A DNA stretch of 64,000 nucleotides from Lepidodermella squamata (GCA_047495785.1 JBLDXI010000021.1:310001-374000), one strand, 5' to 3'; positions 1 to 64,000 are shown, counted from the stretch's first letter. Notes: generated by a model from the letters alone, not told the origin. Translations and numbers: made by a program.

Positions 1-885
1 TTTTGCAATGAATTGATGACCTTCGCTAAATGCCCATATGATTTGGCTGGCTATGACCGTAATGCGATTTACGAAGCGGATGCGCCGCCGATTGATGTTG
101 ATGCCGAGCCAGAAGTGGAACCAGCTCATTTAGTCGACTTACTCGGCTCACCTGAATTCAATCCAAACCAAGGTGTTCGCTCGTCTTTCGCTGAAATTCC
201 AACATCATCGTCATCGATATCTGTTCCCCCAGCTCCCCGACTTCCGCTTCCATCATCGACCGAAGCTTATACCATCGAAATAAGCAGTGATTCAAGCAGT
301 GAATCCGAGTCTGAAGATTCATGGGTCGATGTTGATACAATCCAACGCGCTGGCGTTGTCTCTCAACAACCATCCGTCACCATAGTCCCTTCTGAAACCA
401 GCCGCAACTCGATGGGAAACGATGACGACGAAACGTTGTCTTCAGCAGGTTCGGATTGTTTAATTGTTGGCTTTGATAAACCGTGGGAGCAACGAACACC
501 GGTTCATTTAACGTCTGAATCAGATGACGAGAGAGCTCAAGCTAGCGGACTCGTTTCAGAAGTCCGTGAATCAGAAAACGTCGTTGATATGCGGAAGAGG
601 CAGAGGGAGACTGAGGCAATTTCTTGTTCGAGCGATGAAGACCAATCGCCATCTCCATCTGCTTTAGCTGCTCGGGGTAAAAGGTGGTCACCTCGAGCGT
701 TGTTAGCCGCAGCTTCCGGCGCATCTCGCTCTTCTTTCTTTCCCCCTCTTTTGACTGCCGATATGCAAAGCGACCCGGATGGCAGTTCGTCGTCCATGCG
801 TGACGCTTCTACCGATTCGGGAAATGAAGATAGAGGTCAGGTTAAAACAAATAGCCATCGACGGAAAAGTCAAAGGCTCGCCTGA
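1..885 (+). CDS. TOPORS: E3 ubiquitin/SUMO ligase Topors-like, C-terminal part (5' end outside window)
   Basis: Frame open from base 1. 'ELMTFAKCPYDLAGYDRNAIY' and 'SDCLIVGFDKPWEQRTPVHLTSESDDE' match recalled Topors motifs (HEFxSFARSPFNMxAFD; DCVIVGFVKPLAERTPELVELSSDSE). Ser/acid-rich. RING domain not in window. Confidence 0.75.
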   Translation, partial: FCNELMTFAKCPYDLAGYDRNAIYEADAPPIDVDAEPEVEPAHLVDLLGSPEFNPNQGVRSSFAEIPTSSSSISVPPAPRLPLPSSTEAYTIEISSDSSSESESEDSWVDVDTIQRAGVVSQQPSVTIVPSETSRNSMGNDDDETLSSAGSDCLIVGFDKPWEQRTPVHLTSESDDERAQASGLVSEVRESENVVDMRKRQRETEAISCSSDEDQSPSPSALAARGKRWSPRALLAAASGASRSSFFPPLLTADMQSDPDGSSSSMRDASTDSGNEDRGQVKTNSHRRKSQRLA

Positions 886-1083
886 GATCTTGGTCCTTTT
901 TTATGATATAAATCGACAAGCAAATAAGAGATAAGTATTGTAAAAAGAAAAAAAGATACGCGACTCTTTCTCACTTCTCATAAAATTTGAATAAATTGCC
1001 TTATTAAACTGGTTTGGCACCCTCTTGTTTTATAGGTTTTTAATAACCAAAGCTTCAATCTGTCGCCGAATACGGAGGACGAA

Positions 1084-2034
1084 ATGAGTAGCTCAGAAGA
1101 AGTTTCATGGATATCGTGGTTTTGCGGGCTTCGCGGCAACGAATTTTTCTGCGAAGTCGACGAAGATTACATTCAGGACAAGTTCAACCTTACGGGGCTG
1201 AACGAACAAGTGCCTCATTACCGCCAGGCGCTGGACATGATTCTCGACCTCGAACCTGAGGACGATTACGAGGACAACCCGGCTCAGTCTGACCTGATTG
1301 AGCAAGCTGCTGAGATGCTGTACGGGCTCATTCACGCGCGTTACATCGTGACGAACCGAGGAATCGCTCAAATGGTGGAGAAATGGACGAATGGCGACTT
1401 CGGTTTTTGCCCTCGTGTCTACTGTGAAAATCAGCAGGTGCTTCCAATCGGATTGTCTGACGTACCTGGTGAAATGATGGTTGGTTTTATTTCTCATAAT
1501 TCGCCTAATATTTTTCGAATTTTTCAAAATCACTGAAATACCAAAAACTGAGAGAGCTGATTTTCTCGTTTTTATTCCGGAATTTTTTTGTCTATTTAGG
1601 TGAAGCTGTATTGCCCTCGGTGCATGGACATTTTCAACCCGAAATCGAGCCGGCACCAGCACATCGACGGCGCGTATTTCGGGACGGGATTCCCTCATAT
1701 GCTCTTTTTCGTCCACCCGGAGTACCGCCCGAAACGCCCCACTCAACAATTCGTGCCTCGCCTCTACGGCTTCAAGATCCACCCGGTGGCCTACCAGTTG
1801 CAGTACCAGGCCGCTGCCAACTTCAAATTCCCAGTCAGAGCGTTGTACCCCGCCGGGGCGAGCGGTAACGCGGGTACCTCGGTAGCCGGTGGCAACGGCG
1901 GCCCAGCAGCCAGTGCTTCGACAGGAGCCGGAGCAGCGGCAGCGGGCCCAGTCGACCCTATCGCAGCGACCCGTCGAATGGTAGACGGCGCGGGGGCACC
2001 CTTCGCTTCCACCAACGACAGGCCGTCTCGCTAA
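1084..2034 (+). CDS. CSNK2B: Casein kinase II regulatory subunit beta; exons 1084-1479, 1600-2034
   Basis: [36 protein letters not shown] is essentially the canonical N-terminus. Zinc-finger CPRVYC...YCPRC joined across a GT-AG intron at 1480-1599; [14 protein letters not shown] motif. Confidence 0.97.
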
Positions 2035-2587
2035 CGAAAAACTTCGTTCAGATTTTCTTAATAAAAGTAATAATTAATAATAATAATTAACCGCCCTCCT
2101 CTCTTCTCGCTCGAATGCAAGTAACCGCCAGGTGAAAAGTTGAAGAAAACGTAATGATAGCGAATAATATCCGTGGTAGCGTTGTTTTTCTGGCGTGGTT
2201 GTTTTATGCTCTCTGTGAACAAAAATCTATGAGCGTTATATTGTTCGCGCGTCTCTACGGAAACAATCTATGTCTACAATATATGTAAAAATATATATTC
2301 TCGAAAAATTAATAATTACTACTGGTCGATACTAAATATCTGTAATGTGTGTGTTCGCGTTGATTTCGTGTCAGCTCGGTCGGTGCCGCCATTTAACAGG
2401 GCGCCGGATAAACAACAAAATTTTGTGTAGCCACTTCACAGCACTTTTATTAACGTTTTCTGTAGCCGCTTCTTTCGTTGTGTCGTCGTCGTCGTCGTGA
2501 TGTATAAAAACAGCAGCAACAATATATATTAAAACAATTGAGTTTCTACATGAACAATTTAATTTGCTTTCTTAGACAATTCAACAC

Positions 2588-5500
2588 ATGAAAAAAATGA
2601 TTACAATACGCGCGATTTTCGTGTTGTTACTCGTCGTCGCCGGGTCTAATGCTGATTTCAGCCGAAAATACATGCACGCCGTCGATCAGATGTTCCGCGG
2701 CGTTTTGTCGTCTTTCCCGTTTCAGAATAATGTTGATAGTCGAATCAGCCAGCGACACGAATTCGGATCTCAAATCAACGATATTTACAACGCTTTTGCT
2801 AAAAATGGAAGATTGGATTTTTCTTCATTAAACCTACCGTCTATGCGGTGTACGATGGACGTTTTGAAGATCGTCACCGCCGCCAGGAGTAGTGACCCAC
2901 CGCGTTGGGCTATTGAATTCGCCGACGCGTTCTTCAAGCCACCAGCCGGACTATTGGACGGCAATCTCAACTGGCTTGGGGCTTTCGACGAATGCGTTCG
3001 AATCAAAGTTAGCGAGAAAAATTTTAACGCCACTGGGAAATATTGCCTGGTCCCTCTTTTTATGGACGACTCGAGTTCCACCTTAAAAGACGCCGTCCCC
3101 GGCTCGACTGAGGGCCTAAATCTCGGAATTTGCATACCGGACTCTTGCGATAAGGATGATGTTGTCAAGATGGTTGAATTCGCTAACAAATTCGTTCATG
3201 CTAACACCCGGTTCAATTCTTCATTTAATGTGATGACTAAACCGGAGAAAATGCGATGCCACGATCCTGAGCTTCCGTACTCGCGGTATTTCATCGCGTG
3301 TATGACGGTTTTCGGCTTTATCATTTTCATGAATATATTTTCAACGGTTTACGACGTGGTTTTGCGGTATTGTGGCCAGCAAGATTTCGATTATTCGCCA
3401 CTTGCCTCGCCGGATACGCCGACGATTTCGCCGGTTCATCTTCAAACCCCGTCGGCTTTGACGACTGAGCGGGAAAATAACAGCGGGGAGAGGCAGAGCC
3501 GTCGGGATAGAGTGCCTCAGATGACACCGATTAACGCAGCTAATTCGAGCATTACGGAGCCTCAGCCGCCGGTTCCAATGAATTTCCCGCCGTTGACTGT
3601 CACCACCTTAAAAAGGTCGACGAAGGGCGATCTAGCCTTATCGTTCTCCTTCATTCGCAATGCAGAGAAGTTGCTAAACACTTCGAATGCGAATGTTTCG
3701 AGGGCTATGGTTAATTTCGGGGCAGTGCATGGAATTCGGTTGATTTCGTTGCTTTGGGTGATCTTGGGCCATTCGTTCATCCTACCAATGGCGACTGTTG
3801 ATAACATCTTACCTGTTCTGAATTTCACGCGCCGATTCGAGTTCCAAGTCGTGAACCAAGCGTTATTGGCCGTTGATACGTTTTTCGTCCTGAGTGGGTT
3901 CCTGCTCGGGTATGTTGCGCTGAGGCAAATGGATAAGTTCGCGCAGACGCTTCGCCAGCAAACGCAGTTGACAACCCGCGCGAGAACCGGTCGGTGGTTC
4001 GGCTTCTTCGGATGTTTCTATGCGCACCGTTACCTGCGCCTGACGCCACTGCTCGCCTTCGTGCTCATCACCTACATGGGCATCGCGCCGTATTTACTCG
4101 ACGGGCCATTGTGGATCCAACAAACGGACGCTAATTGCGTTGACCACTGGTGGACAAACATTCTTTATATCAACAATTTTGTGCATCGCAACGAAGAGTG
4201 CATTGGCTGGACGTGGTACGGAACACATTAAAAACATGAAAGGCATTGTCTCATTTTATCATATTTTTATTTATTATCAGGTATTTGGCAGTCGATACTC
4301 AGTTGTTCATTGTCGCACCTATTCCGCTGTTGTGTTTCTTCTGGCGGCCCTTCCTCGGCTGGCTCAGCGTCGCTGCCTTTGTGATTCTTGCCGCGATCCT
4401 GAATGCGTACATTTCGTTTACGGAAGGCCTAACTGCCGCGCCGTTGTCTGGCTACTACTCGCTGAATATGACCGTTTTCGAGAAGCAATTGCAAGCTTTT
4501 GAAGTGAAATTTTTCGCAGATCTCTACATTCAACCGTGGTGTCGATGCGCCGCGTGGGCCATCGGTCTAGCTCTTGGTTGCTCGCTCAGTCGCATGCCTG
4601 CATCTTTCAGCAACACCAAGCTTCAATCAATTTTATCCCGAAAGGTACAAAATTTGATATTTTTTGCCAGTACCTATTTATGATGGAAAATTATAATTCA
4701 TTTATAAGCAGAAAAACCCGATCGTTTTGGCCACTTGACCCATTTACTCAATTTTCTCACAGTATAACCTGGCCATAAAGCCATAAACTTGGCACTGAGA
4801 GTAGTTTTCACGCACGAGCTACACACTTAGAGCATCTGAAGTTGGGGCTAATTTCATGGTACTGTTGTTTACATACTTTTTTAAATGGTGCAAATAATGA
4901 AATAATACAAGTACTCTAATAAATGTTTATTCTGGCCAACTTTCCCGGGCAGTACATTAACGTCGCAAGAGGGATGCATTTAGTATGCCGTCTCCACCAT
5001 AATTTACTGGGTCATTTTGGATAGTCATGGTTAATTTTACATTTATGAATAATTAGCTGGGCTATATGCGTTGGTATTTTGTGAGAATTTTCCGCTTCAA
5101 AAATAATCAATTTTGCTCCTCTGTGTTCATTGATTTTTCCGCATTGTTTACAGCTGGTTGCAATTTTCGGGTGGACTTTTGCGCTAATTTTCGGCCTCGG
5201 CATTGTTTACGGATTGTGGCCTGTTTACGAAGATTTTTACACGATCCCGCAGTGGCTGAGTTCGTTTTATTGGGCCGGGTCGCGCGTCGCCTGGGGACTC
5301 GTCGTCAGCTGGGTGATTTACGTTTGCGTCTCTGGGGCGTACGGGGCTCGTCCGGTGCGTGCCATTTTGGCCTATCCCGGCTTCGTACCGCTATCTCGCA
5401 TGTCGTACTGTGCCTACTTGATACATCCTATCGTTCTGTCGTGCTTCTTTTTATCTGCACGCAACCCGATTCATTTTAGCGGCCCGTTTTTCGCGTTTTT

Positions 5501-5615
5501 CTACTGCGGCACAATTATGTTGACTTTCCTACTGTCATTCATCATCACAGTCGCGGTTGAAATGCCATTCGCTAATCTCGACAAATTTTTACTGCCCGAG
5601 CGATCGCGCGAGTAA
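2588..5615 (+). CDS. NRF-6-like O-acyltransferase 1 (signal peptide + NRF domain + Acyl_transf_3); exons 2588-4215, 4281-4644, 5154-5615
   Basis: NRF motif 'DAFFKPPAGLLDGNLNWLGAFDEC...GKYC...LGICIPDSC'. AT3 motifs HGIRLISLLWVILGH, AVDTFF, HRYLRLTP, WWTNILYINN, WTWYLAVDTQLF, PLSRMSYCAYLIHP, VEMPF. Splice phases consistent. Confidence 0.9.
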
Positions 5616-6453
5616 CGGAATTGGTCCAAACAAAGACTTCTCAACAATCTGCATGAGTTTTTATCGCATTTATAATGCGTTATCTCGATACTGCTACAAC
5701 TATCTGGTCTTACCTCAATTCCTGGTGTGTAAATTAAAACGTAACTAACGCTAAAAATGGCCTGCTCAAGCAGAGCTTTATTCCTATTTTTCTGAAAAAT
5801 GTGATTTATTTTTCGAACGAATCTTTTTCTTGACACAGACTCTGTATATTTATTTACGAAGTAAAACAATGCTCAAATACGACTATTGTTTAATATAAGT
5901 ATATATTCACATACATATCATTGCAGAATAGCAGTTAAAATGTCTTTTTCCGCCAAAAATAACAGTTTTACTGTATACTTACTCCGTCGAAAAGTGAGTT
6001 GGTTCTCTGGCATATGTTTACGCTGCTGCATTTCATTTATTTTCGCGCGCAGAATCGTGATTGTTTGAAGTTTCTTGTATTTATCTTCGCAGCTTCAGCA
6101 TAAATATGCGTGAAAAAGAGCACTTGAACGCTATCCACCTTAATGAAATCTTGCTTAAATTATTATCATCCAACGCGAATTTTTCTTGCAAGATATTTAA
6201 TTATATCCTACAGGTTTGCTCAAGGGAATGACTTGGGGTAAATTTGACCCTCGGGATATGCGAGCTTAGCGCCTTATTTTTCATTATAAAATTTGCTCAA
6301 ATTACTGTAATCAAAAAATTCGAAAAAGGGGAATTTTGCGACTTTGGCCACCGCAAATTTATATTAATATGGAAAGGTTTTGTCTCTGAAGATTTGCTGT
6401 TTTTCTTAGCGATTGATCATTTAATCATTGCCGCACTGTTTTTAGGAGTTTTT

Positions 6454-8954
6454 ATGTTAATTTTATCGCTGGTTGTAATCGCGGCGTTGGGAGCGGTCCC
6501 AAGCGCCAGCGAGACTCCGCGGGCCTCTTTTTCGCTGCGTTACGAGCAGTTGATAAACACCGTCTATCGGCTCCATTTATCGCCGGATAAAACAATCGCC
6601 ACTCTGCAAGGCCAAGGCGAATACCAGAGCGAAGTTCTGCGCGATTTAGCCAATTTTATGCTTATCCACAACACGCCATACGCATATCTAATCGACTACG
6701 TGACCACAACTTATGGCCATAACTACGAAAGCTGGGCGGACATGACGCCGTGCGAGTCGGATCTTTTCCGACTCCTGTTATCACTTCTTTCGCCGAGTGA
6801 AGAAATTTTACGATTTATTGACGCTCAACCCAAACCACCGGCCGGTATTTTGGATGGAAATATCAACTGGTGGGGGGCGTTCGATGAATGCGTCGCTATT
6901 AACGTGTCAACTGAGGCGGTGAAAACCATTGGAACTTACTGCCTGGTGCCTATTGATGTTGCGGTTAAGCTGGGCCTATGCGTGCCGGCGTCTTGTAAAC
7001 CGAAGGACATCGTAGGACTCGTTGAGGCGGTTAATAAGTTCGCGCACAGCAACAAATATTACAATTTAACAGCGATTAACATCACAACGACCGAAGATAG
7101 CATCATGTGCAATGACCCTGATCTGCCCTACTCGACCTACTTCATAGTCGCATGGGTCGTCGTAGGTATAATTGTCTTCCTTAACGTGCTGTCGACGGGT
7201 TACGACATTGGCAAACGCGTTTATGCGTCGCATTTCAGTTCTAACCTAACAATCAGTGGTAACGTGTTGGAAATTTCAGCCAGCACTAATCTCTTTCTGC
7301 CAAATAACGCGACCTCAACAGCGATAGCCGTTGATGATGAGGCGCCGCTGGTCAGTGATATAGATCGACCGCCGAGTTCAGGCGCGCAATCCAGCTCGAT
7401 TCCGGTTGTATCCAGCCAAAAAAGTTCATCTCATAGTCAAAAAGATGAATTCTTATCATCGTTTTCTTTGCTTCAAAACGGCGCGAAATTGCTCAATGTC
7501 GACGCGCCTGTTTCTCGAGGCCAACACACGCTGCAGGTCCTTCACGGTATCCGCCTTATTTCAATGCTATGGGTCATTTTATCGCACACCCTGCTGTTTG
7601 GCGCATACTCCGGTGTCGATAATATATTAACCCTCCTTAAATTATTCAAAAATTGGGAGTTTCAAGCGATTTTACACGCGTTTTATGCGGTTGATACGTT
7701 CTTGGTTCTCGGCGGGTTTCTACTTGGTTTTCTCACCCTGAGGCAGTTGGATAAGCTGGAAACTATGCCTGGACATCGAGTTGGTAAATATTTCAAGTTT
7801 TTCGCCAAATTTTACGTTCATCGCTGGTTGCGATTGACGCCGACCTATATTCTTCTCCTGCTGGTCTATCTCGGCATTGCGCCCTACGGATTGCATGGCC
7901 CGACCTGGGAACAATACCCTGACCCGATATGCGCGGATAATTTCAACTGGTGGAAAAATATTTTATACGTTCACAATTTGATTGACAAAGGATCACTTTG
8001 CGCGCCCTGGACGTGGTATTTATCGGTTGATTTCCAGCTTTTCTTGATCAGTCCTATCCCATTATTGGCTTTCTATTGGAAACCACTTGCTGGTTGGGCC
8101 GTATCTTTGATAATTGTCCTAGTTTCCGCTGTGAGCAGCGGTCTTATTGCTAACAAGGTAAGGGAGAAATTTGGTTGATTTTTCTGAATCATATTCTCTT
8201 CATTTATTTTCTTAGTACAATTTTGATGGAGCCATATTATCGCCTTTTGTCAACAATTTCAGTGCCCCGGTTGATATTGCCGGCCTTCAAGATGACTTTT
8301 TCGGTGATTATTTTGTTCAGCCGTGGTGTCGAGCCGCACCCTGGGCTATTGGCCTCGCATTTGGCTGCGCCCTTCACCGCATGCCTCCCTCATTTTCTAA
8401 CGCCCGTCTGCAGCACAAAGCAGTTAGAATTGTAAGTCGAAAAGTTTACTTTTATGCCCGTTTATTTTTTCTCCCTTCAATTTCAGATTGTTGGAATTAT
8501 TGGCTGGTCATTTTCCATCACATGTGGTATCCTTTTGATATACGGCATGCAGCCTGTTTATGCTGGAGATTACACGCTATCACCATTTGTTTCCCAGTTA
8601 TACTGGGCAGCTTCGAGAATTGCATGGGGTCTATCGATCACTTGGGTCATTTACGCTTGTATCGCCGGAATTTTCCCTGGAAATATTCTGCGGCATTTCT
8701 TATCATGGAGCGCGTTTGTGCCGCTGTCCAGGCTAACCTATTGCGCCTATTTGTTCCACCCTATCGTGATGTTCTTATATTTCTGGACTATGCGCAGTCC
8801 TTTCCACATTTACGCCATGGAGTTGACGTATCTATTCTTAGCTGGCACTTTCTTAACTTTTGCGGCGGTTTCCGTGATCGCAGTCGGTGTAGAAATGCCT
8901 CTCTCGAATTTGGAACGGCTCATTCTAGACCGGCAGCATCACCACAAAGATTGA
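6454..8954 (+). CDS. NRF-6-like O-acyltransferase 2; exons 6454-8157, 8216-8431, 8487-8954
   Basis: ATG 6454 gives a signal peptide (MLILSLVVIAALGAVPSAS). Same NRF and AT3 motifs (HGIRLISMLWVILSH, AVDTF, HRWLRLTP, WTWYLSVDFQLF, LSRLTYCAYLFHP). Phase-0 introns join in frame. Confidence 0.9.
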
Positions 8955-9211
8955 TTTCATCGATGATCGATATTTCTTCATGTGATTTGTTTATTTTTTA
9001 GTATTAATTCCTCTGACAATTTCTGCTGAGACGCAATTCATGAGCATTCCGCACTTGGGCACGGTGCTTGATTTTTTTATTGATTTTAACTCCAACCGAT
9101 GATTTTATTGCGACGCAGGGTGCACTTCTAACAAAAAGGCGAACAAAGCTTTCAATTTGCTTTTTCCTCTTATAGGATCTTATTTTTTTAATTCATGTCT
9201 TTCAATCGCGA

Positions 9212-10475
9212 ATGAAGCGATATCGTTTTGGGTTGTCTTTGGCTATAGTTTTGCTGAATTTCGCCCTGCTGAGTTTGTTGAGCAGTTCGATATTCGAGTC
9301 AAATGTTGGGAGAATCAAATTTACAGATCGGAAGAAATTGATTTTCTTCGGCTCAAACTTCTTCAGTGGACCATTCAATTTTTCGATGCTTCCTCCTGAA
9401 TGTGGCGTTACGAACAAAATTCACGAGGCTGATGCCGTGATTGTCCATTCGCTAAATCAAGATTTTCTCGGCGGTGCTGTGAACAGCCGAGAGCAACGGC
9501 GGGCGATGAATGTTTCTCAAGACCAAGTTTGGATCATTATGATGTACGAATCTCCGGGCTTCTACAGACTATCAGGGGAGAGCTACAACTGGACAATGAC
9601 CTATCGACGCGATTCTGACGTCTACTCACCGTATGCTGGTCATATTGAGGCGGCGTCGCCTGGGAAAGCCATGGCAGATTTAAGGCCTGATCTCGAAAAA
9701 TTGCGCCCTAATCGAACAGCGCTTTCCATCGCTTGGATGGTGTCGAATTGTCACACTTCAAATCAGCGCATGGAGTACGCAAAAGACCTAGGTCGTCACG
9801 TTCCTGTCACTATCTACGGCGGTTGTGGTAAACCAGGTTGCCACGGCCCTCCGGAAGTTTGTTGGAAACAGTTAGCGGGGAGATATAAATACTACCTGAG
9901 TTTCGAAAACACGAATTGCAAGGATTATATCACCGAGAAATTTATCCAAGCCCTTTATTACGGGATGCTACCAATTGTTTATGGCGGTTCGTCCGTTGAA
10001 GATTATCGCGCCATCGCTCCGCCGCATTCTTACATTGACACGAGAGATTTTTCGTCGCCGAAAGATTTGGCCGAGTATTTGGTTGAGTTGGAAAAGAATC
10101 CGCATTTGTACGAGGCGTATTTTGATTGGCGCAAGACCCACTTGGCTGTAATTGATCCGCCATTCAGCGGGCAGGATATTTTGTGCCAGAAGTTGTGGAA
10201 TCTTGATGCGAATAGGAAAAGTTATACCTCTCAGGTTCGACTGTTCAGTTGTTTTTAAAAAATCAGTAATTTGAGTGCAAAAATACGTTACCTACAAATT
10301 TTGTTTCGAATTTTTTTTTAATTTTTCTTCTATCCAGAAAGTGATTACGTTTGTGTTATAGGAGTTGGCCAATTGGTGGACTAATGGAAGCTGTGTACCG
10401 CCCCATTTCACGCCTTCAAATGGTCAAACCCCATTCAAATTTCCTGAGATCCCTATTGCAAAAATTCCCAATTAG
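9212..10475 (+). CDS. Alpha-(1,3)-fucosyltransferase 1 (GT10); exons 9212-10234, 10362-10475
   Basis: Type II TM at N-terminus; MYESP, YNWTMTYRRDSDV, AWMVSNC, YKYYLSFENTNCKDYITEKF, YEAYFDWR. Last exon ELANWWTNGSC. Confidence 0.92.
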
Positions 10476-10828
10476 TAACAAGGCATAATTTTCTCTCTAT
10501 ATATACATTTTGATCTAGTCTTCTCTGAATCACACGGTGCCGTTGCTCAAAACCACTGCCGAATAATGTTATTTATTTTTCTTTTTGTTTCTAAATATGT
10601 GTTTATATATTGTATAGATCCCCCTGATAACTTGACCTTGTGTTGTAAATACCTGGAAAACACGGTCAAGTTGTTGTTTTAAATTATATATTTGTACAAT
10701 CGAGAGAATATCCGTAATGCAGTGAAAAGTGACCAACAAACTCGGCGTGATTTTCTCCATCGCTCACAACTTGTGTCTCATCCCCGTGTTGTCCGTGCCA
10801 AATTGTGCCTAATACCCGCCCGTCCTCG

Positions 10829-12648
10829 ATGCAGCCGCTGCGCTACCGGTTCAAATGCCTACTGCTTGTCCTTGCCGCCGCCATGTCTTTGGTCATTATT
10901 GTGACGAATACAAACCACCTGCTGGGCTCAAAGCCAGGCCTGAATTCTGGCTCAAATGCTAAAACTGACCTAGATACAACGAACAACGACCCGCCCGATT
11001 TCGCTGAAGTACCAGTGGTTGGCGATGAAAAATCAGATGTGATAAGTGAAGACAACGACGACCGGCCTGATGTTGTGAAATTCATCACACCAGGGCCGCT
11101 GCCGAAAGATGTTAAGGATGATACGCGAAAATTGATCTACTTCGCGTCGCCATTTTTCGGCGGGCCGTTCACTTTTAACGAACTGCCTAAAGAATGTCGC
11201 ACGTCTTCAGACCCGAATGATTTGAAAAAAGCAGACGCTGTGGTGGTTCATGCTCTCGGTGGTTCGCCTATAATGGATATGCATAGCGAGGATGGGCGTA
11301 AAAGAATGGGCGTGCCTGCGAATCAAGTTTGGGTCGGTTTGATGTACGAAAGCCCTGGTATCTACTCGAATTTGCCGGGCATTTACAACTACACGATGAC
11401 CTTTCGACGTGATAGCGACATTTACTCGCCGTATTGCGGTCGGTTTGAACTCGCGAAAAAGGGAAAATCGATCGCGGAGCAGGAGCCTACTTTGGAAAGT
11501 TACCGCACAAAAGGCAACCGGTCTAAACAAGTGGCATGGATGGTTTCGAATTGTCACGCTGCAAATTTTCGTAAGTCATTTTTTTTCGAAAATTGGCACC
11601 AAAGTTGATGAGTCATGTATATGTTGTACGCCTATAGGGGATTTAAGGCTTTAGGGTATGAGCATTATATTTAACCAAAATAATGGCCAAACCGTGATGG
11701 TCACAGTCGATCATCGTATTTCAATCGATTGCTGTAATCAAGGGCTATCGATTGGTATGTAATCGAATTCCACGCGGAACATTTGAAAATCTGTTTTTTG
11801 CCTTCAAAGTTGGAAAAATGCGTATAATATTGCGTATATGCACAATTTGAAGTATATACTTCAAATGGTGCAAAATTTAGATGGCATACGAACTTTTTTA
11901 ATTGGCAATTAAGCCGATCTTTATTAAACCTTTTAAATTCGAATAACCGAAAAAAATTAAGTTTTAAGGAGGATTTTTCGAAAAAATTTTGAATAAACAA
12001 TCATAATAATAAGTGCTCATTGTTTCAGGAATGGACTATGCAAAAGAGCTTGCGAAATACATATCTGTTGATATCTATGGCGCATGTTCGCCGAACGGCC
12101 TGAGTTGTGTTCGTTTCAGCACTGGCAGTTCGGATCGAGGCTGCTGGGAAATGATCGCGAGAGATTACAAGTTTTATCTGAGTTTCGAATCAAGTCACTG
12201 CAAGGACTACATTACGGAGAAATTTTTCACCCCGATGTACTACGGCCTTCTACCTATTGTCTACGGAGCGTCATCAGTCGAAGATTACCGCGCAATGGCG
12301 CCGAAACATTCGTACCTAGACACGCGTGACTTCAAATCTCCGAAAGGTGTGTTTTTTTGAAGTTTTTAACCAGCCTAAAATAAGTGTTTTATTCCTTTAG
12401 AATTGGCGGAATTGTTGTTGAAATTGGACAAATCTCCGAAAGAGTACAACGCTTATTTCGCATGGAGGAAGCGTTACATGGTTCATTACAATCGAACATT
12501 CGTCGGTCAGGATATTCTCTGCTCGAAGTTGTGGAACATTGACAAAAACAGGCACTCTTACACCGAGAAGGAGCTCAACAAATGGTGGCTTGAAGATGGC
12601 AAATGCGTCCCCCCGCCTTGGAAACCGATGGGTGAACCCCATCACTGA
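10829..12648 (+). CDS. Alpha-(1,3)-fucosyltransferase 2 (GT10); exons 10829-11570, 12029-12346, 12401-12648
   Basis: N-terminal TM plus stem; MYESP, YNYTMTFRRDSDI, VAWMVSNC, YKFYLSFESSHCKDYITEKF, YNAYFAWR, LNKWWLEDGKC. Splice phases consistent. Confidence 0.92.
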
Positions 12649-14101
12649 GTATTATTACGAGCTGTGCGAATTTCAAGCTGTGATTAAAATCATACTTTAT
12701 TAGTTTTTTTTTCATCGATTTCAAAAACTCTAGTTTCTTCCTTGTCAAAAAAGCGGGCGCTTTTGTTGAGTGAGTGAGTGAGTATTATTAACGTTCGACT
12801 TCGAGAAAGTGTGAGAGCTATTATGACTGATTGAATGGCGTGTAGTGCCAAATAATCGAGCCATGGGTTCGAAATTGAGCTAGTACCTTAAAAATCGCGG
12901 AGAACTATGCAAGAAGACTCAATTGCACACCCGGTTTGTTGTTGTTCTTTGTTGTTGTGTTGTGCCGCCGCGTTGATGGAGATATTTGAATTGAACCCTC
13001 TAAAAAAATTGTTATTTTTCATCCGCCTTACTTGTCGTCACCCGAATTCAAAACTGTTATTTTGTGACCCCTTTGAAGAAATTATATATATGATATATAT
13101 TTATTGCACTATTTGCTGATTATTCCCAGAATCTCTTTATTTTATTTCAACATTGTATTCTGGCTATGGAAAACTGCTAACCGCCCCCCAAAGATTTTAT
13201 TTATACCTTGATGTTACGTTTTATTTTTTTGAAACGCCTTAAATTATATTTCTTGCACCACGGAACAAAATCTTCAAATTTTACGATATCTGAAATTATT
13301 TCAAAAGTATTGTTATTTTTTCCTTATCTTTTCTGCGTCCAAAAAATCTCTGATACTTGGAGTTATTTGCAGAGTTCTTTCCTTACGTTGCTGCTTTTGT
13401 GTCGCTTGAAGGGTGAAACCTATGGCAAATTGTTGTTTGTGTGCCAAAATGCCGAAAAATAATCGAATTCACCTGTCTTTTTTTGTTCGCAAAGAAGTGA
13501 TAGCACGTGATTAGTAAGTATGCTATGTTTTCAGAATCGAATTGCTGCGCTCAAATTTTTTTTGCTTCACGGAAACTTGCTAAAAATTTATTTGCGAAAT
13601 CGAATGAAAATGATAGCGTGAAGAGTGTTGTACAATACAAAAGTATTCAAGCCGGAAAATGTATCTGAACATTGTTTTCATTGTGGTGATATTACTGTAT
13701 TAAGCGCACGGTTGTTATGTTTTGTTTCACTATCATCTCATCAAAAACTGTTATCGATATAAAAGAATAATAAATTTGCTGATGCGTAAAAACTGTTAAC
13801 TTTTTATAAGGTGGATTTTAAAATTTCGGGGTCAGGGATAATAATTAGCATGAAGCCACATTATTTGTTTATTCACTCATTGTTTTGGCGTTGAAACGCG
13901 CACATTCACAACAAAGCCACCTGACCTCGCTACAACAAAGCTGCAGAGAGATTAGCGCACGTAACTGCAGTCGTTTTATTTGCCTAGGTAGCTGAACAGC
14001 ACACTTGACACGCTGCAACAGAATTACAGTGGCGGCGTTATTTCAGCAAAAGATGAAGACATTTTATCTCTGAGAAGAGTCTTTAACATAGCGGCGTAGA
14101 T

Positions 14102-15613
14102 ATGCCTGCGTACGGCGGCTGCTATGCTCAGCCTAGAGCCCTGGCGCCGCTGTTTTTGCTGTCATTTCTAGTCCTAATCGCGCTCTTCTTCCTAATATCC
14201 AGCGATTCAAACTCGGAAAACCAGTCACCTGAACAACAAATCGCACCTCATCACTCTCAGCCAAATGTCTCCGTCATTCACCCAATCCCTGAAATTCCAG
14301 TCAATGTCCCGGAGAAAGACAGGTTTCATTATTTTCCCCCCATTTCCCGCGAAAATAAAACTGAGCTTTTTATGCAGGAAAGTCATATTTTTAGGGACAA
14401 ATTTTTTCGGTGAGCCTTTCAACTTCAAAGACATGCCGCAAGCTTGCAAGGTGTCTAGCGACCTGAGCGATAAGGCAACAGCCGATGCCGTAGTAGTTCA
14501 CGCCCTCGAAACGCCGCAGGAAATGTCAGAAAAATCGACTGAAAATCGCGAACAATTTGGCGTAAAAAACCCGAATCAAGTTTGGGTTGGCATCATGTAT
14601 GAGTCATCGCACATTTACCCTCATATAACCGGGAATTTCAACTGGACGATGACTTTTCGACGAGACAGCGATATTTACTCGCCGTATTGCGGTAAATTTG
14701 AACTGGCGCCGAAGGGCAGAGCGATGGTGGACCTGGAACCCCGGTTTGAAGAATTTCGAAAAAGCGGTTCGCGGCGAAAACGAGTCGCGTGGATGGTATC
14801 GAACTGTCAAGATGAAAATCTACGGCTAAGCTACGCCTTGGAATTGGGCCGCTACATTGACGTTGACATTTACGGGAGATGTTCGCCGAGAGGGCTTGAA
14901 TGTAAGCGACAAATAAATTTATCCTTTCAATATTCAAAGTCGGATGAAATTTGTAGGTGACAGAGGAGGAACGAAATGCTGGGAAATGGTCGCCTCCCAA
15001 TATAAATTTTATTTGTCTTTCGAGTCGACTCTATGCAAGGACTATATCACTGAGAAATTTTACACTCCGATGTACTTTGGCGTTCTGCCTATTGTTTACG
15101 GCGGATCTTCGCAAGCGGACTATCGAGCCATTGCCCCGGAACATTCCTACATCGACACTCGAGATTTTGAATCTCCCAAGGAACTTGCCAATTATTTACA
15201 CAAGTTGGACGCGTCACCTGAGCTTTATGAAGCTTACTTCACCTGGCGGAAAAGTTACGTAGTTCAAACGAATCGGTCTTTCATTGGGCAGGATGAATTA
15301 TGCGGGAAACTTTGGAACCTGGATCAATATCGGAAAGCTGGATCGTCCAAGGTTTCATTTAATCTATTTAAATTGGCAGTGATATCCTGGATTTTTCTTT
15401 TTCTTGTAGAATTTCAAGGAATGGTGGAAAGGTGGAGGAGGCTGCGTGGCTCCCAACTACAAACCATCGACTTGGGGTTTCTTGCTGTTGAAATTAGTTT
15501 CAATTGGAGTCTGCATTTCAACAGTGGGCTATCTCATTCGAGCTTTTTTGCTGCGCTCCCTTGCTCGACAAAGGTATCATCTTCATCGAAGTTCCATACC
15601 TTATCAATTGTGA
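14102..15613 (+). CDS. Alpha-(1,3)-fucosyltransferase 3 (GT10); exons 14102-14322, 14378-14901, 14957-15351, 15410-15613
   Basis: N-terminal TM; MYESS, FNWTMTFRRDSDI, VAWMVSNC, YKFYLSFESTLCKDYITEKF. Three 55-58 nt introns; last exon NFKEWWKGGGGC...YQL*. Confidence 0.9.
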
Positions 15614-16136
15614 CCCGAAAATTATTTTATTCACTCAAATAGCATGATCGACGTTGGAATCGCTTGACGCTGGAAATGATCTGTTTTTTTTGTTGCCGAT
15701 TGATTAATGCAATTTTTAAATAAAGCCGATTGATTTTCGCTCATATGACGCTTCGAGGATAACGTAACTTATTCAAGAAACAGAGATTCTTATCAAGCAT
15801 AATGCTTATCAGGCGGCAATTTTTTACGCTTCACTGGTGTCAGCCATTGACCCACGTGAGACGAACAGCTAAATGATATTGGTATGGCCTGAGGGGTAAG
15901 TGGCAGACATTAATAGAGGCCAAATTTTTAGTAAAGAACCACGCGAAACAGCTGGTTGTAGGCATGATTACGTGCTGTGATACATTTTTGTTTGTTTTAT
16001 ATTAAAACTACTTGCTTTAAGTTTCATTTTTTTGCTGAAAAAATGAACTGACCTCGGACTTGCACTTATCACAATAGAAATAACTATTATCCAAGCAGTT
16101 TTCAGACGCAGACATCAGCATTTTGTCTTTTTTTAG

Positions 16137-18584
16137 ATGATTTTTTCGATATTTACAGCGCTTGTTGTCCTGCAAACATCGTTTGCTCTGGAATCTTCAT
16201 CTTATTCGCAAACCTATAAACAATGGATGAATTCAGCCTATCATATGCAGTTGGATCCAAGTTCTGCATTCGAGCAATGGCACCACGAAATTGATTCTCA
16301 ACAAGAAATAGCGAGAGACCTTGCTGCTTTCGTAACCTTTCACGGTTCCCCGGCTAGTTTCTTATATCGAATGGCGTTGGAAAACGATGAAAATGGCTTG
16401 AAACTGTTATTTCCAAAGTTGAAAAATGAAAACTGCCAAGGTGACCTCATTCGAATTTTATTGTCCTTGATAACGAAAAACAAACTTCCGGCCATCAAAT
16501 TTCTCGATGCCCAGGCTAAAATACCAGCAGGCTTGATCGATGGCAATCTTCATTGGTTCGGAGCTTGGGACGAATGCCTGTCTCTCGAATTTACAAATCG
16601 AACGGGCCAAGTGCATAACGTTGGCCAATACTGCCTGGTGCCAATCGGCTCAGCTCTACAATTAGGGCTTTGCTTACCTGACTCTTGCGATCGAGATGAC
16701 ATTGTCTCCATTGTCGCTGCAGTCGACAAAGTGGCTCATAACAACAAATATCACAATATTACAAAATTTAACATTACTACATCGCGCGAGGCAATCATGT
16801 GCAACGATCCGAATCCACCCTATTCGACATACTTTACCGTCGCCGTGACCATCTCGTCGATTCTGTTGCTGCTCAACGTTCTTTCAACTGGGTTTGACAT
16901 CGCGAAAAGACTGAAACTTCCTTGCCTTGCCTCGAAGGATATCGTTAATATCGATCAACCTTTGGTTTTCAACGATGAAGACGCTGACCCGCAGCTTGTC
17001 AGCGAAATATCGCAAGCGCCGTATTTCCAGCCTAAAGATTCTAACGGATCTAGAGTAGTCGTCAAAAGCCAAATCGACGAGTACCTATTATCTTTTTCAA
17101 TTATCAAAAATGGAGCGAAGTTACTCGACACAACCCCAGCCACGATTCGCCGAACTCCCCATACGCTGAGATTCCTTCACGGATTGAAAGCGCTGTCGAT
17201 GTGGTGGGGAATTTTAGGCCATCTTATCCTGCTATCTGTCCGAGCTGGGGTCATTGATAATCCCCGTTATATTTTGGTGCTATTCCAGGACTACGCTTTC
17301 ATATGCCAAATAATTTTGCATTCCCTCTACGCGCCGGACACATTTCTATTAATTGCCGGGTTTCTGATTGGTTACCTAACGATTCGCCGACTGGATAAGT
17401 TGGATTTCACCCCTCCGTTCGCTGTGAAAGAGTTTTTCAAATTTATCGGAGGTTATTACCTGCATCGGTGGCTGAGACTGACCCCGACCTACGCGTTTTG
17501 TTTACTCATCTACCTCGGCGTAGTGCCTTACTTCATGCATGGCCCAGCCTGGCACCAGGCTCCGGACCCAACGTGTGTTGACAACCTGAGTTGGTGGAAG
17601 AATTTGCTCTACGTCAACAATTTAATTGATCACGAAAATATCTGCTTGCCTTGGACTTGGTACATATCAGTCGATGTTCAGTTGTTTTTGATCAGCCCGA
17701 TTCCTTTACTAGCGTTCTATTGGCGACCTATTGCCGGCTGGATTGTTACGCTGGCGATTGTTTTCTTCTCGTCCCTTAGCAACGGTTTGATGGCAGCAAA
17801 GGTACATATAAATGAAACCCAGAATTTTTATGAATTTTTAAAATTTAGTACAACATTTACGGAGCTCCGCTGGCACTTGTGATCAATAACAGCAGCATGC
17901 CGTACGATGTTACGGAATTTAAGGAGCAATTTATTGGCGATTTCTTCACCATGCCCTGGAATCGGGCGACTTGTTGGGCCATTGGACTGGCTTTCGGCTG
18001 CGCACTCAACCGCATGCCTCCTTCATTTGCGAACCCCCGTCTTCAGGGCAGAACGTTCCGCATCGTAAGTAAAATCAGATGTTTCATAGATTGAAAACAA
18101 TTTCGAACTTTGATTATAGGTGATCGGAGTCGCCGGCTGGATTACGTCTTTCGTTCTCGGCTTTCTGATGGTTTTCGGAATGTGGCCTGTTTACCGTGGC
18201 CAATATGCTCTACCTGACGTCATCTCCCACCTGTACTGGGCCGGCTCTCGAGTCGCGTGGGGAATCGCCCTAACTTGGCTAATCTACGCCTGCATCACTG
18301 GGATATTTCCGGGTAATGTCATTCGCAAACTGTTGGCTTCAAGCACTCTCGTCGTGCTATCCCGGCTGACTTTCGCCGCCTACCTGATGCACCCGTTCTT
18401 GATACGGCTGTACCTGTGGACGATGCGGAACCCTTACCACGTGTATGGCATGGAGCTGATTTACCTGTACATAGCATCAGGATTTTTCACCTTCCTATGT
18501 GTTCCTATTGTGACTGTGATGGTTGAAATGCCATTTGCTAACTTGGAACGATTAATTTTTCATAGACACTCGCATAAGGATTGA
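16137..18584 (+). CDS. NRF-6-like O-acyltransferase 3; exons 16137-17801, 17849-18064, 18120-18584
   Basis: Signal peptide; DAQAKIPAGLIDGNLHWFGAWDEC; HGLKALSMWWGILGH, HRWLRLTP, WTWYISVDVQLF, VEMPFANLE. Same two intron positions as paralog 2. Confidence 0.9.
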
Positions 18585-18762
18585 TCAGTGTGATTATAGC
18601 TATCGAGTCAGATCGGATTCAAGTCAACTTGTGATTTAAAACAGAGTAATTGTCAGTAATAGATTTTTCAAATAAAAACTCGATAATTTTTAGTAGTATC
18701 ATTGCACAATTTTATTTCACTAATTGTTTAATATTTAATAATGAGAAGATCTGAAAAATCAA

Positions 18763-18828
18763 CGGTACGGTGACAAAACAGCAACGTCGCAGAACAGCGA
18801 ATGCGACAAAACAGCAAATAACAGCTAT
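18763..18828. repeat. Partial copy (one arm) of the MITE at 23720-23884
   Basis: cggtacggtgacaaaacagcaacgtcgcagaacagcgaatgcgacaaaacagca is nearly identical to 23720-23772. Confidence 0.75.
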
Positions 18829-19352
18829 AATGCGATTGCAATTAGAAAAGAGATTGCATGAAATTGTCAAAGATCAAACGATATTCACTGTGTCATGTGG
18901 ATAAATTCAACGCTTTTAAGGTGGAACTTTGTTCAAGGTGAACCGGCATCGACGATGTCTGCAAGTCCTGCGGCGAAGGGCGAACTAGCAGCTGAATTGT
19001 TTTCATCGTCATCATCGCTCATTTTATCAGCCTTATTCTCAGCATCTGAGCCGCTTTCTGACGACATCACAACTGACTTCAACTTTGAATGATGGATGCT
19101 AATCACATGGCTGCGTTATATGTACCTATCAAAATTCTAGTTGTTCGTGTGCCAACGGTTTTTGCACCCCAGGATTGCGAAGTTTACTTGATTTAAAATT
19201 TCTCGCCCTAAAGAATTATCAACAACCAATGGCGTGCTCCGTTCTTATATTTAAACAGTATAAAATGGAGAGATATGTCCGTAAAAATGACTTTTATTGT
19301 TGAAGCTGTGTAAAAAAAAACCGAGGTAATTCACTGATCAAGTCGCTCAGGT

Positions 19353-20827
19353 TTAGAGGGCAGCATAGCGCGACGAACTCGGAACAGCTCGGTAATCAGT
19401 GACTTTTTTCGCCAGCTGCATGTCGGTTCTATTGAGTCCTCGTGTACGAAACGAATCATTAAATCCATTGCCGAAAATCATGTCGGGAAGCGGGAATGCT
19501 TGCTTCTGATGAACTTGAGCCTCGGCTGCGTCAAAAGAGAGGCGTTTACCCATTCTCGCGTTAAGCGCTGTCACTTTTTGCGATCCTAGTTATACAAATA
19601 ATATGAGTTAACGGGCAAGGTGACCAATTATTGCATAATTCAATGGGAAGAAATCAATCAGATTCCTTCAATCAAACTGCGCCAAGAGTAAACGAAGTGA
19701 TTAAATTTAAAGTGTTTCGTCTGTTTCGTATGTAATGAGTAAATAATTCGCATCGGAGAATTCGATGAACATATTTTGGATATACCTATCTTTCAAATAA
19801 TATTCAAAAACATCAATTTTCGATAATCAATGCTGAAAATTTTTAGAGTTTTACCGCTGGAGTATGCCGTGGAAAATAAATTCGGATTCCGATTTCCCGA
19901 AGCCGCGTTAACCAGGACCCCGTCAACCCTACACCCCTGTCTCGATTTAACCCTTTCACGGCGGGAAGGACGATTTCGGAATTTCGACTTTGCTAATTCA
20001 CAGTTCCATCAATTTAACGAATTTGTCCATTATAATTGGCAAAATACTACTTTCGGATGTTGCCTACAAGAATCCGAAAGTCAAATTTAGTTATCTCTTC
20101 CCCTCTTGGAATACGATCAATTTTAAAATTTCAAACCGATGCACGTTTTTCTTATTTTTTTTCAATCGAGTAAACCAATGTCTTGGGTATTTTTCCGGGT
20201 CTATCTGACTTCACAGGCGTGTCCGGCAGGGTTTAATTGACTACCCAGTTTGTTTTTTAGAAATTCCATGAAAAAATGACAGCACAATACCCTGGCTGAC
20301 GATTTCTATGAATTCATCCGGATGAATGTAAATTTGAAAAAATAGCGGAATTGAAAATTTTAGTGGCGCATATTTTAGTGAAAATATGCGCATCAGGCCT
20401 TAGAATAGCATGTGGTTGCCGATTTTCCGATTCCTTCCTTAATTTGCTAGAAATTTAAAAAATTCGATTTTTTTGCTTGGCTGAAAAAAAATTACGCCGT
20501 GAAAGGGTTAAAACCTGCTACATTTCATTGGTTCGTTTTTAGACGACACATTACACATTATATACGACATCCGCAAGATTAGTGCAAGGTTCATAGTTCA
20601 TAGTTCGTAGTTCATAAAAAAAACAAATAAAGCACCAGTTTTGCCAAAGACAACGCTGATTTTCCATAAATGCGAAAAAAGTGAACATGGGCAGAGGCAG
20701 ACAGCATTATTTCCATTGACTTACTTTTATCATGTGGTCGCTCACTGCTCGAAGTTCCAACTTTGTGAGCAGCCGAAGATGTGATGTGTCGATTTGTCAC
20801 ATCAGCCCGTGAACTACCTGAGCCCAT
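19353..20827 (-). CDS. Putative 111-aa orphan protein with N-myristoylation motif; exons 20827-20725, 19585-19353
   Basis: MGSGSSRADV... exon ends at a GTAAGT donor (phase 1) and joins in frame to the exon after a 'ataactag' acceptor. The intron contains the piggyBac-type MITE. Confidence 0.5.
19951..20507. mobile_element. Non-autonomous piggyBac-type element (MITE)
   Basis: Perfect 13-bp TIR CCCTTTCACGGCG...CGCCGTGAAAGGG, flanked by TTAA at 19947-19950 and 20508-20511. Confidence 0.88.
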
Positions 20828-21397
20828 GCTTATTTTTGCGATTTCCAAAATTTCAGAAAAAAATATTGGAAAGTGACTGAGTGGCTGAAATATATAACGA
20901 GCGAAGTGATGAATTGCCTAGCAACAACCGTGTGAAACTATTCAGAAAAACGCCTTCATCCTTGAAAATGTGCGGCGGATCTTTCAAGTGGTTTGTTCCA
21001 GAATATGATGAAAAGAATTCGGTGCAGTTTGATTTATTGAGTATCGGCATCAATTAAAGCTGCGCTATCTTGGTATACTGATATTATGATGATCTAATTT
21101 CTACCTACGCTCAAATTTACTGCTGCCCAAAAAATAGTTCAAAGCGTCACATTTTATTATTTGCTGAGAAACGGTACAGGATAAACGACATCTTTTTCAG
21201 TCGAAAAATGAGCGTTGTTTGAAATTCAGCGCACGCCTAAAATGATGCCGCTCCTGCCCCTTTCATTGCTCAAAATAACTTGAGCAGGGTCTCGGATGTT
21301 AATTAATCAGCGCATAACAGGTAAAGCGCTCAAATAAATTACGCATGTAAGAATTGAAACAAACACTTAGTTCGAAGTCTTTCATTGAATGTTTGTG

Positions 21398-21726
21398 TCA
21401 AATATATTCATCGACGATGTCAAGTAGAGCCTGCTTTTGGAGTCGCACTTCTTTGGCGGTTTTTCTCACCAGATACCATTTATACAACAAAATACCAGCA
21501 ACTATAGCCTTTAAATTTAAAAAATATACTGCTTATTTTCTGTAATTCATGACTATTGCTTCTTACCATAAATAATGCGATTACTGAAACGGGTGCGACG
21601 TGCCAAAACAGATTGGTGTACTTCTGAGCAGCAACTTCCAAATTCTTCTTCCCATGCCTTAGCAGACAATAATAAATGTAAAAAAATGAGAAATCTTAAC
21701 ACTCACTGATCTGTGTTCTCTGACAT
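21398..21726 (-). CDS. Putative 73-aa single-pass membrane microprotein; exons 21726-21707, 21657-21567, 21508-21398
   Basis: Spliced product MSENTDQHGKKNLEVAAQKYTNLFWHVAPVSVIALFMAIVAGILLYKWYLVRKTAKEVRLQKQALLDIVDEYI*. Donors GTGAGT and GTAAGA; introns 49 and 58 nt; both acceptors are AAG (less common). Confidence 0.55.
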
Positions 21727-22227
21727 TTTACTCGAAATTTCTGGAAATAGGAGTTGAATAGCTAAAACACTAGGTACTAATTAGCAACAGTATCAATGAA
21801 TCGCAATGATGCGTTCATTTTCTGAAAAATATTTGCTAGCATATTTGTTTTTTCAGATGTTCAGGCGTCAGTCCCTAGATTGCACTCCGACACTACTGGA
21901 TACTATTATTATTTCGTATTATTAGTATTATTTTGCGCTCGTGTATTTGTCGCACTTGTCACATCTTATGCGTTCAAATCAGCGACATACACCGTCTTTT
22001 CGCCATATACTGTTTACCTAATCATTTTCACGTGCAAATAAAAAACGCAAGTCATGGCAACGTGTTTCTTTATTATATCCGTCTTTCAAATTTTATAAAA
22101 TAGGTTAAAACCTTCGCTCACGCGACTAGAATCATGAGTTCTTAAAATCGTGAAAGTTCAAACATTTCACACGATCAACGCGACCAACTTCGATAGAAAA
22201 GGGTCTCAAAAATGGGCTTGAAAAATT

Positions 22228-22400
22228 TGTAGACCAGATTACGCACAATTGTAGACCACTCAAGGTGGTGCGTAGACCAAAAGGGTGCGCGCGCAGACCA
22301 AACGCAACAGCTGTAGACCAGCACGCACACTTGTCGACCAAACTGTTAAATTGTAGACCATTCAAAAATTTAATTGTAGACCAACGTGTATATCGGCTAA
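22228..22400. repeat. Array of GTAGACCA motifs (about 8 degenerate copies), probable transposon subterminal repeats
   Basis: Repeated gtagacca/gtcgacca/gcagacca at ~20-25 nt spacing; inverted counterpart at 24330-24450. Confidence 0.6.
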
Positions 22401-23051
22401 TTTTGGCTAATTTCCATGCCTTTGACGATTTTAAACCTTCAATTATCCTTTGAGCTATCAGGCGAAGAGCTGTCCAGTGAAGAATCGGCCGAGGAGCCTT
22501 TTACTGCCGAGGCTATAGAAAATCAGGTTGATGAGGAGGCTGATTGTTTAGAGGCAATCGTCAAGCAGACAGTCGAGGCGGACGAGTTGGCCTATAAACA
22601 AACCCCACACCATTGGGGTTTGTTTATAGGCATATATTATAACAAAGATTCCGAGGCCTGATTTCCTGAAGGCAAATAATTGGCGAAATGGCATGACAGA
22701 AGCCTACTGCTATTGCGATTGTGCGGGCAGAAGCGTGTGCCGCAACCAGTTGAAAACAGTCGAAACACCGTCAGCCGTTGTCGTTTTCACTAAGTCGATT
22801 GCTCACCAGCGAAATCAGCAGCAGTGTCCACACTTAATGATCAAGTTAAGCAGCTGATTCGCAACGCATTTATTGCACCAATCACGCGCAATCCACCCAT
22901 TTCATCCAATCTTCAAACAGCACGCGCACACGCACGCACCCGCTGCGCACCTCGACACGCACCCCCGCGCGACGTCTGAGACAGTTTGCCGTGTTTTACA
23001 GCCGACGGATCAAGGGATTATCTGTATTGGAGTGTTTACACGCCGGTTTAG

Positions 23052-23514
23052 GGTATGCCTGTACATGCACAAACGATTTTGCACAAAAGACACTGCACAA
23101 AAATACTTGCACAAAAGACATTGCGCAAACACACTTGCACAAAATTTTTTGCACAAACGCGATTTTTCTAGCTAGTTCGATTCGTCTTTGAAAATGACAT
23201 ACAGGGAATATAACATAGTCGCATAATCCCTTATAAAAGATGAATTAGTAGTTTAACATAAGTTCGATGTATAAAAATACTCTGCGTTTTGAAACAAATC
23301 ACACGTTTCAAATCAAACTACTTCCCTATATTTTATAAGTGAATACATGAATATATATTCCCTGTATGTCATTTTCAAAGACGAATCGAACTAGCTAGAA
23401 AAATCGCGTTTGTGCAAAAAATTTTGTGCAAGTGTGTTTGCGCAATGTCTTTTGTGCAAGTATTTTTGTGCAGTGTCTTTTGTGCAAAATCGTTTGTGCA
23501 TGTACAGGTAAATC
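23052..23514. mobile_element. Mutator-like foldback MITE with ~155-bp near-perfect TIRs
   Basis: Arms ~23058-23212 and ~23354-23508 are reverse complements and carry internal tgcacaaa repeats. 9-bp direct repeat CCGGTTTAG at 23043-23051 and 23515-23523; G...C termini. Confidence 0.9.
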
Positions 23515-23719
23515 CCGGTTTAGCTACTAGCTGCGTGAATAAGAGCTACGGACCGTGTCCGGTCATTGAACTGGGTCGCCGCATGAACGCGCTACCTACA
23601 ACTGCAACAACAAATCAAAATAGCTAAAACTTATCCCAGGATTTTTTAAGAAATCAGCAATTTGCGATATTATTATAGGACTAATTTCAAGTGATCGGAA
23701 TTGAAAGATGCGTCGACCG

Positions 23720-23884
23720 GGTACGGCGACAAAACAGCAACTTCGCAGAACAGCGAATGCGACAAAACAGCATATTTTTTATTTCGCGACAAAACAGCGA
23801 AAACTTACTATGTAAAAGATGAATCGTGTTTCTACTGTTTTGTCGCGTATGCTGTTTTGGGTATTTGCTGTTATGACGGTCTGC
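23720..23884. mobile_element. Small Mutator-like MITE (gacaaaacagc family)
   Basis: Imperfect inverted arms (cgacaaaacagc / ctgttttgtcg); 9-bp direct repeat CGTCGACCG at 23711-23719 and 23885-23893; partial second copy at 18763. Confidence 0.75.
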
Positions 23885-24317
23885 CGTCGACCGCCGGGCC
23901 GCTATCTTCTATTAAACTATTCGCATAATTTAGAAAAAAATGATCTAGCATCCAAGTCGAGAAAACATTTTTACGCCGACGCCCTCCGGTAGCACAACAA
24001 TATAGATGCGTGTGATCGAAAGATAAACCGTAGCTAACTATAAGTTTAACTAGTAGTTGGGCTATCTCTCACATACAACGTAACAACCTCTTCTCTACTC
24101 GCGCCTCGTTGCCAAAAAAATGGGTCCCTATTACCAAGGAAAGCCTGGGATTCCTCGCATGAATCAGGTAGCCAGTTGTTTTTCAACTCGTCGTAGCTTT
24201 CAAAAATTGTGTTAATCGAGTTGGCAAGGGTCGAAAATGCTCTTGCTTCGTTGTTAATCAAAAATGTACCGCTTGTCGTTGCAAAAATTGCGAAAACAAA
24301 TAGTTGGCTCCTATTTA

Positions 24318-24460
24318 CGGCTTGTATTTACTTGGTCTACACACGCCCTAATTTTGGTCTACACGCGCACTCATTTTGGTCGACGCGCGCGCATATTGGT
24401 CTACAAGTGCGCGCGCGGTTGGTCTACAAAGTGGTCAATCTGGTCGACGCACAAAATTTC
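24318..24460. repeat. Array of TGGTCTAC motifs, inverted relative to 22228-22400
   Basis: Repeated tggtctac/tggtcgac; its reverse complement resembles the 22.2-kb array (gaccagatt...ttgtagacca). Confidence 0.6.
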
Positions 24461-24559
24461 CCTCCTCAAAAATCGAGATATAAAAGAAAGTTGTGAGAAA
24501 ATATGGAAAGCTACAGGTTTGGACACTTTGATTGAACGCCGTCTTCAATGAGAACTCGG

Positions 24560-26030
24560 AAGATAATATTTTCGGCCGAACTTTTTCAAAATGAAATTGA
24601 GATGGAAGTGGTGTAACTCTAGCAGGTGATGCCGATGACATGGAAACAAATACAAGAGTATAAGCATGTACGAAAATTCTATGAGTAAATTCGTAAAATT
24701 CGCCAAATATGGCCAGCCATTTTCTTAAATTTCTCAATCGTCGCATTTGTCGGTGGTACTTTCGTCGTTGTTTTCCGCAAATGATCACTGCCCATTTGGC
24801 TTTTGGCTAGATTCCAGCAACTGAATCGCCCCAACAAAAAATCTAGGCAACAATGTTTCCATCAACCGGACGAAATGGCGGAGTTGTTCCACCGTGCCAA
24901 CTGCCAAATAACGGCCGGCAAGATTCGCCTTGGCACGTTCCAGAGCCCATGGATTTCGAGATCTTTAGGTCCTCCTGCTTTAAATTATGCAGAGCTTGCC
25001 CGATGTAGAAAGCTTGGCGAAGCTTCATCTCGCATTTCAAAAGCCTATATAAATTGGATAGACCAGTGGTTCTCAAACTATTTTCGCTCCCGGTCAAAAA
25101 TGGCGGCCGGCTGGCGACCTTTCCGGCCGCATTGCCTCTTGAACCCTCAACGGTCGCTTGTAATGATAAAATAGGACATTCCCGGCCGCACGCCTCTATA
25201 ATCGAGAATTGAAGTTTGAGTAGTGGTTCTTGACTGAATTTTTACGCGACCCCTGATTGGTCATTCAACTGAAGTCGCTACCCAACACTCTCAAAAAGTC
25301 AAAAAGTGAAAGAAATATTTTGGCCAATTAATATTTGGCCTCCTAACTCCAAACATTTGTATTAATTAACCTTTGCGAGCGAAAGCGAGCTTTAGCTAAC
25401 AATATTTTTCCATAATTATTGCTGAAAATGGGCTAAAAATGCAAAGGAGTGTTTCTTGAGGCGGTGGTTCCTATTTATTGCTTATAAAAGTCAAATATCA
25501 TATAAATTGTCGAAATTCGAATCAAAATATTGAAAGATTTTAAAGTGAATCAGCGAGCAAAGCGAGAAACTTTTAAGAAAACTGTGGCTATTAATAATTT
25601 CGGATACGTCGAATTTTGCTGGAAATGTGCACAAATTATGTGAAACCCTGGACTATTCCCCTCGAAATAAGAGCCGTCCGGCCGCACGCAATGCAAGAGA
25701 TAGGCGGACCCCTGTCAGCCGCCAAACTGGGCCTCGCCGGCCGCATGCGGCCGGAAAAACGGGGTTTGGGATAGACGCATCACTGAGTACTATGTATTCT
25801 CGACAAGCACATTCAGGTCTTCAAGAGTAGGCAGACACCTCTACAATTTTTATCAATAAAATCCAAAAATATTTGAAGAGGTAAACAAATATTGATCGTC
25901 ATTAGGTGCCAACCGTAACTCATCGTCCCGGTTTTTGTTTTATGTGTTTTAAATCGTAGTTGAATAAGTTATGCAACGTACTTCCGTCTTTATTATGATA
26001 CATATACTTTTCCATGATCACGTCGGTAGA
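24560..26030 (-). pseudogene. Decayed heparan-sulfate 2-O-/uronyl 2-sulfotransferase (HS2ST/UST family) pseudogene
   Basis: Hand translation across frameshifts: WALERAKANLAGRYLAVGTVEQLRHFVRLMETLLPRFFVGA / HLRKTTTKVPPTNATIEKF / EFYEF...SQFHFEKVRPK. Matches recalled HS2ST WALEQAKYNL...LPRFFRGA...HLRKTTEKKLPTKETIAKL...EFYEF...QNFFYEKIYPK. Weaker upstream pieces (KDGST..N..YDL; EMKLRQAFYIGQ) flank the hAT MITE. Confidence 0.75.
25064..25768. mobile_element. hAT-type non-autonomous element with truncated right TIR
   Basis: Starts CAGTGGTTCTCAAAC; internal gcggcc/ggccgc motifs; 8-bp direct repeat GGATAGAC at 25056-25063 and 25769-25776; right end retains only ...GTTTG. Confidence 0.7.
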
Positions 26031-26682
26031 TGCAAATTTGTCGTTGGTTGACGGCGCTATACTTGCGAAAAAGTTGTCTCTTGTTCGTTTTATTTGTGTC
26101 AAACAACAACTCTCTTATGATGAGAAGAGCATAACAATTATACGTGTTCATTTTATTACTTTGAAATAAAAAATGTTCAAAATCCAATCTAACTGTTGTT
26201 ACCAAGTGAACTGCATAAATCATTAAGGTAGCTGAGCAGTGATGAAAAAAACGGCGCAATTACTGAGGGCGTGGCGAAATCAACACGTCAATCTTCAGCG
26301 TAGTAATACGCTGTCGCTTTCGCATTATTAAGAGAGAAAACCAGAGATTTTATGCAAACAATTAGCGATTTTTCGCGCATGACGCATTGAGGAAAGTTTC
26401 AAGGTTTATATTTGCTGGTATTTTACTGTTGGTTTTTTAGTATAATATCACGTCAGCTGATTTTTGAATGTAGCTAGTGATTATTCAACCGTGACGGCAA
26501 AAGGTGCAATTGCGCTGAGGCAGTATTCAAAATCACGTTATTTTACCTACGGCAGTACTGAGCAGAATCAGCACGCTTCCGCTATACCTGGAACTCCGGC
26601 TTGTAGAGATATTTTAAATTTTACCTGATTACATGCGCCTCAAACAGAGATTAGCTTATGCCAGCCTGTTACAGTTCTACTA

Positions 26683-29589
26683 ATGGCGAAATTTGGTGGC
26701 GAAACCTATTGTCTTCTCAGCTTTATCACTCTTCTGTCATTGGTGTTTGCACAAGAGTCTTCGAATGGCTCAGATCAAATAGATCCTTTCGACTTATTTA
26801 GCTACGAACTATTCGGTGGTCGCCCAGTGAACTTTACTTTCTCAGGTACGAATCAGATAAAATTTTTAAGCTGAGGAAATTTTGTCTTTCCGATCAGACC
26901 AGGAGTGGTCTCTCATATTAAATGGAACTTCAGTCGACAAACACTGGAACAACCGCTTCTCCCGTCTTTCTGGTCAAGAGCGAGCCTCGGCAAATTTCAT
27001 GGTCACTAAGAAGGTTTTTAGGTCGAGAAAAGGCTCCGGAGTCATGTGCTAACATTTTTAACCTAATTTCTAGTCTTTGCGCTATCAAGATCTGATGGCA
27101 CCGGCTCTCAATTGGACGATGAAAGCACTGCTTTACATGGGTAGAAATGAGAGCATTTCATCGCGGGAAAGTGCCGAGGATGCAGAATTTTCCCTCATGA
27201 TAGTGGCTAATGATTCTATGAAGCGATGGAACCCAGGGCCAAGTTCAAATCTCGAAAACATGACTGGGATAGGCGTTTATGCAATGAAAAACTTGGCGAG
27301 TTCGAATCGCGTTGTAAGCTCAGAATTCTACCCTTTTTTGTAGAGAAGACGAATTAATTCTCCATTTTTTAGGTTATCACTTTTGTCATCCAAAACACTA
27401 TGTTTCCCTATCTGGTAACGGCCGACGTCGGGATGACCTGTACCATGCATATGAGCTCAGAATTCGCCTCGGAGTATTATCTCCCAATTGCAGTAGCCAA
27501 GTTGGAGAATATCATCGTGGTAAGTGAAAGGACACTCATCCAACTTATATCACAATAAAAATTTTATACAACGCAGATCAAAATTGTACAACAAGATAAG
27601 GCTTGCACTATGCATCTCCACTTGCCACGGCAAGAAAACAATGAATTTCGAACAGCTAATAACGAGGATTCCCTTCACATCGCGTTCGGTGCTAGATTCT
27701 CGCAGAAAGAATGGTTCAACATAATAAGCGCCTCCTTTAGCAGCTCGAATAATTTGACGATACCTGGGATTTCAAACGGGCAAGACAGCGAGGCTGATAT
27801 TCTGGAGGCTTTGCCTGATGACGAGCAGTTGGACGATTATGACCTGGAAGAAGCACTAGCCACTGTTTACAGTGATTGGAATGATTTGCACAACAATTCT
27901 ACTGTTGACACGATTATTCCGGAGAATGAGGACAAACTCATGCCCGTTTTCGATCCGCTTCTCGACGAATATGCCTTGCAATTACCTGCAGCTAATACAG
28001 GTAAATCCGAAACAAAAACTGAAATATTTACCATATTTTCTATTCCAGCTAACTGGGAAACGTTCGGGAAGGCGAAAATAGCCGAAGATGAAAAAAGTTT
28101 CGTTTTAGTGCACGGTACCGGGTTTGGCGCCATGAGGTCTACCGAGGTACGAGTATTGTTTTATTACACAAGAAGAAGCCATATCACAGGTGTTTTCTAG
28201 CCCCTACCTGGAGAGCTTTTTTCTTCAGACGCAAGTTGGCAATATTTCGTGGCTTATCAAGTCAATGTATCCACGGATGATGGCCGTGACGTTATCGCAA
28301 CTGGATTTGCGACCGAAAATTCGATGAAAAAATTTCCTAGTCTGTCACACAGATATTTTTGCTTCTATAATGCCGAAGTTTTTCTCATTTTAGACAACAA
28401 GCCTGACGATCGTCACTACGTTGTTGGCGCCATAGTTGAAGTAATTACATCAACCTATAAATTCGTTGGGACGAGACATGGGGTAAGATAATTCTCGAAA
28501 ATTCTCGAAACTTGAAGAAACGCCGTAATTCTATTTGTTTTCAAGGAAGAGGTCACGTTATATTACGGCCGAAACTCTACCAGTGCGAGATGTACTGAAT
28601 TGACAACATCCGATATTCACAACAGGGTCGTCAGCCTAACTTTCATGATGCATCAGAACATGTTATCTGTTAGCTTTCCATTTATTCTGATTATCTATGA
28701 AAAATAATTTACCAATAGGTCACTTTTACCTCGGTATGGTACCGAGGTCCCGAGCGCTACTCCTGCATAAAGCATCTGTATGTGCCTGATTTTAATGAGG
28801 TAATCAGCGGCTCAGAGCACGAGATGATTATTGGCACTCGAGCTGAACTTATGCTCGACAACAATGGTGCGATCGCTGTAGATTTGCTTAGGATTTCTCG
28901 ACTTATCAAGGGTGAAACTTGTTTTTTTTATGCAATACCTTATTCGAATTGTTGTTTTTGCAGCCCCAGATGACAGCGCTCCAATATTCGCAAATCAGTA
29001 TGAGTCATTCGGAGATGTAAGAGTGCCGCTTTGCCGCGATTTATCATGCGAAATGGATTGTTCTACTTCATGGACAATACCGGCACCAATCACCTTATGG
29101 TACCATCGAAAGACCGACATGTTGGATTCGGACCGGCAGTTGATATCATTTGCTAACGGGCTTGCTCGGATATCAATCGGTCAAGTGATAAATCGAACTT
29201 TGGCCGATGCTGAAACAGACTACGGTGACGAATCGGCTGCGGCGATTTCGATCCAACCTGGCGACACCTTCAACTGCGTTGTTTCAAACGACCTAGGCAT
29301 CATTCAACGGACGTTTGTCGTAACTGAATCCAATGGCCCCGCAAAATGCTGCAAATCTATTATTCGTGGAGAATTGATGGAACAACGAATGGTCATATTT
29401 GTGATTGATCTGGCAATAATTGGATCGCTGGTTATCGCCGGGTTATTAGGCACCAAGTTGGCGCTATTTATTTACCGAAAAGGCAAGCTCGTGTGTTCGA
29501 TACGGCGGCGCAATCAGTTAGCCGCTGATGACAGAGAGTTCATTCTGCCGATGGCTAACGACAACGAAGCAGACATGGAGAACCTATAG
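26683..29589 (+). CDS. Orphan multi-exon (~10 exons) type I membrane glycoprotein with a membrane-proximal Ig-like module
   Basis: Signal peptide MAKF...LLSLVFAQ; chain of in-frame exons split by ~50-60 nt introns; many NxS/T sequons; C...ITLWY...DTFNCVVSNDLG Ig-like signature; TM (MVIFVIDLAIIGSLVIAGLLGTKLALFIY) followed by RKGK and a short tail. One or two internal junctions uncertain. Confidence 0.7.
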
Positions 29590-29959
29590 TTCCACTTAAA
29601 ATTCGTGATCCACTTTGAAAGAACGTGATATTTAGTCCGCGTATTACGCAAAATAAATTTACGCCAAGTTGAGATCTTTAATTAAGATTCAGCCCATGGG
29701 TTGCATGGGTTATGAGAGCTGGAAAATTATAAAAACCAAAGCTCATATCAAGGATTTCAGGTTTTTGACGATTGATTTTCGTCAGGTTTAGCCGATATTC
29801 GATTCGTAGTTTTGAAAAACCATCGATAGCTGTTGAGCTTTGGTCCCCCCATTCTGTGATAAGTAGGTACATGCTATGTGTGACAGACCACGTGCGAGCA
29901 AGACGCTCCTTCAAAATTGAAAAGATCATCTCAAAACTAATACAATGTTACCGTTTACT

Positions 29960-30753
29960 AATTGCGCGTGAGCTGCTAGAGGCGATGAATGGGTAGACTG
30001 ATTTTCACTGGAAGCGGCATCCGGCAAAACTGGACACGAAAACTGTTGTTTAAGGAACAGATTGAATCTATTCGCAATCGAGCTCGGCGTGGTCTTTACG
30101 CGCTGAGACTTGCAGCAAAATATTTGGATAGGAAAACCCTGGCAATGATGGCAAATGTTGTAGTCTTCAGCTACTTGGGCTGTGCCGACAATGTCATTGC
30201 GCAGTCCGCCGACTCGAACCTGATACCGATCCAACGCATTCAAGATATGGCTGTTCGAACAATAATGAAGGCTCCGAAGAGCGCTGATGCAGATGAGTTA
30301 AGGAAAAAACTGAATTGGTTACCTATGCGAGGCAAACGCGATGTGCACCTGGCGACATTGGTGTGGCGATGTGTGAATGGCGAAGCCCCAGAAAGTCTTG
30401 TGAGTCTGTTCTCTCGCAAGATGTTTGACCCTACGCAAAAAATGATGCGTAGTCAGTTCACACAAGCGCTCGTTGTCCCTAATTTAACATCGGCACAGGG
30501 TCAAAAGACTTTGGCGTATCGAGGGGCAATACTATTCAACAATCTGTCTACTGATGCACAAATTGCTAATCCCTGGAACTCCTGAAAAACCATTCGCTTT
30601 TTCTAATAATTCAAAAATCATAAAATAATTCACCGGAAACCTGAAACGGAACTGATACTATCATGGCACTCTGACTCCTCTACTGCGGCTGGACTTTCTT
30701 TTTCACTATCGAGCTTCCTTCCTGGATATCATGCTCATTAAATAAATAAATAA
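29960..30753 (+). mobile_element. 5'-truncated non-LTR retrotransposon (L2/Crack/CR1-group-like) ORF2 C-terminus plus 3' tail
   Basis: Post-RT signature 'IQRIQDMAVRTI...LRKKLNWLPM..RDVHLATLVWRCVNGEAPESL...RSQ...LAYRGAILFNNLS'; ends in a (TAAA)n tail at ~30739-30753. Confidence 0.75.
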
Positions 30754-33700
30754 GAATACTTCATATAAGCGCCCGAATGGCGATGTCTTGTACTTTTCAG
30801 AAAGCTCCCCGTACAAAGCTCTTCGTGAAATTGCGGGCAACCGCCAGCAGGCCTGTTGATCGCACGTGAAACATGACGTGAAAGGGCCGAAGCGCGGTGG
30901 TTGACTCCCATCATCACATGTGTCCAGCGGAAGATTGTGTGCATCAATATATTCATTTCAATAATTTGAATAATTTGAAATGGCCGCCCTAGCAACGCTT
31001 ACAAGGTTCAAGGTTACCAATTTATTGTAGGTGGAAATTGATTTAAAATTAATTGTGGCCAATTTTATGTGAATAGCATTTTATTCACCTTCACATCATT
31101 CAGACCCGCGCTAAACAATATGTGAGCGGCGAAACTAAAAATTCGGCGTAACGGCGGCATTAGGCCCTGTTCAAGGATATTTTTGCCCAGGCATAAACAT
31201 GCACCAAAAATAAAATTAAAACTGAAAATACATTGTTGTACAATATTTAAAGTGTTTTGCGGCGATAATTTTGCTGCATGCGAATTTAGCCTGTTGCTAT
31301 AATGGTTGCGAGGTTTTAGCGTCGTTTTAGTGGCTTTGTGGGCTTTTTCGAGAAACAGTCACGCTTCGCCTGTTTCTTTCCTGATAGCGCTGGCAGTCTT
31401 GCAAGGTCTGTAGTCGATTCCGGGTGCATTCAGCGAGTCATGCCATGCATTCTGGTGTTAAAATTGGCTAGTTAGTGTTGCCTAGCGGCTTGAGGTTAGC
31501 GCGGTAACCCCATTTATGGGATCTTCCGGGGCCTGGTGGCCGATCTAGACCTAGGCTGCTTTCCAACTCGCTATTTAAATCATTTCTGCTGCATCAAACC
31601 ACTGGAATCATCGATATTCACCAATAAATCAACACCAACAAGTTATACGCTCAATATTTTATTCAAAAACTCTTACAGAACTTCAATTTCCTGTCACTTA
31701 AAACAGGCAGTCACAAATAATAATAATTATTATTACAAAATTGAATGAGCAATCCAATCGAATTGTTTCATGCAGTTTGTAATATTAGCGTCAATCTTGA
31801 AAAGAATCCAATTGCAGTCAAGCAGATAAGTGTTCCGTTAAACGTCATTGATGATTATCGATCACTCAGGAACCAATCGTTCGTAGCTGCTTGAAAAAAT
31901 GGGCTTAATTTGCACGTAATGGAAGCCACAGGCACGAACTTGCATGCAAGCTCGTTCAAGAGCGACCCAGTAATGCTCCGGCACAGACCCTTCAGTTGAA
32001 GACCGGCCGCAGAATACCATTTTGAGCGAAATTGAGGAAGTTTGAAACTCGATGATTTTCGTCAGCACTGAATGTAGAATGACCACTTAAGAGATTAGAT
32101 AATGCAAGCATGCTTAAGCGGCAGTTGTTGGCCATTGATAGCGCGATTCGTCAGCCGAGATGACCATTTAAAGACTTGATTGAGAAAATCGAAATAGCTT
32201 CGTCGAAGGCCGATAATTGTCGGCATCTTTAATCAAACAATTCTATGTAATTCAAGAGGACACCATTATGAGCAGTTAAATAAGTGATAAGACTTTTTGT
32301 TAGAAGAATTGAAACATAGGTGGCTAAGCTAAGCTAAGCTAAGAGACGAGCTAAGCAAAGCTCAGAGCTCATCCGACACATGATCCTGAGCAGTTACAGT
32401 GCAATTTTATACCAGCAGACTTCATATATTAGGCCCACAACATCATTATTGATACAATAATTAATAAACCACGTTGACGTAACTCGCGTAGATCGTCAAT
32501 CATCAATAACTGAGAGACTATCGATTAACACTTAAATCAAAGATTTGAAGTGAAACTCGACAACGGAAATGTAACGAGAAATCCAAATTCAATCTTGATT
32601 AGCGAAACAAGAAAGCCTGCGGATCTAAGAGAATAAATAATGAAAGTCGGTGACTGCAAGCAATCAAATAACTGTCTTTCTTGACTAACTTAGCAAGAGT
32701 CATTGTCAAAATCAAGCATGAAAAATCTTCCAAATGAAATCAATTTTCAAAGTTCTACCACAGCAGTATCCTGTTACTAGCAGTTAGAAAACTACAAGCA
32801 TTCCATGTTTAGCTAATAAGATTCACACCAATGTTCGACAAGAAGATCCAAGAAGATTTACAATAAAATCCCTAAGACGCCCAGGCAATTATCATAGATG
32901 TTGTGGTGATGAATTTATGGGCGAGAAATTGGCCATAATGATGAATTGAATCAAATGAAATGACGAATTGAAGGCATCGAAGAATAACAACCACTTTAAT
33001 CTAGCAATAACAAAGCTTAACACATGAAACAGCTGCATGACGAGTCAATTAAGACAATCAAAAACATGGCTCAAAGCTCAAAGATCAAAATTCATTGTGT
33101 TACATGATTTAAGCTAAAGCTTAAAGCTGAGCGGCGTCCAGGCAAATGAAAGCTAATTAAATAAGAAATAATGACCATGGCATTATACTTGGACGGTGTT
33201 GAGAAGCTGGATGAAAGAAAATGATGTCCATGCTCCAATCTCAAAGTAACTCTGATGGCATAAGTTTCAAGGTGTTAACTCAAAAGTCACTATACTGATT
33301 AGCAGCAATAATAACATGATCAAAGAGGAGCTGAAATACGTATGCTTATTGTTAAGCTGCAGGAACAAGCTGAAAGACAACAGCAAGCCAGAAAATCAGG
33401 CCAAACGGGAGATACACTACATTCAGCACTTCACCACTGTGTAAAACGCGTTGATTGCCAAGAACAAGAAAACACGTGGAGAAACTCAAACAAAACAACT
33501 TCCTTTAATTTATTCTCATTATTTTTGCTCTTAAAGGGCATTTATACTTTTCCAAATTTGATAATTAATTTTTTTCCTATTTTTTAACGCCATAAAATTT
33601 TTAAATATGTCGAGGTCTAAATAGATTTAAATATTTCACTTGCATACACATTGAAAACAACAAACAAAAAAAGCGAGTTGAATTGCACAAGTTGCTTAAA

Positions 33701-34483
33701 ACGAAATTTTTAAGCGCGAGTCATATATCGTTAGCGTCGTTGAATAATGAATAACTCGGATTTAGGCTTGTTTACATCCGTTTCAAGATCACGGGTGACA
33801 AGTAAAAGGCTTTTTAACGTAAACGAAGAGGCGAAGAACAAAAGGCTATTTACTTGTCACCTATCACCTTGAAATGGATTCAAACAAGCCTAAATCCGAG
33901 TTATTCAACGACGCTAACGATATGCGTATAGTCGGCCAGCGAGATGTCCAACTGACGTTGATGTCCATGGCGAATGTTGTCGCTTTGGAGTCTTGGCGAA
34001 TTCGACTGTCTTTTCACGTGGCTTTTTTGCCCGAAATGTCGCCTTCACTGTCCTCGGATTGTGTTGCGCTTCTTTTATGACCGGCGGTGATCGAAACAAC
34101 ATGATTGAGTGTAGAGTGTATCTGAATAGAGATACTTGCAGTGCTTTTTAAGCAAACAATTGGTTGTTACACACTATTTTTGGTTTTGGGAGTGGGGACA
34201 GCCAAGGACAGGGGATAATGGGAAAAGTGGGATTTTCCACTAAAACCGCCTATAAATGACAATACAACATACAACGGGCTTTTCCGGACGTTACTTTAAT
34301 TATGGCTGTAATACTCGGTTGTTAAATTGTATTATATGTAACATGCTTAAAGACACCATTGATATTTGTGAAATTCCCCTTATAACCTCAACGCTCTTGC
34401 GATGTTAGTGGTGATATTAACTATTACTCTGGCTTGACATTGTTTTCTTGCTCTCCAATAACTTCTATAAAATTTCATTTTAG

Positions 34484-37400
34484 ATGGCTCCGATTTTGAC
34501 TTTTGTTATATTTCTATCGGTTCCCTTTCTGTCGGAGTCTTTCAAGACTTCATTCAGTCACGTTGTCCTCACCAAGAAACTTCCGCAGAAAACGTCAAAC
34601 ATAACAATTGGAGGAATTTTCCCTATGAGTGGCAATTGGGCTGGCGGTATCGGCTGCTTTCCGGCTACTCTTAAGGCGTTGGAAGATGTTAATATGAATT
34701 CCTCTGTTCTCCCGAATCACTACCTAATTTTGCATTCAAACGACAGCAAGGTTGGCATTGTTTTTCATTTTAATCATTTCTTTTAGCTATTCATGCATTT
34801 CCTTGAATTTAGTGTGAGCCTGGGCTCGGTACCAACGCCTTGTTTGACCTTATTCGCCAGCCGCCAACAAAGCTGATGATTCTAGGTCCCGGTTGTAGCA
34901 CCGTGTCTACCTTTGTTGCCGAAGCCGCGAAGATGTGGAACCTAGTTGTGGTTTGTCTTGATGAAACAGCAATGATTCAAATGATTAATTTTTCATGGAA
35001 ATTTCAGCTGTCATATGGATCAAGCTCTCCAGCGTTGTCTAACAGAAAGCGCTTCCCAACGTTTTTTCGAACGCATCCCTCTGCCACGTTAGAAAACCCG
35101 GCTCGCATTAAGCTGATCAAAGAATTTAATTGGACTCATATTTCCGTCGTCCAACAAATTGAAGAAGTCTTCACAACGGTAAATATTATTGGATGGCTTG
35201 ATGAATTCCATTCTATTTTGATTTTTGTTGGTAAATGCAGACTGCGGAAAATCTTGAGCTGCTTGCTCGTCAGAACAATGTTTCTATTGTCACACGGCAA
35301 AACTTTTTGACCGATCCAGTTGATGCAGTTCGAAATCTCAAGGTCTGTCCCTTTCATCAAGAAAATCTCTATTTAATGCTACTATCTTCTAACTTGCAGA
35401 AACATGATGCAAGGATAATCATTGGGTTATTTTATGAGAATATGGCCAGAGCTGTATTGTGCGCGGCATACAAGGAGGGTCTGACTACATCGAAACACAT
35501 TTGGTTTCTGATTGGTTGGTACGCACATAATTGGTACAAAGACGAATCAGCAGTCTCAGTCAGCAACTCTACCAACTGCACGGTGGCTGAGATGAAAGCT
35601 GCTGCTGAGGGGCATTTTACCGTCGAACCTGTCTTTTTGGATCGATTCGGAGGTGCCATTATATCTGGAATTACGGTAGAGAAATTCGAAGATTTTTTAC
35701 ATCGGGCTGTCAAACCAACTGATCCCGGCTACGTGGAAGCTCCTCTCGCCTATGACGCAGTATGGGCAATGGCTTTAGCCATCAATTCGACAATAGCTAA
35801 TCTGCAGCGAAAAGGGATGAAAATTGAGGAGTTCAGCTATACTAACACTGCGATAATGAATGAACTAAAATCCTCAATGGAAACAACGAACTTTCAGGGT
35901 CTTTCCAGCTATGTAGCTTTTTCAACTGCCGGCGATCGTATAGCGAAAATCGTGATTGAACAACTTCAGAATGACGCCTATGTGACGGTGGGCTACTATG
36001 ACTCGCAATCTGATCAGTTATTAACCGCTCGTCACGGTGGTGCAAATGCTAGCAGGTATGGATTGGTCAGTTACCGATTTTACGAAAAATCTGGCCTGCC
36101 GCCGAAAGATCGAAAATTGATCCAGTTTCAATTCTGGTACATATCAACCGCAGTTTTGATCGTAGTTTGGTTCGCTACCTTTCTGCACTGTTGCTGCTCG
36201 ATTGCGTTTTTCGTTGCCGCTCACATTTTATCTGAGCATTTCGTATTTCGATCATCAGTACCGTGGTTGAATGTCATTATTCTGGTCGGTTGTATTATTG
36301 CCAACGTCGGCGTTTGCGTGTGGGGATTGGCGAATTCTTCCTTGACCGAAGGATACGCTGGCCAAGTTTTCCTTCATTTGGGCGCATTTCTTCAAAGTCT
36401 GGGCTTCACTCTCGCAGTCGGTGGAATGTTCTTGAAAACGCTCATGTTGAGGCGGGTAATGCCTCGGGCTTCGATTACAAAGGACCCTCAAACTGGGAAG
36501 GTGACGGTTGAAAAAGCATCTTCTCAAAACGCAAATCAGCTAGTGCTGTCTTGGTATGAAAAATTACTAGCATGTCTCTGTGTTGCCTTCGACGTGATTT
36601 TCCATATAATTTGGCCATCGGTCGATCCTATAACAATGAAAGTGAAAGACCTGCCGAGTGAAGAACGAATGTCAGCAGTTGACGACGACATTTTCATCCG
36701 ACCGCGATTATTCGTCCATGATTCTGACTATCTAACAATCTGGCTCGGCATCTGCTTAGGCCAGAAAAGCATCGTGCTGCTCGTGTCGTCGTTTTTTTCG
36801 TTCGACACTCGAAATTTGAAACATCGTCATATTAATGATTCGAAATTTATTGGTCTGAGTGTTTACAACAACGCAGTTTTTGCCCTGATAACAGTTCCTT
36901 TGACTCTGCTGATAAAAGACAAACCAACTGCGTCGTTTTCGTTCATGTCAGGTGCGATTTTGCTATGCACATGGATAACGTTGGGTTTGATTGCTGTTCC
37001 AAAGATTTTCACGCTATCTCACCGTGGAATGGAAGGCTTATCAGGCGAATCCATGATGTCGCACAGCGATGGCAGTAACCGCGGGTCTTCCATCCGAAAA
37101 TCGCATCATTCGCGAAAAAGCGGCGGGCCAGGTGGCAGTGCAAGTGAGTACGGGTCGGAGGATCCTCACGACGACGGAGATGGCGGCAGTCAAGAAGAGG
37201 CCAAGCTGAAAAAGTTGATGGCTGAAAACGAAGAAATAAAGCAATTGATCTCAGAAAAGGAGAATCGTCTCGCTGAATTACGCGAACAGCTACTTGCTAG
37301 ATTGCAGAGTGAGTTATTGCGATCGAATCCTATCGTGGAAACGGCTGCGGTTTCCGGGCAAGAACAGGGTTGCTCGACAGCCGAGGCTTTTATAGTCGGG

Positions 37401-37556
37401 ATTAGATCACGATGTGCCACTGCGCCCTCTTCGGAAGCTCGGGCGCGAATCATTTCGATCGGAACCGAGCGGGATTCGCTGCTCACCGCGACTAATAACA
37501 ATATCAGCAGCGCGGCGTGTGGTACGGCAGCTGAGCTGTCCGAAAGTTATTTATAA
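34484..37556 (+). CDS. GABBR1: GABA-B receptor subunit 1; exons 34484-34750, 34813-34950, 35008-35178, 35241-35342, 35400-37556
   Basis: [17 protein letters not shown]; CEPGLG; [47 protein letters not shown]; [11 protein letters not shown]; 7TM with [13 protein letters not shown]; C-terminal coiled coil. Confidence 0.93.
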
Positions 37557-39664
37557 ATTTTGTAAAAACTAGTCAAATTTTGTCTCTAAAATAATTGATC
37601 TCAAAATATCTGTTTATTTCATATTCAAATTTTTGTCAACTCTGGTCTCACATGATGTCATTTTTTGACTGTATGTCTATATTTTTTGGATTCTTTCAAC
37701 CTTTAGCATGTATTATACTCATTGTTACAAATTTTTGATGGATTTTGACCTTAAAATAAAGTGCCACGTGTTTGAACTTATTTGTTTTTGTTTTCACTTT
37801 TTGATACGAATGAAATTGAAAACAAGTTCAATATTTCGTCGGTGTAGCGGTTTAAAGTGCCAAGTGCGTTTTTCATAATTTTCCCGGAGACGGCGAAAAA
37901 AACGTGTTTATTCTAAATTGATCCGGTATTTTGTCTCATTGCTTGGAACCCGGGGGTTTTACGGGGCTGGAAAAACGATGGCATTGTCTGTTTCACGTGA
38001 AAATGGCTTCCATGTGAGCTGAGTTGCCCTTGGCGCCTTTAACCAATGATAGCGATTTTTAGACGTGGGAAGGTTAAAAAGTCCGGTTTAGACCACTTTT
38101 TCCTTGTTTTTCGTCATTTTCAAAGCGGTTGGAACCGGGCTTTTCCGAGACGTTAACTTTGGTGTTGTTTATGAATGACAACTAAAGCTTGGATGATCCA
38201 CTGCGCCACCTCCGCTTATGAAATATATTGACGATTAACTACTTTTTTGTAAATAATTTTGGAAACCACATTTGCATAGGAACGATACTTGGTGTTATAC
38301 GATATTACTTGGTCAAGATCTAATTGATCAGTGAATACTTAAATCAAGGTAATGGATTGGGATTTTTGGGTGTTTCAGGATTCATTATGAACAATGACAA
38401 AACGCATTTTTTGCACAACTCTTTAGAGGTACATCTTTTGGAAACAAGCTCTTGAAGAATAATCAGACCACACCTGCTCTTTAATATGCTGAAAACCGCG
38501 TCTTCGCATCACTTACGGTTGAAAAGTTCAAAAAAAGCTAGGCAAAAAATGTTTGCGCACACTTTAGATTTCAAATACCTAATCAAATTTCTCACTGACT
38601 CGATTAAAGCACCTCATTCGAAATAACCACTTTCGTCGTTCGATGCGCTTTCCCGCATCGTTGGCACACCGCTACATTTCCATTGCCACAAATATCGTAT
38701 ATCAAATCTGAAAACCGGCTGAGAATGTCAAGAAAATGAGCCGCAACAAGTGAAAACCGTGGGTTGCGACATTTTTTCAGTTAGCGTAAATAAATGATTC
38801 GAATAAATTCCGGCGTAGTCGCGAACCAGGTTGGAAATCTGGCTGGAAGCTTGGAAATCGCTAATAAATACTTGTAAATCATCACCGGATTATTGCCTTG
38901 ATCGATTCAAGCCAGGATGTGGTTTATCACACAGGCAGCTGCGTAATTCTTAGGTCATTATTCAAGTGATTTATGGTGCCAAAACCTTCGGTTTATTGCG
39001 GATCGGAACTTCGTTGATTGAATGAAAAATTATTTTGGACCATACTCACTGCGGCCAAAATATCGCGCTATAGTTGCTATTATACTGGCCTGTTCAACAG
39101 GCGGACGGCGTTCGAGCCCCGTCAAAGTTGGCCATTTTTTCAGTGGCCTCTTTGATCAGAAATTACATACGAGTGAGTTTGTGAACGAGTGGGTGTATGC
39201 GATTTTTTCTGCAAACACATACGACCCGCAAAACAATTTCATGACAAGCATGTGCGCACTCCTTTTTCTTCGTTAATTGAATTTGCTAAGAACCTGTAGC
39301 ATTCGTGCGAATAATGATTGTGCCATTTAATAATGTATAAAAAGCGCGCTTTTACACTTTGCTTCTCCTATTCGCCTATACGCCAACATATTTCCTAATC
39401 TGTTTCTGGGCTATATTTTTTTATGGTAATTTTTGTTGCGTCCTATGCCTGACTCAGTCAAGCTATACCATGTATATAATATTAGATTAGCTTCAGATGC
39501 GTAATGATAAATTCTCGTTTTTTTGGCATGACTCCATTAGAATTTTGGAATTCATAACGAAGTATAATACCATGAAAAATACTTTATTATTTGATGAAAT
39601 CTGATAGTGGCGAATTAAAATCAATCGATTGTTTTTTGAAAAAATAATTTCCGCCTTGTTTTGC

Positions 39665-41607
39665 TTACAATGCTGAAACGAGGTCTTTTTCCTCGACCTT
39701 GACAGCTGATGATGAATTATCAGTCACATTCATGAAATAGCCAGCAGTGGCATTGATTTCGTCCTTTCCATGCAGGTGATGATCGGCTCGGGCTAACAAA
39801 GTGGTTTTCACGACATCGGCAAGTCCGCTCGCAATGCTGACTTGCTGTTGGTGTTGCCGCGAATATAAATTCGAAATTTGGTTCTTGGTGACGAGACATA
39901 TTTTGATTAGGAAAAACGGCATCGGCGAATAGAAAACTGCTAAAAATATCATTTTCGTGAAAGCGTCCCGCTCTGGAGTTCTCAAAGCTAATCGGCATAT
40001 CGCAAGGCTATTCAAACATATGCTATTCAATGAAATATTTAACAAGTTGATGGGTTTTCACCTCAAGAGGATATTTGATGAGCATTGCTCAGACAAAATA
40101 GCTTTGCTAACAGGATCAGGCCATCCCAATACGCGAGAAACAACAACCGATATCAGCATGGCAACTCCAATCAGCGTTCCCAAAACGATTATATCTACAG
40201 GCGTTATTTCCGAAATCACGCTCAGGTTCTAAAATTGGCAATTACATGAAGTATGCAGGGAATAGTTGTGTCTTTGTCTTACCGAGTAAACGCCAAGAGT
40301 TATAAACAAAATGAAGAAAAGCAGCATAGATGGGCGAAGAATCCAGGCAATGTAAATGTGAGCTAATAGTGGAAAGTACTCGCGAACAGCTATTCCGATT
40401 AGAATTGGTAGATTGAGAGCCAATATCCATACATACATCCAAATCATGCCGGATAGCGCATCGTCGTCGTGATCGAACACGTCCAACATTGCTGCAAGAC
40501 TTGCAACATACACCCATAGCGGAGTGAAAACTATTGATGTTAGAAGAACGAATAAATTCGCGAAATGAGAAAATTAACCGGGTTTTACTTATTCCTAAAA
40601 CAGCTGAGCCAAGTTCAAGGAAAATAGCCAATTCCTCATTGGCGTCAACAGCAGATGCTAAAATGTACGATATTCCGCCGCCTGAAGTGGTCGACCAGAT
40701 TAGCAGTCCGCATATTGAGGTGTGAGACAAGCCGAGTAGCAATCCCAGACCCAGGGCCATACTAGGAATGAGTAAAATCCTAATGACTCCGTGAATCAAC
40801 AAAGCCACTATTCCTTGAGAACCGAGAATGAACGGATGTTTTCCGGTCAAAATGTCGATTACTGAGTATATGTCGGTTCCACAACCGATGCCAGCAGCTG
40901 CTACGATAGCCGCTATGGCCATAGCTACTCGAAATACCATGTCTTTTGCCCTAAAATTGCGGCAAACCTTCACCAAATAGATTCTTTCAGCTATCGTCTC
41001 CCCTACTATGCTCGTCGTTCCATTATTTTCTATCCGCATTCTAAACAGGTATAATTTTCATAAGGTTGTTGTTCGTGTCTAGGAATTACCTTTTTACAGT
41101 AAATATCACTTTAGTTCGACCCAGCAGTCGAGGAAAGGCGCACCATTGCAAACTTTGACTTATGCCTGGTCGATATTTGATGACATGAACGCCCGGATAT
41201 TTTGGTTGTGGGACGGGTGGGTCAGACGTGTTGACAAAAGTAGGTATCAGTAGGTTTTCCGGGCCGTATTTCGGTTGCAAATGTAGGATGGAATTATCCT
41301 CAGGATATGCGTGTATAGATAATTCTTCAGTTATCAGCACGAAACTGTGATTGAGGGGATTTGAACCGGTTCGAGCTGATATTGAAGGTAAGGCCAAGGA
41401 GTCGACTAATCCTTTCGGTGTCGAACAAGTTATTACGACACTGACTGTCATCCGTTCTTCGGCAATCGACATAAAGCCATTGGCAGGTCGAATGAGGAGA
41501 TCACATGATATTTTTGATTCGTTTTTAATATTCGATAGCTTTGATCGAGAGTAAGTGGTGGTGAGATTGTGAGCGAAAAATAAGGCTGCTAATATTAATT
41601 TCCACAT
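39665..41607 (-). CDS. SLC10 (Na+/bile-acid symporter) family transporter with long N-terminal ectodomain; exons 41607-41090, 41040-40589, 40530-40283, 40228-~40062, ~40007-39665
   Basis: Signal peptide, then a beta-rich ectodomain ending ..LLGRTKVIF. TM core 'GIGCGTD...HP...GVIRILLIPSMALGLG...TTSGGGISY...LAI...LGIIFTPLW...LNLPILIGIAVREYFP' resembles SBF-domain motifs (GCG, PGGG.S, PLW, P..IG..I). Confidence 0.65.
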
Positions 41608-42492
41608 TTTCTAACGGACAAAAATAAATGAATGGTTCAAAAAATAGCCGAACGAATGCCTCATTACTAAGAAGGGAAGTACGAACAAAAAAGCCGCCAG
41701 ACACTTTAGGCCATTGCTATTTCCTATACTAAGTTGTATAGCGGCGTGAGATTTCATGTTTTTAATGTGAAAAACGCGCCGTTCGTACGACTCTCCGTTC
41801 GTTTGAGCGATAATAAGATGACAAAAAATTAGCATAAGCGGCGTTCCCAGTTCGCATCGTCAACTCATTGTATAATTCATTGTTGAATTTTCTTTTATCG
41901 TTATTGTTAGCCCTTCATTCGCGCTCATGTATCAGCATGAGATTCAATTCATCATCATCGCGATCGATTTTTCCATTTTAACGCAGGCCAGAATTGCTCT
42001 GCACCACATAGATCACTCGATCTTTCAGCGTGTGTGCGACATTCTTTCATATCATATCCAATATCATTTCACAGCGTTATTAGGGCACTCATTATTTAAA
42101 TAATTGCGTGCATGCTTGGTTTTTTCCCTTGATGACCGCGGTCTATTCATTGCGGAACGTGAACTGATCCATGTTGAATCCCTGCGGTCATTACGCCGGC
42201 TCTGAAAAATGCAATTCGTATATTTTACCCTAGCTGTTATTGATTGCGTGCTTAATTGTTTACTGAAACTGGAATTCTTAAAAAAAGCTGAAGCAAGTGC
42301 CCTGAGAGTAAAAAACGACGATCATATTTTTTTTACTGACTTCCGTTTTTTCGTATTCATCTACACACGGCATTACGACGCCAACATGAACGAAGTTAAT
42401 GTAGCATTAATAAAATTATATCATGTAATATCCGAAGATACTAAGGTTCCACGATGAAAACTGCTAATTTTGCTAAAATAGGTTGCGAATGT

Positions 42493-43152
42493 TCAGAATA
42501 ATGAAAATTCTCGATTGCTCAGAGCCATTTTATTCACGAATCTGAAAAAAGTAAACCAATTAGCTAAAAATCGAAAAATCAACGGTTGAACTTGCTTCGT
42601 CATCTCGCTTTCGGAGTATATAAAACGTGGTCCTTTTGTCCATGGTTCACATTTCTCCAACGGCTCCCTTGTTCGCCACCTTCCGATTTCATGGCTTGTT
42701 AGAACTGGATAGCGATAAATTTCTACAGGTTCTGTGAAATAAAATATATGTTTTGATTGATAGCAACGTAACAGCAATCATGAAAAACCTTTGCTAGATC
42801 TAACATGGCGGTATCGTAAATCCATAAATTTGTTGTACGAGTTGTTGTGCTCGTATGCGCGTTCAGACTTTGATGGTTGCTTTGGCAAAATTGGAGGGAA
42901 TAGCTGCGGGCATGCGGAATGGGATTCGCTGAGTTTTCCATCTTTCGGTCCACAGCTGACCCCAGGACACGAATTAGCAGCCGGATATTTACCATTCGAC
43001 AAGGCGATGACTCTGCTTCGGGCAACGCCTTCACCGGGAGGTCCCGTTTGATATTTCAAATCGCCAAGAGCTGTACCTTCGCGGAAATCGGGAATGGTTC
43101 GCTCTTTGATGAGATTCTGATAGCCAAACGAAGTTACGCCGAAAAATGCCAT
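42493..43152 (-). CDS. TEX49: TEX49/SPMIP11-like sperm/ciliary microtubule inner protein; exons 43152-42789, 42731-42596, 42541-42493
   Basis: MAFFGVTSFGYQN...SYNKF...P.EIYRYP..TS...W...PW...PR...SEMTKFVNKM...REFSLF* aligns with recalled TEX49 (MAFF..LGYQN...PW..PR..SAMTRFMD...RTFSLY). Confidence 0.75.
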
Positions 43153-43379
43153 CTTTTTAAATGTCTACGATTAAAAGACATCGATTTTTGACATGGTTGT
43201 CAATAGATAGTTCATCCATGCGAGAGGGGTCATTTGTCAGAACAAAGTCTAGGAAGTTCTCATATCTGGTAGGTTTGTCGACATGTTGAGACATTTAGAA
43301 TGCAAAGCAGAGCTCAGAGAAAATAAATGCATACGAGTTTTCAGCCCAATATGATTGATTATTAACATTGCCTCCTTGC

Positions 43380-43700
43380 TCAGGTTGGTTGAAGTGTCCA
43401 CACAGTATTATCAAATATGCATGTCACAAGATCACTCAGAACATCCGTACTCAGAAGGTCTTCTTTTCTAGTTTGCGCTGTAGAGCGATAGGTTGAGATC
43501 AACCGGTAGCATGAGGTGCTCACATGAATGTCAATAGCTAAAACATCGCAAAACACAGTAGCAGGTAGGGGTTTTACTTTGACTTTCATTTCAGTTTAGA
43601 GACACAATAACAAGTACTGTTCCCCCACTACTACTAGCCACTTTTACTAGCCGGAATACAGGATAATTTCGGAAAAGCATGTCGGCCTCAAATATTTTGT
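43380..43700 (-). mobile_element. Degenerate apurinic-endonuclease fragment of a non-LTR retrotransposon
   Basis: 'NYPVFRL....SGGTVL....CDVLAIDI....YRLISTYRS' resembles LINE APE motifs (GY.vfR.DR...GGGV; ....VYRP); interrupted by stops. Confidence 0.45.
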
Positions 43701-43772
43701 CATAATTCAAGCTATATCCACAACGCCGCATTCATATTGCTAGCACACACACCTAGGTACATACGCCAATAA

Positions 43773-43981
43773 GGCCGTATTGCACTTCGTTATTCAAATA
43801 GCAAGCTTAGCTTATAGTCAGCTCAGCTAAACCATGAACAAGCTCAGCTAAGCCAGCTCAGCTTAATAAATAACCAGCTCAGCTCAGCTTATCCTGCTGG
43901 CTAGTAAGCTGAGCTGAGCTGAGCTGAGCTGAGCTGAGCTGAGCTGAGCTTGATACTTAAATAACGAAGTGCAAGGGGGCG
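43773..43981. mobile_element. MITE with TTGCACTTCGTTAT TIR and internal (GAGCT)n / (AGCTC)n pentamer arrays
   Basis: ttgcacttcgttattcaa at 43780 is the inverted repeat of ttaaataacgaagtgcaa ending 43974; about 8 GAGCT copies at 43911-43950. Superfamily uncertain (Harbinger-like ends). Confidence 0.7.
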
Positions 43982-44683
43982 ACAGTAGGGCTTATGGCTT
44001 TCATCTAGTGAGAAGTTGACAGTTGAGAATCAGTTTGCTGAAGAGAACTTTACAGCTCTTATACTACAGTACTAAAAATTATTCTACAGGAGTGAACCAT
44101 GTATACTTTATACATTTATTTAGCCAGATTTGCGAAAATAAATCCTTAAAGGTTGACAGGAGGATCAGTTGGATGAGAATGAGAAACCCGTCATTGTTGC
44201 AAACACCTTAAACATGCGCTAAATTCGGTTGATAGGATAACGCGTTTGTTGCTAGGCAAACATAAAAATATGTGTAACATAATTTGCTCCAACTATACCC
44301 ATTTTTATGAATTGTCATTTTTTAGATGTGACAAAAATTAATCAGCCGAATTTCGAAAGTTTTTTTGCTCGTTTTCTCTTTCCCTTCGCCTCTTCGCTGA
44401 TTTGAAGCCCTCGTACGCTTACGCATGTACACGTTGCTGCGGCTTTGCCTTAGTGCGGGGGCTGAAGCCAAAGGTTGAAGGTTGACATTTGACAATTACT
44501 TCTCTATAAAGAGTCTCACGAAGACGGAGTAGCCACTAGCTACTCGTTCTAGATTGGCGATACTTGTTACGTCTCGTCTTCTGATTTCTGACATTAGACA
44601 TCGATGTCTTACCATGCCACCCTATTTTGTTTTTAAAATAATTTTCTGATTACTAGGTTTTTAATTTTCGCCATTCCTGTGTC

Positions 44684-45922
44684 ATGGATCCGTCTTTGTA
44701 CACCGTGAAAGCCGTTATGATTCTAGACAACGATGGCAATCGAATTTTGTCCAAGTATTACGACTCAACTTTTCCTTCAGTGCGAGAGCAGAAAGCGTTT
44801 GAGAAGAAAATATTTGCTAAGACGCATAAAAGCAATTGTGAGTGTTATTCAGCGATAAAATATCGTTTTACCAGATGAATTTTCAGCTGAAATTTTGATG
44901 CTGGATGGGTTGACTATTGTTTACCGAGGAAACGTCGATGTCTGGTTCTACGTTGTCGGTGGACCTCAAGAAAACGAATTACTTCTAGCCTGTGCTCTAA
45001 ATGGCCTATTCGATTCAGTCGGTCAATTGCTGCGTCGCCATGTAGACAAGAAGATGCTGATTGACAATTTGGATGCACTCTTCATTCTCGTCGATGAAAT
45101 TTGCGATGGAGGGTTAGTTTTCACGATCGCCTCGGCTGATAAGTATTTTATATTAACGATTTTAGAATCATCTTGGAAACAGAACCAGTCAATCTTCTTG
45201 GCCGAGTAGCTGTCAGGCATGATGAGACGGTACCCATCAGTGAACAAAGTGTTGCTCAGGTGCGTACTTACTTAGCCGTTTTGAAGGGGTTATCACATTT
45301 GCTGCGTTGTCAGTTTTGAAGTTTGTTCAAAGGTTAGCATTATCCTAGTGAACAAGTTTTGCGCGTCCCCATTAACGCTATTTGTGGACAATTAACTCAA
45401 AAGCATCTTCGATTTGTGTGCTTTCTAAAAATTTCTAGGTTTTGTCATCCTTGTTAAATCCGCCGAAGTCTGGTCGAAGGTTTTGATGACTGATCGTGGA
45501 ATGTAGTTACACAAATATGATGGGCAAAGGAAACGGAGGATCGATAATACACTTTTTCTTAACAGTGTGTTGTGATTTTGAAAATTTCAATACTAATGAA
45601 GACAGGTTTTAACCTTAACTGTCCGCGTTATCGCCACGATGCGCTTGCGCCATGAATAAAAATTTTCAAGAAGAGACGCATTTTCTTTATATAATTGCCT
45701 CCAATTTCAACTTAAAATTTTATACATCTCATTCGACTTGAAATCAGACATTGCGCCCGGGAAAGGTACGATATTTCTCGCGATTGTTTTCGTTTAATTT
45801 AGTTTGCCGTAACAATTTGATTGCTATTCATGCTCGCCATGTGTTTTTATTTATTTTTGTTCTATTCTGTACAGGTCTTACAAACAGCAAAGGAGCAGCT
45901 CAAGTGGGGCATCCTCAAGTAA
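44684..45922 (+). CDS. COPZ1: Coatomer subunit zeta; exons 44684-44837, 44887-45112, 45166-45259, 45875-45922
   Basis: [25 protein letters not shown]...[13 protein letters not shown]; ENELLL; [12 protein letters not shown]; PISEQSVAQ|[15 protein letters not shown]. Confidence 0.95.
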
Positions 45923-46139
45923 AATATGACCTATTTATCCGAGCGTGATTGGATCTGCAATACCAAACTGGAGTTAACTATTTCGGTTGTCTGCTGCAAT
46001 TGGTGTCATAAATTAAAAGCTATAGTCGAAATGACTTAATCTCTCTGATCTGGAAAATAATTGAACTAGCGGGCTTGGGTCATTTCAGTTGTTTGCTCTT
46101 TTCTTTAGGCTTGATTATAAGCTTTAACTATTACCAACC

Positions 46140-46843
<704 letters not shown>

Positions 46844-48991
46844 TCATATTCCGAGAACGACCTTGCAATTTTTACAAAAATGAGTACAACCTAGAGTCTT
46901 TATAAATGATATAGAGGGAAAGACTGCGAATCTTGATAGTTAATATAAAGAGAGTTGAAAGGGCCGCCTTAATTTTGTGATGACATGGTCTTCCGTTATT
47001 TACTCATCTCACGATGATGATATAGGTGTCATCAGCTGATTATGTTGTGTCGTATCTAACAGAAATTATACGCCGGTTCTTTGCTTTCTCCACTGACTTT
47101 TCGTTGTGCTCAAGCCGCCTTAATGTGTAATATAATAATAATTATAATGAAATTAGGAGATATTTGGCGCTGTAAACAAAGATACCCAGTAAAATTCGTC
47201 AAACGAATGAAAAAGCCAAACTGGTCTGGTCATCATCGTCAATATATTACGTGGAATGCTAGCTGACAATTGACTAATCTACATTCGCCCTGCTCGGTTC
47301 TTTTTATAGAAAATGATCGGAAAATTGACATAACAGAGCGCTGTCTTCTCATTTGTCGTACCATGTCTCGTAGCGTTGTGGTCTATAACACAATTTTGCT
47401 GTTAAAATATTAATATTTATATGAATATCTCGCATATATTTTGTTGTCCGCTTGTGTTATGTGTGCGTGTGTTAAAGATGACGATGACTCCTGACTATAT
47501 AGGTTGCATAGCTGTATTCAAGCTCATTTCTAGCATCTGCTAAGTACATAACTATTATTACTACTATTAATTCTTCAATAAGCTGAACTACTATTCTTGG
47601 CCATCTAACAAAACAAAACAAAACAACCAGAACAGTGCTTGCAATTATTTCGGTCGTTTATTATTATTACTATTATTATATTATATTATATGGGAATACT
47701 TCGTGTGCTGCGTGCTACGAATGAAGAACATTTCAATGAGTTGAAAAATGTTGTTTTCCATATCATGTAGAAATTATTTTGATTATACGTCAAAATTTCC
47801 AGCCAGAAAATGGGCCGGCGATCGCGCAGGAAGGTCGACGCTGTGTAAGTTCAATTAATCTATTAATTATCGCCTTGTACACTTCGAAGATTTTTCTACA
47901 TAAAACAACATAAAATCTTATGGTGTTTTTTCAGGGGGAAAACATCTTGCGTTGTCTGAAAAATTAATCAAATTATCACACTGAGAATCGTCGCAAATTT
48001 TAGAGATTTCGATAGAGTCGCGTTAGATATCACTGGGCCGTGCTGCCGCAACTTATGATAGCTGATTATTCCAGGCCAATTGAAGCACATCCAAGTTATA
48101 AATGGGAGAAAATTTCCGTCTGAAATCTATAATTTATTTTCTCTGTGAACATTTTTCCATGATTTTCCCCATCAACCTGAACTTCTAAGACATCTCGGCA
48201 ACGCGGTGAAGTCTCCTCAACTATCGAGGATGAAAACATTCCATGCGTCTGAATCGTTGAAATTCAATTTATAATAGGAAAATTGGCCAAGAGCAGCCTG
48301 AAGAATGTTCAAACTCAAAACACCGGAAACCGAAGGACCTAAAATTGGAAAGTCGGGGAAAATTATAGATTTGAAAATGTGTCAACTCGGCACATTTCCT
48401 AGCATTTTGCTTGAATTTCGCGCTCGTAACCCTCTCACTACTTGTCACCCATTTCATGTGATTTCTCTATGTTTCGGCACTCCGGTTTAGTTCAGGCATA
48501 TTTCTAGGTCATAAAAGTAATTCGATTACTTCAATGGCCATTTAAAAGGTTGACAGGATAATGAGTGAAATGGATGTCATAGATCACACAGGTTTTAATT
48601 TTAAATCAGGATATTCTGTTACCGAAATTTTGAGAAGTATCAATTCAAGACGAAAATAGCAAATTTTGGCGATGTCGCATATTGAGAAAAAAATTTACTC
48701 GAGCACGTGCGTAGTACAGCAGCGCTTCAGAACAACACACGCGCTTTCATTGTGAAGTTGACCTTAGATAGCCACAATTGACCGGCAGTAGATTTTGGAT
48801 AAAAAACTCTTATCTAGAGATTGTTTTGCAAATGGCTAAATAATCTGCAAGGTGGGTATGCAAATTATTTCTCAAGGGGTCTTATGACCAGGGAATTTGA
48901 TTTTATCTGTTGAATTACGAATATTTATATTGAGATTATCTTTTCATTTAGAATTGGTGTTGCACTGGTTCTGGGCCTGATCGGGAGTGAG

Positions 48992-51383
48992 ATGCGTCCA
49001 GACGGCACCATAGTGAGCTCGAAAATGCCCAGCAGACTCGAGCAAACCGACGCGGAGATCCAAGCCGCCGAGACGGCTGCGAACGGGCTCGTCGATCACG
49101 TGCTCATCGACGAGCTGGGTCGCATCAAGGGCCTCGACGAGAACATCGCGGGGCACCCGGAGAAGGGCGGCGTCATCCTGCCGGTCATGCCGATGCCCAT
49201 GCCCAAATCGGCCATCCGGCCAGACCACTGCTACAGCTCGTTCTCGGGCAAGGAAGTCAAGCAGGAGCCCGGCCTGCTGTGGCACGTACCCTCGGGCACC
49301 CCGACCGAGCACTACCATGTGCCGGTGACTTACCCGGTCACCGACGTCCAGTACACCCCGACCGCCTTCGAGCTGCTGCACCAGCGCATCGGCATCGGAG
49401 ACGCCCAGCACCAGGAATTACAGGCCGAGTTGGCCGATTTGGTTGCAGCGGTTCGCCCGGCTAGTGGCGAGCAATCGCCTCTGTCTTTCGAGTCGGGGGC
49501 TGAACAAAACCCTGAAGACCTTTTCCGCGATATTTTGGCCGAAAGTGCCGCTCAGTACGATGAACCGGCGCCGTTCTCGCCGTCGAAGGGGCTGTCGCTT
49601 GATGACCCCATGTCCACTTTCCTTGACCCGACTCAGGACATTTTTCGCTGGATGGAACAAGGAGCTCTGTTCGATCCTGCCTTGGATGGCGCTTCCACTT
49701 CACAAACGTCACAGGACTTCTTCGGCGCCCAGCCACAGTTTGGCGACTACTCAGGCCAACACGACCTTCCTGCCGCGGATACTGACCGCACTATTGATGA
49801 ACTGCTGTACGCTCTCGAGAGCGAGGAGAAAAGTGTGCCTTTTGCTTCTGGATTCGGTGCTGCTAGCTCGGTAAGTTAACATTATCAGCTTAATAATTAT
49901 TTCGCTAACTTGGTCGGACTATGCCGAGAATTGATTGAATCAAGTTGGAAGGCAAATTCCATAGTCTTATGTGGCAGATATAAGAGAAAAAGTGTCAACA
50001 AGGCAATTAGTCAGTTGGATGATGGACAATATTTTTTCTTCGGTAATAATTGAAAAAGTGTAGCAAATGTGGCCCCTTGATTGAAAACTCCATTTTTAGG
50101 TGTAGATTCTATTCCAAATTTTTCTCAAATGTCTCTTATACCTTGTGCCCAAACGATATTTTCTTCGATTATTTTGTAACCCTGAGTAATATTTGGTGGG
50201 GTTTACAATTCTGCCATAGTCAATGAGTGGGGTAAAAACTGCTGCTAGGGAAATTATTAAAAGTTTATAGAGTTAACAACTCCCGTTATACCACCCAGAA
50301 TATCTCAAACTTGGTGGAACCAATGAATCCACAATTTTCTGATTGGTCGGGTGGTCGGCGTATAACGTGGATTTTTTTTATCACTTTCACGCCTTTTTAT
50401 AGCATTTCGGCCGTAAAACACGACCATTTCAAATTTTTGATTTGAGATCACTACGCGCACCGAATGTTCGTTCGCGAGTTGGGGATTGACTAAAGTTAAG
50501 GATTAAGGAAAAACTAGGATAAATATTACGGATTTGGAATGCCCTGCACTAGAGACCTATCGATAGGTTAACCCAAATAAATCAGTTCGCGGATTCAACA
50601 TATTCAATTGAATTTTCTAATTATTTTAATATTTTCTGATATTCTAATAAACTGTTTCCATAGGATCCACAGAAATTTGAACCGATCTACACTGACTGCG
50701 ACCCACCGGTTACTTTGATCCCGGAACCTGCTATTGGACTGAACTTGAACGCGACTCGAAAACGCCGATCTGAACCGTCATGGTCCTCAGGCGCTTCATC
50801 CTCCTCAAAATCGTGCGCCTTCGACTACCACAACCACACGTATGACGACGGAGCCGCTGAACGTAGAGCCCAGAAAGTGGCGCGGGCTCGTTGCGGCACC
50901 TCCAGTGATGAATCATCTGCAAGCGGAGCTCTCCGCTGCAAAGATTTGCAAGACTTCGAAAGACTACGCATTCCGTTCACCTACGAGGCGGTCATCTCGG
51001 CCGAACCGAGCGCTTTCAACTCGATGGTGGGCGATCACAGACTGAATGACGAACAGAAGGCGTTGATGCGGGCGGCCCGCCGGCGGGCCAAGAACCGAAA
51101 TGCGGCGCGGCAGTGTCGCCAACGACGTGTCGACGAGGTTGAGGACCTGGCTGACGAAGTGGAGGGTCTAGAGGACGAACGGAACCGACTTGTGTCGGAG
51201 ATGGACGAAATCGACGCGGAAATCGCGGCTCAGCGAGCGGCGAATGAACGGCTACAGGCGTACATCCTCGAGGTGTACTCGCAACAGCGCCCGCCCACCC
51301 TCCGCGACGCTGAATACCGCCTGCAGGCGAACCCTCGAAATGGATCATTCACCCTGGTCGAACAACGCGGCATCAGGGCTTGA
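48992..51383 (+). CDS. Cap'n'collar (CNC) bZIP transcription factor, NFE2L/CncC family; exons <=48992-49870, 50664-51383 (true start uncertain)
   Basis: HNHTY motif; CNC domain LRIPFTYEAVI...FNSMV...LNDEQ; basic region RRRAKNRNAARQCRQRR followed by a leucine zipper; phase-0 intron 49871-50663. Confidence 0.82.
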
Positions 51384-52754
51384 AGGAAACTATTGTAAAT
51401 AATATGAGTGATAGAAAGATCTGATCGAATGATATGAGTGAGTAGAAATTTATTTTGTGGTGTTTGGACGGATCGTTGAGAAATCGACGATTATATAATA
51501 TAATAATCTGAGTAGAGTGTGGTCTAACTCATTTCCCTATCTTTTCTCAGGCCATTTTATTATCATCAGATTTCATTGTTTATTGGCGTGGGCCGTTAAA
51601 TTAACTATCGCATGTTTATAATCTTATTTATTGTTGAGTTTCAGGTGTTGTTTATGGGTCATTGAGAAATTTCACCACCACCACCACCTCTTCCGAAAAC
51701 TTGCAGCTTTTCAAAAGCGATTGATTTGACCTTTGAATGAACGAAAACACACCTAATAATAATTATTTTCTCGCTATCTATCTCTGTTATTGTTATTTAT
51801 GACGGGCTGATGAGAACGATGGTCTCGTGGGAGGTTTTACCACCGAATTATCAGAAATATCTATTCAAGACAGGTTGGTTTTCCGGCCTTCGCTCACCTC
51901 GTTCTGTTATTGGTTCTTCTGGTTGTTGTGTATAACAAATGGGAAAAATTGCTCTTGTATTACCGTATTATATATCGTAATCATGATTTTAAAAATTGAA
52001 AAAGCATTAATCAACTGTGAGCGTGATGATTTGCTTCGGTTGTGTGAGTGTTATTTGACTTGAAAAGCTGACTTGAAAAATTTCTTCGCACATTCTTGTC
52101 TTCTCTCTGGGAAACAGAAAAATTCGGTTATTTATCTGGTGATTGATAATCTAATAATATACACTATTCATTATGTGCATTCGTTTTTGCTCCATTTTCT
52201 TTGGGTAGGTGTTAGCAACACGATTATAATTATAAGATCCCGTGAAAAATTCGAAGTGTTCCACAGTTATAATATGTGCTGCTGAGCCATTGCAATGTCT
52301 TGCATGATGATGATGATTGACTGGTTTAATATATATTAACATCGTCCATACATCAACTTGCATCAGTTTGTCCGGTATATTTTTCTGATTTTTTTATTAT
52401 AATTTAATAATTACTATTCTTCTTCATTTGTGCTGTCTGTGTAAAGAAATATATCGCGACTAAAAAGCTAACAAAGCCACAACATTGGGCCTCGAGTTGT
52501 AACTGCCTCAGAATCCAAGTTAACAAACGATTACCAAAAAATATAATTAGCGGTATTGTCTCTAAAATCTACGCTTTAATGTGCATTCCTTGTAACTTGT
52601 AAGAAAAAATATTTGTGTTATTATTATTTAATGTATTGACACTTAGTTATAGTATTTATCCGATATATATTTGAAAAATCATAATAAAAAATTGAATTTA
52701 TATGTTTTTGTGTTTTTTAGTCAAATTGTTTCGTATATATATATATATATATGA

Positions 52755-55700
52755 ATGTCAGGCGGGCGAGGTTCGAGGAAGAGCCGGCAATCGCCCGAGG
52801 CGATATCACCCGGCACTTGCGCCTACGCCGAGCGGCTCTGTTCACGTCCTGTGGCCAATCCTTCGACTACGATGTGTTGGGCCCACGTGAATAGCGCGGC
52901 TACGAGTCCTCAAAAATCGCGAAAGTCAGCCGGCGCATCGCCCGCGAAAACAGTCACTAGCCCAGCCGCCTTGAAACTATCAAAACCGAATGTCAAATCC
53001 GAGTTAACAGACGCGGAACAGCTGCGGAAGTTGACCGAAAAATACGTGGCGCCTCAATTACCTCTGAAAACGGAACATGTGAAAGCCGATGAAGTAGCAG
53101 GTCGAGTGCCGAGCCGGTGTGAATATCTCGAGGCGCTTGGTGCAATCAATGTCGATGACCCAGCCGCCCAGTTCTGTTCTATGGAGGATTCGGCGTCTGA
53201 CGATGGCTCAGACGAGTTCGGCAGTACAGCCCCGCTCGGCCACGCCGGCGTTTATTTGGCCGAGGAAGTTGTCTCAGTCGCGTGTGACCGGATGAAACAA
53301 TTAAGGCGGCTCTACGTCGAAGAGTTGAAGCACATATCTGTTCAGTTGAAAGTGTCTCGGCGGCGCTATTTAACCGAAGTAGCGAGGGATCGACGGCGGC
53401 GAATCGGTGACCTTTTGACTGACTATATCGCGACAACGCCCGAGCAGCAGAGGTGTCAGCGTTTGCTAGCGGCAATGCGGCGGCATCGGCGGCGATATCC
53501 GTCTGTTGACAATGTGATACGGTGGAATTTGCGGTCGAAATTAAAGCACGGCAAGGTGGGCCACGTGCAACAAGCAGCGTCAACGTCAAGCGACGCGGCG
53601 GTGGTGGATCAAAACGCTCCTGTTAACACGACGTGCTCAGTTGTATCGTGCGATCAAAATGTACTACCTTTGACAAAGTATTGCTCAAAACGTAAGTTCA
53701 ATGCTGAAATGACTGTAAATGAAAATTTGTAAACGAATTTATAAATTTTATCAATCTCAATAGAAATTCAAGGGAAAAATCTGAAGAGAGCTTAGCGAAA
53801 GAAACTAAAGGGAAAGTTGTCAAAAACGGACGAAGGTTTAGAGCGAAACCGGACTGACTTGGGAAATGAAACGTGGAAAATTACGCACTTAACTAGCTCT
53901 CAAGTCATTTTTGGGTACGAAATTCATACATTTTCGTATTAATAATTAAAGTAGAAATCTAAATCAGGGATTATTGGCCAATTCAAAAATTTCTCTTGTC
54001 AGGCAAGGAGCCTGTATTTTTCTCCACATCTTTTATTACATTGACGTTTTCATGCGTAAACCGGACTACAAAATCGGCCCGGTTCCCTTATAGCGCAAAA
54101 CAAGCGATACACTTTTACCTATTTTAATCGACTAATTTTCGGTCGGATTTGATTCGGTCTTCGGTGTACTTACATTCGGTTTTAAGTTGGCCGCGGAGGA
54201 AATTGTTAAGGATCTAAATACGTGCACCGCCTAAATCTGAGTTTCAGCACTAAATATCAGCATTCAGAGCCTATTACTGCTGTTAAGCCAAGACGAGGCT
54301 CTCAGGCATTTTCGACCACGCGCCACGCATGCCTAGGTTTTCACCGTATTCCGTATAACCGCGATTATAGGTACATGACAGCTCAAGCCACCTTTATAGT
54401 GCTATGAGGTAGACTTACTGTTTCGATAAGTGTTTGAATTGAGATTAGGATATGATGAACTCGTGCCTTTAGGCTCGCTCGCATAGTTAAGAGAAATGCG
54501 GCATATTATGCAAATGAGCCATGATGCTGAGATTATCATCACTTTATGATATACTATTTTGATTGGGAATCGTTAACTTGCCCACTGCCGGCAACTCTGC
54601 TCCGGAACGCTACCACAGTATGGGCTGTATTTCGGTAGCAGTAAAATCGTGCTATTTGCCCACGATTAAGGTAGACTATTCAACATCCTGCCTTATTTGC
54701 ATAAACCGTCGGAACCGTCGAAATATAATTTTTATTCTATATTCATCGGAAACTCGTATTTAAGTTAATATTTAAATATTATTCCGATGGTTTAAGACAT
54801 CGTTAAATCACGAATGTGGAATGAGTCACGAGAATGTATCAATTGAACCTCAATTAAAAGTCAAGCACGACCACGGCTAGCTCGGCCACGCCCACGGCCT
54901 CGACCCCGAATGTTAGCAGTTGGATCTTCTTGTAAGATTACAGCTTGGCCGCGTCCACGGGCAGCGCTTCGAGTAATCACATGTATTGGCTCTGCTTCAA
55001 GCACAGGCTGAACCTTATGCCCACGCCCACGGCCTCGACCACCGATGATGGCAGGTGGCTCCACTTCAATCACAGGTGGAATGATGGCAGCTTGGACTCC
55101 TCCGCGACCACGCCCACGGGGTCGGCCTAGGCCCCTGCCCCACATTTTTACAACAATTTGATGTTCTTCTCTATATTCAAACATGACTTATGACCGTCGG
55201 AAAATGCCTAAATCCTTACTTCCAAACCGCTTGCGAGCATTCATTTTCACATGAAAATAACACGTTAGCCGCAGTATTACGATACCAAATGACAGTTCTA
55301 TGGCCGTAGTAATATAACTAGCTCCGTCAGCCATTATCGCCAGGGGCATGTTAAATGGCATAAATAATTTCAAACCACGAAAAATCACTTGATACGCTCG
55401 GCCATTCTCATTGCTTGAAACACCAAGAAGAATTGGGTGAAACTTTCGATTTTTGTCAGACGAGCCGCCGATAAAAATCTTGTGGCCGCCATGGATGATT
55501 TTGTGAGTAGCATCGATTTGAAAGCCGCGGGCATAGACCAATAGATGCTCGTTGTCCGGTTTACGCAACCGTGATTCGCACCATGCTCGAAGCTCGGCAG
55601 TTCCATAATTGCTGGCGCCAGATTCTGGGCGACTTGAATCTTTCGCTTGAACTGTTGCTTTAGGTTTGATACCTGTCTGATCGTTAGGCGAGGGTGATTC

Positions 55701-57404
55701 CGCTCGCGAATGAACTTCGGCCTATCGTTGATATGATCCAGCACATATTTGCGGACATCAGGCGTGATGACTGCCGTCGATGCCTCAGGCTGAACGTGTT
55801 TCCCGCCAGAGGATGGAACCGCTTGATCTGGCGACCACTTAAGAACAGCCTTGTGCGGATAGATCTTGGCGCCAGACTTGTGGAAACGGCAGACGTAGTA
55901 GCAGGTCTCCTTGTTGTTGCCGCTCTTCGTGGTGTCAATCCACAGGTCAGGATAGGTTTGCTTCACGTAATCCTTCGACTCTTGGTAAGAGATTGCGTAC
56001 CGCAATGACTCGAAGTTATCCCATTCATTCTCGACATTGGGCCAAATCGCATCTTCCCCATCCTCAACAATACCAGGGTCAGCGCTCTCCTCATCATCAA
56101 ACTCAGATTCGTCGAAATTCATCCTCATAAGCTTTTGATTCTATGTATTCATCATCGGTCTGACTGTCAGACTCGCAATTTCTCAACAAATCCATCATCG
56201 AAGATGAAACGAAAGAATTATTAAATAAGTAAGGCTAGGTTATAGCTAGCTGTTTCAAATCAGGCCACGCGTATTCCGACAGCTTAAGCTCGTGTTCCAA
56301 TGTAATAATGCAGTAAAATGACTTTTCGATAGTTTAATTTAGTTTATACACCCTTTTTATACATTTCCGACGTTTTAATTAAAAATGGTTCGCGGAAAGA
56401 AATTATTAGTTTTATGGAATGATGGGTGCCCCAGGTCGATTGGGTGATCTTCTAAGTAACTGCTTCCAGAGGCGTCGCTAGAGTGGCAAGATGACATTCC
56501 TTTCCACGAATTAAGTGGTGGCTTTATATATTTAGTGTTACAGATGTTTATTTTTTATTTTGTCTTGAATAGGATTAGTTAGAGCGGCTTTCTAGTACTG
56601 GAGTCACTATTTTAGTATGTGCAGTTGGCACACCCAATTCTTTATATATTTCGATTATAATCAATTTCCGATTATTTCAATGTTGGTATTTTCGCGAAAA
56701 CACCGAAATAAAAGACTCTTTCAGCTGACCTGTCCTGCATACCTGGAATAATATTGCTCATAAATAAATAAGATCAAACCAAAAATTAGTACGTATGTAG
56801 ATAAAAATCAAAATCATCTGATCGGCACAAAATTTATACCGATGGAAAGTACTGATCAAGGGGATCTCGAAATTAAAGAAATCTTTCATGTCGGATTTTT
56901 TCGGGTGAGTTATGGCAGTTTCAATTTTTTTCCGAGATGACATTTTTGTGGCCGCACCCAAATATATACAGTCATAGTATCTAGGAAGGGAATATAAAAT
57001 AATAATTAAATTAAAAAGCTCATTTTAATTTAAATTTTTTTTTCATTTCAGATATTATGCTCGATCGAAGGCAACTGCTATTTTCGAAATGCCCCGGTTT
57101 CTTCATCGCTCCGTGCGAGAAGCCGCCAGAAAGCGGCGATTTGCCTACAACACCTTCAAGCTTGGACGCTTCGAAGCCACTCCGCCACATCGACTGCGGT
57201 CGGTTGGTTGTTCAAAGCCCGAATCCTCCGCGAGGTCTCTCGAACTCGCCGGTCGCTTCTACTTCGATTTCAACCCGGAGTAGCGGAAATTCGCCGTCTC
57301 CGAGTGTCATGGCATCGGACACTTCTTCTTCAATGCTGTGCTCGATGCACCGGGCTCTGGTGCAAATTTCGTCGACACCTCCGGTGACTAAATCGGCAAA
57401 GTGA
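52755..57404 (+). CDS. KANSL2: KAT8 regulatory NSL complex subunit 2; exons 52755-53691, 57052-57404
   Basis: N-terminal C..RLC....C..H finger; PLGHAGVYLAEEV....LRRLYVEELK matches recalled PLKHAGVYTAEEV...LQSLYIDQFK; C-terminal LPLTKYCSKH|IMLDRRQLLFSKC joined across a 3.36-kb phase-1 intron. Confidence 0.85.
54861..56128 (-). mobile_element. Defective Mutator-like (MULE) transposase inside the KANSL2 intron
   Basis: FQIDATHK...DKNRKFHPILLGVSSNEN...IMADGASYITTA...LTCYFHV (first two catalytic Asp and CxxH of MULE). Frameshift near 55570, stop at 55188, then an RGRGR-rich ORF. TIRs not identified. Confidence 0.85.
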
Positions 57405-57627
57405 TTGATTGTGATTGATTGAAGATTTTGTTTTTGTTATTCTGACAGCCGTCCTCGCACTAGTTTTCAACAATGCATAATAATAATTTGATTTTAACGC
57501 CGAAAATAAAACTGCCAGTTCTTTTTTTGAAATTGTGTTTTGATTCGAAAAACTCCACCTTAATGAAATTTGCAGTTACCCGTGAACATGGAGAATAGAA
57601 GAGTTATCTTTGTGAAAAAATGAATTA

Positions 57628-58533
57628 CTGTAAGCCGGTACAACTTTGAACACCCAAGTCCATGCAAACTTCGATGTGATGTGTAAATTAAACAGATGCG
57701 ATTTTGGTCGGGTTTTCAACGTAGTTCGACTGGGGCCGCCCACCGTAACACCCTGATGTTTTCTCGGAAATTCGCAAGCGTAAGGATTTGGCAAGGGGTA
57801 CCCCAAAAGTACAACTTTGAGCACCAACATTTCGTGAAATAAAAAATCCACCTTTATTCGTGCGCAGAGAATTTCGCGTGAAATTTGCGATTTTCACCTC
57901 ACTGGTGTGCTTCATTCAGGAAAAAACGACGCGTGAAACGTATGATATGTAGCTTGGCACTCACCGCAGTGAAAATATGAAATAAATATATCCCAGGCGA
58001 CTTCGCAGAAGTTGTGAGCACTCATCATTAAGTTTCATTTATGCCGCTTGTTAATATTATGAAAATAAATAATGCTGCATTATCATTTAGCCAATTGTAA
58101 CAATTAGCGTACATGATTTTAGTTCATTCGATTGCTGCTGCGAGAAGCGACACTAATGCCAAGTGTGTGAGAACGTAGTGCGTGAAAATTGAAAAATAAT
58201 AAGTTATCAACATTTTTATGGTGGACTTTTTACTCGGTATTTGAGATTAATTCGTTGCCATTACGAGATAGGAAGTCGTTTTTCTGATCACTACGTTCTC
58301 TATGGAGCATAGTAGAGTTCAGTAAATGCGAACGAAGTCTATAAAAAACTTGAAACATCATACTCAAAGTCAAAATAATGAATTTCTATCGTTAGAAAAT
58401 GGCAAAATGTTAGATCTCAACGAGACCTATATTCAGTAGAATTCCCAAGCGGTAGATTCCCACGGTTTCAGAGAAAAGCTGATTTGCGTGAAATGTTCAA
58501 AGTTGTACCTGTTCAAGTTGTACTGGATTACGG
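57628..58533. mobile_element. Tc1/mariner(pogo)-type non-autonomous element
   Basis: TA|CTGTAAGCCGGTACAACTTTGAAC ... GTTCAAGTTGTACTGGATTACGG|TA; imperfect TIR with repeated gtacaactttgaac motif. Confidence 0.65.
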
Positions 58534-59167
58534 TATTGCGTTTTTTTATAAAGTGGGGGCACGTTAATTAATTGTGATAATCGAAAAACATGCTATTGCG
58601 AAATGAAGCACACAATTCAATTCTCGGACGAATTTCTGTTCCAAAAATTCCATCATTTAAGACAAAATTGATCACATGGTTGTCCAATAGCATTCACGTT
58701 ACCGTCGCAATATACAGCGTCTCTTAAAAGCACAATCGTTTTAAATAAGCACTCAAAGGATGTTACAAGGCCGGTTTTTCGGCCACGGAACACTGATACT
58801 ACTATTGTCAGAATCGTCGATGAATTGCCGACTTCGTCGCCAGTTCTCAGCGACCTTGCGCTGATGCGTGGCTTCGGTTCCAGCGAAAACCGCCTCATCT
58901 GGAAACCCAACAAAGCAAAATTCACCGAGCGCTTGATTTTACTATGCTGCTATTAGCCTTGTTTTTCTCATCCTGAAACAAACGATGGAATCGATTTCCA
59001 AGCTGAGCTTATTTTCGTTGACGATTTAGTAGCTATTAGGAACATGAAACGGGTTCGAGAGTTTTTGAAGCTAAGCCAATCAAGCATAATCGCGATATTC
59101 TTGAAAAAATAGGGAACAATTCATTCTGAACAAAAACGCATCCAAATTTCGAACATTTGCCCCGATT

Positions 59168-62100
59168 CTATTTCTTCCTCTTCCGTCTCTCATCTTCCTT
59201 TTTTCTATCTGTTCTTCTTCTTCTTCCATCTTCCCCCTCTTCCTTTTCTATAGACAAATTCTGGTGGTTTGAATCACTGACGAGCCAATCAGCTTTCGAC
59301 AAATTGCATTTGTTTATTTTACTCTCACTTTTGATTATTGAAATTAAATTGGGAAACAAGTTGAAAGTTCCGAAACAGTCGAAGAAAATGTCAAAAAGCT
59401 GGATTAGGCAATACTGAATGCAATTATATCGAGGATCAGTGTTTCATAGGAACCTGCTTGGCAGCGGCTATAGATTTCGTAAGAACATCCAGATTCTTTT
59501 TGAAATTAGCTACGGCTTGCTTCACGCCCTTGGTCTTGCGCAACTGGTTGCGAAATTCAGCATCGTTGATGAAGAGATTGCCCGTCAAAATGCCGGTGGC
59601 AACGCACGATATTTGGCTGGTTGACGACAGCTGGTTCTTATTGAAAAACATAGCAGCTCTTCCGCCGAAAAGCGCAGCCATTTCTGCCATAACTCGATCC
59701 ATCTCGCCGGACGCATCACATTTCATCATTTGAACAAGCTTGCTAGCCAGATCTTTGACAGTACTTGGAGGGAAGCTAAATTGAGGCTGCGCCGGGTCGG
59801 TCATCAGTTCTTTAAGAGACATCATCGGCAATCTACTGCCGACTATTGCGTCGAGTCCCAGGGCCGAATTTTCCTTAGGAAAGCTAGGCTCGCCCTCGCT
59901 ACCGAATCCAAGCATTCCTTCTTCTATATCTTCAATGATATCGCAGAGAAACTTGACGCCAATGCGGCGCAGGCCTTCTCGATTTTTCTTCAACATCATC
60001 TCGCGACCAGGTCTGTCCAAAAACCGCAACAGTCTCGCCGCGCAATCTGGCGAGTCGATTTCGTCATATTCGTCGTATTTCAGCTCGAACAAAGCGTTCC
60101 AAAACGTCATTTCTGAGTGGCCAGGTGGTCCCTGGTGAGCCAATTCACTTCCGATAAGCTTGATAAATTTTTTCGCGAAATATGTCTTCGAGGAATACAA
60201 AAGTTTCTCAATAAGCTGTAGTGCGCCTTGCAAATGCTCCTCGTTAGAAGATCCTTCAATCTGCCAACCGTATCGATAGGCGAACGCAACGTATTTCAGC
60301 AAGCCGAAGCTGAAATTATCGGCAAAAGCGGGGCATTCGACGATTTTCTGCAAACGAATTTCAGGCAAATTTACAAGACCTAGTCGTACCAAATGATCGA
60401 TTGCAAAGAATTCTCGGGCAACTTGGTCGCGGTGTTCAAGCTCTGCAGTCATCATTTTCTCGCTGAGGTAACGGAACCGCATAGCAGCTACGACTGACAC
60501 GGTACAGTGTTCGTAGGCAAATGAAATGAGTGGCTTGATTTTCCCTATAAAATCTGTGACGACAAGTAGAAAGGCATCGAGCGTAGCCTTGAACAACTTT
60601 TCAGAGGTTGCGGCCGTTTCACTTTCATAGTCATTGCTGCTTTCGAACATGGTCAAGTTCCACTCAGCAAATGTCACGCAGCAGATAAGGAGGAATAAAT
60701 CCAAAGTTTGACCGATTTCTCGCTTGCTGGTCTGCTCTGCCACGCGCTATAATTAATTAAAAAATATTAAGAAATCCGCCTTAAAAAAAGCAAAATTTTC
60801 ATCTAAAATTTAGGCCCAAGAAATACCGTCAACTTGGGTGACTTTGGGCAGTGGGGTCACTTCGACGTACCAAAATGGGGTGACTTTGGCGTACCAAAAA
60901 TCAAAGATTGTAAGGTAAATACCCCGCGAGTGGGGTACCGTTGGATAGCCCAAGGAAAGGCCAGTCTAGATGTGTACAATGCACATCAATACAACAGATC
61001 TAAGGACATTAGAAAATTTCGAAAAATTTATTCACCCCGCGTAACCCCATTTTTGGTACGTCGAAGTCACCCCACTGGGTAAAGTCACCCCAGTTGACGG
61101 TAATCCCTAAACAAGAGACTGAAGTGGTCGATTTTATATAGTTGGCAGAAGTGAGACCCAGAAATCGGAGGGGGCGGCGAAATTAACATTACTATTAAAA
61201 TTTGATAAGATGTTTGTTTTTTGTAATTTTTAATGTGAACAACAGCGCGAAGAATTTGCGACCATTTTCCTGTTTTATTTGAGATTGTGACGTTTCGACG
61301 TCATCTGACGTCATCTTCAGACATTAAAGAAATCTATTAAAATTAAATTAAGATATTTTAGAGAAGATCCGGCTCTACGCGACAGGGCCGTCAGAGTCCC
61401 AAAAAAACCCACCCGAATTTTTACTATTATTTTTTCTGTTGAAGGGTGAAATATATCACAAAAATGTATTTAGCTGTTCGAAGACACGTAGCATTTCGAA
61501 CAAGTTTCTGTCCTTCTCGAGAATCTTTGATGAACTCTGACGAACCAATAATTTTTGAAGCTATGGATAACAGTATAATCTTCGCATCTTCTATGCTTCG
61601 CAACTTCAGAAAACTACCCAGAAATTTTTAAGAGAAGAATAAGGAAGACTAAGAGTGGAAGAACAGATGGAAGAATGAAAGACGAAGAATACCTGCAAGG
61701 ATTTGCTTGACAATAAGCCGACTGCCGTTGAAGTGAGCAAGTAGCCGTAGTCGTAAATGGTCTCGCGCTGTTCTCCGTTGACATGATCGTAAAAGGCGAA
61801 AGTCACGGCCTGATTGATGTACCAAGAAAAGTCGCTGAAAGGCGGCGCAATCGGCGCTTTTGGGTCAGCTTGTAGCAAGCTCAGCATTTTCTTCACCAGG
61901 AAACGATACCACTCAGATAGTAAGTCGTTCAAAGCACCAGGTCGGCTTTCCGCGAGTTTTCGAATCATCTCCTTGGACGCGAAACAAGCGCTGAAATGCT
62001 GAATAAACGGCACATACCAGCTTTGTTGTACAAGTTGATCAACTTTAGATTTTTCGTTCAAAATCGTGAGAGATTTCAGGAACCAGGCTAGGAAATGCAT

Positions 62101-62883
62101 TTCATTAAGGTCCATCTTTCGGCAATCGAAATTTTGAAGGAACGAAGTGAGAAATTTATTATTCTTGATTCCGCCAATGTAGTCTCGCAAATGCCGCTGG
62201 ATAAAATCGTTTGATGCCTGCTTGCGATATTCCATGTGGGCAAATAAATTAGTCAGGTGAAACAACTGCTTCGGCCCGAGTAATTTACTGCTGGTGAGGC
62301 GAAGTTTCAGAATCTGATTCATCGAGTTCTCAAGATCTTTGTCGTCGAACTCCTTCGATGGTGTCACACTCTGATCCTCTCGCCATTTTCTCAAAGCTGT
62401 CTCGAAAAGATTTGGCGCTAATGCAAATTTCGATTGCGCCATTAATGGTCCGATATCGCAATAGCCGAGTTTAACGTAGGCCTCAGCTGTCAGAAGCTCG
62501 AAGTTGTCAGTTTCTTCCTCGAAATATAGCGAATGGCCGTAAAACGAAAGAGCGGCGGCTTCTTCGAATCGCTTCGCCATCATATGACATTTTGCGGCCA
62601 TATAAAGCTGATGCCGGCTGAAGTCACCAGCGATATTGCCAGCCTGGTATAAACTGTCCAGAGCTTCATCATAACGGCCGTCGAAGAAGGCTGATTCCGC
62701 GGCAGCTTCAAGTTCTCGAATCTTTTCAAAGCGAGCAGTCTTATCAGTTCCGCCTGCGAGTCGTTTGCGAACTTTCGATTGAAACATTCCAACCGACTTC
62801 CGATCTTTTAGTTGCAACAAAGCGTTGTAGACAGAAGCTGAACCAGGTTCAACTGACTCGCCGAAGATCGCAGCAAACGCCAT
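59168..62883 (-). CDS. Uncharacterised ~900-aa alpha-helical protein with N-terminal TPR-like repeats; exons 62883-61693, 60746-59454, 59398-59168
   Basis: Two long ORFs joined by a phase-0 GT-AG intron, plus a 55-nt intron to a final exon with a basic tail. TPR-like 'AESAFFDGRYDEALDSLYQA...AAKCHMMAKRFEEAA...AEAYVKLG'. Confidence 0.7.
60826..61100. mobile_element. Tc1/mariner(pogo)-type MITE in intron
   Basis: TA|CCGTCAACTTGGGTGACTTT...AAAGTCACCCCAGTTGACGG|TA, with ~60-bp imperfect inverted arms carrying ggggtgacttt repeats. Confidence 0.85.
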
Positions 62884-63499
62884 TAATCCCGTTTTAATTA
62901 TTTCTAGTTCCAAATTAAGTACAAAATTAATGCCTTTTCACGAGAAACCGGTTGAAACACATAATATTATCAAAATGTACTTGTACTAATACAAGTTTAT
63001 TAATACCTTGTAACATTTATCTAATGCTAAGTATAGGCAAGGCAGATGCCAGATAACTTTCAAAGATTTAGAGTAAAATTTTTTCCAATCTGACTCTCTC
63101 TGTAACGTAATCGCCTTCAGTTCAAGCTCATCTACACGTGCGCGTACAAATATCTCGTCGGGAATGTGCGTCATCTCGCACATCACACATTTCGGCACGC
63201 AGCAACATCAAATAGTTTCATTTTCTAGCTCAATTTTCACTTTGAAATATTTAGCAATTCCGTTGTTAGCGAAATGTTGATTTTGTATCATCAAGTATGT
63301 AAATTTAGAGTAAAAATGAAGTTTCTTTGAAGCTTTTGAGCAACGATGATGAGAAGGAAGAAGGAATAAGAATTTCGTGTGATTCTGAAATTCACCATGA
63401 CGACGGTTGCGTAGAGGCGCCTAACCGGGTGTCTAATTACTAATTACATTATTAATTAATTAATTGCAATATCAAGTTTTTATTTTTTACTACAACCAG

Positions 63500-64000
63500 G
63501 CTTTTCTAATGAAAAAGCAATCAAGAAACACGAGGATATCGCCGTTATTGACCCTTCTCTGCTCGAGACTCAAGCCCGAAATTCAATCTGGTCCAAGGCC
63601 AAATTTGGCGATTTACCGAAAATAGCTGAAGAATTTGCGAACCCGAACCTTCCGAAATCTTGCAAGAAATACATGACGGAACTGCCAGATAAATCCGACC
63701 TTGGCCGGAATATTCTCCACAAAGCAATTTTGGACGGCCGGCTGGATGTCGTCAAATATTTGATTGAAGAACAAAACTCTGATTTGAACTCGGGGTCAGA
63801 TGAAATTGGAATAGTGAAGCCATTTCATTCGGCTATGATGTCTGGCCATTTAGAAACTGTCAAAGATTTCCTCGAACTACAATCAGAACCCAGTGTCGAT
63901 ATTCTAACTTCAAGATTGAACATTACGCCATCAACAAATGCCGCTTTCTCAGGTTCTGTTGAAGTTCTGGAATACCTGGTTAAAGAAAAGAAAGCTTCGG
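63500..64000 (+). CDS. Ankyrin-repeat protein, internal exon running off the window end (absent from the ORF track)
   Basis: Open frame after acceptor 'tacaaccag': GRNILHKAILDGRLDVVKYLIEE; KPFHSAMMSGHLETVKDFLE; ITPSTNAAFSGSVEVLEYLVKEKKA. Confidence 0.85.

Follow-up and report, generated by a model that had tools for sequence, protein, structure and literature searches.

Why should genes of two unrelated families, NRF-6-type Acyl_transf_3 acyltransferases (n = 3; AT1, AT2 and AT3) and GT10 fucosyltransferases (n = 3; FucT1, FucT2 and FucT3), stand side by side in Lepidodermella squamata? The six occupy positions 2588-18584 of the window, the 64,000-nucleotide stretch of DNA that was analysed, in the order AT-AT-FucT-FucT-FucT-AT and all on the + strand. 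A reading made earlier from the DNA, which we call the sequence-only reading, proposed that they may form one co-regulated pathway whose products are fucosylated glycans with O-acyl groups. We find that the AT/FucT neighbourhood is real and old, and slightly favour the explanation that it consists of two tandem families, adjacent by descent, each grown by local duplication.

Gene models and transcripts

Six intact, co-oriented genes in this order had been claimed, and Pfam matches together with stop-free spliced models bear this out. NRF (PF20146) and Acyl_transf_3 (PF01757) matched ORFs at 2588, 6244 and 16137, and Glyco_tran_10_N with Glyco_transf_10 matched ORFs at 10805, 9212 and 14265/14944; the introns of all six genes are canonical GT-AG (47-509 nt). 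Pfam was searched with ORFs from the spacers and from the strand opposite the six genes, and none matched, in agreement with the claim that no unrelated gene lies between them, and the spacers (838, 257, 353, 1453 and 523 nt in cluster order) kept their range of 257-1453 nt after gene ends were corrected. Several ends differ from those drawn in the sequence-only reading. FucT1 had been ended at 10258, where it splices instead into a last exon; AT2 had been started at TTG 6244, the opening of its ORF, and ATG 6454 is the most likely start, as a signal peptide results; the ends of FucT2 and FucT3 were also corrected. Self-BLAST of the window brings out the paralogous relations as well as additional exons on the 3' side. 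Final models and neighbouring features are collected in Table 1.

Table 1. Features at the left end of the window, with gene models as corrected
Feature	Position	Strand	Exons	Product	Remarks
Topors-like gene	1-885	+			upstream neighbour, conserved block; BLASTP L001 vs window 36% identity
Casein kinase II beta (CK2beta)	1084-1536 and 1600-2034	+			BLASTP L001 vs window 90% and 69% identity
AT1, NRF-6-type acyltransferase-3	2588-5615	+	2588-4215, 4281-4644, 5154-5615	817 aa	introns predicted
AT2, NRF-6-type acyltransferase-3	6454-8954	+	6454-8157, 8216-8431, 8487-8954	795 aa	introns predicted
FucT1, GT10 fucosyltransferase	9212-10475	+	9212-10234, 10362-10475	378 aa	intron seen in X2/X3 contigs
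FucT2, GT10 fucosyltransferase	10829-12648	+	10829-11570, 12029-12346, 12401-12648	435 aa	start ATG 10829
Transcribed stretch, FucT2 end into FucT2-FucT3 spacer	12583-13503	.			X2 12583-13503, X3 12714-13184
FucT3, GT10 fucosyltransferase	14102-15613	+	14102-14322, 14378-14901, 14957-15351, 15410-15613	447 aa	last intron predicted
AT3, NRF-6-type acyltransferase-3	16137-18584	+	16137-17801, 17849-18064, 18120-18584	781 aa	introns predicted

Introns of the acyltransferase genes were placed by homology and the GT-AG rule, with one ambiguity at the donor of AT2 intron 2 (8423 or 8432). The NRF domain scores above its gathering cut-off of 27 in all three (58-77 bits; 2.3e-21, 1.4e-15 and 9.2e-18 for AT1, AT2 and AT3), and Acyl_transf_3 is matched at 1e-17 (64.6 bits) in AT2, at 1.4e-10 (41.2 bits) in AT3 and, from exon 1 alone, at 29.9 bits against a cut-off of 31 in AT1, whose build comprises a signal peptide, an NRF domain and an acyltransferase-3 membrane domain. 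By hydropathy scan, a crude method, each model has an N-terminal signal-like segment followed by 9-10 hydrophobic segments. The motifs of acyltransferase-3 proteins were defined according to PMC7448272 (an invariant His in the first helix preceded by Arg/Lys, a motif of the FFxISG type and RxxR); in alignment A1, all three window proteins and two from the metagenome scaffold L001 described below share His434, Arg425, DTF(F/L)V(L)xGF and HR(Y/W)LRLTP, with an Arg-to-His spacing of 8 residues, not 10.

FucT1 matches Glyco_transf_10 at 9e-50, its two GT10 domains scoring 169 and 51 bits, and aligns with human FUT9 (8d0o) at 2.3e-30. The exons of FucT2 and FucT3 carry the N domain at 55-57 bits; the FucT3 C domain scores 35 and 135 bits, and the FucT2 C-domain exons are 55-76% identical to FucT1, FucT3 and P0001, the L001 fucosyltransferase. 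Each protein has one N-terminal hydrophobic segment (residues 10-28, 8-26 and 14-32, respectively), a type II signal anchor. Equivalents of FUT9 Glu137, Asn195, Arg202 and Lys256 are present in all three; the position of FUT9 Asn246 (FEN motif) holds Asn in FucT1 and Ser in FucT2, FucT3 and the L001 protein. Roles of these FUT9 residues have been described, Glu137 being the base and Asn246 being said to stabilise the transition state (PMC12717137). The third FucT3 intron (15352-15409) is predicted because it is needed to restore the conserved C-terminal EWW..GxC motif.

The stretch 9100-15099, which holds the fucosyltransferase genes, was compared with sequencing reads. Spliced, cDNA-like contigs of the runs X2 and X3 match five introns exactly: 10235-10361 of FucT1 (127 nt), a joint in both; 11571-12028 and 12347-12400 of FucT2, predicted first and later confirmed as joints in X2/X3; and 14323-14377 and 14902-14956 of FucT3, joints in X2. 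All three FucT genes are therefore transcribed, and all are present in one cDNA sample, X2. The match of one X2 contig stops at 10523, and its last 10 letters, AAGCAGTGGT, do not match the window; we take this tail to resemble the start of the SMART cDNA adaptor, and X2 was for that reason taken as cDNA. The next X2 contig listed begins at 10637, so that the FucT1-FucT2 gap is unspanned among the contigs listed. Transcription also covers the stretch 12583-13503, where only short ORFs occur, none with a Pfam match; it is either a long 3' UTR or a non-coding RNA.

Descent of the cluster and conservation of its order

Only one relative was available for comparison of this block: L001, a scaffold from a metagenome that belongs to a deep relative. 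In the acyltransferase tree, AT1 is the orthologue of L001 ATa (support 100/100), AT2 and AT3 are sisters (99/96), and L001 ATb (P0121), 50% identical to AT2 over the large exon, branches just outside that pair. The FucT triplet does lie between the closest AT paralogues, as had been proposed. Read from these branchings, AT3 is a younger, faster-evolving duplicate of AT2. FucT2 is the orthologue of P0001 (98-99/94), and the window fucosyltransferases group with three metagenome proteins in a clade of their own, apart from the core-fucosyltransferases of the FucTA group (100/100). Judged by the tree and an AU test (p = 0.0024), the FucT triplication predates the split between the window and L001.

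The longest branches belong to FucT3 (0.80-0.83) and AT3 (0.86), and this, with the Ser at the Asn246 position of FucT2 and FucT3 (PMC12717137) and the purely predicted status of every AT intron and of the third one in FucT3, is what would be expected if part of the array were decaying, with FucT3, AT3 or the FES-motif fucosyltransferases as inactive relics and the six-gene count overstating functional content. We consider such decay very improbable: all six spliced frames are open, correctly spliced transcripts exist for FucT2 and FucT3, and the Asn-to-Ser change is common to the L001 orthologue, hence old and retained. Third codon positions hold six of the seven listed differences between FucT2 and a close relative, and 19 of the 20 listed between FucT1 and the X1 relative; by sequence comparison, FucT1 and FucT2 are under purifying selection.

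Gene order is shared with L001 over a longer block than the cluster itself. L001 has, in the order and strand of the window, the Topors-like gene, CK2beta (Pfam labels for both taken from the L001 gene table), the AT1 orthologue, the AT2 counterpart and the FucT2 orthologue; synteny stops after the FucT, and everything to its right is reshuffled. Synonymous sites are saturated between the two (dS undefined) and the alignable DNA is coding only. A check of synteny in relatives had been proposed along with the glycan pathway, and linkage proves to be present, L001 retaining AT-AT-FucT. Since the conserved block includes the Topors-like gene and CK2beta, conservation of the order is not peculiar to the AT/FucT pair. 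Searches for AT-FucT linkage found none at the NRF-6 gene of the tardigrade Hypsibius, at a single FucT pair from a metagenome or among 22 long metagenome loci (313 kb in total) that carry distant relatives of the ATs, and the databases searched contained no further relative beyond L001.

Adjacency by descent accommodates these observations through a short series of events. The ancestor shared with L001 would have carried, beside the Topors-like gene and CK2beta, both AT1 and AT2 and no fewer than two or three FucT paralogues; in the window lineage all three FucTs would have stayed, and a later copy of AT2 on their far side would have given AT3. The L001 lineage would have retained a single FucT at the site. 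The acyltransferase family has very many members, often in tandem: our profile search gave 9657 cluster representatives, several top matches being merged multi-copy predictions, and C. elegans has 63 such genes, including tandem sets (PMC12799122), which we count in favour of this explanation. Against it stand the survival of AT-AT-FucT through a dS-saturating divergence while the right side was reshuffled, the old FucT paralogues still together with a new AT copy held at the cluster edge, one strand and short spacers for all six genes, and the standing of acyltransferase-3-domain enzymes as best known for carbohydrate O-acylation (PMC9833829, PMC7448272). Selection for linkage would suit these points, and duplication alone does not account for them.

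Could the two families act together?

From family knowledge, the FucTs would be type II Golgi enzymes transferring fucose from GDP-fucose to a lumenal glycan acceptor, the Glu of their YES(P/S) motif being the likely catalytic base. The ATs would span the membrane several times and carry a cysteine-rich NRF domain on the lumenal side; they would take the acyl group of cytosolic acyl-CoA across the membrane by way of a pore and hand it to an acceptor in the lumen or outside the cell. Both families are predicted to face the secretory lumen, and the FucTs may fucosylate a lumenal Golgi glycan of which the ATs then O-acylate the fucose or an adjacent sugar, linkage being kept by co-regulation or co-inheritance. 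Rhizobial NolL, which acetylates the fucose of Nod factor, is a precedent. Further precedents are the acylation of carbohydrates by acyltransferase-3 proteins across life (PMC9833829) and the O-acetylation of sialic acids by CASD1 in the Golgi (PMC12423673, PMC13043746). Retention of AT-AT-FucT in L001 though downstream synteny is gone, retention of the young AT3 beside the FucT triplet, conservation of the AT His, FFxxSG-like and RxxR motifs (compared with PMC7448272) and of the four FUT9-equivalent residues, and transcription of all three FucTs in the same sample also speak for it. Acylated, fucosylated glycans would be a plausible product of the cluster.

Of the sequence-only reading, the families and the intactness and same-strand order of the genes stand; the topology fits the secretory pathway, and L001 keeps the linkage. 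The co-regulated O-acylated-fucose pathway of that reading is without direct support. The conserved block is shared with the unrelated Topors-like and CK2beta genes, linkage is lacking at the other sampled loci, and an upstream motif common to the cluster genes did not rise above noise. Our literature search found no paper connecting NRF-6-type ATs with GT10 FucTs. Nor did it find acylated fucose described for glycoproteins of animals, the animal matches of the term search being coral glycosides only. We regard the coupled pathway as a tentative alternative, possible but not the one we favour.

Same strand and short spacers would also suit six genes that share a chromatin or regulatory neighbourhood switched on in a single type of secretory cell (e.g. 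for cuticle, adhesive gland or egg coat), with a lipid, yolk or small-molecule acceptor for the ATs and glycans for the FucTs. Animal acyltransferase-3 genes of known phenotype concern lipids and volatile pheromones as much as glycans (PMC12799122, PMC3919970): nrf-6 and ndg-4 alter yolk and lipid distribution (PMC3919970), and four oac genes are required for volatile sex pheromones (PMC12799122). The unspanned FucT1-FucT2 gap among the X2 contigs listed and the adaptor-like tail at 10523 fit individually ended mRNAs over one obligatory polycistron, contigs being unable to prove RNA ends. The missing common upstream motif weighs against a shared domain too, and we regard it as rather unlikely.

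Comparison with known systems

The window ATs resemble C. elegans NRF-6/NDG-4/OAC and Drosophila Drop-dead in having a signal peptide, a cysteine-rich NRF domain (PF20146) and a multi-pass Acyl_transf_3 domain (PF01757), and share with the NRF-6/NDG-4/OAC family the conserved His, an RxxR-type motif and the tendency to form tandem arrays (PMC12799122). Among named proteins, those nearest to them come from a nemertean, a tardigrade and molluscs and bear the name 'nose resistant to fluoxetine protein 6-like'. Unlike the named members, the three window and two L001 proteins form a clade of their own (100/100) on a long stem, with no named orthologue. For NRF-domain proteins an acceptor has not so far been described in any animal (PMC12799122, PMC12423673), so the family match says nothing on the AT substrate.

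The FucTs are like human FUT9 (PDB 8d0o) and insect FucTA and FucTC in possessing both GT10 Pfam domains and a type II anchor, and carry the FxxxFE(N/S)xxCxDYITEK and C-terminal WW..GxC motifs of animal GT10 enzymes. FucT2 and FucT3 differ from FUT9 in the Ser noted above, and all three fall outside the FucTA group; acceptor and linkage are not readable from sequence.

Bacterial OafA/OafB, Oac and NolL share with the window ATs a membrane domain with an invariant His, FFxxSG-like and RxxR motifs (compared with PMC7448272), and their genes lie in glycan clusters and modify the sugar added by neighbouring enzymes, which is the logic of the proposed coupling. The window ATs are without an SGNH domain, with the animal-specific NRF domain in its place, and have an Arg-to-His spacing of 8 against 10 residues; their genes are separate, intron-containing and eukaryotic.

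An animal parallel in chemistry is CASD1, a Golgi enzyme with an acyltransferase-3-like (TmAT) membrane domain that O-acetylates a terminal glycan sugar (PMC12423673, PMC13043746). It has a lumenal SGNH catalytic domain and a different Pfam build, unlike the NRF plus Acyl_transf_3 build of the window ATs, and the AT profile search matched neither CASD1 nor any PDB entry; CASD1 nonetheless shows that the proposed O-acylation chemistry exists in animals.

Gene models, spacing and flanks of the cluster

Pfam places NRF and Acyl_transf_3 domains in large ORFs at 2588, 6244 and 16137 (acyltransferases, AT1-AT3); the two domains typical of GT10 fall in ORFs at 9212, 10805 and 14265/14944 (fucosyltransferases, FucT1-FucT3). 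Self-BLAST of all stop-to-stop pieces of the window makes the paralogy of the ATs and of the FucTs visible, and also reveals two extra downstream exons per AT and the spread of FucT2 and FucT3 over several frames. Exon models were guided by the uninterrupted proteins of L001, a metagenome scaffold from a deep relative, and by full-length animal NRF-6 proteins; with these, every split in the six genes resolves into a canonical GT-AG intron with a stop-free frame. The FucT3 model includes a 5' intron and, in addition, a predicted 3' intron, since the conserved C-terminal EWW..GxC motif would otherwise be missed. Single exons were used in the database searches, and the spliced protein models in local analyses. 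The six genes are further members of two already known families.

Homology-guided models of the six clustered genes (window coordinates)
Gene	Exons	Strand	Protein	Remark
AT1	2588-4215, 4281-4644, 5154-5615	+	817 aa	predicted introns
AT2	6454-8157, 8216-8431, 8487-8954	+	795 aa	predicted introns
FucT1	9212-10234, 10362-10475	+	378 aa	
FucT2	10829-11570, 12029-12346, 12401-12648	+	435 aa	
FucT3	14102-14322, 14378-14901, 14957-15351, 15410-15613	+	447 aa	
AT3	16137-17801, 17849-18064, 18120-18584	+	781 aa	predicted introns

The sequence-only reading had described six intact genes on one strand (2588-18584, AT-AT-FucT-FucT-FucT-AT) with no unrelated gene in between. Pfam and self-BLAST bear out the arrangement with refined coordinates, the stop-free spliced models with their GT-AG introns agree with intactness, and no Pfam match was found in the spacer or antisense ORFs of the cluster. 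The spacers, put at 257-1453 nt, measure 838, 257, 353, 1453 and 523 nt. Several details of the genes were corrected: FucT1 ends at 10475 instead of 10258, AT2 and FucT2 now start at ATG codons at 6454 and 10829, and the 5' and 3' introns of FucT3 were added. AT1 intron 2 (4645-5153, predicted) is 509 nt long, about 10 times the 47-65 nt usual in the other AT introns; the intron at the same site is predicted at 204 nt in the L001 orthologue of AT1 and spans 52-55 nt in AT2, AT3 and ATb, the L001 counterpart of AT2.

No other copies or relics of either family occur elsewhere in the 64-kb window (tblastn, E<=10), and a segmental-duplication origin of AT3 was rejected on the same search. Directly downstream of AT3, some 9 kb (18600-27500) hold short open frames only, without a Pfam-matching ORF; beside the dense packing of the cluster this stretch is unusually empty, and synteny with L001 ends in the same place. 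Within it, ORF pieces at 22999-23244 (-) and 23343-23624 (+) are 93% identical over 57 residues and form a pair of inverted copies separated by about 100 nt, possibly the arms of a transposable element. Farther on, 34813-37556 (+) carries a class C GPCR gene with an ANF_receptor ligand-binding region and 7tm_3 in at least 2 ORFs. Together with the NRF domain, CK2beta and introns of about 55 nt, this gene marks the sequence clearly as that of an animal.

Transcription and selection in the fucosyltransferase part

Three public sequencing runs matching the locus (X1, X2, X3) were compared with window 9100-15099, the FucT part. X1 is unspliced DNA from a relative with 90-95% identity. Contigs of X2 and X3 skip exactly 10235-10361, 11571-12028, 12347-12400, 14323-14377 and 14902-14956, all five of which are GT..AG, so that FucT1, FucT2 and FucT3 are all transcribed and spliced; a broken FucT2 or FucT3, as the split ORFs might suggest, is thereby ruled out, the splits being introns confirmed in these contigs. 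One X2 contig stops at 10523 and continues in a 10-letter non-matching tail (AAGCAGTGGT), which we take to be the start of the SMART cDNA adaptor, and X2 is regarded as cDNA for this reason. FucT1 mRNA appears to terminate some 48 nt past the stop codon; the FucT1-FucT2 gap is spanned by none of the X2 contigs listed, the next of which starts at 10637.

Third codon positions account for nearly all of the listed differences from X1, counted on the present models (19 of 20 within the coding part of FucT1, 6 of 7 within exon 1 of FucT2), which shows purifying selection on both genes.

In the stretch 12583-13503, cDNA-like contigs of both X2 and X3 continue for about 860 nt beyond the FucT2 stop through ORF-free sequence, which represents either a long 3' UTR or a separate non-coding transcript; a 3' UTR of that length would be unusual for a genome with introns of ~55 nt. 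Because the 1453-nt FucT2-FucT3 spacer is transcribed, an extra gene within it was considered, and was dropped as no family-matching ORF lies there. FucT2 intron 1 (11571-12028) is a separate curiosity: summed X1 contig depth rises from ~95 to more than 2000, especially over 11500-11900, where loose contig ends and joints of the 'opposite strands' type are numerous, and 11839-11872 is a perfect-centre palindrome of 17+17 nt. The intron looks like the carrier of a high-copy foldback or MITE-like repeat, a second copy of which is absent from the 64-kb window.

Conserved adjacency, its history and its possible meaning

The best match of FucT1 is P0001 (47% identity), the FucT of L001, a 57.6-kb ENA metagenome scaffold (scaffold_581 of ERZ23486787) on which two NRF/Acyl_transf_3 genes in the same orientation lie ahead of it. 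In piece-by-piece BLASTP, five genes of L001 are in synteny with the window: a Topors-like gene (36% identity), CK2beta (two exons, 90% and 69%), orthologues of AT1 (52%) and AT2 (50%), and the FucT, which is closest to FucT2 (59-75%). The synteny check in relatives proposed in the sequence-only reading thus finds the AT-AT-FucT order kept; the 19 kb downstream of the L001 FucT contain no window match, nor an additional AT or FucT. With synonymous divergence saturated and coding DNA alone alignable, the split between the two lineages is deep. The L001 genes are uninterrupted at window intron sites 4216-4280, 8158-8215 and 11571-12028, indicating intron gain or loss since that split.

In the FucT tree, FucT2 groups with the L001 FucT (98-99/94), then FucT3 and then FucT1 branch off, and an AU test rejects a tree in which the three window FucTs are constrained to be monophyletic (p = 0.0024); the clade that they make up with the L001 FucT and three metagenome proteins lies outside the FucTA group. 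Among the ATs, the tree joins AT1 to the first L001 AT (100/100) and AT2 to AT3 (99/96), the second L001 AT branching just outside the latter pair, so that the FucT triplet does lie between the closest AT paralogs. On the simplest history, AT1-AT2 and, behind them, two or three FucTs would already have been present in the ancestor, the L001 lineage would have lost two FucTs or seen them move away, and in the window lineage AT2 would have been copied to the far side of the triplet, giving AT3.

The six genes had been proposed as a possible co-regulated pathway for O-acylated fucosylated glycans. We lean, by a little, towards adjacency by descent, any functional link being hypothetical. A truly coupled fucosylation-acylation pathway is a tentative possibility and the weaker candidate: AT-FucT adjacency outlasted synonymous saturation despite rearrangement of the flank to its right, paralogues of old date are still side by side, and the new AT copy stayed at the cluster edge. 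However, the conserved block also holds two unrelated genes, the Topors-like gene and CK2beta, which makes ordinary microsynteny an equally good explanation, and ATs and FucTs alike expand readily in tandem; C. elegans has 63 NRF-domain acyltransferase genes (PMC12799122), and an AT profile returned 9657 cluster representatives, the top matches including predictions in which several copies are merged.

Neither the AT2 large exon (word search, E<=1e-30, overly strict) nor the conserved last AT1 exon retrieved anything but the L001 orthologue, leaving the lineage represented by two organisms and the X1 relative. Neither the tardigrade NRF-6 gene nor one metagenome FucT pair showed AT-FucT linkage. 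On metagenomes the AT profile found 80 loci, and the 22 of at least 7 kb contained no fucosyltransferase by tblastn with six GT10 proteins, weak evidence against coupling because these ATs are distant (24-38% identity) and some may not come from animals. The six upstream regions lack an outstanding shared motif: only an A-rich 7-mer exceeded a lenient shuffle, and we discount it as evidence.

Biochemically, coupling is favoured by the secretory lumen being the site of action of both families and by AT3 domains being typical carbohydrate O-acyltransferases (PMC9833829, PMC7448272), of which CASD1 is an example from the animal Golgi (PMC12423673, PMC13043746). On the other side, worm members with phenotypes concern yolk/lipid handling and volatile pheromones (PMC3919970, PMC12799122), a term search of the literature found acetylated fucose in animals for coral glycosides only, and no literature was found tying NRF/AT3 acyltransferases to GT10 fucosyltransferases. 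That the ATs and FucTs merely share an expression domain and work on different substrates seems improbable. The fullest form of the proposal, that NRF-6-type ATs O-acylate their neighbours' fucosylated glycans in a cluster kept since before the split of two deep micro-invertebrate lineages, is likewise a tentative possibility.

NRF-domain acyltransferases are among the larger enzyme families of invertebrates, with phenotypes in yolk transport, pathogen adhesion and pheromones and, in flies, gut and eggshell integrity; we know of no member with a known acceptor substrate. The conserved physical link offers a concrete, cheap hypothesis on substrate. If true, O-acylation of fucosylated glycans would be the first defined acceptor class for the biochemically orphan NRF-6/OAC/Drop-dead family, and bacterial-style glycan gene clustering would be shown in an animal. 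If the link is descent only, the locus is a clean example of two tandem families interleaved over a very long time, and a caution against inferring function from adjacency.

Enzyme signatures

The FEN of the GT10 motif is almost universal. FucT1 aligns with human FUT9 at 2.3e-30, and in FUT9 and family alignments the equivalents of Glu137, Asn195, Arg202 and Lys256, whose roles in FUT9 are described in PMC12717137, are kept in all three window FucTs. The equivalent of Asn246 (the N of FEN) is Asn in FucT1 and Ser in FucT2, FucT3 (motif YLSFES...) and the L001 orthologue (L001 10001-11314); its presence in the latter indicates that the change is old and retained. From sequence, the FES change might reflect a shift in catalysis or in the way the donor is handled.

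Hydropathy predicts a single N-terminal anchor in each FucT and, in each AT, a signal-like start followed by about 10 hydrophobic segments. A profile search with the AT alignment found no related solved structure in the PDB. An invariant His, an upstream Arg, DTF(F/L)VLxGF and HRxLRLTP are common to all five AT proteins (three window, two L001). In bacterial AT3 enzymes the H, FFxISG and RxxR signatures are essential (PMC7448272), and these are the counterparts of the motifs in the window and L001 ATs.
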